Positions 1 to 64,000 of a stretch of DNA of 64,000 bases are shown one piece after another. The DNA is from Pristiophorus japonicus (taxonomy: Eukaryota). Each line of letters begins with the position of its first letter. Positions within the stretch are counted from its first letter, which is position 1. The translations under genes were made by a program, and so were the position numbers. A model generated the notes under the pieces. It was not told where the DNA came from. It saw only the letters and a program-made list of their open reading frames with translations, and made no database searches. The stretch covers positions 418,810,001 to 418,874,000 of the forward strand of contig NC_091977.1 of assembly GCF_044704955.1 (NCBI RefSeq), in the 5' to 3' direction.

Positions 1-112
1 TTTTTCAGCTGGGATATTTAAAGGAGTCAAGGCCACATTGCATTTTGAAGGTTCATCTAGGAGTGTGCAGGTAGCGCACTGCACAATTGGACTGCTGGAA
101 AGCGAGCCAAAT

Positions 113-1810
113 AGTGTACTGAGATAGAGGGCTGCACTCAGGCTCTCCGATGACTCCCTCCATTTGCTTGACGAAGGAGCAAGAGCTCGCAGGGCAGTCC
201 TTTTCCCTTCCATTGGGTGGAAGAGACCTCCCCAGGGAACAAAATGAGCTTGCTCCAAATAGCAGAGGATGTCAACAGCAGGGATGTGGTCAGGAGGACC
301 TGGGTGCAGAGCTGGAAACATTTCAATGATCTTATTAGATCAGGAAATGTAAGTGCAAAGCCACACTCAACTTCATCCTGCTGTGCCTCTCATCACATCC
401 CCATCACTCTGCCTTCCCACCCTGCTCCTGCACATCCTTACTCACACCAACATACCTTGGACATCCACCCATCCTTTCCTATCTACATTATCACATCCCC
501 ATCTGACTAGTCACCCTTCACACTCACCCTCATCCGAATGCAATCATACCAACTAACAACATACAAGGCCATTTGGCATTGTCACCCCACTCCATCATAG
601 TTACCCTCGACAGATGTAACCTATCCATTCTTTACACTCATTCCATCACTCTCAACCTTCTCTTTGTTCCTTCCTTGCAGGAAAAGAGAGCCCACAATAA
701 GAGAGAGAGGGAGAGAACCTGAGGCAACCCTCTTTCATTGGCCCCCTAACATCAGCAGAGAAGGCTGCCTTAGAAGTCTCTGGAGTCGCCGAGCAGCTGA
801 AGGTGGGAGATGGAAAGAGGGGGACATCTCAGCAACCTGGTGACAGAGTTACATATACAGCCACATTGCATACAGCAGTATACCATGACTATTATGGGGA
901 CTGATGTCATCATGTATCTATATCCATTCTTGATATACATATCTAACTCATCCCGTTACTCTTCCACAATTCTATCAAGGCCCCCCACACTGTCCAGGAG
1001 GAAGAGGAAGACAACTCCTCAGAGCAGCCTCCAGCCTCTGAGGGTACAGCATCACCAGACATAAGCACACTCAGCACCAGCTCAGATACGCACACCTTGG
1101 TGGATGCCTCGCGAGATAGAGTAGTGTTGTCACTTGGTATCTCACAAGTCACAAGTGAGCAAGAGCAGATGGTGGAGACAGGAACAGTAGTGGAGACTTC
1201 TTGCTGGAGGGCGCAGGGCACTGCCAGCTCTGCTCAGCTGCACACAGACACTGAGCCTTGGGAGTTATCCAGAAAGAGAGTGATCATGGAGGTGCAGCAA
1301 GAAGTCCAGGAGGTTTTGACAGGTTTTGCGACCGCGATGTCTGCAAATGTCCAGAGAATGGAGGAGTCCATCTCCAACATGAGCATCACCATGTTGCAAG
1401 CGATGGCGACTGTCGGCTCGTCTATGGATAGGATGGCCACCTGCATGGAGCAGCTAATGTGCCACTCACAAGGGCACATGGTCTCTTTGGAGAATAGATG
1501 GCTATGGAGAATAGATGGCAGAGGCTCATAGATGTCCTCTCTAGGAGGGATGGCAATGTAAAAGTTGGTCCTCATGGTCCCATTGCTATGCAGCAAGTTG
1601 CTTTCCAGCTCCTTGATAGCAGGGACGTGTGGGTGGCCCATGAGAGGGATGATGGTGAGAGGGAACATGCAAGTGAGGGCTCCTCTTAAAGCGCTCACAC
1701 TTCACCATTGCCTCCAACTCAGTCAGAGCTACAGATGCATCCCTACCCAGTCACAGGAGGAACAGACTTTGGCAGAGTCATCACAGGCTCCAAAAGTGGC
1801 AAAGTGAGTT
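113..1810 (+). pseudogene. Harbinger Myb/SANT-like DNA-binding gene, multi-exon, disrupted
   Basis: Trihelix-like segment LQIAEDVNSRDVVRRTWVQSWKHFNDLIRSG, then donor GTAAGT at 349. Acceptor ttccttgcag at 680 is followed by EKRAHNKRERERT, matching RKVAHNKRERTQT in Harbinger no. 2. Coiled-coil ORF at 1097-1531. TATA-like TATTTAAA at 15-22. Boundaries approximate. Confidence 0.7.
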
Positions 1811-2029
1811 GGAGTGAATGGTCAGAAATAACGTTGCCTCCAACAAGGGTGGTCAGTGTGAAAGGAATTGCTTGACCATTGTAGGAATGCTTTATGATGT
1901 TGCTGTGGGCTGGTGCCACACTTGTGCAGCATCTGGCAGCTATGTGGGTGTAATGCGTAAAGGTAAATAAATCTGGCCATGATGAGCCCATCCTTGGCCT
2001 CGCAGGCAGCAGTGTGCTCAGGTGCTGGT

Positions 2030-3195
2030 GGGATCTGGACTGCAGATTCCTCTTGCTCCTCCTCCTCCTCATCTTCCAGCTGATGCTCCTCCTGCTCCTC
2101 CTCTGAAGAAGAAGAATCTGTGCACTCAGTGCGTTGTTCCTCATGCAGCACTAATTCTCACTGCTGTGCTATGATGTGCAGGATGCAGCAGATCACAGCG
2201 ATTCTGGAGACCCTGGCTGGTGCATATTGAAGGGCTCCTCCAGATCTGTCAAGGCATCTGAAGCACATTTTCAGTATGCCTATTTTTTGCTCTATGACAC
2301 ATCTGGTGGAAATGTGGCTTTCATTATATCTCTACTCGGCCTCAGTACTTGGCCTCCTCAAAGGTGGCATGAGCCATTCTTCAGTGAATGGCTCTTGTCT
2401 CCATGCAGTCAGCAGTAAAGTCTATTTGGAGGAGTGAAGAGCTGAGGGAGTGCGGACTGGCACAGAATGAAGGAGTCATGGCAGGGAATTTTACGCACAC
2501 ATGCCTGATGATCTTCCTATGGTTAAAGACGAGCTGCACATTGAGGGACTGGAAGCCCTTGGTGTTTAGACAGTGATGCCTGGGTAACGATGAGATGCCC
2601 TGATGGCCACATGTGTGCTGTCGATGACGCCCTGCACCTGTGGGAAGCCAGCCAGAGTAGCAAAGCTGAATGACCACTCAGTAACGCTGACTTCATCAGC
2701 AGCAATGTTGATATAATTGGCTGACTTGTCAAAGAGGGCATTGGTGACCTGTGTGATGCATCAGTGAGTGGCCGACTGTGAGATGTCGCAAATGTCAGCT
2801 GCAGATCCCTGGAAGGAGCCTGAGGTGAAGAAGTTGAAGGTGTTGGTAACTTTGACAGCCACTGGTAAGACATATCCACCCGATCCGCTGGGCTGCAGGT
2901 CTTGCTCCAGCAATGTACAAATGTCTGCGATGACCTGGCACAATAGCCTGAGCCTCCTTTTGCACTGCTGCTCAGTCATGTTGAGGAAGCTTATCTTCTG
3001 CCTGTATACCCTGTGTTGTGGTATCATGTCTGGCATGATGCAGCATCAGGTGGTTGAGAACAATGTTGGTCATCAGGTGGTTGAAAAGAATGTTGGTGTT
3101 GTTGTTGGTGCTGCTCATGTGCCTGGTGCTGCTGGTTGGATCTCATCGTTGTCCCATTCTGAGGACCAAGGTGAGTCAGTATAAATGGCATCCAT
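2030..3195 (-). pseudogene. Harbinger (HARBI1-like) DDE transposase, frameshifted
   Basis: [47 protein letters not shown] and GFPQVQGVIDSTHVAI motifs, plus an acidic C-terminal tail. Confidence 0.85.
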
Positions 3196-3347
3196 GTTGA
3201 TGGAATAGATGACAGGTAAAGCAAAGGTGACCGAAGTAACCTGTCAATGATGTGATAGGTTCTACCTATGAAGTGACAGTGGATGCCGACTTTCTGGAAA
3301 CACTTGCAACCTCTAGAAAGCTAAATCTGTGCTGACAATACCGTCAG

Positions 3348-6300
3348 TATAATATGGTAATGCAGCCATTGCTGTTTACAACAATAAAGAGGGAACAGTT
3401 CACCTGACAGTTTCCTGAAATTATCATCCATCTTAGAGCCTGTGTGTTTGTGAAGTTGTACAGAAGATATCACGTTGGTGATGAGGTTAGGATTTCTGGA
3501 TAACCTAGCTGAAATTTTTGTTGGAGATTGATTCAGCCAACTGACAGAGAGACTTTGAAAACTTCTTTGTTTGCAGAACAGCTAAAAATCCAAGGTAAAT
3601 TATAAGCATACTTGGCTGAACTGAAGAGTCCAGATGGCTGTGCATATGGGAATAATAAAACGCTCAGGGGAATTCCATCATGACCGTGAAAGTTTTCGAA
3701 TGTATGTGGAGCGACTAGAAATGTTTTTCACCACGAATAGTATTATCGAAGTCCCCGATGATGAAAACCGTAACCGGTTGGTGTTGGAAAGAAAACAGGC
3801 TATATTCTTAACTGAAGCAAGCCCTGAGGTGTATGAAATCCTGAAAAATTTGCTTGTGCCAGTCAAGCCAAAGAACACATCACTTAATCAGATTCTAACT
3901 AAGTTAGAACAGCACTACAGTCCTTAGCCCCTGGAAATTGCTGAAAGTTATTGTTTCGGAATATGAGATTAGTTAACCGACGAAAATATCAGTGAGTACA
4001 TTGTAGCATTACAAAAAGGCTATCTATTCACTGTCATTTTGGAAACTTTCAGGACCGAGCATTGCATGACCACTTTGTTTGTGGGATGGAAAATGAAGCG
4101 ATCAGAAGAAAGTTGTTGACAACTCCTAACTTGACTTTTGATTTAGCTTGTCAGACAGCTATGTCAATGGATATGGCCAACCAATATTCCCGAGAATTTC
4201 GTACCATTTCATGAATCGCCTGCAGGTTAAAAGTAAAAGGCAGTTAGACACCAAGGCCTCAGAAACTGGCCAACGTAACAGTACATTGAAGTCGTACTAT
4301 CAGTGCCTGGGACAACACATTGCTCAAAGGTGTCCATATATGAAGGCAGTGTGTTTCTTCTGCAGGAAAACTCGGCATCTGGCGAAGGCATGCCGATTTG
4401 AAGAGTAAACCAACTTTCAATGTTATAAGTAGAAATCCACAGAGACTACGTATCATGGAAGAAAAGCAACAGGATGAACAGATGCACATCATCAGGAGCA
4501 CGAGGGTATTTAACAGCGATTCGAATAGTATCATCATCCAAGTAGATGTTGCAGGAACCAAGATACCTGTGGAAATCAACACTGGTGCATCTATGAGCAT
4601 AATACCAGAATCGCTATATCTCAACAAATTGTGTGATTTCTCATTGGAAAAATCCAAGATAGAGCTGTGAGGCTATTCAGGAGAGAACGTTCCTGTGGTA
4701 GGTCATATCACCATACCGGTGAAATATCACCATACCGGATCAATTTCAGAGATTACCTCTTAGTAGTGGCAGGAGATAAGCCTGTCTTACTAGGAAGAAA
4801 TTGGTTGGGATCACTGAAGCTGGATTGGAATGAGATTTTTCGTGTTGAAACGAGATTTGCATCAAAGTATGATGTCATCAAGAAGTATCCAAAGGTGTTC
4901 TGTGAAACAGGCAGTCCGATTCAAGGCTTCAAGGCGAATGTCAGGGTACAGAAGGACGCTAGACTGCAAGCAATGTCCCGTACCATGTGCACTCAAGGAG
5001 AAAGTTGAGCAAGAACTCAAAAGACTAGAGACTGAGAACATTATCTCTAAGATAAATCTATGTAATTGGGCTACGCCCATAGTTGTACCAAAGTCGGAAG
5101 GTAAGGTAAGGTTCTGTGGTGATTATAAAGTAACCGTAAACTAGGTAATCTCCCCAATACATTGCCAAATGTAGAAGATTTGTTCACAACACTGACAGGT
5201 GGTCAGATCTCCTCAAAGTTGGATCTTACAAATGCCTACTTACAACTTGAACTAGATGAGGAGTCCAAGTCATGCTTGACTATAAATATTCATCTAGGCC
5301 TATATCAATTTATTAGGCTACCGTTTAGAGTGTCTTCGGCCCTCGCCATATTCCAAGAGGTGATGAACCAGATTTTGCAAGACATTGAAGGGGTAGTATG
5401 TTATTTAGATGACATAGTAATTTCAACAACAAACAGGCAAATCCATAATAAAATATTGAATGAAGTGCTCAACGGCTAGAGAAGCACAGAGTATGAGTGA
5501 TTGCTCACAAGTGTGAGTTATTTCAAAACTTAGTGGAGTACTTGGGACACAGAATGAGTAGACAAAGATGGTTTACATCCAACCATGGGAAAGCTGGATG
5601 CAATTAGAAATGCACCCACTTCCAAGAATGTCACTGAACTTCGATCATTTTTATTTCTTTTGAACTATTATGGGAAGTTCCTATCAAATTTGGCTACAGT
5701 GTTACATCCACTGAATGAACTATTGAAAAAACAGGTCCATTGGAAATGGTCAGAAAATGCGACACAGCATTCAAGGAGTGTAAAAGCCAATTGGTAGAGA
5801 ACACCATGTTAGTTCTCTATGGCGTATCTAAGGAGATCAAGTTAGCATGTGATGCCTCCCTGTATGGAGTTGGGACAGTGAACTCTCATGTACTACATAG
5901 TGGTGAGGAGAGACCAATTGCTTTTGCTTCACGCACTCTCAGTGCCAGTGAGTGTAATTATGTACAAATCGAAAGGGAAGCTTTGGCATTCATTTTTGGG
6001 GTCAAGAAGTTTCACAAATATTTGTATGGTTGTAAGTTTACCATCGTTATGGACCATAAGCCCCTGACAGCAATCCTCCATCCAAAATCCCCAGTTCCAA
6101 TATTAGCTGCAGCCCATATGCAGAGATGGGCTTTGATTTTGTCAGCATATACATATGATATTGAATACAGATGATCACAGTAATGCTGATGCCATGCCTA
6201 GATTGCCTTCCCCGTCACAAGTTACACCCAATAGTGAAGAAGTGTTCTACTTTTCATACATTGATGAACTTCCAGTCATAGCTGAAGAGATTGGTAGAGC

Positions 6301-7775
6301 AACCAAACGTGACCCAGTTATGTCAAAGGTATATTGCAAATGGCTGGCCAAACCAGGTATCAGAGAAAGATATTCATCCATTCTTCATTTGTAGGAATGA
6401 ATTATCAGTCGATAAAGATTGTATCATGTGGGTTGCAAGAATGGTTATGACAAATAAATTCAGGTCTAAATTATTAGGATATCTTCATGACCAGCACCTG
6501 GGAATTTGCTTGACCAAAAGTTTTGCACACAGTTACTTACGGTAGCCAGATCTAGATAAAGACATAGAGTAAGTCAGTGTATAACATGTCAATCGGTAAG
6601 CAAGAAACCACCATCAGTGCCATTACAGCCATGGAAATGGCCTCCCAGGGTGTGGCAAAGGTTACATATTGATTTTGCTGAGCCAGAAGGACAGCAATTG
6701 TTCATTGTGATTGATAGCCATTCGAAGTGGGTAGAGTTGTTTCCAATGCGGAAAATAACAAGTAAAACATTAGACATTGCAAAGATGATTTTCTTCATAT
6801 GGCCTCCCAAAAAAAAAATGTGTCTGATAATGGACCACAATTTTGTTCAGAAGAATTTTCATAGTCCACAAGAAAAAATGTTGTGAAACATACCATGGTT
6901 CCACCGTACAACCCTGCTTCAAATGGTGCAGCAGATCGCACAGTACAAATAGTAACACATGCCCTCATCAAACAGGCGTTGGATCCAAATCCAAAGAAAT
7001 GACAGTTGTCATTGGACCACAAATTGCCTAATTTTCTAATTACGTGTCGTTATACTCCTCATACAACTACTGGTAGAACATCAGCAGAGATGTTTCTCAA
7101 ATGACAGCCACGAACCAGATTCTCATTGTTAAAACCAAACTTGGCACAGTCCGTAGAAGGAAACAATTAAGACAGAAACAGAATCATGATGGATGTAGAG
7201 TAAAAAAGAGAAGTGAGAGGGAAGAACCATCACCATAAATGGTGAAAGTGGTTACCAGGAAGAGTGTTGAAGATATGTGGTCCTCGCACATATTTGGTCA
7301 AGATATTTGATCATGGAAAGGTTAGAATTTACGTCTGAGTCCGAGTCAGGCAGACATACAGTATGAAGTTGTAAAGAGTTCAAATGTAAATCAAGGCATC
7401 CCTTGGAGGATAACTTTCCTCAGGATCAGCCTCGAATGAGTCTAAGTTCTAGACCATGTTTGGGAAGTTCTTTTCTAGAGCGAAGATATCCTCTTCGAAA
7501 CAGAAAACGTGGTTAAGCTTGATTTGTAAATTAAGTCCATAATCTTTGTTATGTATAACCATGCAAGTTATATATGATGATTGTTTGTTGTAATTACTTC
7601 TTCATTAAGGAGGGAGAAGTGCAATATATATAAAGCTCCACCCAGTGGACTAGTGTGGTAATGCAGCCATTGCTGTTTACAACAATAAAGAGGGAACAGA
7701 TCACCTGACAGGTTCTTGAAGTTATCAGCCATCTTAGAGCCTGTATGTTTGTGAGGTTGTACAGAAGATATCACA
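3348..7775 (+). mobile_element. Gypsy LTR retrotransposon no. 1 (Mag-like), both LTRs present, coding region decayed
   Basis: LTRs at 3348-3474 (internally deleted) and 7620-7775. 5-bp TSD GTCAG at 3343-3347 and 7776-7780. PBS-like TGGTGATGAGG at 3476 (CpG-decayed TGGCGACGAGG, tRNA-Ser type). PPT AGGAGGGAGAAG at 7608-7619. Gag with two CCHC knuckles, protease (NTGAS), RT (YLDD), RNase H and integrase in PR-RT-RH-IN order. Confidence 0.93.
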
Positions 7776-7822
7776 GTCAGCAACAACATCTGCCTTAGGA
7801 ATGTGATCAGCTGTGAGGAGGG

Positions 7823-10800
7823 AGTCGACATGTACCCTAGACCACGGTTTGGAGGGCCAAGACCATAAACTTAGCGGTGCCCCCCTGGGTACATTGCTTA
7901 ACTGTGAGCATGTATTACATCTGTGAACGCAGGACTCTAAGTCCGCATTGATACCGGGCCACCACACGTGGGATCTGGCTATTGCTTTCATCATTACGAT
8001 GCCTGGGTGGGTACTGTGGAGGTCATTGCTGAAGGTGACTCTGCCCTTCTTGGGGACCACTATTCAATTGCCCCACAGAAGGCAGTCTGCCTGTATAGAC
8101 ATTTCATCTTTGTGCCACTTGAACGGCTTTGTCTCTTCCTGCATTTCCAGTGGGACACTGGACCAGCTTCCGTGAAGCACACAGCTTTTGATTAGAGATA
8201 ATAAGGGTCCTGGCTTGTACTGGTTTTGATCTGCCGGGCAGTGACGGACGATTGCTCACTCTCAATGCTTCCATAACCTTGGGTAGATCTGCGGGCTGCG
8301 TCATTTCCATCCCCGTGGTGGGCAATGGCAGCCTACTGAGAGCATCGGCGCAGTTTTCTGTGCCTGGCCTGTGGCGGATGGTGTAGTTGTATGTGGACAA
8401 CGTGAGCGCCCATCTCTGGATGCGGCCGATGCACTGGTATTTATCCCTTTACTCTTGGAAAACAGGGCAATAAGTGGCTTATGGTCAGTTTCCAATTCGA
8501 ATTTTAGCCCAAACAGGTATTGATGCATTTTCTTTACTCCATAGACACACGCTAACGCTTCTTTCTCAATCATGCTATTGGCTCTCTCAGCCATAGACAG
8601 ACTCCTGGATGCATAAGCAACTGGTTGCAGTTTCCCGAAATCATTAGCTTGTTGCTATACACACCCGACGCCATATGATGACTCATCACATGCTAGTACC
8701 AAACGCTTACATGGATCATACAACGCAAGCAATTTGTTTGAGCATAACAATTTTCTCGCATTTACAAAGGCATTTTCTTGGCTTTTGCCCTAAATCCATT
8801 CATTCCCTTTTCATAGTAAAACATGCAGTGGTTCTGAGACCCAGTAAGAAGTTACCAAAATAGTTAAGGAGTCCCAGAAATGAGCGCAGCTCCGTCATGT
8901 TCTGTGGCCTCGGTGCATTCTCGATTGCCTCCGTCTTCGCATTGGTGGGCTTGATGCCGTCTGCCGCAATCCTCCTCCCAGGAACTCCACTTCAGGTGCC
9001 AGGAAAACGTGCTTCAAGGGTTTTAACCTGAGCCTCACGTGGTTGAGTCAACTAAGAACCTCCCCCAGGTTATGCAGATGCTCGACTGTGTTCTGACCTG
9101 TGACCAAGATGTCGTCCTGGAAGACCATGGTGTACGGGATCGACTTCAGTAAGCTTTCCCTGTTTCTCTGGAATATCGCCGCCACCAATCGGATTCCAAA
9201 TGGGCATCTGTTATAAACAAAAAGACCTTTATGCGTGATGATGCAGGTGAGGCCCTTCGATGATTCCTCCAGTTCCTGCATCATGTAGGCTGAAGTCAGA
9301 TCCAGCTTCGTGAACATCTTTTCTTCCGCCAGCTTTGCAAAGAGGTCGTCGGCCTTTGGTAGTGGGTATTGGTCCTGCAGGGAGAAATGATTGATAGTTA
9401 CTTTGTAATCGCCACAGATTCTGACGGTGGCGTCTCCCTTGAGGACTGGGAAGATAGGACTGGCCCACTCATTGAACTCGATCGGGGAAATGATGCCCAC
9501 TCTTTGCAGCCAGTCTAGCTCAATATTTGCCCTTTCTCTCATCATGTACGGTACTGCTCTCACCTTGTGATGGATGGGTCGCGCCCCCGGAATTAGGCAG
9601 ATCTGCACTTCGGCGCCTTGGAATTTCCTGATGCCTGGCTCGAACAGCGAAGGAAATTTGTTTAAGACCTGGGCACACGAAGTGTCGTCAGTGGGCGATA
9701 GCGTAGTTCCAGCGTATCTTTCCCAGCCAGCTCCTGCCGAGCAGCGTGGGACCATCGCCCGGTACCACACAGAGTGGTAGCTTGTGCACCGGTCCATTGT
9801 AGGAGACCTTTACGGTAGCACTGCTGATTACAGGAATCAGTTCTTTTGTGTAAGGTCTTAGTTTCCTGCGAACTGGAGTTAAGACTGGCCTTGAGGCCTT
9901 GTTGCACCAGAACTTTTCGAAAGTCTTTTTGCCCATGATGGACTGGCTCACGCCGGTGTCCCGCTCCATTGACACCGGGAGTCCATTTAGTTCAACATTT
10001 AGCATTATCGGGGGAGAATTCGTGGTGAATGTGTGCATCCCATGTACCTCTGCCTCCTCTATCAGAGGTTCTGTTTCATCGTGATCCTCCACGGATCTGT
10101 CCTCCGCTGCAATGTGGTGGTTTGCAGGTTTAGCAGCCCTAGCAGCTCGCCTGCACACTCGTTGGAGGTGTCCCATTGTTCCACAGCCCTTGCAAATGTA
10201 TCCTTTGAATCGGCACGAATGGAAACGATGATCACCCCCGCAGTGCCAACAAGGTGTTAATGGCCTTGCATTCATCACCCTTGATGGTGGATTCTGAGAC
10301 ATCTGCAGACGTGTAGCTGCAGGCATGTGTGACCTGCCCTATACGTTAAAATTTGAAAACAACATCACTTTGTTCACAGTACTTGTAGCAGCACTTGTGT
10401 GCTGAGAGATTTGCTTCGTATTGTCACTGGTGGCAATGAACGTCTGGGCTATCGCTATGGCCTTACTCAAGGTTGAGGTCTCTGCAGTCAAAAGTTTGCG
10501 AAGTATGGTTTTGTGTCCAATGCCAAATACGAAAAATTCTCTGAGCTTGTGCTGCAAATTCGCAATGTTCTGCAAGGCTTCTTAGCTCGGTGACATAACT
10601 CACCACTTCCTGACCTTCAGAACTTTTGCAGGTGTAAAACCAGTACCTCACCATCAGAACGCTTTCCTGCGGGTTCAAATGCTCTCGGACCAGTGTGCAC
10701 AAATCATCATACGATTTCTCCGTGGGTTTCGCTTCAGTGAGCAAATTCTTGATGAGGCCATACGTTGGTGCCCCACAGACGGTGAGGAGGAACGCCCTTC

Positions 10801-11169
10801 ATTTGGCAGCGTTCTCTTCCCCATCTAGTTCGTTGGCCACGAAGTATTGGTCGAGTCGCTCCACGAAAGTTTCCCAATCATCTCCCTCCGAGCATTTCTC
10901 CAGGATGCCCACTGTTCTCTGCACCTTAGGATTCGCTATCTGTATCTCGTCGCCAGTTGTTGTATATGGAATAAGAGTCAGACTGAACACTGTGAGCTCA
11001 AAGTAAATTGTGACCTTTGCCTTTTATTGCAGGTCTCCAGAGTGTCTCTCCAACCTGTGAAACTTCCTTAAATACCTGTGCTCCCAAGGGATTATGAGAT
11101 CCCTTGGGACTCCAGAGGATGAGCCCTCTGGTGGCTGTACAGAGTAAATACAAGTTTACATATATAACA
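7823..11169 (-). mobile_element. Gypsy LTR retrotransposon no. 2, 3' part missing
   Basis: 5' LTR 10958-11169 (TG...CA) and PBS TGGCGACGAG at 10946-10955 on -. Gag with CWHCGGDH..C..CKGCGTMGHLQRVC, protease DTG, RT FQDD and RNase H. Integrase breaks off after RVHVD near 7823; no 3' LTR. Confidence 0.92.
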
Positions 11170-12209
11170 ATAATGATGAATATATTGTCAATAATACTTT
11201 TTCCGAATATCTCTGGGTTTTATTGCTCTGATTTATTAAAATGTGCCTTTAATATTCAAATCACTGAATCAGTTTAATTCCAATTCAATAAATCACTGTG
11301 ATACTAGAACATGGATGATTGATGAGAGTATAGAATTCTGTTTGACATTTAGTGGGAAAAAGTCATAACAGCAGTATGTTTCCCTTAAAGCTGGATATGC
11401 CCACTGCGAATAGGACCATATTTAGCTGTAATAACAAAAGTGCTTTCTTCTAAAGTCTCCTTCACATACAGAACTCATGAGCAGTAGGTGCAAGCCGCTT
11501 TTTATTTTTAATGCACCATGTAACTTCTCTATTTTACATAACAGAGGTTCTGACCTCTTTATTGTGCTAATTAGCAGCAAATGTCAAAATTACTATAAAC
11601 AGTTTGACATTTCTAATATCTCCAATCTCAAGCTAATGAGTACAGAAGCCAAACTGAGGATCATATTTAACACCATTGTTGCCCACCAGAAGCAAAATGG
11701 TTGACTCAGATGTTGACTTAAATCTCAGTATTCTATAGATTATAAAATAAACTTACTTAAATCTAACGCTGTTTTGATATTTTCCCCACAAAAGGCAAGT
11801 ATTAGAAATGTAAACAATAAGATCTTGAAAGAAAAATAGCTCTACCCACAGGTGCTTCAACGCACACTAGCAATGCTATTCTTTAAATCATATCTAGGAT
11901 CTGTAACTAAACTGTTCATACTTTAAAACACACAAAATACAGATCATGCTAAGCTGCCTAGATATTTATCAAGAAATGGGTTTTCTAACTCAAAATTAAA
12001 CCATTAATAATAAAAATAACAAAATTGTTAACTGCAAATTTGTTTGCGGTCCAATGAAATGTTGCCTATTTTTACATTTAAAAAATGTATTTAGATAAAT
12101 ACACAACACAACAAATGTCATGTTTTTTGTAAGCCTCTACACTTTGGGAAGGCACAGGGACATATGTAGCAGTGAGCTGGGTGCATCTGTCTCTGTGCAA
12201 TATGCTAGC

Positions 12210-12459
12210 TCATTTCATAGGCAGTCCCTCGAAATCGAAGAAGACTTGCTTCCACTCTAAAAGTGAGCTCTCAGGTGAGTGTACAGTCCAATACGGGAAT
12301 TACAGTCTTTGTAACAGGTGGGACAGACAGTCATTGAAGGAAAGGGTGAATGGGGAGCCCGGTTTGCCGCACGCTCCTTCCGCTGCTTGCGCTTGTTTTC
12401 TGCATGCTCTCGGCGATGAGACTCGAGGTGCTCAGCGCCCTCCCGGATGCTCTTCCTCC
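12210..12459 (-). mobile_element. RTE LINE 3' fragment
   Basis: Same 3' end (GGAAGCAAGTCTTC...GAGGGACTGCCTATGA) as the RTE copies at 54.7-56.7 kb. Flanked by a 10-bp TSD, ATATGCTAGC (12200-12209 and 12460-12469). Confidence 0.85.
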
Positions 12460-12639
12460 ATATGCTAGCAGAGTGACAGAGTCAGCCTGAAAAGGGGTAG
12501 GATTAAATAACCCCCAACATCAGAGTTACTTTAGTTTGCAAAATCATTTAACTTGTGACTTTAGTTTCTACCTCAAATTTTGGTCTTATTTTAGAAAATG
12601 TAGTCCCAATTTTAATTTACTTGACATAGAATTACAAAT

Positions 12640-13310
12640 GGGCCAAAAATTGCAATTGGAGATGTAACTCTGGAGTACACCTCCGACTGGCGAAAGAATT
12701 ACGAACCTACCTGCTGGCAAACTTGCAATCTGAGGCTGCGAGGTAGAGGGCAGCATAATGGGCCATGGATCCCGGGGGCGTAGGTGGCGCGGAAGCGGAC
12801 CTAGGATCACATGGGTCTGGTCCTCCAATCACACAGCAGAATTCCATTTAATCATTTCCAAAGGGAATCCTGTAATGAGATGTAATGGAATCCTGAAATC
12901 TGATCTAATTACACAATTGGAATGTTATTCATAATTACCTTTATTCCACCAACCTCACTAAAAATTTAATTTTTTGATAATTGTAGACATCATTAAAACT
13001 GTAATCTGGGCCAATATTTGCATAAACTTATTTGACAAAGTGTACGTGCATAATTTACGATATGAAAATGTTTAATTAATGGCTGGGATATTTGCATCAA
13101 CCATAATATTTCCGTGCGCAATTGCTGGCCAGTCGTTGGACAAATAGCCCAACTCTGTCCTGGCGATTGGCTTTTCGTGACCCGCGTGGATGGCATTGAC
13201 AGGCCATAAGTTCCGGATTTCACGCATGTGCGAGAATTTCCAAACTTGCAGTGGATTTCAAAGAAAATACGGTGGTGTGTTGCCACCATACCAACAATAA
13301 AATCCAGGCC
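12640..13310. mobile_element. Possible decayed non-autonomous Harbinger-type element (MITE)
   Basis: CpG-richer block in AT-rich DNA with ends GGGCCAAAAATT...AAAATCCAGGCC that loosely resemble the other Harbinger TIRs here. The match is weak. Confidence 0.35.
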
Positions 13311-13364
13311 AATAATTTTAATTGATGCCAATTTTCTTCTCCGTTTTAGTTAACTAAATCAACA

Positions 13365-16121
13365 ATGACATAGATAGAAATAGGGATGAGGTCCTGCAGG
13401 CAGAGTTTAGGGAGCTAGGAGAGGAATTAAAAAGCAGGATTTCAAAGGTAGTAATTTCCGGATTAACCCCGGTGCCACGAGCTAGTGAGTACAGAAATAG
13501 GAGGATAGAGCAGATGAACACGTGGCTGGAGAGATGTTGCAGGCGGGAGGGCTTTAATTCCCTGAGGCATTGGGACCGCTTCTGGGGGAGATGGGACCTG
13601 TACAAGCCGGATGGGTTGCACCTCAACAAAGCTGGGACCAATATCCTCATGAGGGGGTTTCCTCGTGCTGTTGAGGAGGGTTTAAACTAGCTTGGTAGGG
13701 GGATGGAAACCTGAAAATAGATTCAGTAGGGAGAGGAGTAAAGCTGAAATTAGAAAGCAAAAATAACGAAAGTGAGTTTGAAGGAGAGAGGAAACAAGCA
13801 GGAAAAAAGGGTAAACAAATAAATTTAAAGGCTCTTTTTCTAAATGCACGTAGCATTCATAGCAAAATAGATGAACTGATGGCACAAATAGATACAAATC
13901 ATTATGATCTGATAGCCATTACAGAGACGTGGTTGCAAGGTGACCAGGACTGGGAACTAAATATTCAGGGGTATTTGACAATCCAGAAGGGATGGACAGA
14001 CAGAAAAAGGAGGTGGGGTAGCTCTGTTGACAAAGGATGGAATCACTGCAATAGTAAGAAATAATATTGGCTCAAGTGATCAGGATGTTGAAACAGTTTG
14101 GGTAGAGATATGGAATAATGGAAAAAGGTTACTGGTGGGCATAGTCTAGGCCCCCCTACAGTAGCAACTCTGTTGGTCGGTGTATAAACCGGGAAATAGT
14201 AGGGGCTTGTAAAAAGGGAACAGCAATAATCATGGGTGATTTTAACCTCCATATTGATTGGACAAATCTAATTGGTCTGGGTAGCCTTGAGGAAGAGTTC
14301 ATAGAGTGCATAAGGGATGGATTCCTTGAACAGTATGTAATGGAACCAACCAGGGGGCAGGCTATCTTAGATCAGGTCCTGTGTATTGTGACAGGATTAA
14401 TAAACAATCTCCTAGTAAAGGATCCCCTTGGAATGAGTGATCATAGCATGGTTCAATTTCAAATTCAGATGGAGGGTGAGAAAGTTTGATCTCAAACCAA
14501 CGTAATAAGTTCAAATAAAGGAGACTACAAAGGTATAAGGGCAGAGTTGGCTAAAGTGGAGTGGGAAACTAGATTAAAGGATAGGAGGTTTAAGGAGATA
14601 TATCTCAACTCTCAAGAAAAATATATTCCGTTGAAGAGGAAAGGGTGTAAAAGTAAAGAAAGCCATCCGTGGCTAACTAAAGAAATAAAGGAAATAATTA
14701 AAAACAAGGGCATATAAAGTAGCCAAAACTAATGGGAGGACAGAAGATTGGGAAGCTTTTAAAAGCCAGCAAAGAATGAGTAAAAAAAATGATTAAAGAA
14801 AGGGAAGATAGACTATGAAAATAAACTAGCACAAAATATAAAAACAGATAGCAAGAGTTTCTATAGGTCTATAAAAAGGTAAAGAGTGGCTAAAGTAAGT
14901 GTTGGTCCCTGAGAGGATGAGACCCGGGAATTAGCAATGGGGAACATGGAGATGGCAGAAACGCTGAACAAATAACTTGCATCAGTGTTTACGGTAGAGG
15001 ACACTAAAAATATCCCAACAGTGGATAGTCAAGGGGCTGGAGAGGGGTAGGAACTTAACACAATCACAATCACTAAGGAGTTGGTACTCAGTAAGGAAAT
15101 GGGACTAAAGGCGGATAAATCCCCTCGACCTGATGGCTTGCTTCCTAGGGTCTTAAGAAAAGTAGCGGCAGGGATAGTGGATGCATTGGTTGTAATTTAC
15201 CAACATTCCAATGATCTCTGGGGAGGTCCCAGCAGACTGGAAAACCGCAAATGTAACGCCCCTATTTAAAAAAGGAGGCAGACAAAAAGCAGAAAACTAT
15301 AGACCAGTTAGCTTAAAATTGTGGTTTGGAAAATGTTGGAGTCTATTATTAAAGAAGCAGTAGCAGAACATTTGGAAAAGCATAATTCAAACAAGCAGAG
15401 TCAGCATGGATTTATGAAGGGGAAGTCATGTTTGACAAATTGGTTGGAATTTTTTGAGGATGTAATGAACAGGGTGGATAAAGGGGAACCAGTGGGTGTG
15501 GTGTATTTGGACTTCCAGAAGGCATTTGACAAGGTGCCACTCAAAAGGTTACTGCACAAGATAAAAGTTCACGGGGTTGGGGGTAATGTATCAGCATCGA
15601 TAGAGGATTGGCTAATTAACAGAAAACAGAGAGTTGGGACAAATGGTTCATTCTCGGATTGGCAATCAGTAACCAGTGGGGTGCCACAGGGATCGGTGCT
15701 GGGACCCCAACTATTTACAATCTATATTAACAATTTGGATGAAAGGACCGAGTGTAACGTAGCCAAGTTTGCTGATGATAAAAAGATGGGAGGAAAAGCA
15801 ATGTGTGAGGAGGACACAAAAAATCTGCAAAAGGACACAGACAGGCTAAGTGAGTGGGCAAAAATTTGGCAGATGGAACATAATTTTGGAAAGTGTGAGG
15901 TTATGCACTTTGGCAGAAAAAATCAAAGAGCAAGTCATTATTTAAATGGAGAAAAATTGCAAAGTGCTGCAGTACAGCAGGAGGTGGGGGTACTTGTGCA
16001 TGAAACACAGAAGGTTAGTATGCAGGTACAGCAAGTGATCAGGAAGGCCAATGGATGCGGATGCAATGAGTCGAAATGGCCTCCTTCCATGCTGTAAATT
16101 TCTATGATTCTATGATTCTAT
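13365..16121 (+). mobile_element. CR1 LINE no. 1 (end of ORF1 esterase, ORF2 endonuclease and RT; abnormal 3' end)
   Basis: ORF1 SGNH end (YKPDGLHLN), APE motifs (ITETWL, MGDFN, SDH) and RT motifs (YLDFQKAFDKVP, GVPQGSVLGP, KFADD). Tail (ATTCTATG)n at about 16098-16121. Confidence 0.93.
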
Positions 16122-16661
16122 ATTAGAAACGTAGCTATTAGAAACCTCTTATTATTAGTTTTACTGTCTGAGAAGCTAATATTCAATTGGCAGAATGCCT
16201 TATAAGAAGTACTTTGTTAATCACGAGTTTGTTTGTATTAACGATAGTGAATAGTAGTTAACTAATAGAATCATTAGCAACTGACTGCACCACACACTGA
16301 ATAAAAGCTGACAATTCCTTGTATTTTGTTTAGTTTGGCTTGTGTACTTTCCAGTGTTGAATGCTTTTCATATATTCTGTGAATTGGCCATGTTTTATGC
16401 CCACCATAGCAAGCAGATTGATATTAGCGAGCAGGACACAATGTGTTGGTGTTAGAGAATTGATATTTAATTGCCTAGCATCTAAGATAGGCACAGCAAG
16501 AGTATAAATGAAAACATCTATTGATAAAATGGCACATAACTTTGGAATGATAATGATATGTATATCAGTGCTAGGCTTTATTTTGCTTGTAATCGGCATT
16601 TTCTATGGACTATGAATGGTCACAGAAATGAACTAAGACAGCTTTATATATTTCCTTTTAG

Positions 16662-17014
16662 ACACACCAAGATGAAGACTGCTACCAATATCTATATTTT
16701 CAATCTTGCTGCAGCTGATGCTCTAGCAACAAGCACAATGCCTTTCCAGAGTGCTGACTATTTAATAGGGTCCTGGCCATTTGGAGATGTGCTGTGTAAA
16801 ATAGTGGTCTCCATTGATTATTATAACATGTTTACCAGCATTTTCACATTGACAATGATGAGTGTTGATCGATATATTGCTGTGTGCCATCCAGTGAAGG
16901 CATTGGACTTCCGCACTCCCTTGAAGGCAAAAGCAATAAATGTTTGCATCTGGCTCCTTGCCTCAGTTATTGGTATACCTGTTATAGTGCTGGGGGCCAC
17001 AGGAACGAGGGATG
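16662..17014 (+). CDS. OPRK1: Opioid receptor, kappa/nociceptin subgroup, coding exon 2 (ICL1 to start of ECL2)
   Basis: [54 protein letters not shown]. Acceptor tttccttttag ends at 16661 and donor GTGAGT starts at 17015, giving a 353-nt exon. By eye about 97 of 117 residues match human KOR as I recall its sequence. Symbol is best similarity only; OPRL1 orthology is not excluded. Confidence 0.9.
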
Positions 17015-17261
17015 GTGAGTATTGAAGCTGCTGTCAAAGCCAACATCATCACTGTAGTTACAAAGTATTAGAAAAGTCAGAATTTTATTGCAGCGTATTT
17101 AACTTTTACACATGTTACATTTTTTGCTGACTATCATTCACGCGATGCTCCCATTGAAAAGTTTTAATGAAGTGCAACGCATTGAATATGCAAAAAAGGT
17201 TTTGGAGCAAATTAATGCAAATGAAGCTACCTGTGTGATGTTTCTCTATAATGTAAAAAAA

Positions 17262-17600
17262 GAAAGAACTTGCATTTATATAGCGTCTTTTTCAACCTCA
17301 AACCACCCTGAAGTGCTTAACGGCAATAAAATACTTTTGAAGTGTAATAATGTAGGAAACAAGTCAGCTGATTTGCGCACGGCAAATTCCCACATATAGC
17401 AACAAAATAAATGAACAAATCATCTGCTTTAGTTGTTGATTGCGGAATAAATGTTAGACACAATACTGGGAGAACTCCCTTGCTCTTCTTTGAATAGTGC
17501 CAAAGGATTTTTTACATTAAATGAGAGGGCAGATTGAATGTCTCATCTGAAAACCGGCACCTCCAGTAATGCCCTTAAAGTGCCTACCAAGATTGTGTGC
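17262..17600 (-). mobile_element. Deu-domain SINE (SacSINE1/AmnSINE1-like), decayed
   Basis: Reverse-complement L2-type tail (AACTTGCATTTATATAGCG) followed by sequence resembling the Deu core (gagagggcaga..gtctcatctgaaa.cggcacctcc). Family recognised from memory. Confidence 0.55.
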
Positions 17601-17619
17601 TCAATATTATTGCACAGAT

Positions 17620-17855
17620 TACAATCACTCAACCATTGGTGGTCGTGCCTTCTGTTGCCTTGGCCCAAAGCTCTGGAACTCCCTGCATAAACCTCTCCAC
17701 CTCTCTACCTCTCGTTCCTCCTTCAAGACGCTGCTAAAAACCTACCTCTTTGTCCAAGCCTTTGGTCATCTGCACTAATTTCTACTCCTGTGAAGCGCCT
17801 TGGGATGTTTCACTAGGTTAAAGGTGCTATATAAATACAAGTTGTTGTTGTTGTT
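17620..17855 (+). mobile_element. L2 LINE 3' end
   Basis: ORF2 C-terminus GGRAF..LGPKLWNSL..SSFKTLLKTYLF, then the L2 3' motif AAAGGTGCTATATAAATACAAG and a (TTG)n tail. Confidence 0.75.
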
Positions 17856-17859
17856 GAGC

Positions 17860-18900
17860 GGCAGAAAGGTTTAAGGAAATTCCAGAGCTTGAAACCTAGA
17901 CAGCTGAAGGCATAGCTGTCAATGGTGGTGTGATTCAAAGGGGATACGCAAGAGGCCATAATTGGAGGAGTGCAGAGCTCATAGAATCACAGAAGGTCAT
18001 TCAACCCATCGTGCCTTTAGTAGAGGTATCCAATTAATTTCACTCCCATGCTCTTTCCCCGTAGCCCTGCAAATTAGTTCGCTACGAGTATTTATCCAAT
18101 TCTCTTTTGAATGTTACTATTGAATCTGCTTCCACTATTCTCTTAGGCAGTACATTCCAGATCACTAAAACTCTCTGTGCAAATAAGTGTTTCCTCAAGT
18201 CACCTCTGGTTCTTTTGCCAATCACCTTAAATCTGTGTCCTCTGGTTTCTGACCCTCTGCCACTGGAAACAGTTTCTCCTAATTTACTCTATCAAAACCA
18301 TTATTGATTTTGACCACCTCTATCAAATCTCCTCTTAACCTTCTCTGCTCTAAGGAGAACAACCCCAGCTTCTCCTATTCCAGGAAGGTTGTAGCGCTGG
18401 AAGAGGTTACGGAGTTAAGGTGGGGCATGGCCTTAGAGTGGTTTGAATACAAAGATGAGGATTTTAAATTCGAGACTTTGCTGGACCAGGAGTCAGTGTA
18501 GGTCAGTAAGCACAAGGGTGATGGGTGAATGGGACTTGCTGCGAATTAGGGTACGGGCAGCAGAGTTTTGGATGAACTGAAGTTTATGAGCGTGGAAGAT
18601 GGGAGGCCAGCCAGGACAATATTGGAATAATCGAGATTGACGAGGGAGATAGAATTAGTAGCTAAGGAATGGAGTTTGTTGTGGGGGTGGAAGACAATGG
18701 CTTTGGTCCTTTTCAATATTTAATTGGAGGAAACCACCAATACTGGCTGCCGGACAATCAGTGAGACAAATCAGAGGCAGTGGAGGGGTCGAGAGAGGTG
18801 ATGATGAGGTAGAGTTAGGTGTCATTAGCATACATGTGGAATCTGACATTGTGTTTTCAGATGATGTCGCTGAAGGATAGTATGTGGATGAGAAATAGAA
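17860..18900 (-). mobile_element. Old L2 fragments with an inserted CR1 3' fragment (about 17982-18375)
   Basis: The minus strand encodes a HMYANDT.LYL (YADD-like) and LQLNIEK segment near 18710-18840. The CR1 3' end, starting catagaatcacagaa, resembles the other CR1 termini. Confidence 0.55.
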
Positions 18901-18918
18901 ACTTCTCTTGGAATGCTT

Positions 18919-19020
18919 GCTCAGTAATAGATTGAATTAATATCTCTGAATATCTGATGTCAAAAGTTTCCCCTTGACATCAGATATTCAGAGATGTTAA
19001 CTCAATTCTATTACTCAAGC
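18919..19020. repeat. Long inverted repeat (about 45-bp arms, 10-nt loop) in receptor intron
   Basis: ATCTCTGAATATCTGATGTCAA (18942-18963) is the exact reverse complement of 18974-18995. Pairing continues outward with few mismatches. Confidence 0.9.
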
Positions 19021-20776
19021 ACATAATTGCAGTCAAAAATATAATCAGAACTAGCCTAATTGCATGACAGCCTGTTACAATTATAGCACTTGATCATTTC
19101 AGATCAGATGAGCAGATATCATTTTGCTGCAGTTTTTGTGCCTTCATCCCCATAACACCATGCAGCATTGATGGTTATTATATAGCATCCTTCTTTCCTA
19201 TGGTGTTCAGCATTGCTCTATGTCCTTTAAAATTTAGTTACCATTAAAGCTGATTTTCTGAGGAAATTGCAGCATGCAGAATCAATAGTTTCCAGTCTAA
19301 GCTGTAATGCTCATTGTCTCAACTCACAGGAGAGAGTGTAAAATATACAGCTATAATTGACTTAAGCAAGTGTATTATCTATCTTTGTCTAGCTTGGTTA
19401 AATGTCATAGATGAAGGCATGCTCATTAATACTCATGTTAATCTGTAGCACTGTAATTGTTATATTAGATAAGTAGCATGAGCTTAGAAGTTGTGCTGTG
19501 TGATATTGCTGTTATGAACACTTAAGGAGTAATTTTACAAAATTACATTCCCTTTCAGAGCCTCGTCCACCAGCGTTGTTGTTGGGAATTTAGGCACATG
19601 CTCCCCATCAACTAATGAATGCTCCAGAATAAATTACTAAAGCATATGTTTTCTTCTTATTTACTAATTTTAATGAAAATGTAGATGGTGGATACAAAGT
19701 GGAAAACAGTGCTTTATACTCACATTTATATTTTCTCTTGATTAGTGAACAGAGGAAGACATACTTCTAAATCACTTGCTGATATAGGTAAACAGTAAAA
19801 TGAGAACTGAATTAATTGTTTGGAGAGGTAAACAGAAAAACAAGGACTAGTTTTACTCTGTGAAAATATAAAACTTATGAGTCACCCTTTTAGTGAGAAT
19901 AACAGTGAGTTCATAAACAACTAGAATTGGACACCTGTGATTTTACAGGCACTGGCCTTTATGGATACGAGTATTCTAGTGTTCCCTTGGCAACAGGAAC
20001 TGAAACATAATATTTTGAAATTAACTCATTGATAAACCATAGGTAGGTAGCCCAATTTCAATATATATCAGTTGCAATTTATCAACACATGTCAATCAGT
20101 CTATTTGAAAAAATATAAGTAGGAGAAAGACACCAGAACCAGTTTTCACATTGTCACTATATATTACTTCATAGAGAATTATGTAATGTTTCTGGAGGTA
20201 ATTTTCTAAATATATCCACTTTATATCTGCTCACCAGAAATACACTGAAGCTGATCTTCAGCTGACCATGCCAATTGATCTCCAAATCATCTTCACCTGA
20301 TTACAAGTTGTGACAATTGAATCTTGACACAAAAAGCTCAAAGCCAAGCAGAACTAGTATATATTTTTTACATAGTCAATTACCAAGCCTGTCATGGAAC
20401 CAGGTCTCGGCTACATATCCATTAAACACACATCAATTCAGTGTTATTTTTAATTGAAGCCTTTTTATTATAATTCAGTACAATACATAAAGAGACTGCT
20501 AAAATGATTATACTCTCTTGCAGGATCTGTACTATTTTCCTATTAATATTCCAGTTTGTTCATTGGGACAAAGTTAATTGGGCATTCAATTACATGGATA
20601 CTATGTTTAGTATAGCTTGATTCCACTGAATTCCCTCTAAAACTATTTATATTTGACTGAAGATCATCTGAAAAAAAGATAAAATGTTACCAATCTCAGA
20701 TTACAAGGTGTAGATACAATAGTTTTGATTGTGGATTTCATCATAACCGCTGACTTTTATTTTTCTTATTCAACAG

Positions 20777-21303
20777 GTATCGTTGAATGTGCGCTGCAGT
20801 TCCCACATCCCTACTGGTATTGGGACACTGTGCTGAAAGTCTGTGTTTTTGTCTTTGCCTTTGTCATACCAGTTCTCATCATCTCTGTATGCTACAGCTT
20901 GATGATCTTGCGTTTGAAGAGTGTGAGATTACTGTCTGGTTCCAGAGAGAAAGACAGAAACCTACGCCGAATCACACGGATGGTCCTTATTGTTGTCGCA
21001 GTTTTTATCATCTGTTGGACTCCCATTCACATTTTTGTATTAGTCAAAGCTTTAGTAAATGTCCCAGAAACCACTGCAGTATCTGCCTGCTATTATTTCT
21101 CAGTAGCTCTTGGATATACCAACAGCAGCCTTAACCCCATCCTCTATGCTTTTCTAGATGAAAATTTTAAAAGGTGCTTCAAAGATTTTTGCTGTTCCTC
21201 GGGGTTGAGGCTGGAGTTACAGACTAGCAACAGAGTAAGGAATACCACACAGAATGCGACATTGTTTCGCAATAGCATAGTGAATGCAAACCGGCAGGTA
21301 TGA
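20777..21303 (+). CDS. OPRK1: Opioid receptor, terminal coding exon (ECL2 to C-terminus)
   Basis: Acceptor ttttcttattcaacag ends at 20776 and is phase-compatible with exon 2 (RD-G-IVEC). Motifs [30 protein letters not shown] and [20 protein letters not shown]. Stop TGA at 21301-21303. Confidence 0.92.
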
Positions 21304-21390
21304 CTAGCAGTGGAAATGTCATCTTTCTCGCCGCAAGTGAGAGATGACGTTCAGGATTTAGGTCTGACTCAAATTACTTCTGCAGTTTAA
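21301..21390 (+). CDS. Stop-codon readthrough extension X-LAVEMSSFSPQVRDDVQDLGLTQITSAV
   Basis: TGA CTAG context, 28 sense codons, second stop TAA at 21388-21390. Resembles the readthrough extension described for mammalian OPRK1. Confidence 0.8.
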
Positions 21391-22722
21391 TTCTTATTCT
21401 GCTGACCAAAAAAATAGGTATATTTAGCATTATAACAAATGCAGTGACTTGGTTTGCCTATGTTCATCAATAAGAGATCAGTATGCATGGGAAAGTGAGT
21501 TTCATTTTAATATTCTTATCTTCAGCACGAAAGAGCAGATGCTTGCCATTTTAATATCTCAGCTGAATAATTGGCATTGATTCTGAAACAGTGCTGTACT
21601 TACATTCCCATTTAATTGGGAAATGGAGCCTGTCAAATTAACTTGGCAGGCATATCAGAGACTATCTGCAATGGATATATTTGGAGTCTATGCTTATGAT
21701 TCCAATGCTTTTTCAAAAAATACTTTCATTGCATGTTAGCAACAAACAACAGACATTTAGTGATATAAAACAATTACAAATCTTAAATGAGAACCTTGAG
21801 TCAGATTAAACGAAGAAGCTGTGTACAGTCAATCATACACAAAAGCATACATGCTACTAAATGTGTTATTACCAATTTATCAGTGTAGATACATAAAAAA
21901 TATTGCGCATTTCCAGTATATAAAACAAACACAAATTGAATATATTAAGATCCAAAAGCAGTGAGTGGAACCCCATTTAAAAAAAAGCTCTATTTGCAAA
22001 GCAAGAGCCAAATGCTTTCTCTTGTAAAAATAATTCTTGCATTCTAAGATTTAAGACCAAAATCTTTGATCATCGGCCACAATTTGCATGTAGCAACATA
22101 TTTAATGAACATATGGCTCAACCATGGAATAAATGTCAATGTTTTGTGTTCTAGAACTGAGATTCAGATAACAAAGTGGGTTTTGGAAAAGGCAATCCAG
22201 TCTGAATCAACAAAACAAAATCCCTTATTTTGTAAAATAACATTCAACAGATATCTTACTCGGACCAATTTGACAAATGAACACTCATGGCCAGGAACAT
22301 CACTCACCTGCCAGGAGGGAAATCATGATTTTCCATCCACTATGTAAAATAGAATCTTTGTCTCACTATCTGTTATAAGTTTCTGTTTTTAACTTAGAAG
22401 TGACTGTGAATTAAAAAGCTTAGAAAAATGTTAAGTATTTTATCTTTGTTATTAATATATTGTAACATATTCATATTAAAATATTTCTCATTTAATTGAA
22501 GTAAAAGAATCAACTTGTGGTATATAATGTGACTGACAATATTTTTGCTGTTTATCAGTGCTCAGAATGGTGGGTGTGCTTTATTTAAATCTATTTGATT
22601 TATTTTTCCCTGGTGTTGCAAACTGTTGGTAATTTTGATGTTAGAAAATATTTGCAGGTACTTATATAGACATGAAATAATTTATGTGTTGTCCTGATTT
22701 GGAACATGTTTGTGAAATTGTT

Positions 22723-22732
22723 ATTAAATAAA
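22723..22732 (+). terminator. Candidate polyadenylation signal of the receptor mRNA
   Basis: Overlapping ATTAAA and AATAAA at the end of an AT-rich, repeat-free stretch of about 1.4 kb after the stop codon. Use cannot be shown from sequence alone. Confidence 0.35.
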
Positions 22733-23299
22733 AATGAGAGTTCTAAATAATTGTAGCTTTTCCCTGGAATACATAATTTTGACACTTATTTTGGAGCAGC
22801 ATTAAAGCAAAGAGAAATCGATATCAAATGTTCTTTTTAAACCACAGACAGGGAAAAAAAAAAACATTTTCTGAACAGTCAGGATTGTAAGGCTTCCAAA
22901 GATCCCCATTTTCAGTTTAACTTTACTTGGAAAAAAATAACTGAATTATACATTTCTCATAAATGGTTTGTACTAACCAATTTCGGAGGAGTTACACTGA
23001 TAAAAGCCAAATAGTTCTGTTTGCTTTCCCTCACCTCAGTTAAATCACCAGACCACCCTCACACAACTGAAACAATATCCTGGTGTACCAGACTGTCTTC
23101 TCATTCCGCATGTTTTCAGTCCTCTGGCCAGTCAGAACAGGAGTAATATTGTGTATGCATATACCTACTATTTAAGGCAATTTTGTTTATGTGATTGTCA
23201 TAATTCATTTTAAACTAGTGTTGTATCCATTTGTATAACATTAAAACTACAAAGAAATTAAAATTAGTATATCCCAAGAATATGATAAATTAAGAAGTG

Positions 23300-23760
23300 C
23301 TTTGACACAGTGTCCTGGGTCCTCTAATGGTCTGAATCTGGCATTTTACCACCAGAATGTGGATTACAATAGATTTGATTCCTGGTGATAACATTAAATT
23401 TATCAAAATCTCCTGCAATGGCCAAACATGTGTGTTATTGAATCTTAGAGTAGAAACGTCTCCAATTTGATTCTAAGTCTCCGATCTGACCCTTAGTCTG
23501 CGCAAAATGAGCTGCTCTTAGCTGGGGTAGTACTGATGAAAGTGATATAGCACCCTCAGGAGGTTGGGTGGGTGGAAGCCAGCCAGAATCTCTGGTCCTG
23601 ATGGATACCTAACGACCTCTGCTGGAAGTAAACCAATGTAAGCATCAGGTTAGGATGAGATCAGGTCAGCTATAATGGCACTCGCAATTGAATAGTTGGC
23701 CACAATCACTGTCTGGGCTCACAAATGAAGAATGATGATGTACCAGAGGTTGCTGTTATC
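23300..23760 (+). mobile_element. Ancient SINE-like remnant
   Basis: Decayed motifs (ggtcctgatggatacctaacgacctctgctggaa; cactgtctgggctcacaaatgaagaatg) recall a fish SINE consensus. Recognised from memory only. Confidence 0.35.
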
Positions 23761-24441
23761 GGTGGAATTAGCATGACTAATTGCTTTCTGGAAATTAGAA
23801 ATAAGAGGTCTACATATGAGCAAGGTGGTAGAAATATTCTCTGGCTCAAAACTTTTCTCAGATTCTTCTTTCTAAAATTCATCCTTAAAAATTTGTAGAA
23901 AATATTTATGCCTATTAGGACAGAGAAATGTATATTGATAGATAAATTGTTCAAAGAGTTAGGATTTTCTTACGAGTGTCATTAGCACTCAGCGCCCTTA
24001 AGTAGGTGTAACCTATTAGCAGTGACACGCCAGGTTTGCAGCACTCGATGATTAATTACATTTCCAGCACAGTTTCAAGTGCATTGCAGTGAGCTTTCAC
24101 AAATAAATACTTCTGCTTTTGATGCAAACATGCTGAGTGCATTTGCTGCATCTCCATTGACCACCTGCTTTTAATTAACCAGCTGATTTTCTCAGTGGAA
24201 TCAGACGAGGCTCTGACCAAACCATCCAAGACTTGAATGCTACTTCTGTATGTGGGGAGGTTTTATCGAACCTCTCACACCCCTGGATAGGATACAAGAA
24301 AGGGCGACTTACCTGAAAGGAATCTTTCTCTCACATTCAGTCGCCAATCTCTTTTTCATTCATGTTCCTTTCTATTTTATCGATAAGACTAAGATCACTG
24401 CTTACCTGAATTTTCTTCTCGTGTTCCTCCAAGAATCATAG

Positions 24442-25073
24442 GCCTACAAATTTGATGGTGACACACTTGATTATTCAGGTGCAAAAACGACATCTAAGCA
24501 TCTAATATGGTGGGTGGGGCACACACGCGCAATCATTATGCGTCAGGAGTGCGACGCTTGCCATATTGGTAAATTGCAACAAAAGAGGCATCCAGGACCC
24601 ATGCCTGAAACAGGTGTTAGGCCCTTTACTTATGCAAATAGGGGGCTTAATGCCTATTCCAATCTCAACCGGAAATGAAAATATGATTCACTTGCAGCCT
24701 AACTGGTGGTCCTTAACTACCAAAAATATTTATCTGAATGTGGAGCCAGGAGGAGAAGGAGTGTACCTCCCAACCTCAGGTTAAATGAACATGGGCTGCT
24801 GCCATTCTAGCTATTAATTTCCCCTCCCACTTAGTTACCAATCACTGCTACCTCCTGACCAGATTGGCCTGAGGGCTGCTGCTAGCGTTGCTTTGGCCAA
24901 TTCTTCAGACGCACCAGGTGAGCTGCCTCTTAAGCTCTGCAACTTGTCCATCTCATGGAAATGAGGCCCAAGACCCAATATTGGGTGCACCTCGAGCCTT
25001 ACCATTCTGGGGTAGGGCTCCCACCCTGCACCCCCATGCGGCCAAAAATAAATGCGTCCAAATATCTAGGCCA
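24442..25073. mobile_element. Possible Harbinger-type MITE remnant
   Basis: Ends GGCCTACAAATTTG and CAAATATCTAGGCC form an imperfect terminal inverted repeat; interior is non-coding. Confidence 0.45.
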
Positions 25074-25881
25074 GTCTCTCCTATCTCCTCAGTCATCTCC
25101 AGTAGGGCTTTGAAATCTTGTATCAAAGAGGTTCTTTGACTTTCTCCTAGATGGAGCCCTGCTCTTCTGCCTACTGGGTACAGATGGCACTTCAGTGGTC
25201 ATAGTTCTGTCCAAGTACAATTCAAATCTTGTTAAGAGATGCAGGGAAGTAATTTGAGAGAGAAATGAAAGAGCAAAGCACTGTTGCTGTCTTACCTGCT
25301 GGCACTATTCCTTTCTCTAACCAGATGGAATCATCTTTTATATCATCCTTATGCTCCAGTACTGCAAAGTAATCTTTGATTAATACTTCTATCTCGCTTC
25401 CATTTCTCCTCCTCTATCCCTCCTAAGTATTTTGCACTAGGCATATTCATCTCACAGTGAGGCACCATCCTAAGCCTTGCCTCAGTAAATAGTATTATTT
25501 CATGCTCCCTCCTGAACAGCATTTTGTGCCTCGAGCCCACAATATTGCTCACAATACTTTGTGCTTTTAGTTATTTGGCAACCTTATTCCATCTTCATTT
25601 TTATCTGTTTTCCCCTTTTATCTTTCCTACACTTCTTATCCCTTTTACTCTCCTTTCTGTTTCATCATATTATTTTTCTCCCTTCTCCTGCCACATTAGT
25701 TTAAACCATGCCCCACTCTTCCAGCAAGGACTTTGAAATTCAGCCTTGCCCAGGTGAAGTTTGTACATCCTGTGAAGGCTACTCCTGCCCCAGAACTGGT
25801 CTCAATCTCCCAGGATCATGAACCCTTTCCTCCTATGCTATCGCACCAGCCGCACATTTAATTCCCTTATTTTACTCAAGA

Positions 25882-26336
25882 TCATCATCAACATTACCAT
25901 CATAGGCGGTGCCTCGAAATGAGGATGACTTGCTTCCAAGCCAAAAAAGGATGCGTTCACAGGTGGTTCAATGAAGGACCCAAACTACATCCTCAAGGGT
26001 GGAAGATGCAAACCAGCCACCACATGGGCTTGATAGGTCTTGGTCCAGCAGCAAAGATTACCCAAGACGACTGGAGACCAGCTCTGCTGTACGGATCTAG
26101 TGTGCACACATAGTGCAGTGTGGGCTGGCTCGTGCTGCCCCTGGGCCCCTGGCCCCGAACTCACGCCTCCCCTTGGCCCTGATCACATCCCTCCACAGTC
26201 TCTCGCTGCTCCTTTGCCCCAACCTCACCACTCCTGCTGTATCTGCCCACACTCCAATCACTGACCTGGACCTTGATGACGTTACTCTTCGCTGCCGTCG
26301 CCCTCCTGCACCAGCTCACGCTGCCCCCTGGAGTAG
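25882..26336 (-). mobile_element. Short non-autonomous retroelement with RTE-type 3' tail
   Basis: Homologous in opposite orientation to 46692-47087. Ends in GGAAGCAAGTCATCCTC...GCCTATGATG like the RTEs, but the body is not RTE ORF sequence. Confidence 0.65.
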
Positions 26337-26399
26337 TATATTTTACTTTTCCTATACCAATTAGCAAGTAGCACTAGAAGTAATCGCCCTCTTTATCTA

Positions 26400-26742
26400 T
26401 CTCTCATTTGCTGAATCTTTTTAGAATCACAATTCTATTTCTTCCCATGTCATTGGCTCCATATTGAACCACAATTTCTGGCTGTTCCCATTCCTTCTTC
26501 AAAATGTTTGGCACCTAGTCTGTGATATCCTTTACCATGGCACATGGGAGGCAACATGTAATTTGGGAGCCTCTGTTGTGAAGGCAAGAATGCCTGTCTA
26601 TTTCCATAACTATGGAATCCCCATATTACTGCTGCATTTCTGTACTTTTCTCCACCCTCTTTGGCAAGCATATGTTCCATGGTGCCCTGGTTTTACTTGT
26701 GGTTGTTCAGCTCTGAGTTGTCAACATTGTCGAGGTACACAG
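26400..26742 (-). mobile_element. Old CR1 ORF1 (SGNH esterase) remnant, apparently continued at about 29703-29900 beyond the inserted CR1 no. 2
   Basis: Minus strand reads GDSIV...CCLPCAMVKDI...EQPEIVVQYGAND. 29790-29900 encodes LLEEQLSTLRLIQEAE, a zipper-like ORF1 segment. Confidence 0.55.
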
Positions 26743-29702
26743 AACGTGACAGGAAGGGACAGAATATATAAATATAAGAGTGTATCAGAAACTGGAGCCA
26801 TAGCAGGAGAAAATGGTAAGATAACACATTTAAAAGCTCTTTATCTGAATGCACGCAGCATTCGTAACAAATTAGATGAGCGGTCGGCACAAATAGTTAC
26901 AAATGGGTTTGATCTGGTAGCCATAACAGAGACGTTGTTGCAAGGTGACCAAAACTGGGAACTAAACATTCAGGGGTACTTGTCAATTCAGTAGGACAGA
27001 TAAAAAGGAAAATAAGGTGGTGTAGCTTTGTTGATAAAGGATGGAATTACTGTAATAGTAAGAAACGATATTGTCTCAAATGATCAGTATGTTGAAACAG
27101 ATTGGGTGGAGATAAGGAATAATAAGGGGAAAAAAGTCACTGGTGAGCATAGCCTACAGGCCCCCTAACAATAGTAACTATGTTGGTCGGAGCATAAACC
27201 AAGAAATAGTCGGGGCTTGTAAAAAGGGAACAGCAATAATCATGGGTGATTTGAACCTCCATATTGATTGGACAAATCTAATTGGTCAGGGTAGCCTTGA
27301 GGAAGAGTTCAGAGAGTGCATAAGGGACGGGATCCTTGAACAGTATGTAACGGAACCAATCAAGGGGCAGGCTATTTTAGATCTGGTCCTGTGTAATGAG
27401 ACAGGATTAATAGACAATCTCTTAGTAAAGGATCCCCTTGGAATGTGTGATCATAGCATGGTTGAATTTCAAATTCAGATGGAGGGTGAGAAAGTTGGAT
27501 CTCTAACCAGCGTACTAAGCTTAAATAAATCAGATTACAAAGGTATGAGGGCAGAGTTGGCTAAATTGAACTGGGAAAATAGATTAAAGTGTAGGACGGT
27601 TGATGAACAGTGGTGTACATTTAAGGAGATATTTCATAACTCTCAAGAAAAATATATTCCAGGTGAGGAGGAAATGGTGTAAAAGAAAAGATAACCATTC
27701 GTGGCTAACTAAAGAAATAAAGGATGATATCCAATTACAAACAAGGGCATACAAAGTGGCCAAAATTAGTGGGAGGACAGAAGATTGGGAAGCTTTTAAA
27801 AGCCAGCAAAGAATGACTAAAAAAATGATTAAGAAAGGGAAGACAGACTATGAAAGTAAACTAGCACGAAATATAAAAACATACAGCAAGAGTCACTACA
27901 GGTATATAAAAAGGAAAAGAATGGCTAAAGTAATTGTTGGTCCCTTAGAGGACGAGACCGGGGAATTAGTAATGGGGAACACGGAGATGGAAGAAACTCT
28001 GAACAAATATTTTGTATCAGTCTTTACGGTAGTGGACACTAAAAATACCCCAACAGTGGATAGACAAGGGGCTAAGGAGGTGGTACTCAGTAAGATAATG
28101 GAACTAAAGGCGGAAAAATCCCCTGGACCTAATGACTTGCATCCTAGGGTCTTAAGAGAAGTAGCAGCAGAGATAGTGGATGCATTGGTTGTAATTTAAC
28201 AACATTCTTTGGATTCTGCGGAGTACCAGCAGATTGGAAAACTGCAAATGTAATGCCCCTATTTAAAAAAAGAGGCAGACAAAAAGCAGGAAACTATAGA
28301 CCAGTTAGCCCAAAATTTGTGGTTGGGAAAATGTTGGAGTCCATTATTAAAGAAGCAGTAGCAGGACATTTGGAAAGGCATAATTCAGTCAGGCAGAGTC
28401 AGCATGGATTTATGAAGGGGAAGTCATGTTTGACAAATTTGCTGGAATTCTTTGAGGATGTAACAAACAGGATGGATAAAGGGGAACCAGTGTATATGGT
28501 GTATTTGGACTTCCAGAAGGCATTTGACAAGGTGCCACATAAAAGGTTACTGCACAAGATAAAAGTTCACGGGGTTGAGGGTAATATATTAGCATGGATA
28601 GATGATTGGCTAACTAACAGAAAGCAGAGAGTTGGGATAAATGGTTCATTCTCGGATTGGCAATCAGTAACTAGTGGGGTGCTGCAGGGATCAGTGCTGG
28701 GATCCCAAATATTTACAATCTATATTAACAACTTGGATGAAGGGACCGAGTATAACGTAGCCAAATTTGTTAACGATACAAAGATGGGAGGAAAAGCAAT
28801 GTGTGAGGAGGACACAAAAAATCTGGAAAAGGACATAGACAGGCTAAGTGAGTGGGCAAAAATTTGGCAGATGGAGTATAACGTTGGAAAGTGTGAGGTT
28901 ATGCACTTTGGCAGAAAAATATCAAAGAGCAAGTTATTATTCAAGTGGGGAAAAATTACAAAGTGCTGCAGTACAGCGGGACCTGGGGGTCCTGGTGTAT
29001 GAAACATAAAAGGTTAGTATGCAGGTACAGCAAGTGATCAGGAAGGCCAATGGCATTTTGGCCTTTATTTCAAAGGGGATGGAGTATAAAAGCAGGGAAA
29101 TCTTGGTACAGTTATACAGGGTATTGGTGAGGCCACACCTGGAATACTGTGTAGTTTTGGTTTCCATATTTAATAAAGGATATACTTGCTTTGGAGGCAG
29201 TTCAGAGAAGTCTCACTAGGTTGATTCTGGAGATGACGGGGTTGACTTATGAGGAAAGCTTGAGTAGGTTAGACCTCTACTCATTGGAATTCTGAAGAAT
29301 GAGAGTTGATCTTATCGCAACGTATAAGATTATGAGGGGGCTTGACAAGATGGATGCAGAGAGGATGTTTCCACTGATGGGGGAGACTAGAACTAGAGGG
29401 CATGATCGTAGAATAAGGGGCCGCCCATTTAAAACTGAGATGAGGAGAAATTTCTTCACACAGGGTTGTAAATTTGTGGAATTCGCTGCCTCAGAGAGCA
29501 ATGGAAACTGGGTCATTGATTACATTTAAGACAGAGATAGACAGTTTCTTAACCGATAAGAGAATAAGGGGTTACAGGGAACAGGCAGGGAAGTGGAACT
29601 GAGTCCTTGATCGTATCAGCCATGATCGTATTAAATGACGGAGCAGGTTCGAGGGGCTGTAAGGCCTACTTCTGCTCCTATTTCTTATGTTCTTATGTTC
29701 TT
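26743..29702 (+). mobile_element. CR1 LINE no. 2 (5'-truncated, ORF2 nearly complete but disrupted)
   Basis: LYLNARSIRNK, APE and RT motifs, C-terminal RGH..RRNFFTQ and tail (TTCTTATG)n. Possible TSD GT(A/G)CACAG at 26735-26742 and 29703-29710. Confidence 0.93.
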
Positions 29703-31571
29703 GTGCACAGTACTGTGTACCTAATTGCCAATACAGCACTCTAAGGAGATCTCTGCATTTCCTCCAGTCTACTCTCTCTACCTCCACTTCCCTTCCTCAC
29801 TCTGCCTCCAGAAATGAGCATTCAAAGAACCCCTCAGCCTCCTGAATGAGACGGAGTGTCGACAGCTGCTCCTCAAGCAGAAACATGGAATTTGAGTGCA
29901 AGCAGAGTAGGGTGTTTGTTTTTGATTCTACTCTGATTCTTAGACCTTGGAACTTATAGTGGGAAAGGACAACACGTGGCACAAAATTTAAGCTTAACCC
30001 GGTGTCAGTTTTATTACGCAATAAAAACCAACTAAAACTACTGGACTAGACTGCTGAGAGAAATTTGACTTTAGACATACAATCACCAGAGATTCGTAGT
30101 TTTTGATTCCGTGACCTGCTGTTTCCTCTTCTGGCTGTTCTCTGTAGCTTCTGCCTTTCTGCTGCTTCTTCTGTCTTCCTGTCCTTCTTCTGTCTTCCTG
30201 TCCTACTTCTGCTGAACAGCTTTTTTCTCGCATATTTATCCAGATTTTGAGTAAGTTGCCCCGCTGGGCTGAGATCCGATTATTGATGTGGTGCTTTGTT
30301 TAACTGGTTGTGGTGATGAGTTTGAATTGCTACTAATTTGCACACGGAGTCGTCAATGCAAAAGATATTTCCTTATGCTGAATGCTCTTATCCACAAATT
30401 TGTATTTCATAGGGTCCTTTGTTGTCCGGTCTTTTTACAGACTTGATGTCTCCAGTGGCTGTTTTCTCCACCCTGGTCAATCAAGTTCAAAGCCTCATGT
30501 AACAACTCTATTGTTGTTATGCATGAAGTCAGTTTTAATTCCTGACCACAGAATGTCCTTAATTGTCCTGTTTAATTCCAAAAACTTGGATTAATCAATT
30601 TTTAGTTCATGGTCTGTGTTTTTCTGAAGATTAGTAACCTTACACAACTGGGGACACTTGCTGCACATGAAGCCTCAGGACCTTCCAGATTATAGAGGTG
30701 CTGCACATCATAAACTTCAGCTACCTCTGCTCCCCCCCCAATCACCAATACTAAACTAAGTTGTTTCCTTTTAAAAATTTAATAAAAACAAACTATGGGC
30801 TTAATTTTCCTCAGTGATTTGCACCATTATTTTGGCGTGCGCCGCTTTTTTTGGCCTAAATTTAAAAATCCAAGTTTCCCCAATCTTTGTGCGCCAGCGT
30901 AACTCAGTTAGTCACGATTTTTTTAGGTTTGTTTTTTTTGCGTCACCGGGGGCGTAACTTGAAATCTGCGCCAGTTTTTCACAATTATGGAAGTTTGGCC
31001 AATTTAAATTTATCCTGTGACAGCGTATGTGACCACTCCCGAAAAACCTTCTGGGCACTTAAGAGAAACCGGCGTGCATTAAAAAATCGGCACAGAGAGA
31101 TGCCATTGTTTTTATGCAAAGTTTTGGAGTGAGTCAAGAATACATAAATATCCATAATCAAGCTTAAATTTCTAAAGTTTAAAATGCAGGAAATGGAAGT
31201 TTAATGGAATTCTTTAAGTTTTCATTTTTTTTTAAATGACGCACCACCATCAAACGTTTCCAAACCGGGCTCGAGGGTCCGAGCGTCAGCCGGCAGAATC
31301 GGTCCCCTGCCCGGACACAGGGCTCGGGACTCGGCTTGAAAAGAAGCCCGAGGGGTGGATGGAGGTCTAAGAATGGTGAACGGATGGCATGAGAAGCCTA
31401 CACTACGCATCAAATAAGCCCGCGGGGGGGGGGGGGCGGGTTGGGGTTCCCGATCATTGTGCCTGCTCAGACCTGGGTGTGGTCCACACTAGGGCGTTGA
31501 CCCTGGGGAAAGAGAACAAAGAACCTTGTACTGCCTACCGTTTTGAGCTTCTTGCAAAGGTACAATTTATT

Positions 31572-32790
31572 CATGGGGGCATTACTGACAAAGCCATAGC
31601 TTGTGCAAGCCTTCTGCATGATGGTGCTGTGGAGGAGGCAATTGATTCAACGTCATCGCATGAGGAACCTCAGCATATAAGGTGATGGGCAGGAGGCCTT
31701 ACCCACATCGGGTACATCGAGACAGGCGTTCGTACCTGCACCTGAATGATGCAGACTGTGTCAGAAGGCTGCGTTTCCACAAAGAAGTTGTAACTGAGAT
31801 CTGTGAGTTAGTAAAAGCAGACCTGCAACCTAGAAGCGTCAGGAGGACTGCTTTGTCAGTTAAAGTGAAGGTCACAGCTGCACTTTCATTCCATGCATCT
31901 GGATCATTCCAGGCCACAACTGGGGATGTATGCGCCATTTCTCAACATGCAACCCATATTTACATTTGGCAGGTGACTGCTGCACTATATGCCTGGAGGA
32001 ATGACTACATAAAGTTCCCCATGACCGCCCAGGCAATACGTGAAAAGGCTGTGGACTTCCCCAGGATTGCTGGCTTCCCAAAGGTACAGGGCTGCATTGA
32101 TTGTACCCACATTGCCTTGCGAGCACCTTTGGAGGATTCCGAGATGTACAGGAACAGAAAAGGCTTCCACTCCATCAATGTGTAGCTCATGTGTGACGAC
32201 ATGCATCGCATCATGTCAGTTGATGCAAGATACTCTGGGACCATCCATGATGCATTCATCCTATGCAAGAGCATTATATCGGCCATGTTTCAGCAGCAAC
32301 CAGAAGGGCAGAGCTGGCTACTGGGTGACTAAGGGTATGGCCTCGCCACCTGGCTCATGCCACCCCTACGCATAACCCAGATGGAAGCTGACCGGGAATG
32401 CAACAAGTCACCCATTGCAATGCGCAGCATAATAGAGAGGACCACGGTCATCTTGAAACAGCATTTCCGATGCCTGGATCATTCCCAAGGCTACTTGCAA
32501 TACTCCCGTGAGATTGTCGGTCAGTTCACTGTTGTCTGCTGCATGCTGCATAATTAGCCTTCATAAGGCAACAGCAGCTGGTAGTCTATGATCCACCTGA
32601 GGTGAGAGTGGCTGATGATGATAAGGAAAATGCAGATGATGGGGAGGAGGAGGAGGAGGACGAGGACAAGGAAGCCACGCAACTACCTGAACCCAGAGCA
32701 CAACGGCAGAGGAGGGCGGGCTGTCATGCCCCTTTAACGTTGCTCGAGCCTTGCACCAGAAGCTCATCTGTGAGTGCTTTGTTGCCTGAA
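31572..32790 (+). pseudogene. Harbinger (HARBI1-like) DDE transposase with premature stops
   Basis: RVHRDRRSYLHL..CVRRLRF, VKVTAALSFHASGSFQ, GFPKVQGCIDCTHIAL, NRKGFHSINV, GTIHDAFIL, WLLGD, RSIIERT, CCMLHN and an acidic tail. Confidence 0.92.
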
Positions 32791-33264
32791 GGCTCAGCGG
32801 CAACTATTCCAAATGAACCGTGTTTACTGTTTGGACCTGTTCCGTAATGTTGTATTGTGTTATTGGGACAAATGATGGAAATGATTCTTGTTTACTTCAA
32901 AAAGTTGAGATAATAATGGAAATTAATTTTCTTTAGTTCAAAAAGTTGTTAATAATGGAATAATGTAAATGATTTAGTTATAATGTAAAATATATTTTAT
33001 TCAAAAGTTTAACAAACATTTGTTTGTACTTAACTTAACTTTAATAAAAATATTCTTGTATCAAACTTTGAGGCTTTCAGTTACGATCATTTACAAACTC
33101 TAAGATCATTTGAAAACTTTAAACAAACTTGTAAACTTGTAAATTTACATAACTTACAAAAATGTTTTAATTTGAGAACAGTTACAACAGTAACAATAAT
33201 AATAATAACTCGAACAACAACAACAACTGCAGCAAAGAAAGGCTGCACCCATCACTCCTCCACC

Positions 33265-34958
33265 TTATTTTAAGACCGCCCGCTGCGCTTGGTCTTGGGT
33301 GACTCCACCTGTGCCCGCAGGCGGTGGTGCAGCCTGTCTCAGGTTTGTACCAAGCTTATTCTTTTGAACAACTCGGGTAATGCACACTTCTTGATGGTGG
33401 GGGGGGGGAGGGGGGGCGAGGGCAGCAGAGCAGGTGGTGATGTGGAAGGCCTGTCTTGGGCCTCTTCTGACGCTGGTCTGGGGATTGGAGTGGGAGTGGC
33501 AGTTGATTCTGTCAATGGGCACAGGGTCTGGGCGTGTTCCCTTATTGCAGCAGCTATCTCCAACATTTCCTCCCTCATGTGCCCTGACAGTGTGTCAACA
33601 ACCACAACATTCCCTCCCTCATGTTCACCGACAGTGCCTCAGCTACCTGCGACATTCCCTCGCTCATGTGCACCGACATTGTTTCGGCTGACTGAGACAT
33701 TCCCTCCCTTATGTTCCCGGACAGTGTCCCATTTCTTGTGAGAGTGTTGTTACTTCTCCCGACAGTCCCAATACCTCATCACCCACCCCAATGATGGTGT
33801 CCAGGAGTGATCAGGTAAGGTCAATGCTCTCCGCACTCATTGCCATCATCTGAACCACATCTCTTAGATCCTGCACCTCAGGAGAGCACTGTCGATCTCA
33901 CCCTGGGTGTGGATCGCTGCATTCCAATGGAACCCTCAGCATCGGATGGTGGGACCCTGGGTGTGCCTCGCTGCACCCCACTGGAATTCCCAGCCTCGGA
34001 TGGTGGGAAACCATGGAATGTCCCAGCAACACTCAGGGAAGGGGTTGGCACCTCAATGGGCGGCACCTGCACCTCCTCCAGAATGGGGCCTTCATCCATC
34101 CCCTCCCCTCCCTCTCCTCCTCACCCCGATGCTCTTGGTCTGGAAGGTGGGATTGGAAGATGTTCTCCTCTTCAGGCTCATCCTCATCTGAATCTTCTTC
34201 TGCATTATCAGGGTTGGCCTCAAGTTCTGCAAAATTTAACAGAACAGACAAATGGTTAGCAGCAGAGGAGGGGGCAGGATCAGTGGCATGAGTAGGCTCA
34301 CACAGTGCAGGCAGCAAGCTGATTTGAAGAACAAAAAAACAGAAATGTAGATGACAAAGATATCCCCATGAACCGAAGCATGGCTAGCCCGCGCAGTACT
34401 TAACATTTAGCAAAGCCAGACTGTGGAATTTGCAAGGCTTACCCTCTCCCTCGAGTGTGGGCCCAGCTTGTGCAGTGGTGGTTGCTTTTCTCCAGGCAGG
34501 ACCCATCAAACCAGTGACCCTCTCTTCCAAGGCTGTCAGTGGCTGCAGATTTGCCGGGCCTCCTGCTGTTTGAGTTCTTTCTCGTTTGTTGTGTGCCACT
34601 TTCCTCTGCAAAGATGAAAACATGACTTTTTTTTAGAGAGGGTGTCTTTCTGCTGGGTGGGACATACAGCTGGTCACATTTACAATTGCAGTTCCATTGA
34701 ATAAATTAAAATATTACTTACACTAACTACTTGACCAAGGTCCTGCCATTTCTTTTTGCACTGGCCTCCAGACCTCAGGGTGGTCACCATTGCACAGTAA
34801 TCTTGGGCAAGTTGGTTCCAGTGTTTCTTCATTTCTTTTGATGGAACTTTTATGTAACCTCTGCTGGTGTCCAGCTCAAGCCAGCTGCTCTCAATCACAG
34901 TAACTAGTGCCTTCACTTCATCCTGTAAGAAATTCTTGGTCCTTGCGCCACATTGCAT
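33265..34958 (-). pseudogene. Harbinger Myb/SANT-like gene, three exons
   Basis: ARTKNFLQDEVKALV..KKHWNQLA..RSGGQCKKKWQDL, donor GTAAGT near 34721. Exon 2 RKVAHNKRERTQTAGG follows tttgcag. Exon 3 starts acidic (ELEANPDNAEEDSDEDE) after ttttgcag. Confidence 0.85.
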
Positions 34959-35075
34959 CTTGTAATGCAGCTCCAATTTTTCCAATGAGAATTAAAGTGC
35001 TCACATACAACTGGCTCTTTAAAAATGGCCGAATGCACACCGGAAACTGTACTGGGCATGTGTGCCTATAGGAAT

Positions 35076-35269
35076 TGTAGTGTATGGAGAAAGAGTCAGA
35101 CTGAACACTGTGAGCTCAAAGTAATGTATGACCTTAGTCTTTTATTGTAGGTCTCCAGAGTGCCTCTCGAACCTGTGAAGCACTCTTAAATACCTGTGCT
35201 CCCAAGGGACTATGGGGAATGAGCCCTCTGGTGGCTGTACAGAGTATATGCAAGTCCAGATACATAACA
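35076..35269 (-). mobile_element. Solo LTR related to Gypsy-2
   Basis: Aligns with 10958-11169, has TG...CA ends and a perfect 5-bp TSD GGAAT (35071-35075 and 35270-35274). Confidence 0.93.
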
Positions 35270-36552
35270 GGAATCACGTCAAAACGTCCTTTTTTTTTTG
35301 CGCATAAGCGGAAAGGGGGCATCGTTTTTTTCGGCGCAGACTTTAGGCTCCACCCCAGAAGCTAAAGGACAGGCTGTATGGTGCCAATTTCAAAAAATAG
35401 AACGAGGAAACTTGCTACTTTTTTTTGGAGTACTTGGGGCCAAGAAAAGCGAGCGCATGTTCCCTCATGTTGCATCTGCATTCTGTTAAAATCAAGCCAT
35501 CTCCCACTCTAACTCATTGTTCTCCTGAACCTCAAAACTGCAACTTTCTACTTCCCTTCCTCCTATAACCTACCTGCTGGTGTACATTCCCAGTGCACCG
35601 CCTATTTCAGGCAAAAAACCATGTTGAAACAAATTTCTGTCCCTATCTGTTTTCAGCTTAGGTTCAGCCTGAGGCCTAAATAAAATCTAACCACATCTTT
35701 GTGCCTCCCTTAATCTTGACTCTCTCCTCTTTTGGTGCTGCAACAGTTATCCCCCTGCAGCATCCCTGTATTTTTCTCCTTAGCAGATGTAGGAGCCTGT
35801 CCTGTGTATGACCGCAGACTCGGGAAACTGGGTCTGAATCATGCTGGGATCAGGGAGACAAACAGAATTCCTACCCTGCCCCTCCACAGATGCAAAGAAG
35901 GAAATCCAGGCCATACTCTGGGTGTATACAAAGAAGGTAAGGAATGTAAAGAGCCTTTGACCAAAATGATCCCACTGTTTCTAACAGACTGAATACAATG
36001 AGGCCTAATTTATTATATCTTCTGAGGAAAATAGAAAAAACTTTTAAAAATTGAAATATTTCTCATTGACTCCCAAAAGTAATCAAACAAATACTCCAGG
36101 GACATTAGTCTGCATTGCAAAATAATTTTACTACTGCTCAATTCAAAGAACAAATTACAGTATAACAAGCATACAACCCGAATGATCTACACAAAATGTC
36201 ATGAAAAGAAATGTGCTGCTAACAAGGTGGATTGGTTTTAATTTGATTATTCAATGCCTTCTAATTTGCTTAAATATTTCCAGTCACACGTTCCAATGAA
36301 GATCAACACATCTTCACTAATACTGTCATTCTTCCCACACAAGTTACTAAGCAACAATCTCTAATGCAACATGAAAGATGCATCATATCACACTAATAAA
36401 CTCTCTCACTGATGAACAACCCCTGCATCCATCATGTAAGAGTTGCCTCACATCACACTTCAGTACTTTCACTTGTGGTATTACTTTGGAAACGACCCTT
36501 ATTCAAATCACCATACAGTCTTAAAAGCGACAAATTCTCATTGGAAATATTG

Positions 36553-38835
36553 TTTTTTTTTAAATTAGTTCATGGGATGTGGGCATTGCCGGCAAGGCAA
36601 GCATTTATTGCTGTCTCTAATTGCCCTTGAGAAGATGGGGGTGAGCCACCTTCTTGAACTGCTGCAGTCTGTGTGCTGAAGGTACTCCCACAGTGCTATT
36701 AGGGAGGGAGTTCTAGGATTTTGAACCAGCGACGATGAAGGAACGGCGATATACTTCCAAGTCAGGATGGTGTGTGACTTGGAGGGGAATGTGGAGGTGA
36801 TGGTGTTGCCATGTGCCTGCTGCCCTTGTCCTTCTAGGTGGTAGAGGTCACAGGTTTGGGAGATGCTGCCGAAGAAGCCTTGGCAAGTTGCTGCAGTGCA
36901 TCTTGTAGATGGTACACACTGCAGCCACGATAAGCCAGTGAAGGAGGGAATGAATGTTTAAGGTGGCTGATGAGGTGCCAATCAAGCGGGCTGCTTTGTC
37001 CTGGATGGTGTCATGCTTCTTGAGTGCTTTGGAGCTGCACTCATCCAGGCAAGTGGAGAGTATTCCATCACGCTCCTAAATTGTGCCTGTGGAAAGGTTT
37101 TGGGGAGTCAGGAGGTGAGGCACGCGCCGAAGGATACCCAGCATCTAACCAGCTCTTGTTGCCATTTAAGTGGCTGGTCCAGTTAAGTTTCTGGTCAATG
37201 GTGACCGCCATGACATTGATGGTGGGGGATTCTGCAATGGTAATGCAATTGAATGTCAAGGGGTGGTAGTTAGACTCTCGCTTGTTGGAGATAGTCATTG
37301 CCTGGCACTTGTGTGATGCGTTTGTTACTTGCCACTTATCAGCCCAAGCCTGAATGTCATCCAGGTCTTGCTGCATGAGGGCATGGACTACTTCATTATC
37401 TGAGGAGTTGTGAATGGAACTGAACACTGTGCAGTCATCAGCAAACATCCCCACTTCTGACCTTATGATGGAGAGGTGGTCATTGATGAAGCATCTGAAG
37501 ATGGTTTGGCCTAGGACACTGCCCTGAGGAACTCCTGCAGCGATGTCCTGGGGCTGTAGTGATTGACCACAACCATCTTCCTTTGTGCTATGTATGACTC
37601 CAACCAGTGGAGTGCTTTCATCCTGAATCCCATTGACTACAGTTTTATTGGGGCTCCTTGATGCCACACTTGGTCAAATGCTGCCTTGATGTTAAGGGCA
37701 GTCACGCTCACTTCACCTCTGGAATTCAGCTCTTTTGTCCATGTTTGGGCCAAGGCTGTAGTGAGGTCTGGAGCCGAGTGGTCCTGGTGGAACTAACTGG
37801 GCATCGGTGAGCAGGTTATTGGTAAGTAAGTGCCGCTTGATAGCGCTGTCGATTACACCTTCTATCACTTTTCTGATGATTGAGAGTAGACTGATTGAGC
37901 TGTAATTGGCTGGATTGGATCTTTTCTGCTTTTTGTGAACAGGACATACCTGGGCTGTCTTCCACATTGTTGGGTAGATGCCAGTGTTGTAGCTGTACTG
38001 GAATAGCTTGACAAGAAGAACGGCTGGTTCTGGAGCACAAGTCTTCAACATGACAGCTGGGATGTTGTCGGGGTCCATAGCCTTTGCTGTATCCGGTGCG
38101 CTCAGCCATTTCTTGATATCACATGGAGTGAATCAAATAGGCTGAAGACTGGCTTCTGTGATGGTGGGGACCTCAGGAGGAGGCCGATATGGATCATCCA
38201 CTTGGTACTTCTGGCTGAAGATGGTTGCAAACGCTTCAACCTTGTCTTTTGCACTCATGTGCAGGGCTCCACAAACATTGAGGATGGGGATATTCATGGG
38301 GTCACATCCTCCTGTTAGTTGTTTAATGGTCCACCACCATTTACGATTGGATGTGGCATGTCTGCAGAGCTTTGATCTGGTCTGTTGATTGTGGGATCAC
38401 TTAGCCCTGTCTATGGCATGCTGCTTCCGCTTTTTAGCATGCATGTAGTCCTGTGTTGCAGCTTCCCCAGGTTGGCATCTCATTTTTAGGTACACCTGGT
38501 GCTGCTCCTGGCATGCTCTTCTACATTCTTCATTGAACCAGAGTTGGCTTGATGGTAATGGTGAGGGATAGGCCGGGCCATGAGTTACAGATTGTGATGG
38601 TATACAATGCTATTGTTGCTGATGACCCACAGTGCCTCATGGATTCCCAGTTTTGAGCTGCTAGATCTGTTCTGAATCTATCTTATTTAGCATTGTGGTA
38701 GTGCCACACAACACGATGGAGGGTTTCCTCAGTGTGAAGATGGGACTTCGTCCCCACAATGACTGTGTAGTGGTCACTGCTACTGAAGGTGTCATGGACA
38801 GATGCATCTGCGACAGGTAGATTGGTGAGGATGAG
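36553..38835 (-). mobile_element. CR1/Jockey-group LINE with poly(A) tail, 3' part (5' part resumes at about 53945)
   Basis: PDNIPAVMLKTCAPE, NPANY..ISLLS, GVPQGSVLG and MFADDC motifs. T-run at 36553-36561 is the poly(A). Sequence stops abruptly at an LTR end at 38836. Confidence 0.85.
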
Positions 38836-40508
38836 TGTAAGATTAGGATCACAGGTCACACACAGTTACCTAAAGGGTCCTAGGAGTCATGAGACATTTT
38901 ATTAAGGAGCAGTAGTTCATATATAGTTAAACACACAATCAGGATAGACATAGTAGGCATATGACCATGATAAGAGGCTGGTATTAGTCCCGATTGGACA
39001 GACGGCTGGTGGCACAAACAGCTCTTCTCTGCACCGTATGCTCTGAAAAGCACTTTAGATGTCTCTTTTATTGTCTATTTAGGGGTGGGTCGGGGGTAAA
39101 ATGATGGACAGGATCATTTAACGTATAAAACACTCTTCCCAAACCAAGGTGCCCAATGGCTGGTTGAGTTAAACATAAGAACATAAGAATTAGGAGCAGG
39201 TGTAGGCCATTCAGACCCTCAAGTCTGCTCCACCATTCAATTAGATCACGGCTGATCTTCTACCTCAACTTCACTTTCCTGCTCTATTCTTATATCTCTT
39301 GATTCCCTTAATATCCAAAAATCTGTTGAGCTCTGTCTTGAATATACTCGAAGACTGAGCCTCCACAGCCCTCTGGGGCAGATAATTCATGAGATTCACC
39401 ACCCTCTGAGTGAAGAAGTTTCTCCTCATCTCAGTCCTAAATGACCGACCACTTATTCTGAGACTGTGACCCCTGGTTGTAGACTCCTTAGCCAGAGGAA
39501 ACATCTTCCCTGCATCGACCCTGTCAAGCCCTGTAAGAATGTTGTGTGTTTCAATGAGATCAGCTCTCATTCTTCTAAACTCTAGAGAATATAGGCCTAG
39601 TCTACTCAATTTCTCCTCATAGGACAAGTCCCCCATCCCAAGAATCAGACTGGTGAATTTTCGTTGCACTCCCTCAATTGCAAGTAAATCTCTCCTTAAG
39701 TAAGGAGATCAAAACTGTACACAATACTCCAGGTGTGGTCTCACCAAGGCCCTGTATAATTGCAGTAAACCGACTTTACTCTTATGCTCAAATTCTCTTG
39801 TAACAAAGGCCAACATACCATTTGCTTTCTTAATTGCTTGCTGTACCTGCATGTTCACTTTCAGTGATTCGTGTACAAGCACATTCAGGTCCCTCTGAAC
39901 ACCAACACTTCCCAATCTGTCACCATTTAAAAAATACTGTGCTTTTCTATTTTTCCGACTGAAGTGGATAACTTCACATTTCTCCACATTAAATTCCATT
40001 TGTCATATTCTTTCCCACTCACTTAACCTGTCTATATCCCCTTGAAGTCTCTTTGCATCCTCCTCACAACTTACATTCCCACTTAACTTTTTGTCATTAA
40101 CAATCTGGGATGTATTACATTTGGTCCCTTCATCCAAATCATTGATATCGATTGTGAATAGCTGGGGCCCAAGCACCGATCCTTGTGGCACCCTACTAGT
40201 TATAGCCTGCCAACCTGAAAATGACCTGTTTATTCCTACTCTCTGCATTCTGTCCATTAACCAATCCTCAATCCATGCTATTATATTACCCCAATCCCAT
40301 GAGCCCTAATTTTGTTCAATAACCTCTTGTGTGGCACCTTATCGAATGCCTTCTGAAAATCCAAATACACCACATCCACTGGTCCCTCCTTATCTATTCT
40401 GCTAGTTACAACCTCAAAACTCTAACAGATTTGTCAAATATGATTTCCCTTTCATAAATCCACGTTGACTCTGCCCAATCCTATTATTATTTTTTAAGTG
40501 CCTGTTAC

Positions 40509-43500
40509 CGTCATGTATGTAACCTCTATGTAACACCACTGCAATACTGTATATACTTAAGCAATGCACACTTTGACCACAGGGGGTGAACTTGTGGGAG
40601 ACATTCCTTACCTGGTCATCCAGGTATATAAAGGGAGGTCCCATGCATGGTCATCACTTCTTGGTCCTGTGAATAAAGGTTCAGGTCATAGAGTGAACTT
40701 GACCATAGAATGTGCCTCGTGTGGGTTTTGTGCCATTGAGCAAGGACATTACATTGGTGACGAGAAACGGGAATCAACGACCCACGAGAATGGCCACCAG
40801 TAGCAAAGAGGAACAGTACTGTGTTGGTGAGGACTGGGATGATTTCATTGAGAGGCTCCGCCAAAGCTTTGTCACGAAAGAATGGCTGGGAGATGCGGCG
40901 GCCGACAAGCAAAGGGCCCATCTGCTGACCAGCTGCACTTAAGACTTACGCGTTCATGAAGGACCAACTAGCACCGGTCAAAAGCCGGCGGTTAAAACCT
41001 TTGAAGAGCTCAGCAAACTAATCGATGAGCACCTCAAACCAATGAGCAGCATACACATGGCCCGACACAGATTCTATACCCGACGTCGTGAAGGACAGAG
41101 CATACCGGACTTCATTGCGGACCTCTGGCGTTTGGCCAGCCTCTGTAAGTTCACAGACGTCTGCAGGGGGGAGATGTTAAGGGACTTCTTTATTGAGGGC
41201 ATCGGTCATGCAGGGATTTTCCAAAAGTTAATTGAAACCAAGGACTTGACTTTGGAAGCGGCGGCGTTGATGGCTCAGACTTTCATGGCGGGGGAGGAGG
41301 AAACCAAAATAATATACGCGCACAACCCTGCCTCCAACGCGGCGGGGGATCAGGGAGTCAATATCATAAATGCGACTCAGAGCCCCGCAGGCAGGCAAGG
41401 GCAGTTCGCCACACCCCAGACAGCAATAGACCCCAGAGTGGATTTTCAACAGAGACAATGGCAGGCTGAATGGACATTTACGCCATCACAGTGGACAATG
41501 CGGTCCAGGATGGGGCCATTGACACCCACTAACAGGTTACTCAAGGGCAGTCAAAGGGACAATCAGCGAGGAATGCCGGGTCATAGCTCCTTTGTTCACA
41601 ACAATGGGAATCTCAGCTCATGCTGGAGGTGTGGAGGCAAACACTCTGACAGGACTTGCAGGTTTCAACAATTTGTCTGCAGAAAGTGCAACCTCAGTGG
41701 CCATTTAGCTCGAATGTGCAGGAAGCCTGTAAACAGGCTAATTCACAAGGCAGATGGACCAGAAGAGGGATCTGTGAGGCAGGATGACTCTTGGGGCAAA
41801 TCCACGGACGCTGAAGTTCAGCGGGTTCATGTGGCAAACATTCATAGCTCATGTACCAAAACGCCACCCATGATGATGAAGGTTTTATTAAACGGCATCC
41901 CTGTAGGCATGGAGCTGGACATGGGGGCCAGCCAGTCACTCATGAGCATTCAACAATTCGAAAAGCTAGGGCCACTCAAAGCCAGTAGACCCAAACTAGA
42001 ACGCATTGAAACACAACTACGGGTGTATACCAAGGAATTCATTCCAGTACTAGGCAGTGCAATGTTGGCGGTCACACACAATGGATCAGTGAACTGGCTG
42101 CCACTCTGGATTGTCCCAGGCAATGGTCCCGCATTGTTGGGGAGGAGCTGGTTAGCTGAGATGAACTGGAAATGGGGGAATGTGCATGCAATGTCATCTG
42201 TGGAGCGAAGTTCGTGCTCACAAGTCCGACAACAATTTGAGTCATTATTCCAACCTGGCGTTAGGACGTTCAAAGGTACCAAAGTAGTGATACGCATCAC
42301 CCCGGACGCCAGACCAGTGCACCACAAAGCCAGAGTGGTGCCGTATGTGATGCAGGAGAAAATTGAGAGCGAATTGGACCGTTTGCTGAGAGAGGGCATC
42401 ATCTCACCCGTTGAATTCAGCGACTGGGCAAGCCCCATCGTTCCCGTCCTAAAAGCGGATGGTTCTGTCAGGATCTGTGGCGACTACAAGACCACTATCA
42501 ATCGGGTGTCCCTACAAGACCAATACCCGCTCCCGAGAGCGGAGGATCTTTTCGCCACGCTGGCAGGCGGCAAGCTGTTTACCAAGTTGGATCTCGCTTC
42601 AGCCTACATGACCCAAGAACTGGCCGACGAATCTAAACTACTGACCACCATCACTACTCACAAGGGACTGTTCGTTTACAACAGGTGCCCGTTTGGCATT
42701 CGATCAGCGGCTGCGATTTTTCAAAGAAACATGGAAAGCCTGCTTAACTCCATTCCTGGAATGATTGTATTCCAGGACGACATCCTCATCATGGGTGGTG
42801 ACACTGAGGAACACCTCCACAACCTGGAGGAGGTGCTACGCCGACTGGATCGGGTAGGCCTGCGACTCAAGAAGTCTAAATGTGTGTTTTTGGCTCCTGA
42901 GGTTGAGTTCCTGGGCAGGAGGGTTGATGCAGACGGGATTCGGCCCACCGAACCAAAACAGGCAATTCGACAAGCGCCCAGGCCCAGCAACACATTGGAG
43001 TTGCGTTCATTCCTGGGACTCTTGAACTATTTCGGGAACTTTCTGCCGAACTTAAGCACATTGTTGGAGCCACTTCATGTGCTCCTGCATAAGGGTTGTG
43101 ATTGGTTTTGGGGTGACTGTCAAGAACGGGCTTTCAATCGGGAGCGGAACCTACTTTGTTCAAATAAGTTATTGACCCTGTCCGACCTGTAAGAAATTGG
43201 TTCTGACATGTGATGCATCGTCCTATGGGGTTAGGTGCGTGTTGCAGCAGAGTAATGCTGAGGGTCAACTCCAACCTGTGGCTTATGCTTCCAGGTCGCT
43301 CTCTCAAGCAGAAAGGGGATACAGGATGGTTGAGAGGGAGGCACGCGCATGTGTCTATGGTGTAAAGAAAATGCATCAGTACCTTTTTGGCGGAAGGTTT
43401 GAATTAGAAACGGACCACAAGCCGTTAACATCCCTATTGTCAGATAGCAAGGCGGTCAATGCCAATGTGTCAGCCCGCATACAGCGATGGGCTCTCATGC

Positions 43501-45267
43501 TGGCTGCTTATGACTACTCCATCCGGCACCAGCCTGGCACCGAAAATTGCGCTGACGTGCTCAGCAGGCTTCCACTGGCCACCACCGAGGGGGCAGCGGA
43601 ACAAAGCGCTGAGATGGTCATGGCCGTTGATGCCTTTGACAGAGCAGGCTCCCCCATCGCAGCCCGCCAGATCAAAATCTGGACCAACAGAGATCCCCTC
43701 CTATCTCTGATTAAGAAATGTGTCCTGACTGAGGATTGGGCGCCCGCACACGGAGCATGTCCTGAGGAGGTCAGACCGTTTCACAGGCGGATGGATGAGC
43801 TCTCCATCCAAGCTGACTGCCTACTATGGGGCAGTCGGGTAGTTATGCCCCAGAGGGGCAGGGAGGCATTCATCAGGGAACTCCACAGTGAGCATTCAGG
43901 CATCATGCTGATGAAGGCCATTGCCCGGTCACACGTTTGGTGGCCAGGAATTGATTCAAACCTGGAACACTGTGTTCGCAGGTGCACAATTTGTGCCCAG
44001 CTGGGTAATGCCCCCATGGAGGCCCCGCTCAGCCCGTGGCCCTGGCCCACCAGGCCATGGTCACATATTCATGTAGATTACGTGGGCCCGTTCATGGGAA
44101 AAATGTTTCTCATCGTGGTAGATGCGTACTCGAAATGGATCGCGTGCATCATTTTGAATTCGTGCATGACATCCACCACGGTGGAGAGTCTACGTGCGGT
44201 CTTTGCAACCCACGGCTTGCCGGACATCCTTGTTAGCGATAATGGCCCATGTTTCACGAGCTACGAATTCCGGGAGTTCATGTTGGGCAATGGCATCAAC
44301 CATGTCACGACAGCACCATTCAAGCCGGCCTCCAATGGCCAGGCAGAACATGAGGTCCAAATCATTAAACAAGGCATGCTCAGGATTCAAGGACCCTCCC
44401 TTCAATGCCGCCTATCGCGCCTCCTGCTGGCCTATAGGTCCCATCCGCACTTGCTCACGGGGGTCCTGCCCGCTGAGCTACTTATGAAACGAACACTCAA
44501 AACTCGGTTGTCCCTCATTCACCCAGTCCTGACTGACATAGTTGAGGGCAAGCGCCAGTCCCAAAACGAGTACCATGACTGGAATTCAAGGGGGAGATGT
44601 ATAGAAATAAATGACCCTGTATTTGTCCTCAATCACGGCATGGGGCCCAAATGACTTGAGAGTACTGTAATAGACAAAGAGGGGAACAGGGTCATCGTGG
44701 TTAAACTTAACAATGGGCAGATATGCCGTAAGCATCTGGACCAAGTAAAATAAAGGTTCAGCATGGACACTGAGGAACCTGAGGAAGAGCATGAGTTGGT
44801 GCTCACACCACCGCCAGTGAATGAGCAACAAGAACATTCAGCAGCATGCACAGTGCCGGCGTTCAGCCCGGACAGGCCGGAATCACCACAGGTGACAGAC
44901 ACTCACACCAAGGCTCAACAACCAGAGCTCCAACTGCGGCGCTCCACGAGGGAGCATAGACCACCCGAAAGACTTAACCTATGATCCCAATAAGACTTTG
45001 GGGGGGTGGGGGGGGGAGGTGATTTCATGTATGTAACCTCTATGTAACACCACTGCAATACTGTATATACTTAAGCAATGCACACCTTGACCACAGGGGG
45101 TGAACTTGTGGGAGACACGCCTTACCTGGTCATCCAGGTATATAAAGGGAGGTCCCATGCAGGGTGATCACTTCTCGGTCCTGTGAATAAAGGTTCAGGT
45201 CATAGAGTGACCTTGTCCATAGAATGTGCCTCGTGTGGGTTTTGTGCCATTGAGTAAGGACATTACA
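40509..45267 (+). mobile_element. Gypsy LTR retrotransposon no. 3, structurally complete
   Basis: 245-bp LTRs at 40509-40753 and 45023-45267 (about 11 differences by eye). TSD GTTAC at 40504-40508 and 45268-45272. PBS TGGTGACGAG at 40755 and a G-rich PPT at about 45000-45022. Confidence 0.96.
40790..44984 (+). pseudogene. Gypsy-3 gag-pol polyprotein with a few frameshifts and stops
   Basis: ORFs of 716 aa and 485 aa. Two CCHC knuckles, protease LDMGAS, RT FQDD, RNase H (CDAS, ETDHKPL), integrase HHCC and D-D-E (HVDY, SDNG, QAE). Confidence 0.92.
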
Positions 45268-46691
45268 GTTACCACATTCTTAATAATAGATTCTAGCATT
45301 TTCCCTACTATTGATGTCAGGCTAATTGGTCTGTATTTCCTTATTTTCTCTCTCCTTCCTTTCTTAAATAGCAAGGTTACGTTAATCTGCAGGTACCATT
45401 CTAGAATCTATGGAATTCTGGAAGATGACAACCAATGCAACCACTATCTCTATTCACTATTTCAAAACCCTAGGATGAAGGCCATCAGGCGCAGGTGATT
45501 TATCGGTTGCTAGTCCCATTAATTTCTCTAGTACTATCTTTTTACTAATACTAATTTCTTTCAATTCCTCATTCTCGCGAGACCCCTGATATCGATTATT
45601 TCTGGGAGGTTTTTCATGACTTCTTCCGTGAAGACAGACAGAAAGTATTTGTTTAATTTCTCTGTCATTTCCTTATTCCCAATGATAATTTCTCCTGTCT
45701 CAACCAGTAAGGGACCCACATTTACTTTTGCTAACCTTTTCTTTTTTACATACCGATTGAAGCTTTTACAGTCTGTTTTTATGTCTCTCGCTAATTTACT
45801 CTCATATTCTATTTTCCTATTCTTTATCAATTTCTTGGTCATCCTTTGCTAAATTCTAAAATCCTCCCAATCCACAAGCCTACTGCTCTTTTCGGCAACA
45901 TTATAAACCTTTTCCTTTGATCTAATACTATTTTTAACTTCTCGTTGATCACTTTTCTTGTGGTGTTTTTGTGCCTTAAAGGAATGTATGTTTGTTGTAA
46001 ATTATGTAATAATTCTTTATATGCTAGCCATTGCTTGTCCACCATCATACGTTTTAATGCAGTTTACCAATCTATCTTAGCCAACTCTCCCCTCATACCT
46101 ATGTAGTTTCCTTTGTTTAGATTTAATACTTTTGGATTTAACTCAATCACTTTCAAACAATGTAAAATTCTATCATATTATAGTCAATCTCCCAAGGTCC
46201 CCTTTACTACAAGGTTATTAATTGACCCTTTCTCATTGCACAATACTAGATCTAGAATAGCCTGTTCTCTAGTTGGTTCATCAACATACTGATATAGAAA
46301 ACCATCTTGTGTACATTCCATGAATTCGTCCTCCACACTATTGCTGCAAATTTGGTTTGCCCAGTCTATATGTAGATTGAAGTGATTATTGTATTACCTT
46401 TGTTACATGCACCTCTAATTTCTTGATTTATACTGTGCCCTACATTACCCCTACTGTTTGGGGGCCTATAAACAACTCCCACCAATGTTTTATGCCCCTT
46501 GCTGTTTCTTAGCTCCACCCAAACTGATTCTACTTCTTGATTTTCCGAGCTACGATCCTTGCTCTCTACTGTCTTTATCCCATCCTTTATTATCAGGGCT
46601 ACCTCTCCTCATTTTCCATTTTGCCTATCTCATTCTATCCTGGAATATTTAGTTCCCAACCTTGGTTACTTTGCAACCACTTCTCCATAAT

Positions 46692-47087
46692 GGGGCGAAG
46701 GAGCGACAAGAGTTTGTAGAAGGAAGTGACCGGGGCCCAGGAGAGGCGGGAGTCTGGGGCCCAGAAGAGCAGAGGGCCCAGGGGCAGCACGGGCCAGCCC
46801 ACACTGCTATATGTGTGCATGCTCCGTCCATGCAGCAGAGCTGGTCTCCAGTCGTCTTGGTTAATCCTTGTCACTGGACCAAGATTAGCTCTGTCAAGAC
46901 CGTGTGGTGGCTGATATGCAACGGCCACCACACTTTAAAAAAATCCAAGCACAAGCATCTTCCACCCTTCAAGATGTATTTGGGGATCTGGAATATTAAA
47001 TCCTTCATTGAAACACCTGTGAACTCATTCCTTTTTGGTGTGGAAGCAAGTCATCCTCGCTTTGAGGGACTGCCTATGATGATGATA
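46692..47087 (+). mobile_element. Short non-autonomous retroelement with RTE-type tail, inserted in CR1 no. 3
   Basis: Homologous to 25882-26336 and ends GAGGGACTGCCTATGATGATG. CR1 endonuclease sequence continues on both sides. Confidence 0.7.
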
Positions 47088-47940
47088 GATCAAACCTGTT
47101 AATTTCTATCTCCACTATGAATGAATCTATTGTGAATGCTTCGCACATTCAGATATAGTGCCTTTAGCTTTGGCTATTTTCTATTTTTCCCTAATGTCAC
47201 CTTAGTCAGTAATACCCTATTATCTTTGTTACTCTCTCTGTCCCTTCCTGACACACTGCTTATTTTTACCCAAAACTCTGCTCAAGAGCCTTGACATTTC
47301 TCTTGCTACTTTAAAATTTACTCTTTCCTGAATCCCTCCACACCCCTCCCCCTCCCCTGCACCCCCCTTAATTAGTTTAAACCCCTGTCTCCTGCCCTAG
47401 TTATTCAATTCGCCAGGAAACTGCTTCCAGCCTAGGTTCAAGTGGAGCCTGTCCCAACAGAACAGCTCTCTCTTTCCCCAGTACTGGTGCCAGTGCCCCA
47501 TGAAGCAAAACCCCTGCCTCCCACACCACTCCTTGAGCCACACATTTAACTTTCTAACCTGCTTATCCCTATACCAATTGGCACGTGGCTCAGGTAACAA
47601 TCCAGAGGTTATTACCTTTGAGGTTCTGCTTTTTAATTTGGACCCTAACTTCTTAAACTCTTTCAGCAGAACCTCATTCCTAGTTCTACCTATGTTGTTG
47701 GTTCCTACGTGGACCATGACAACTGGATCCTCTCCTTCACACTCCAAGTTCTTCTCCAGCCCAAGGAGATGTCTATAACCCTGGCATCGGGCAGGTAACA
47801 TAACCTTTGAAACTCCCAGTCACGGCTACACAGAACAGTATCTATCCCTCTGACTATACTGTCCCCTACCACAACTACAGTCCCTTTCATTCCCCTCACT
47901 TGAATGGTCAGCCTGTTCATCCATCCTGCAGGCTTTTCCC

Positions 47941-48316
47941 TCATCCATCATAGGAAGTCCCTCGAAATCGAGGAAGACTTGCTTCCACTCTAAAAGTGAG
48001 TTCTCAGGTGACTGTACAGTCTCTGTAACAGGTGGGACAGACAGACGTTGAAGGAAAGGGTGGGTGGGGAGCCTGGTTTGCCGCACGCTCCTTCCACTGC
48101 CTGTGCTTACTTTCTGCATGCTTTCGACGACGAGACTCGAGGTGCTCAGCGCCCTCCTGGATGTTCTTCCTCCACTTAGGGTGGTCTTTGGCCAGGGACT
48201 CTCAGGTGTCGGTGGGGATGTTGCACTTTTTCAAGGAGGCTTTGAGGGTGTCTTTGAAATATTTCCTCTGCCCACCTGGGGATCGCCTGCCATGTAGGAG
48301 TTTTGAGTAGAGCACT
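47941..48316 (-). mobile_element. RTE LINE 3' fragment inserted in CR1 ORF1
   Basis: QVLYSKLLHGRRSPGGQRKYFKDTLKASLKKCNIPTDT plus the RTE tail. Confidence 0.85.
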
Positions 48317-48997
48317 TGCTCACCTACACAGGCAGCAAAAATCTCAAACCTGTTGGATAAAGGCAAAGGCTGAGGCTCCTCCAGCACGGCACCTGGGGTC
48401 CCCTTACCTGCCTGAGTGCAGTCACACCCTCCTGTCCCTGACCACTAACCAGATCTGCACCACTATCTAACCTAAGGAGTGTGACTGCCTCCTGGATCAA
48501 AGTGTCCTGCTAACTCTCCCCCTCCCTGATGCCCCGCAATGTCTGCACCTCAGACTCCAGCTCAACATCTCTGAGCTGAAGTTCCTCACTTACTGCAAAC
48601 GTGATTGTCCGGGATCACAATGCTCTCCACAAACTTCCACATGCTGCAGTTGCGGCACACCAACTGCACTACCATTCCTATATAACCTTGTTCGCTTTAA
48701 TTAAATGTAATTAAATTTATATTTAAGTAACTTAGCTTATAGTTTAGCTGCAACTCGTTCCCGCCCTTCTCCGAATTCCCACTCTTTCCAAATTCCCAAA
48801 TAAACCATTCTTTAATTCCACACTTACAGCTGACTGACAGTTAACTGCCACTGGCAGGCAACTTCTGTTAACGACAGTTTTAAAGTTCTGGGTGTAAGTC
48901 AAAATGTTAAACTAAATTTCACTTTTTACAGCTTCTACATATGCAATACTTACCAGAAATTACCAATCTTTCCAAATTACCAAATAAACCACTCTTT

Positions 48998-49712
48998 GGA
49001 GCCAAAATTACCCTCCGCCCCAAACGGGGCTCACCTACCGTTTTGTGAATGTTCTGTCTGCCCCAATGCATGGCTGGAGAATCCGGCCGAATTAGGGACT
49101 TTATTTTTTTGCGGATGCGGTGCAGTGTTCCGGGCGGGTGCGGGGAGGAGGCGAGAGCAGGTCGGAGCGGCTGCCGCTTGGAGTCATCAGCGCTGCGCTG
49201 ACACGTCACAACATCCCTCCCCTTCAGTTAAAGGGGAGGGCCACCAGGGAGAGTTTCGGCGGGGCCAATGGCCCCATACCCAAGAGGGGGTGCCGGGCTG
49301 CATGTTGGCGACCTGAGCGAACTGGTGGCTACCTGGCAGTGGGCCGACAATTAAAATAAAATGGCAGCCGTAGCAGTGCACCTTCCCCTTTAACAGCAGA
49401 GACACCGCCCAGCCACAAGAAGCTTCCCAACGGGGAAAACTGTCGGGGGTACTGAGCGACGGCCGATCCGCTCTTACGGGGCAATTTCCCGCGGGGCAAT
49501 TTCTCATGCGGGGCGGAAAGAGGCGCGCTGCCGGTCGGTAATGTGTTGGCGCGTGCCCGACGGGGTGTGAAGACGTCCAGGGCAGTCCCGTATACCGCTT
49601 CAAAAATAATGGAGGGCAATTTTCAAAATGTTGGCCTCTCTGTGCTGACCGAGTGGTGAGTCCTTACCGACCCGTGGCTGCCTGCTCTTATAGAAAGGGG
49701 CAATTTCGGCCT
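48998..49712. mobile_element. GC-rich non-autonomous Harbinger-type element in the CR1 5' UTR
   Basis: Imperfect TIRs GGAGCCAAAATTACCC and GGGGCAATTTCGGCC, with internal GGGCAATTT repeats. It interrupts a repeated CR1 5' UTR motif (AAATAAACCACTCTTT-TAAATCCACTCT). Confidence 0.65.
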
Positions 49713-50379
49713 TAAATCCACTCTGTGCAGATCACAGAGTTTTTCGTCACAACTCTTAGGTGAAACCCTCCTCTTCACATGTCTTTCCTGCTTATACTTT
49801 CTGAAGGCCCATCTCTCCTGTCTTTATCCTCCCAAGGTTGGAGTCAAACATGCCATTGTTAGCCTTTGTAGTTTGTAGCTGCCTGTTATCAGTTATTTAT
49901 GTTCATGCTGCAAAATAGTTTTAGCTGTTGTACCATGCAATTAATCCTTCAATCCTAACACCAGTCTGAAGATTTTTTTTTGTTTCAAGTTATTTCTTAC
50001 AATTCATCGTTTCTTCCAATCCACAATTTTTTACAACACCCCACCTTGAGAAGGAAATATCCTTACTGACTTCTCACAATCGGCTTTTGACTAATCTAGC
50101 TAGTTCTAAGTTATCCCATTGATACCATTCGTGCCCAGGGATCCTGGCTGGCATTATAAGTTACTTCCCACCACTCGTGGTCCTCTATTCTACTCATTGC
50201 TTTCTCAACTTGGGCGTTAATTAGTAGGGAGACTCAGAAATGAAGATTTCCCCCTTTCTTACAATCCATTCCTTTGAGGGGGAGAAGCAACCTCTGACCC
50301 TTTTCTCAAATTTAATTCACTGTTTCGGTGTTCCAATTCTGCCCCACCTGGGGTATCCTCTGTTTCTTCTATCTGTCCT

Positions 50380-51880
50380 GATCTTATCCCACCAGGGGTC
50401 TCCTCTGTGTGTGCTGTTAGTCATAGACATAAGTACACAATTTGCTTATGCATCAAAGTCTTGCTACATGGCGTACATATATCAAATACACTATCAATTA
50501 CAAGTTGGAGAACTACCAGAGCATTTGAAATAATACGATCCTAAGGTTGTGCTGATATATTAAGCCCAATATCTCACCAATGTGAGTCGTTCCCTATGCT
50601 GTCAATTTCAATATCTACTCTCGAGTTGTCCTGTTCCAAAACAGATGTGATGTGAAGCAGAAATTGGGGCTATTAATGGCACAGGTCCTGTTAGATCTGT
50701 AAAGCATGATAGTTGCGATGGTAGTGACACAGCAGGCACAACCAAAAAAAGCACCTCATACTGGATTCGTACTGGCCTTTCCCATGCTCTGTTACTTACA
50801 AAACACAATTATTACATTCACAGTTAAATTCAGTCTTACAATCATTTCAAGTGACAGTACAGTTTAACATCTAATCAAAATGTCATGGACTTAGAGTTCT
50901 CCAAATGTCACTTCTACTCGTATCCATCTTGTGGATAATTCTTGCGCAATGTATTTTTTCCTAGCCTTCAATTGTCCCAATCCACATTCTATGTAATTCT
51001 CCACTTCAACTTCAATTTCAATCCCTCTAACAGGTACCACTGTGTTTAACTCAATCCTGATAGTATCATTAATTAGATAGTTACTCAATGGAGTATTTTT
51101 CAATGCTTTAAAAGTTGTTTCATTCTCCTGAGCCACATTGACAATTTCATGTCTTGCTGTTGTCAAGTAACTGAGCATTTCTGAGACCTATTCTTCAGTT
51201 CAAATTCACCATGCATCATACCGGTATCTCATGCCACACGTGCCATCCGATACAAGCCATTCTCAGGCTTTCAGATGATCTTATCAAAAGATTGTAGTCA
51301 TCTGGAGATCTTTGGTCATCTCCCACTGCATGGTCCTAATGTCTTGGGTAGTAGTGGCCAGGCTAGCAAATTCAGTTTTCTAACAAAGTTCATTATAGGG
51401 TGGGACACAAATGTCTCCAAGAGAAAACTGTCAATATATTATTCGTATCTACACTTTCCTGACTTTCACTAGAATGTTAGGAAAATTAAATTCTCCTTTT
51501 TCTATCTTACACCTCCAATCACTTTCTCTCTCCATTTTACATATCCCATAAATTACCATTCATATTTCCTTCATGATCACTGGAGGAACTTTACTGTCTG
51601 GTACAGCATTATAGATAGTAAACATCGATCAAACGTTCCCATTTGATCAAAGTTATTAACACATTTAAAATAATTATTTATAACCCATTATATTTGATCA
51701 ATTTATCTTGTCAATTCCAATTTCAGAAACAGGCTTGATTTCACTGTGGTCACGTTGTAAGTTGGGTATTTACAATTTACTAGTTAACCTCAATAATTCC
51801 CATTTAATTCAGACCAATTGCATCAGCGCAACTAAACACAATACAGAGCAGATAAAATCAAAGTACATAGTAAATTACAT
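50380..51880 (-). pseudogene. Decayed envelope-like glycoprotein gene of the tRNA-Leu LTR element
   Basis: Reading through stops gives a hydrophobic N-terminal stretch, a Cys-containing ectodomain with N-glycosylation sequons (NET, NDT, NDS, NIS), and a C-terminal SHW*DIGLNISAQP*DRIISNALVVLQLVI segment. It lies just upstream of the PPT. Confidence 0.5.
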
Positions 51881-53137
51881 CATATTTCATATTATTCTTT
51901 CTTCAGATGCCTTTCCAAATGATTTTAAAAATACTGAATATAACTGGAGAAAAATTAGTTTTCACATTTTAACAAACAGCATACTTTCTATGCAAAAGAA
52001 AAAGAGGGCGGTGCTTCCTCAGCTTGTAACTTCGAAACATTCATACAGGCTTTTTTGTTAAAACTGACACTACACTTAAGGTTCAAATTAATTTAAAACG
52101 AGACAATGCAATTTTAATTTAAACAGTATGAGACAATAGCAATTGTTTTACTGTAATCCAATTAAAACAAAATACTTTGTGAACATTCAAATTCCATTTT
52201 TTTTAGCAGACACCATGGCAAATGTAATTTCCAGGCTGAAGCTTATCTTTTGTAAAACAAACTGGTTTTTGTGCATTTCACAGCTCCATAAATCATAGTC
52301 AAAATAATCAGGGAAACTGAACCACACTTTTAACACACACTTTCACACAAACTGAAATTCCAGCATTTTTTTAATGTTCCTGTCACTCAGCAATTCTTGT
52401 GTTTTATTTTTCTCGGCACAAAAGCTAAAACTTCAGTGTTGGTTACATTTTCCTTTTTTTTAAATTGTCATCTCAACAACTTAATCTCTAGTTCCCAGTT
52501 TTTTTCCTTCCTTTGCTGAGTTCTCAGTTGGGTCAGCATGCAGCTTAGATCTTTTTACTCGTTATCTCCAACTCTCTCTCCTGCTCGTTTAGACTGTTCG
52601 CAACTTTTTCTCGATATTAAGCACCCGCCATTTTGTGTTAGGTTACACTCCCTCTTGCTCCCTTCTTACTTAACTAATCAGTTTAAGCGACAGCTGGCTA
52701 AGTCTCTCCAGTCCACCACTAATCGGAACCTTACAAATCCCAACACTGTGAATCCCACTTCTGACACCACTGCAAGATTAGGATCACAGGTCACACACAG
52801 CTACCTAAAGGGTCCTAGGTGTTATTAAGGTGCGATAGTTCAAATGTGGTCAAACACAACACACAATCAGGATAGACATAGTAGACATATGACCGTAACA
52901 GGTAGCTGGTATTAGTCCCGATCAGACAGATGGCTGGTGGCACAAGCAGCTCTTCTCTGCACCATCTGCTTTGAAAAGCACTTTAGATATCACTTTTATT
53001 GTCTTTTTAGGGATGGGCCTGGGGTAAAGTGATGGACAGGATCATTTAATGTATAAGGGGTCTTTCCACGCCAAGGTACCCAATGGTTCGTCTAAGTTCT
53101 TTGTCTCAACTCTTAGGTGAAACCCTCCTCTTCACTC

Positions 53138-53905
53138 GTCTTTCACGCCACCTTTCACACTAGTGCCTCTGACATGTCTTCCTTTTTCCTCAACAGAGGA
53201 TTTCCCTCCACTGTGGTTAACATGGCCCTCCACCATGTCTGTTCTATTTTCCGCACCTCTGCTTTCAACCCTTCCCTTCCCTCTCAGAACCATGACAGGG
53301 TTCCCCTTGACCTCACCTTTCACCCCACCATCCTCCATGTTCAACAGATCATCCTCCGCCATTTCCGCGACCTAAAGCGTGATTCCACCTCAAATCACAT
53401 CTTCCCCTCTCAGCATTCCGAAGAGACCACTCCCCATGTGACACCCTGGTCCATTCCACAGTCACCCCTAGCATCCCCTCCTCTTCCCATGGCACCTTTC
53501 CGTGCAAGCACAGGAGATGCAACACCTGCCCTTTTACTTCCTCCCTTCCCCACTATCCAGGACCCCAAATACTACTTCCAGGTGAAACAGCGATTTACTT
53601 GTACTTTTTTCAATTTAGTATATTGTATTCGCTGCTCATAGTGTGGCCTCCTCTGCATTGGACAGACCAAGTGTAGATTGGGTGACCGTTTTGCGGAGCA
53701 CCTCTGTTCAGTCTGCAAGTGTGACCTTGAGCTTCTGGTCGCCTGTCACTTTAATTCTCCACTCCATTCCCACTCTGACCTCTCCGTCCTCGGTCTCCTA
53801 CACTGTTCCAACAAAGCTGAATGCAAGCTCGAGGAATAGCACCTCATCTTTCATTTAGGTACTTTACAGCCTTCTGGACTCAACATCGAGTTCAACAATT
53901 TCAGA
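53138..53905 (+). mobile_element. Penelope-like retroelement 3' fragment (GIY-YIG endonuclease)
   Basis: FFLNRGFP, DRVPL.LTFHP, FTC...NLVYCIRC..CGLL.IGQTK.RLGDRFAEHL and VACHFN motifs. Confidence 0.88.
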
Positions 53906-53944
53906 AGCAACCGCTACGAATCATTGGCTCCCTTCCCCACCTCT

Positions 53945-54530
53945 TCCTTTCTCATGTTGCTTCTCTCACCACCTGTCACAGGCCCAGTCTGGCAGCTATG
54001 TCCTTCAGGACTCGGCCTGCTCGGTCAGTAGTGGTGCTATCGAGCCACTCTTGGTGATGGACATTGACATTCCCCCATCCAGAGTACATTCTGTGCCCTT
54101 GCTACTCTCAGTGCTTCTTCCAAGTGATGTTTAACATGGAGGAGTACAGATTCATCAGCTGAGGGAGGGCAGTAGGTGGTAATCAGCAGGTGGTTTCCTT
54201 GCTCATGCTTGCCCTGAAGCTATGAGTCTTCATGTTGTCCAGAGTCAATGTTAAGCACTCCCAGGGCCACTCCTCCCAACTGTATACCACTGTGCCACCA
54301 TTCCTGGTGGGTCTGCCCTGTCAGTGGGACAGAACATACCTAGGAATGATGATGGAGAAGTCTAGGACATTGGCAGAAAGGTATGATTCTGTGAGTGTAA
54401 CTATGTCAGGCGGTTGCTTGACTCGTCTGTGGGACAGCTCTCCCAATTTTGGCATAAGTCCCCAGATGTTGGTGAGGAGGACTTTGCAGGGCCGACTGGG
54501 CTGGGTGTGTCATTGACGTGTCCATAGCCA
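53945..54530 (-). mobile_element. 5' continuation (endonuclease region) of the LINE at 36553-38835
   Basis: Minus strand encodes APE-domain segments (NVLWMGNVNVHHQEWL; AELSHRRVKQPPDIV.LTESYL). These logically precede the SDHY-type APE end just left of 38836. Confidence 0.7.
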
Positions 54531-54703
54531 GTGCTGAGGAAGGTGAATAATTACAGTTAAAAACATTCAAAATGACAACATTGTGACAAAACACTCCAGA
54601 AGTCATCTTGAATTTAAATCTCAATTCATTCTTCACTGGTACATTATTTCAGCAGTGGTTACTTATGAAGTATGTATAAGAGTGTATGCTGCCTCCAGGC
54701 CAG

Positions 54704-55731
54704 GTCCAAGATCACCCCAACCTCTGTCGTTGAGCTGCAGTATGCAGACGACGCCTACATCTGCGCACATTCTGAGGCTGAACTATAGGATATTGTCGAT
54801 GTATTCACCGAGGCATAAGAAAGAATGGGCCTTATGCTTAACATCCATAAGACAAAGGTCCTCCGCCAGCCTGTCCTCACCGCACAGCACTGCCCCCCTA
54901 GTCATCAAGATTCACGGCGCGGCCCTCGACAATGTGAACCACTTCCCATACCTCGGGAGCCTTTTATCAACAAAGACAGACATTGATGCGGAGATTCAAC
55001 ATTGCCTCCAGTGCGCCAGTGCAGTCTTTGGCCGCCTGAGGAAAAGAAAGTTCGAAGACCAGGCCCTCAAATCTACCACCAAGCTCATGGTCTACAGGTA
55101 GTAATACCCGCTCTCCTGTATGGATCAGAGGCATGGACAATGTACAGAAGACACGTCAAGTCGCTGAAGATATATCACCAACGATGTCTCTGCAAGATCC
55201 TGCAAATCCCCTGGGAGGACAGGTGCACCAATATCAGTGTCCTCGCCCAGGCTAACATCCCCAGCATTGAAGCACTGACCACACTTGATCAGCTTCACTG
55301 GGCAGGCCACATAGTTCACATGCCAGACACGAGGCTCCCTAAGCAATTGCTCTATGCGGAACTCCTTCACGGCAAATGAGCCAAAGGTGGGCAGCGGAAA
55401 CGTTATAAGGATACCCTCAAAGCCTCCCTGGTAAAGTGTGACATCACCACTGACAAGTGGGAGTCCCTGGCTGAAGACCGCCCTAGGTGCAGAAAGTGCA
55501 TCCGGGAGGGTGTTGAGCTCTTCGAATTTGAACGCCGCGAGCATGAAGAGGTCAGGCGCAGGCAGCGGAAGGAGCATGTGCAAATCAGTCCCACCCCCCC
55601 TTCTCCCGACGAATGTCAATATCACCTGTGACAGGGTCTGTGGCTCTCGCATTGGGCTGTTCAGCCACCAAAGAACTCACTTTAGGAGTGGAAGCAAATC
55701 TTCCTCGATTCTGAGGGACTGCCTATGAGAT
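54704..55731 (+). mobile_element. RTE LINE, 5'-truncated
   Basis: ELQYADDA, HFPYLGS, PALLYGSEAW and GGQRKR motifs, a C2H2-like end (CDRVCGSRIGLFSHQRTH) and tail GCCTATGAGATG. Confidence 0.9.
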
Positions 55732-56984
55732 GTATAAGAGGTAGGTATCATCATCATCATATGCAGTCCCTTGAAATCGAGGAAGACTTGCTTCTACTCT
55801 AAAAGTGAGTTCTCAGGTAACTGTACAGTCCAATACAGAAATTACAGTCTCTGTCACAGGTGGGATAGACAATTGTTGAAGGAAAGGGTGGGTGGGGAGT
55901 CTGGTTTGCCGCACACTCCTTCCGCTGTCTGCGCTTGGTTTCTGGTGATGAGACTCGAGGTGCTCAGCACCCACCCGGATGCTCTTCCTCCACTTAGGGC
56001 AGTCTTGGGCCAGGTATTCCCAGGTGCCAGTGGGAATGTTGCACTTTATCAAGGAAGCTTTGAGAATGTCCTTGAAACGTTTCCTCTGCCCACCTTTGGC
56101 TCGCTTGCTTTGTAGGAGTTCCAAGTAGAGCGCTTGCTTTGGGAGTCTCGTGTCAGGCATGCAGATGATGTGGCCTGCCCAATGGAGCTGGTCGAGTGTA
56201 GTCAGTGCTTCGATGCTGGGGATTTTAGCCTGATCGAGAACACTGACGTTGGTGCATCCTCCCAGTGGATTTGCAGGATCTTGTGGAGGCAACGCTGGTG
56301 GTATTTCTCCAGTGCTTTGAGGTGTATATGGTCCATGTCTCTGAGCCATATAGGAGGACAGGTATCGCTACTGCCCTGTAGACCATAAGCTTGATGCCAG
56401 ATTTGAGGTCCTGGTCTTCAAACACACTCTTCCTCAGGCAAGCAAAGGCTGCACTGGCACACTCGAGGCGGTGTTGGACTTTGTCGTCGATGTCTACCCT
56501 TGCTGATAGTAGGCTCCCAAGTATGGAAAATGGTCCATGTTGTCCAAGTCCACGCCATGGATTTTGATGACCGGGGGCTGTGCTGTGTGGCGGAATCAGG
56601 TTTGTGGAGGACCTTTGTCTTACGGATATTTAGTGTAAGGCCCATGCTTTCGTATGCCTTTGAGAATGTGAAAAAGGATTGCGAAAGTGATAGATGGCTA
56701 GAGAAGGTAGCAAAAGGATGGAGATAGGGAATCATGGGTAAATGGCTGACCAAAGATGTCAAGCTGTGATAACTACAATGTCAGCACAAAAAGGGGTTAC
56801 TCAGAGTTGTGGTCAAACACGAGTTACGCGAAAAAGCAAAAGTTAGACATGAGTCAGACGAGGGGCTGCTATATCCAGCCATGAAATAGGGAAATGCTAT
56901 GAAAATCGAAACAATAAACACATCCCTGGAGCCTGCCCTATTTGGAGAGTTGTTAGCCTGCAATTGGGTATGCTATGGAGGAAA

Positions 56985-57155
56985 TCAACCAATGATTGTA
57001 TAAACTGAGTGTCACTCAAATGTGTTCTGCTGTAACAATGTATAAGTGTTGAGCTTTTGTACTGTTACGAGACTTGTCAGGAGAAAGGTGGACAGGCTCG
57101 AATCGAGAGTGTTCCCTTTATCTTAACAGGTCCCGGCCGGAGAATCTCTAATAAA
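56985..57155 (+). promoter_or_regulatory. ERV LTR promoter and poly(A) signals
   Basis: CCAAT near 56989, TATAAG near 57042 and AATAAA at 57150-57155, in U3-R order and duplicated in the 3' LTR. Confidence 0.6.
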
Positions 57156-57550
57156 GGTCTTATGTTGCTAAGACTAAAAGTGTTCATGCGTCAGTGAATT
57201 CGCTGAAACAGATTGAAGGGAAAAGAATCCAGTATCTACATTTGGTGTCAGAAGTGGGATCTCAACAGACGACTGCCGAAAGCTTGCGAATTAAGAGCTA
57301 GACTAGCCTTGGACGAGACGAGAGGAAAATGGCCACTGGAGTAAGTATAATTTCAATACTGCTCCAGTTTCCTCCGGTTTCAAAAGTCTGAGGAAAGTTT
57401 AGCCACTCGCTGGTTCTCAGGTGGTGTCTGAACGAGATCCAGGTCAATCTGGCGAACACTTTCTAAACTTAGGAAATAAGTGTCCAAGTCAGGTGTGACG
57501 TTGACCTTGTATATCACTTGTCCTGTCTAGGCACTGATTGGATTTAATTA

Positions 57551-57766
57551 GGAAACCGTGTAGCGACACGAAGAGAAAAATCACGCGGGCCACATAGAAA
57601 AACGCAGAGATTTGGGATAAGCCGTGTAGCGACACGAAGAGAGAAATCGCGTAGGAAACCGTGTAGCGACACGAAGAGAGAAATCGCGTAGGAAACCGTG
57701 TAGCGACACGAAGAGAGAAATCGCGTAAGAAACCGTGTAGCGACATGAAGAGAGAAATCGCGCAAG
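57551..57766 (+). repeat. 37-bp tandem repeat in the ERV leader (four tandem copies plus one upstream copy)
   Basis: Unit AAACCGTGTAGCGACACGAAGAGAGAAATCGCGTAGG, containing the hairpin CGTGT-AGCG-ACACG. Confidence 0.92.
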
Positions 57767-58289
57767 CCGAGGGGTGACACGGGATTGTGTAAATTTTAAA
57801 TTGTACTTGCGCCAGGAGTGGTGTCGATCTTGTATATCACTTGGTCCACCTAGGCTCTGGGCAAGCTAAACTAGAACTAACATGGGACGACGTGGAGGTA
57901 ATTTGGATTAATTAGGACCCTGATCCAACGTGCGGTGACACAGGGATGGGTTATTTAGATAAAACTACGAATTCTCTGAAAGGTCATGGATCAAAAAAAA
58001 TTAATAGGAAAGAGAGACTCTTGTGAACGTCTGTTTTAAATGAGAAATGCTTGTATGATTTTTACTGTGGAGAAGGAAGCTTGTGTGGGGAGACCGGGGA
58101 GTTGTGGTTTGTTTTAGCTCCACCCACTTTTTCAAACAGTGAAAGTTTTTTTTAACCCTTCGTAGTGTGGTCCTGTATGTGGGAAGTTTAAGAGTGTGAA
58201 CCTTAATGAATTACGTATATTCAGATGATAAGTTACGGAGCCAGGAAATGCACAAAGGATAAGTTTGTTGAGTAAAAAATATATATATA

Positions 58290-59625
58290 TGGTCCCGGTG
58301 GTTAAAAAAGGATTTAATAGCCAAATGGAGACAGTACTGTCAAAAGCTGAAAGATGAGTCCCTTCTGTCAAGCTGGCAGGAGAACGCCACTAAACTCGGG
58401 CTGTCCTTGACAGAAGGAGGACATGTTAAAACTGTAGACGTCCTAAAGAAAGAGTGCGCTCACGAGAAACGTACTAAGAGTTCCCTTGGGACCTCTGAGA
58501 AGGGTACAGATAGACTACGTAGTCGAATGGTTGGCTTTGCGTTGTCCGAGGCTGATGATGAAATTGATGAATGGACACAGCCGTGCCAAACGGCGCCTCC
58601 TGCAGCCTCTGACCCTTTGTCACAGCCTCTTTCCCATCCCCCTCCACCTTACGCTCCGGCGAGAGGAGTTAAAGATAAATGTAACCCTACACCAACGAAG
58701 CGACAAGCCCAAACAGACTCCAGTTTATAGATCATCTTCGAACTACTATTTCAGTTTATAATGCAGAATCAAGAGACTTGTGGTCCTTAGTGCAGCAAAC
58801 CCTGAGCCCGACTGAACACGTCCGGTTCTTAGAAAATTTGAGGCAAGCCACCCATGATGCATTAGCGACTGCTCACCCTAATAATGCCCAGGATCACCTA
58901 AACGCTATCTTTAATGCTCTCAGCAAGAACCTTCAGAAGCCCATCAGTATGACAGCAGTCTTAGAAACTAAACCCAAACGAGAAGAAACTGCCGACGAAT
59001 TCATGGAAAGATTTATTGAAATATACGGAGGTCAATCAGGAAATAATGCCTTCAGGGCAGGGGACAATTCACCTCAATTCTGCGCTATTCTACTTCAGTA
59101 CCTGCCCTATTCGATTGCTCACGCTATCCGGACAAATAATATGAATTGGGCAGATAACAGTAGAGCCCAAATGGAAAGAGCAGTAAAATATTATTGGCAG
59201 GAGAAGAAAGGAGGGGAAGGAGGAGGCGCATCCCTGACCCGGGTCAAAACCGAATATGTGACTAGAAAGGAAGAACCCCCACGGAGAGGACCCTGGTCCG
59301 ACCCGAGGGGATACCAGATGGAACCACAGTACTGTGTAAAGGGATGGGTGGATAACCAAGGATACGGATATACCCAACACCCAAATGGCCCAGGCCCCGC
59401 TAATTACGGACCGCCCTACTGTCCTTGGCCTGGTATGGGAAGAGGTCGGGGCTGGGAAAGACGAGATGGATGCTTTAATTGTGGGCAAGAAGGACATTGG
59501 AGTAGAGAGTGTCCCTCCCGTCGGCACGAAAGAGGAGGGGGGCAAGCGGGGAGAGGACGGTGATCTTACACTAACTTCTCCCAGAACAACCCCTTTGGCC
59601 AACCATCCCCCGATTACGTAACTTG
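58290..59625 (+). pseudogene. ERV gag (disrupted; true start not resolved)
   Basis: PPPY late domain, capsid with MHR-like KPKREETADEFMERF, single CCHC knuckle CFNCGQEGHWSRECP and RG-rich NC. Confidence 0.85.
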
Positions 59626-61677
59626 ATTGTACAGAGAACCTCCCCGGATGACGAACCGATTTGCCAGTTTCCAGTCCCTAGCACGGCTAAACAAATGCGA
59701 CAGTGGTTGGGGGTGATCAATTACTGCAGATCCTGGATCCCTAACGTCGCCCTGATGACTAAGCACCTTACCCCGTATACAAATGAGGAAGGCAGCTTTA
59801 AAATAAAAATTGCAGATGTCCAAGCCTTTAAGGAACTAAAGACAGCCCTGCTGCAAGCTCCGGCTTTGGGCCGGCCCCTCTATGACCGGCCCTTTCAACT
59901 GTATTGTACCATCCTGAAAGACTGTGCTACTGCTGTCTTAACTTAGAAACACGGGGATAAGCATAGGCCTGTTGCCTACTACTCTTCCAAAATAGACCCC
60001 GTTGCCTTGAGGCACCCTGTATGTACTCAAATATTAACCGCCATCTACAATAGCCTTCAATCCGCTGCCAACATTACCCTCCAGCAGGATATTGTTGTGT
60101 ACACCTCTCACTCTGTAGCTGCCCTTCTGGGCCAACTGCAGACTCAACACCTTACCATGGCCAGGCAAAGCAGATATGAGATCTACCTACTGAATAATCC
60201 TAAGCTGACCTTTCAGCACTGTACTGCCATTAATCCGGCCTGTTTTCTTACTGAGCCACCCCAAGATGAGGAAGAACCCAGTCATGATTGTTTATCTTTA
60301 ATTCAGGAGGCTTCGTCGGTCAGGGAAGATTTAGTTGACGTACCAATTGAAGACCCAGACTGTATTATGTATGTTGACGGAAGTTCTTCTATTAATCCAG
60401 AAGGTACACGAATCTTAGGATACGCCATAGTAAACCAGGAGAATCAGGTCTTGGAATCTGCCGCCTTTGAAACTGCCTATTCTGCCCAACAAGCTGAACT
60501 ATTCGCCCTCACCCGAGCCTGTATCTTGGCCAAAGACCTCAAAGTCAATATCTATACCGACTCTAGGTATGCCTTTAGGGTAGCCCATGATTTCGGACAA
60601 TTATGGAAAAACAGGGGATTCCTAACCTCACAGGGGAATGAGATATCCCATAAGCAACTAGTATCTGATTTGTTGCAAGCCCTCATGCTCCCTAAACGTA
60701 TTGCTATTGTTAATTGCACTGCCCACACTACCGGAAACTCTCCGGTCGATATAGGAAACCGCCATGCTGACAGAGAGGCTAAACAGGCCTCTTGCAGACA
60801 ACAAATGGTGGTGCCGAGAATGATGAGTCAAACTAAAAGTCCTGCCAAGGATAAGTTAGCCTCGGAAAAACCAATGCCAACCATCCAAGATGTCATTAAA
60901 GCACAGGAGGACGCTCCTGAAAAAGATAAACTGTTGTGGAAAGATTATGGATGTACTTATGACAATGTTTCTAAACTCTGGACCACTCCCGCGGAACAGA
61001 CTTGCATGTCTGACGAGTTGGCTCTATGGGTTATTGAATGTATGCATTTTGCTACTCATTGTGGAGCAAGGACAACAAGTGACACGCTTTTGGCCACTTG
61101 GTGGCACCCTAGACTCCAGATGCTAGCCCAGAACATCAGTAGTCGCTGCCTTGTTTGCCAACAGCATAATCCAGGGAAGGGAGTCCCCTGTGATTGGGGT
61201 AAGACGCCCCTACCAGAAGGTCCCTTTGAGACCTTGCAGTTGGACTACATTAAGTTGCAAAAAGTTCAGTGTTACAAATATGTGTTAGTAATAGTAGATG
61301 TGTTTAGCAGATGGATTGAAGCCTACCCTACCCTGGACAATAAGGCTCAAACTGTTGTTAAGGTGTTAATGAGGGAAATTGTTCCTAGATATGGTATCCC
61401 AGCTCGACTGATGACCACCTATGTTCTTTCTCTGACTCAAGCTCTGCGACTAGCTCACAACCAGGTTCGAGAGGCTCACCTCGACCTCCCAGTTTTACCC
61501 GAATCGTCCCTCGTGGCACCAGGGAAGTATGTCCTGATTAAGAAATGGATTCGAAAGGGACTAGAGCCACGATGGGAGGGGCCCTTTCAGGTGTTACTCA
61601 CTACCCCCACCACAGCTAAGGTTGAAGGGCTAAGTGCCTGGGTTCACCTGCACCACTCTAAACTTATTACTTCATAA
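59626..61677 (+). pseudogene. ERV pol remnant (RT thumb and connection, RNase H, integrase N- and C-terminal parts)
   Basis: LGVINYCRSWIP, YVDGSS, SAQQAEL.AL, IYTDSRYAF, GN..AD, HHCC finger and LEPRWEGPFQVLLTTP. No protease DTG, no YxDD and no second D or E of integrase. Confidence 0.92.
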
Positions 61678-61879
61678 TGAGCCTCTCACTGGTCGTCCTA
61701 ACCCTTGTTTCTGTTCCAGACTTCCTCTCCTCCATAGCTGAATAAACCACATCCTTGGGGCAGGAAGAAAAATGCCAAGAACATGGCAGGAGAAAGGAAC
61801 AAGCAGACTTAGCTGTTTTCTGAGCTATCCTTATCTTATTGTTAACTAATGTATAGCATCGTCTAAAATTATTTAAACA

Positions 61880-62916
61880 TGTGTAAGCTAGCAGGTATAA
61901 TTGTGCTATCCTAGCAGAACTAGAAGGGCTACAGGATAACTTATTTTATCAGACCCATACCCGATTGCATGGTAATCGAACTGTGTGTTACCCACTAGCC
62001 CAATCAGTAGCCTCCCCGCGACTTATATACGGCGGATACCTCGGACGCACCCTGTGAGGGACAAACGGGCGAATATAGAAGGGGTATTCCGGGGAAGATG
62101 TGTGGAATTAATAAACTCCATGAATCCTGAGTGCAGGGGATCCCAGGGAAAGAACGGAGCGGTATGCTCGGACATTGCAAGCTACCCGCTTTGCTTCTCA
62201 GGACAAGGGTGGGGTTATGCCCTGGTCCCCGGGAACGCCACCTGTGTGCAGACGCAGTGTGCCCGTCAGCACTGTCGAGTGCGTAAGGGCCAATTTACCT
62301 GTACCTGTAACGAGCAAAGATGCCGGAACGTGACCGCAGGAAGGCAAGTTATCTGCGGTCAGTGTAACGGAACTCATGTCAGCTCAGAAACATGGGCATA
62401 CCCGTTTGATGCTTACCAATTGGTAGGATCAGGCTCAAATTCAAGGGAACCTAGCAATTGGTGGTATAAGCAGTTCACGAGTGTTAGCAACACCAACGTA
62501 AAGTGTTATAGAGCTAAGGAAGGATTCGTGTTCCTCCTCAACGGCACCTTCAAGACAGCAACACCGACCCTCCCGGTCCTCTTTGCAGTAGGAACTATAG
62601 GACCACTCACTGTCCCATGCCCCAAAAGGGGGTATACCCAGAGAAAGGAAATAGTTGGTTGGATTGGTTATTTGGAGGATCCTGGGGATCTTATTTAATG
62701 CATGGAGCAGTTATTCTCATTATGATAATAGTTACCTGTTGTCTGATTATTGGTTGCTTTAATGTCTGTTGTAAAGTAATGATGGCAAAATTGGAGCAAA
62801 CTCTTACAGTCACGGGCTCCCGGAATCTGGTTCAACAGACTAAAGATTTACTCGAGAATCAAGAAGAGTATGAGAAACAAGAATGCGAACGGCTGAATGC
62901 GATATTCCTGGAATAA
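61880..62916 (+). pseudogene. ERV env remnant (signal-like start, Cys-rich SU-like domain, membrane anchor and tail)
   Basis: Splice acceptor CTAAC..ctgttccag ending at 61719. NLFYQTH..GNRTVCYP, a Cys-rich ORF with sequons, and the anchor WLDWLFGGSWGSYLMHGAVILIMIIVTCCLII just before the PPT. Confidence 0.78.
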
Positions 62917-64000
62917 TCACCAGGGTTATCATGGAATGATAAAAGGGGGGAATGAGAATGTGAAAAAGGATTGCGAAAGTGGTAGATGGCTAGAGAAGGT
63001 AGCAAAAGGATGGAGATAGGGAATCATGGGTAAATGGCTGACCAAAGATGTCAAGCTGTGATAACTACAATGTCAGCACAAAAAGGGGTTACTCAGAGTT
63101 GTGGTTAAACACGAGTTACGTGAAAAAGCAAAAGTTAGACATGAGTCAGACGAGGGGCTGCTATATCCAGCCATGAAATAGGGAAATGCTATGAAAATCG
63201 AAACAATAAACACATCCCTGGAGCCTGCCCTATTTGGAGAGTTGTTAGCCTGCAATTGGGTATGCTATGGGGGAAATCGACCAATGATTGTATAAACTGA
63301 GTGTCACTCAAATGTGTTCTGCTGTAACAATGTATAAGTGTTGAGCTTTTGTACTGTTACGAGACTTGTCAGGAGAAAGGTGGACAGGCTCGAATCGAGA
63401 GTATTCCCTTTATCTTAACAGGTCCCGGCCGGAGAATCTCTAATAAAGGTCTTATGTTGCTAAGACTAAAAGTGTTCGTGTGTCAATGAATTCGCTGAAA
63501 CAGATTGAAGGGAAAAGAATCCAGTATCTACACCTTGGTGAAGATGTTGACGATGGGTTGGAGTTCAGCCTCTGAGTATGCGCAGACACAAGCTTCATCC
63601 AATTACTGTAGTTCGATGACAAAGGATGGGACGACCTTGGATCTAGCCTGGAGTTGATGAAGGTTGAACAGGTTCCCATTGGTTCTATAGTTTAGTTCCA
63701 CTCCAGCGGGGAGCTTGTTGAGAGTGAGATGGAGTATTGCAGTGAGGAAGATCGAGAAGGCGTGATGACGTAGCCCTGCTTGACCCCAGTCCGGATGTGG
63801 ATTGGGTCTGTGGTGGATCCGTTGGTCAGAATCACAGCTTGCATATCATCGTGGAACAGGAGGAGGATGATGACAAACTTTTGGGGACAGCCGAAACGGA
63901 GGAGCACGCTCCATGGTCCGTCACAGTTGACAGTTTCAAAAGCCTTTGTGAGGTCAAAGAAGGCCATGTACAAGGGTTGGTGCTGTACCATGCATTTCTC

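Follow-up and report, generated by a model that had tools for sequence, protein, structure and literature searches.

Translation past the annotated stop codon is already known for two opioid receptor genes, OPRK1, which encodes the kappa receptor, and its paralogue OPRL1, which encodes the nociceptin receptor. In the OPRK1 genes treated by Loughran 2014 (PMC4132726), the UGA-CUAG context is universal, the last sense codon is predominantly GUA, the extension is almost always 28 residues long, and conservation is strongest at its C-terminus. OPRL1 has the same UGA-CUAG context and a related peptide end, L-T-Q-x-T, but is distinguished by a last codon that is predominantly GCA, an invariant GC at +5/+6, and a length of 28-34 residues. 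The main text of PMC4132726 traces OPRK1 readthrough to at least the ancestor that mammals share with bony fishes and infers that the ability is older than the duplication that gave OPRK1 and OPRL1, and the 2018 VDR paper describes the motif as conserved throughout vertebrates in these genes. For OPRM1 and OPRD1, according to PMC8159799, there have been no reports of readthrough.

The same motif and mechanism recur in AQP4 (as AQP4ex), MAPK10, MDH1 and LDHB, whose proteins and extensions are unrelated to those of the opioid receptors. The MDH1 and LDHB extensions are peroxisomal signals (2018 VDR paper), the AQP4 extension controls localisation in vivo (PMC6444679), and AQP4 readthrough is also kept as far as the cartilaginous fishes (PMC4132726). 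For the opioid receptor extensions, no demonstration of a function was found in the literature covered.

Published efficiencies differ among assays. Readthrough of human OPRK1 was about 13% in a fused reporter (PMC4132726), about 4-5% in another study, and 1-2% in the newest assay, which used a single-copy reporter and whose text gives 1.39% and elsewhere 1.9%; OPRL1 is much higher, at 6-31% across assays. Deletion of CUAG nearly abolished readthrough in human reporters, showing that the motif is needed, and 764 of the 765 motif variants scored across three genes in the newest assay lowered it. All human UGA-CUAG contexts tested in the 2018 VDR paper gave at least 1.3%, against 0.7% for UGA-C. 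The blots of the 2014 study failed to resolve the long form of full-length OPRK1 (PMC4132726). Also drawn on were PMC5513072, PMC8112862, PMC4973966, PMC12233894 and PMC5868278.

The gene described here adds a cartilaginous-fish member to this known mechanism. It lies in a 64-kb stretch of the genome of the sawshark Pristiophorus japonicus (hereafter the window), and its annotated stop codon is followed by an open frame that very probably encodes a conserved extension. Readthrough of a shark OPRK1 was found in no report within a literature made up mostly of non-subscription papers; a cartilaginous fish may already figure in the alignments that supplement Loughran 2014.

A kappa opioid receptor gene in the window

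On comparison of its sequence, the window carries the last two coding exons of the shark OPRK1 orthologue, encoding a receptor of the rhodopsin family (Table 1). A motif scan of the window for the first coding exon found none, and the ORFs of the window revealed no neighbouring host gene. Among named proteins the nearest is that of the shark Heptranchias perlo, with identity at 117 of 118 residues in the middle exon and 167 of 174 in the last exon. In the alignment, the annotated proteins of all seven chondrichthyan matches stop at the column of the terminal Val. The middle exon has the length of exon 2 of human OPRK1, 353 nt, as against 350 nt for OPRD1 in a published table. Among named teleost mu proteins, five of eight end in Q-Q-V at the column of the shark R-Q-V, and one more runs four residues past it.

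Because NCBI names for the six elasmobranch orthologues are split (three 'delta-type-like', three 'kappa-type') and the last exon alone scores equally against mu and kappa receptors (259.5 and 259.3 bits), the kappa identity was probed further. Exon 2 scores rank kappa first, and the full H. perlo protein, compared with solved structures, gives best scores of 536 bits for kappa, 505 for mu, 474 for delta and 436 for nociceptin. No protein named mu or nociceptin occurs among the best 120 of 949 protein matches. A tree was built from 36 of 147 named proteins, hand-picked for taxon spread, with a midpoint root and with the H. perlo orthologue representing the window's receptor. In this tree of kappa-like and mu rows, without delta or nociceptin rows, the seven chondrichthyan rows group together (98/93) next to 22 kappa rows from bony vertebrates (100/97) and at a distance from seven mu rows (100/100). 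In the tree alignment, the mu-like stretches of the shark protein (ECL2 and the end of TM6) are also found in the kappa receptors of lungfish, coelacanth and ray-finned fishes.

Many shark and teleost proteins entered at NCBI as 'delta-type opioid receptor' or '-like' group with kappa in the tree, and those names therefore look wrong. At the end of TM6 (I-F-V-L-V-K-A-L, in the region of 21055-21057), a Lys in the shark receptor replaces the Glu of tetrapod kappa receptors. Lys is found there in three sharks, a chimaera, lungfish, coelacanth and the ray-finned kappa rows, Glu in all eight tetrapod kappa rows, and Asp or Glu in the three rays and skates; across the 147 named proteins the count is 108 Lys and 31 Glu. 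This distribution suggests that the acidic residue arose separately in batoids and tetrapods. The Glu (6.58) is presumably the selectivity address for kappa antagonists.

Table 1. Features of the receptor gene, its stop codon region and the mobile-element-like sequences of the window
Feature	Position	Strand	Remarks
Middle coding exon, TM2-TM4, 353 nt	16662..17014	+	AG/GT bounded; 7tm_1 match
Last coding exon, ECL2-TM7 and cytoplasmic tail ending R-Q-V	20777..21303	+	Up to annotated stop
Splice-donor-like 9-mer CAG/GTATGA	21295..21303	+	Overlaps stop; 7/9 consensus matches
Last sense codon GTA (Val)	21298..21300	+	Codon typical for OPRK1 ahead of leaky stop
TGA stop with CTAG readthrough motif	21301..21307	+	TGA 21301-21303, CTAG 21304-21307
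28-codon extension, LAVEMSSFSPQVRDDVQDLGLTQITSAV	21304..21387	+	Open frame after TGA
In-frame ATG, extension codon 5	21316..21318	+	Also in human and mouse, where it starts the 24-aa 3'UTR ORFs
DLGLTQIT, unbroken 8-residue run	21355..21378	+	Identical in human and mouse (by eye)
T-S-A-V	21376..21387	+	Class I PDZ ligand pattern X-S/T-X-hydrophobic-COOH; human and mouse T-T-A-V
Second stop TAA	21388..21390	+	Closes extension frame
RVT_1 match	28148-29002		LINE-like fragment
LTR-retrotransposon-like element	40943-44654	+	RT, RNase H and integrase; two long overlapping ORFs
Zinc knuckle ORF	58685-59563	+	Retrovirus-like element
RNase H and integrase with MLV-type C-terminal domain	59947-61677	+	Retrovirus-like element
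ORFs without Pfam match	61976-62698, 62518-62916	+	Retrovirus-like element; at expected env place

Mobile-element-like sequences elsewhere in the window

An endogenous-retrovirus-like element occupies about 58300-62900 on the + strand in several separate ORFs, and fragments related to the LTR-retrotransposon-like element of Table 1 were recognised by eye near 3600-6900 (+) and 7700-10800 (-). LINE-like reverse transcriptase fragments, identified mostly by eye, lie at 13300-16100, 26400-29000, 37000-40300 and 45200-47800, one of them directly upstream of the receptor's middle exon. A Myb/SANT-like ORF (31664-32375, +) faces a transposase-like ORF that has no Pfam match (34680-34991, -), and a similar arrangement occurs near 950-3300; we take such facing pairs to be the arrangement of Harbinger DNA transposons.

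The stop codon and its context

Positions 21292-21310 read CGG CAG GTA TGA CTA GCA G, and the direct reading bears out what the sequence-only reading of this DNA had described, a TGA-CTAG after CAG GTA followed by 28 open codons and a TAA. With the recoded stop included, the long isoform would gain 29 residues. Four features given for OPRK1 in Loughran 2014 are all found in the shark gene (UGA, CUAG, a last codon GUA, and 28 residues), and those of OPRL1 are absent, with CA in place of GC at +5/+6 and GTA in place of GCA as the last codon.

Taken one by one, the single features of the stop and extension are weak or moderate evidence. TGACTAG occurs five times in the 64-kb window, counting both strands. 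Across 7,411 flanking non-coding positions, 19.6% open a frame of at least 28 codons (17-18% of random starts in a separate calculation), 1.0% a frame of exactly 28 codons, and 7.4% a frame whose end fits the class I PDZ pattern, while CTAG stands at the start of 14 (0.19%). Folding of the RNA around the stop, as a single sequence without an alignment, gave z -1.40, with 21 of 200 shuffles equally good; no stimulatory structure is prominent in this fold. No Rfam family lies over the stop, the one match in the search (E 0.67) being far away, and a tandem repeat search found none. It is the match to the mammalian peptide, described below, that takes the readthrough signal beyond chance. The first candidate poly(A) hexamers 3' of the second stop are ATTAAA at 21805 and AATAAA at 22128.

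The sequence-only reading had called UGA-CUAG the efficient vertebrate context, known for mammalian OPRK1 and OPRL1. The second part of that statement stands, and the first holds only in a relative sense, given the range of 1-2% to about 13% for human OPRK1. Compared with the human bases in a mutagenesis preprint (bioRxiv 10.64898/2026.07.14.738498), the window agrees in CUAG and at +9, +10, +14 and +15 and differs at +5 and +12. Published work links high readthrough to AA at -9/-8, C at -5 and C at +9; the window has none of these and carries G at -3 and a purine at -1. Efficiency in the shark could be below that of human OPRK1 because these enhancing bases are absent.

Conservation of the extension

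The conservation comparison sets one shark DNA sequence against human and mouse peptides at the protein level. The supplement of PMC4568590 gives 24-aa ORFs with an in-frame Met start in the human and mouse OPRK1 3'UTRs, and the human extension that the sequence-only reading had quoted agrees with this record from the Met onward. By eye and ungapped, the last 24 residues of the shark extension match the human peptide at 15 positions and the mouse peptide at 14, both alignments ending at a common stop and including the final A-V. At a per-site chance of 0.06-0.125, the binomial probability of at least 15 matches in 24 is 4e-13 to 1e-8. Five of the nine shark-human differences are conservative (by eye). 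The homology proposed for the two peptides is thus upheld, and so, as a sound inference from the shark-mammal match, is an origin before the split of cartilaginous and bony fishes, an age already implied in print by Loughran 2014 and the 2018 VDR paper.

Identity is distributed unevenly along the peptide. By eye, the last 11 residues are identical to human and mouse at ten positions, and the preceding 13 to human at five, so that conservation of the shark extension peaks near its C-terminus, in the manner described for OPRK1. As an internal control, the last 24 residues of the annotated tail match the receptor of the rodent Arvicanthis at ten positions, and those of the 22 kappa rows from bony vertebrates at 0-10. 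With 15 of 24 in the extension against 10 of 24 in the annotated tail, conservation is thus higher in the supposed UTR than in the adjoining coding tail. On this evidence the hidden peptide is very probably a coding extension under conservation, for which the best explanation is UGA-CUAG readthrough that would add 29 residues to the receptor.

The protein records searched are silent on the extension, as would be expected if annotation halts at the first stop. No 5-residue word of the extension occurs in any of the 147 named homologues, and a protein search with tail plus extension returned six matches among 80 candidates, all of them elasmobranch orthologues ending at the annotated stop. In the supplementary material consulted, an OPRK1 row is absent from two eLife 2014 files, and a search of the PMC4359377 supplement gave no matches.

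The S-P-Q at 21328-21336, positions 5-7 counted from the Met, is also seen by eye at positions 5-7 of the mouse OPRL1 3' ORF, which is 22 aa long, and the human and mouse OPRK1 peptides differ from it at these positions. The shark peptide may preserve the ancestral kappa/nociceptin extension, with S-P-Q as in OPRL1 and a C-terminus as in OPRK1; the S-P-Q match may be an ancestral trait or a chance match of three residues.

Alternative explanations

Two alternatives concern what the gene is and how its 3' end is processed. Readthrough could be real while the gene is another opioid paralogue, whether delta, nociceptin or a shark-specific copy. The 'delta-type-like' names on three of the six elasmobranch orthologues, the equal mu and kappa scores of the last exon, the restriction of the tree to kappa and mu rows, and the lack of an identified flanking gene for synteny all leave some room for this. 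It is nonetheless improbable: whole-protein and exon 2 scores put kappa first, the mu-like stretches recur in the kappa receptors of lungfish, coelacanth and ray-finned fishes, the best 120 of 949 matches contain no second kappa-like group of chondrichthyans, and the extension is far closer to the human and mouse OPRK1 peptides than to that of mouse OPRL1, whose invariant GC at +5/+6 the shark gene lacks. Still less probable, to the point of being barely credible, is that the CAG/GTATGA overlapping the stop acts as a splice donor and that, in the manner of the mammalian mu receptor, an exon further downstream supplies an alternative C-terminus. The 9-mer matches the consensus at seven of nine bases, the window's R-Q aligns with the H-Q of the mu receptor, whose mammalian splice donor presumably sits at the equivalent Gln, and five of eight named fish mu proteins end at Q-V here. 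An equal score, however, is reached by 146 of the 3,517 GT sites on the window's + strand (4.2%), Heterodontus and Callorhinchus have a Pro before the Val that is incompatible with CAG, and all seven chondrichthyan annotations end at this Val. Splicing at the stop would moreover delete the conserved peptide and not account for it.

The other alternatives accept the open frame and dispute its use. A separate 24-aa micropeptide, made by reinitiation at the ATG of extension codon 5 and unconnected to the receptor, would fit the Met common to shark, human and mouse and the conservation screen of PMC4568590, which lists the ORFs of human and mouse among its 3'UTR sORFs. The authors of that screen themselves state that the OPRK1 and OPRL1 cases are readthrough misclassed as sORFs, reporters without a downstream start codon still show CUAG-dependent readthrough, and CUAG and the open codons ahead of the Met would be left unexplained, all of which makes a micropeptide highly improbable. 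The stop might instead be leaky to no purpose, with trace or no readthrough in sharks; the peptide would then be a relic in slow decay, or would be retained for some reason at the level of the RNA. Sharks evolve slowly, several enhancing context bases are absent from the shark gene, and human OPRK1 reaches only 1-2% in one assay. Because of the conservation of the peptide, such a relic fits poorly: 15 of 24 identities, conservative changes and an exact length are kept across the shark-mammal distance where the adjoining annotated tail keeps 10 of 24, the single-sequence fold (z -1.40) is not unusually stable, and no Rfam family covers the stop. An idle stop is accordingly judged unlikely, though it is the least improbable of the four, and functional readthrough of the shark OPRK1 stop is the strongly favoured explanation.

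A possible role for the extended C-terminus

Under functional readthrough, most ribosomes would halt at the TGA at 21301 and yield a receptor ending in R-Q-V, of about 380 aa if the H. perlo orthologue is a guide. Termination would be weakened by the UGA-CUAG context, and in a few percent of cases the release factor would lose to a near-cognate tRNA, so that translation would run through 28 further codons to the TAA and yield a receptor longer by 29 residues. The residue inserted at UGA by a near-cognate tRNA is Trp, Arg or Cys. That the same readthrough takes place in shark neurons is carried over from human reporters, and for shark cells it is an inference. Selection on the amino acids, mostly the last 11, would keep the extension, and its most likely job would be that of a docking end, the putative class I PDZ ligand T-S-A-V together with the extra Ser/Thr, through which the placement or recycling of the long form would come to differ from that of the short one.

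The sequence-only reading had proposed that the longer isoform gains Ser/Thr sites and a class I PDZ-type end, S-A-V, in place of R-Q-V. Both are borne out as facts of sequence, with T-S-A-V fitting the pattern (human OPRK1 ends in T-A-V) and Ser/Thr making up six of the 28 residues; binding and phosphorylation are predictions from them. By the definition in PMC3653948, T-S-A-V is a predicted class I ligand, and the class I pattern is found at the annotated C-terminus of none of the 119 named proteins scanned. In PMC3653948 the control without a PDZ ligand was the annotated tail of human kappa, and it did not recruit PSD-95. The same short tail is elsewhere said to engage the PDZ protein NHERF1/EBP50, and the change brought by readthrough may therefore be one of partner and not a step from none to one. 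Against a clean PDZ switch stands the ease with which the pattern arises by chance (7.4% of random frames). PMC4132726 points to conserved Ser/Thr residues in the extensions, with possible roles in desensitisation, and PDZ binding goes unmentioned in the portion of that paper covered; no PDZ-binding test of the OPRK1 extension was found in a literature made up mostly of non-subscription papers.

PDZ docking and phosphorylation of the long form are thus speculative. A PDZ docking role for the extension, considered on its own and predicted from the peptide, is a tentative proposal, somewhat less probable than its absence. The wider proposal is a little more doubtful again: that since the first jawed vertebrates readthrough has acted as a docking switch of the kappa receptor, with a common form that lacks a class I PDZ ligand at its end and a minor long form tied through its conserved S/T-A-V to PSD-95/MAGUK-type or other PDZ scaffolds.

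Implications for the opioid receptor family

The shark gene shows directly, at the level of sequence, that the OPRK1 extension is present on both sides of the deepest split of the jawed vertebrates, and the residues that have lasted are the last 11. The surprise is modest, since readthrough itself is established. For the family, the question of what the opioid receptor extensions do narrows to whether the terminal peptide binds PDZ domains. As drug targets, kappa receptors are usually studied from cDNAs ending at the first stop, and with such cDNAs a scaffolded long form, if it exists, would have been missed. Were the docking switch true, there would be a small, separately placed pool of kappa receptors that is never made from standard cDNA clones.

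Follow-up and report, generated by a model that had tools for sequence, protein, structure and literature searches.

Shared deletions in a multi-copy, defective and probably helper-mobilised class I endogenous retrovirus of the sawshark Pristiophorus japonicus

Introduction

How does a provirus with nearly identical LTRs and clean cis-acting signals come to lack large parts of its protease, reverse transcriptase (RT), integrase and envelope regions? This question is raised by an element at 56661..63532 of the window, the 64,000-nucleotide stretch of Pristiophorus japonicus contig NC_091977.1 (positions 418,810,001 to 418,874,000) that was analysed. The initial annotation, made from the letters alone, described four deletion junctions (here J1 to J4) and proposed a streamlined non-autonomous lineage mobilised by a helper virus and possibly making interfering proteins. 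We consider it highly probable (roughly 0.88) that the window holds one copy of a defective, many-membered class I endogenous retrovirus (ERV) whose deletions are common to other loci, likely copied by a helper and likely assembled by template switching.

Organization of the element

The features of the window copy are as follows.

56657..56660 (+): left 4-bp target-site duplication (TSD), CCTT, read in the sequence
56661..57240 (+): 5' LTR, 580 nt, TG...CA, by LTR comparison
57243..57260 (+): primer-binding site (PBS), likely tRNA-Leu, from its complement behind a T-loop motif and ARAGORN
57341..57342 (+): splice donor GT, from the sequence; conserved in 49/50 sister copies
57619..57762 (+): leader tandem repeats, period 37 nt
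58272..58730 (+): 5' gag remnant frame, closing right after J1
58685..59563 (+): frame of the capsid C-terminal part and nucleocapsid, one CCHC knuckle
58715..58725 (+): J1, about 413-451 nt gone including the capsid start; in a sister-subfamily patch
59575..59946 (+): protease stub and RT thumb; closing stop in 10/22 sister copies retaining the site
59610..59620 (+): fifth lesion, a 13-nt deletion at the gag end (about 59615), with the pol remnant out of the gag frame
59652..59660 (+): J2, protease/RT deletion of about 1.5 kb, overlap 9 nt; inside sister-subfamily sequence (about 59410-59860)
59947..61677 (+): frame of connection, RNase H and deleted integrase, 576 codons stop to stop, first ATG at 60157
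61262..61494 (+): recombinant sister-subfamily tract with J3, an in-frame loss of 336 nt from the integrase core at 61411
61718..61719 (+): env splice acceptor AG, from the sequence; at most one mismatch in 49/50 sister copies
61976..62698 (+): surface-subunit (SU) remnant frame, with more small deletions at the env 5' end
62633..62645 (+): J4, frameshifting deletion of about 403 nt in the transmembrane (TM) ectodomain, 9-nt overlap
62646..62916 (+): env membrane anchor and tail, in a frame different from SU
62941..62952 (+): polypurine tract (PPT), from the sequence
62953..63532 (+): 3' LTR, 580 nt, by LTR comparison
63533..63536 (+): right TSD, CCTT, read in the sequence

As first noted, the aligned 5' and 3' LTRs differ at 9 of 580 sites (1.55%); all the differences are transitions and there are no gaps. 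This divergence corresponds to about 35 Myr at a shark rate or 3.5 Myr at a mammalian rate, both assumed rates taken from the accessible part of PMC4422223 that may not be those of the host, and 'young' is a relative term for this copy. The signals described as clean (PBS, PPT, 4-bp TSD, donor and acceptor) are all present, and PBS, PPT, donor and acceptor each have at most one mismatch in 48-49 of 50 sister copies. The genome has 505 places where the PBS complement follows a T-loop motif, and ARAGORN gave tRNA-Leu at one of the three T-loop loci fetched. Pfam recognized a zinc knuckle, RNase H, the integrase zinc-binding and C-terminal domains and a partial rve in the window frames, where RVP and RVT_1 were absent; one relative has both. 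An Rfam scan of the element gave no matches.

Classification

The proteins nearest to the pol of a relative are those of sharks and skates (64-91% identity). A 35-row tree groups pol with shark and skate sequences (SH-aLRT 100). The sister of this clade is walleye epidermal hyperplasia virus 1 (WEHV-1; SH-aLRT 99), a placement that depends on a single epsilon reference on a long branch and carries no bootstrap values. Identity to WEHV-1 is only 38%. Membership of the genus Epsilonretrovirus would go with pol monophyly with the walleye viruses and with cyclin-like accessory genes. The C-terminus of integrase is MLV-like (Pfam MLVIN_C, 5e-17). In class I ERVs, gag and pro-pol share a frame with a stop between them, and the TSD is 4 bp long. 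The TSD of the window copy has this length; its gag-pol frame relation is lost, and the complete relatives retain it, with gag and pro-pol in one frame and a stop between. Judged by tree, domains and these traits, the element is a class I ERV of a cartilaginous fish, probably epsilon-related.

Deletion breakpoints

Deletion sizes were measured by comparison with natural copies that have lost less. J1 takes out about 413-451 nt (430 nt when set beside an open-gag copy), with the loss of the capsid start and the frameshift that had been described. J2 leads from the protease start into the RT thumb, taking away about 1505-1521 nt and keeping the pol frame, and J3 is an in-frame loss of 336 nt that leaves part of rve; both agree with the initial annotation. 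J4 is likewise a real deletion, of 400-404 nt, but the proposed joining of SU to the membrane anchor does not hold: SU (61976-62698) and the anchor (up to 62916) are read in different frames, and since J4 is a frameshift the two make no fused protein. The CX6CC motif listed as missing is not the one to expect, as TM of relatives with this env type has CX6C. The list of four deletions was also incomplete, having overlooked both a stop at 59944 in the window copy and the 13-nt deletion at the gag end; the latter is present in 48/50 same-LTR copies with J2 and puts gag and the pol remnant in different frames.

The breakpoints overlap by 9 nt at J2 and at J4. Short direct-repeat overlaps of such length are typical of RT template jumps, an established mechanism, and we infer that J2 and J4 arose as jumps of this kind. 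For J1 and J3, where the overlap is just 1-2 nt, such an origin is more doubtful. Splicing was considered as a source of the deletions and rejected on inspection, the breakpoints having short overlaps and no clean GT-AG ends.

The same junctions occur across the genome

We searched the 5.9-Gb genome of the species itself. Among the best 32 of 5693 candidates, which were those scored in the similarity search, matches cover the whole element at 96-97% identity. In pattern searches, whose counts are lower bounds and not strictly comparable because the patterns are unequally mutable, J1 was found at 28 places, J2 at 179 (72 with the exact letters of the window), J3 at 783 versus 347 for the undeleted integrase site, J4 at 25 and the PBS-leader pattern at 1751. 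Reversed-pattern controls gave 0 for every pattern.

A set of 152 records, comprising 151 loci picked by similarity or by junction together with the window, includes 14 that carry all four junctions. The flanks of these all-four copies differ; 11 have perfect TSDs, all of them different, two have imperfect TSDs and one lies within a tandem array. The junction search suggested in the initial annotation has thus returned many loci with identical junctions and different TSDs, and on this ground the four deletions are inherited and were made before the window insertion; the earlier judgement that four post-insertion deletions are unlikely was sound. LTR divergence has a median of 1.4% (0.5-3.5%) in doubly deleted copies (29 of 38 with a usable call) and of 1.6% in complete-pol copies (13 of 28 with a usable call).

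J3 is also spanned, with three differences and no gap, by a contig from an independent run with a second organism label, whose depth is not read here as a copy number. A public sawshark protein (P0004) bears the J3 junction too; it possibly derives from the same assembly and was excluded as independent support.

Common flanks mark some fetched loci as segmental or haplotype duplicates (L039/L040, L041/L042, the L070 group and L162-L167). Eleven duplicates (L040, L042, L102-L106, L163-L165 and L167) were dropped before selection tests and trees.

Mosaic structure and recombination

The 50 same-LTR copies with J2 show every one of the four combinations of J1 and J3, and J4 occurs both with and without J1. 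J3 is additionally found in 31 copies with other LTRs. Fifty diagnostic sites separate same-LTR integrase-intact from other-LTR integrase-deleted copies. At 12 of 12 consecutive sites between 61262 and 61494 (a tract of about 230 nt) the window has the sister-subfamily letter, with the foreign letter at 0/17 sites before the tract and 0/21 after it. At those 12 sites, 28-39 of 38-39 integrase-deleted copies with the same LTR have these letters as well. In the surroundings of J2, the window differs by 3-7% from other-LTR copies versus 11-17% from complete copies with its own LTR, and two other-LTR copies have J2 without the 13-nt deletion. The surroundings of J1 resemble the sister subfamily in one 150-nt bin (7% versus 15%). 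J4 is the sole junction lying in the family's own env. The nucleotide tree of copies, which has no support values, was read only qualitatively because the copies are recombinant.

As judged by these combinations and diagnostic sites, the deletions reassort and three of them (J1-J3) sit in sister-subfamily sequence, which is not sequential loss in one lineage; J1-J3 probably came into the LTR background of the window by recombination. Accordingly, the initial proposal of a streamlined lineage stands in its non-autonomous, trans-amplified part, given the shared junctions with different TSDs and the complete relatives, and falls as regards a single lineage.

In a position sample of 28 loci on one part of contig C1, where local duplicates are possible, 20 of the 28 proviruses have J3, and the RT catalytic region and the integrase core are each kept by just 2-6. 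On contigs C1 and C2, 19 J2 sites were cross-counted by hand: 14 have J3, two have undeleted integrase and three are without a call.

Complete relatives as a helper class

The same LTR and env type with all four segments is found in three independent insertions (L070, L107 and L109); L103 and L106 have the flanks of L070 and are duplicates. Altogether there are 28 non-duplicate complete-pol copies. Among these 28, examined by best hits, none has unbroken gag-pro-pol and env, and broken frames are as expected for fixed copies. The full-length helper with the same LTR that the initial annotation advised looking for was therefore recovered as a structurally complete provirus, not as one with unbroken genes: by the copies examined, a helper class is present and an active helper is not among them.

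Coding remnant and selection

The RNase H-integrase frame is open in the window copy, as reported, with a length of 576 codons stop to stop; the 556 codons given earlier count from a TTG. From its first ATG, the frame is open in 5 of 38 deleted sister copies. A 160-nt frameshifting deletion is common to 16 of the 38; the stop closing the protease-RT stub occurs in 10 of the other 22 deleted copies and in 0 of 28 complete ones; and five copies have in common an 8-nt frameshift towards the C-terminal part of integrase.

In deleted copies, the dN/dS of private variants is 0.82-1.06 across RNase H-integrase and capsid-nucleocapsid. For shared variants the ratio is about 0.3, the same as in complete copies, and the majority of them are also found in complete copies. 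Lineage-exclusive shared variants give 0.58-0.75, and private variants filtered in the same way give 1.4-1.6 (Fisher p 0.003 and 0.04); only such shared-versus-private contrasts are read, as the 'not seen outside' filter lowers synonymous counts. The all-four set has nine synonymous and six nonsynonymous changes in the lineage-exclusive shared class. This leftover synonymous excess may reflect variation of unsampled helpers or weak selection. In SU, dN/dS on shared variants is 1.03 with J4 and 0.29 with TM kept, both on small counts. Decay after insertion is neutral. Considering that the frame is open in 5/38 sister copies and that private changes are neutral, an interfering protein from the remnant, as once suggested, is unlikely; the remnant is moreover cut off from gag, and frameshifts and stops are common to amplified copies.

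Origin of the defective copies

The element is non-autonomous: its replication enzymes are missing, the same lesions occur with different TSDs, the cis signals are kept, and complete relatives are similar in age. Mobilisation in trans is likely on this evidence. Proteins from complete helper proviruses would have reverse-transcribed and integrated the element, and the deletions would have been gathered as reverse transcription switched templates among RNAs of different subfamilies packaged together. Replication would then have selected for cis signals only, and the open RNase H-integrase frame would reflect recent descent from a helper and decay that is still limited, not a function.

It could be argued that a remnant protein (RNase H and integrase ends, or capsid-nucleocapsid) aids its own mobilisation in cis or blocks the helper. 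The pol frame is preserved through J2 and J3, the 576-codon frame is open in the window, the synonymous excess is left among lineage-exclusive shared variants, and an in-frame Gag-Pol fusion acting in cis is on record for mouse IAP I-delta-1 (PMC6466679, in its accessible part). Nevertheless, we regard this as improbable: apart from the 13-nt deletion that severs the remnant from gag in 48 of the 50 same-LTR J2 copies scored, and that one of the remaining two shows together with an added 1-nt loss, the shared 160-nt frameshift or shared stop and the 8-nt frameshift sever the remnant further, and the frame up to J3 is not significantly more often open in deleted (9/38) than in complete (4/28) copies (p 0.53). 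Less probable still is that complementary defective genomes, RT-positive but integrase-deleted on one side and with integrase and env only on the other, fed each other and made a complete helper unnecessary. Twelve copies do keep protease-RT and have J3, and 16 keep integrase without capsid, RT and RNase H; these integrase-only copies show at least three different junctions, each ending at the RNase H/integrase border, and a lineage-exclusive dN/dS of 0.36 on 21 variants. However, the complete-pol copies exist at a similar LTR age, the integrase frame of the main integrase-only type is unjoined to gag, which leaves protein packaging unexplained, and RT of the RT-positive J3 copies has no lineage-exclusive constraint (one synonymous and five nonsynonymous changes).

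Deletion at the locus after insertion, assembly collapse and spread by segmental duplication together have a negligible probability. Although duplicates do occur among the fetched loci, the differing flanks and 11 different perfect TSDs of the all-four copies already speak decisively against such spread. Junctions unique to the locus or a collapsed assembly, which the initial annotation named as fatal to its reading, were not what we found: every junction occurs at 25-783 places and J3 is present in the independent-run contig. Local deletion and assembly collapse are thereby excluded.

Within the preferred reading of helper-copied defective genomes, a more speculative and rather doubtful extension is that J3 behaves as a selfish allele. 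It would have a single origin, have recombined into subfamilies with other LTRs and env, and have swept each through the cis advantage of losing an RNA segment; the N-terminal stretch of integrase, which all the derivative types seen have retained, would act in cis as an RNA element, and defective genomes with complementary losses may have supplied one another. Read from its distribution, J3 itself is a clean record of a deletion crossing subfamily borders and dominating a family.

Comparison with known systems

Among HERV-H proviruses, 705 RTVLH2-like copies have common pol/env deletions versus 77 fairly intact ones thought to be their copiers (PMC6629862). The likeness, in a class I ERV whose deleted copies outnumber the intact, is close; the host is human and the PBS is of the His type, and deletions crossing between subfamilies of unlike LTR or env are not part of the account in the accessible portion of that paper. 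In bovine ERVK[2-1-LTR] C/D, as described in the available part of PMC10924933, defective copies make up 85%, are trans-complemented and recombine with competent ones in co-packaged RNAs. The D-type resembles our family in the dominance of defective copies, in trans-complementation (here inferred) and in recombination; it differs in being betaretrovirus-like and in having one swapped central segment, in contrast to several reassorting deletions here, and its activity was measured whereas the shark element is known from sequence alone.

Non-autonomous deleted forms also out-insert their helpers in mouse IAP I-delta-1 and ETn/MusD, according to the accessible text of PMC6466679. Unlike the I-delta-1 fusion described there, the gag and pol remnants of the window are out of frame: the 13-nt deletion, the J1 frameshift and the shared downstream breaks leave no in-frame Gag-Pol fusion. 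A further comparison is with WEHV-1 and with CmiERV lineages II/III, epsilon-related ERVs of cartilaginous fish; the shark/skate pol clade is sister to WEHV-1 in a tree built without CmiERV sequences. For CmiERV, the available part of PMC4422223 describes three near-complete copies and reports no defective swarm. Among the papers found in searches on non-autonomous ERVs of sharks, fish and elasmobranchs, no title or abstract opening describes such a swarm or family, most subscription papers lying outside this scope.

Trans-complemented ERV swarms are already described in mammals, and this family extends the pattern to cartilaginous fish. The example is a large one, this class I family numbering at least 1751 proviruses with a PBS. 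Through its deletions, which serve as unique markers, the family keeps an unusually clear record of how its subfamilies were co-packaged and recombined, and it opens a test of why defective genomes out-replicate their helpers.

Gag start region and related loci

An ATG frame at window positions 57882-57911, similar to the gag start of complete relatives (proviruses without the large deletions), ends after nine codons. Window 57910-58359 gave no alignment with those complete copies that carry the window's own LTR type, and copies of the sister subfamilies, which carry other LTRs, differ from it by 2-6%.

A subfamily without env, whose LTR differs from that of the window provirus, is represented by loci L057-L061, L082, L083 and L087. 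These loci retain the protease-RT region wholly or partly, and the 336-nt integrase core deletion of the window is also present in the subfamily; the pol frame of L057 comprises 1013 codons. Another type is reduced to integrase, lacking capsid, protease, RT and RNase H (L067, L069, L071, L072, L074, L079, L080, L166, L168, L170, L172, L173, L175, L177, L178, L179 and L181). Most of its copies retain env, and the RNase H/integrase border is the common end of at least three distinct 5' junctions.

Two groups of complete proviruses, L070 and L102-L106 (contig C9, 202-222 Mb) and L162-L165 and L167 (first 3.2 Mb of contig C1), were multiplied through segmental duplication, as their identical flanks or TSD indicate. 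In L050, which carries all four deletion junctions, the position equivalent to window 60120-60127 is occupied by 1.4 kb of inserted sequence containing an RT-like frame with YxDD. Elsewhere in the same genome (G000), units of ~1762 nt form a long tandem array (contig C8, ~174.39-174.55 Mb), which contains a tRNA-like 3' motif complementary to the primer-binding site of the window provirus.

Flanks of the provirus

An inverted repeat at window 55553-55937 (arms of 135 nt, 75% complementary) lies upstream of a LINE-like RT sequence that the provirus splits (56000-56660 and 63533-64000, minus strand). The right flank, on the 63533-64000 side, matched RVT_1, and the interrupted LINE-like sequence is presumably RTE-like.
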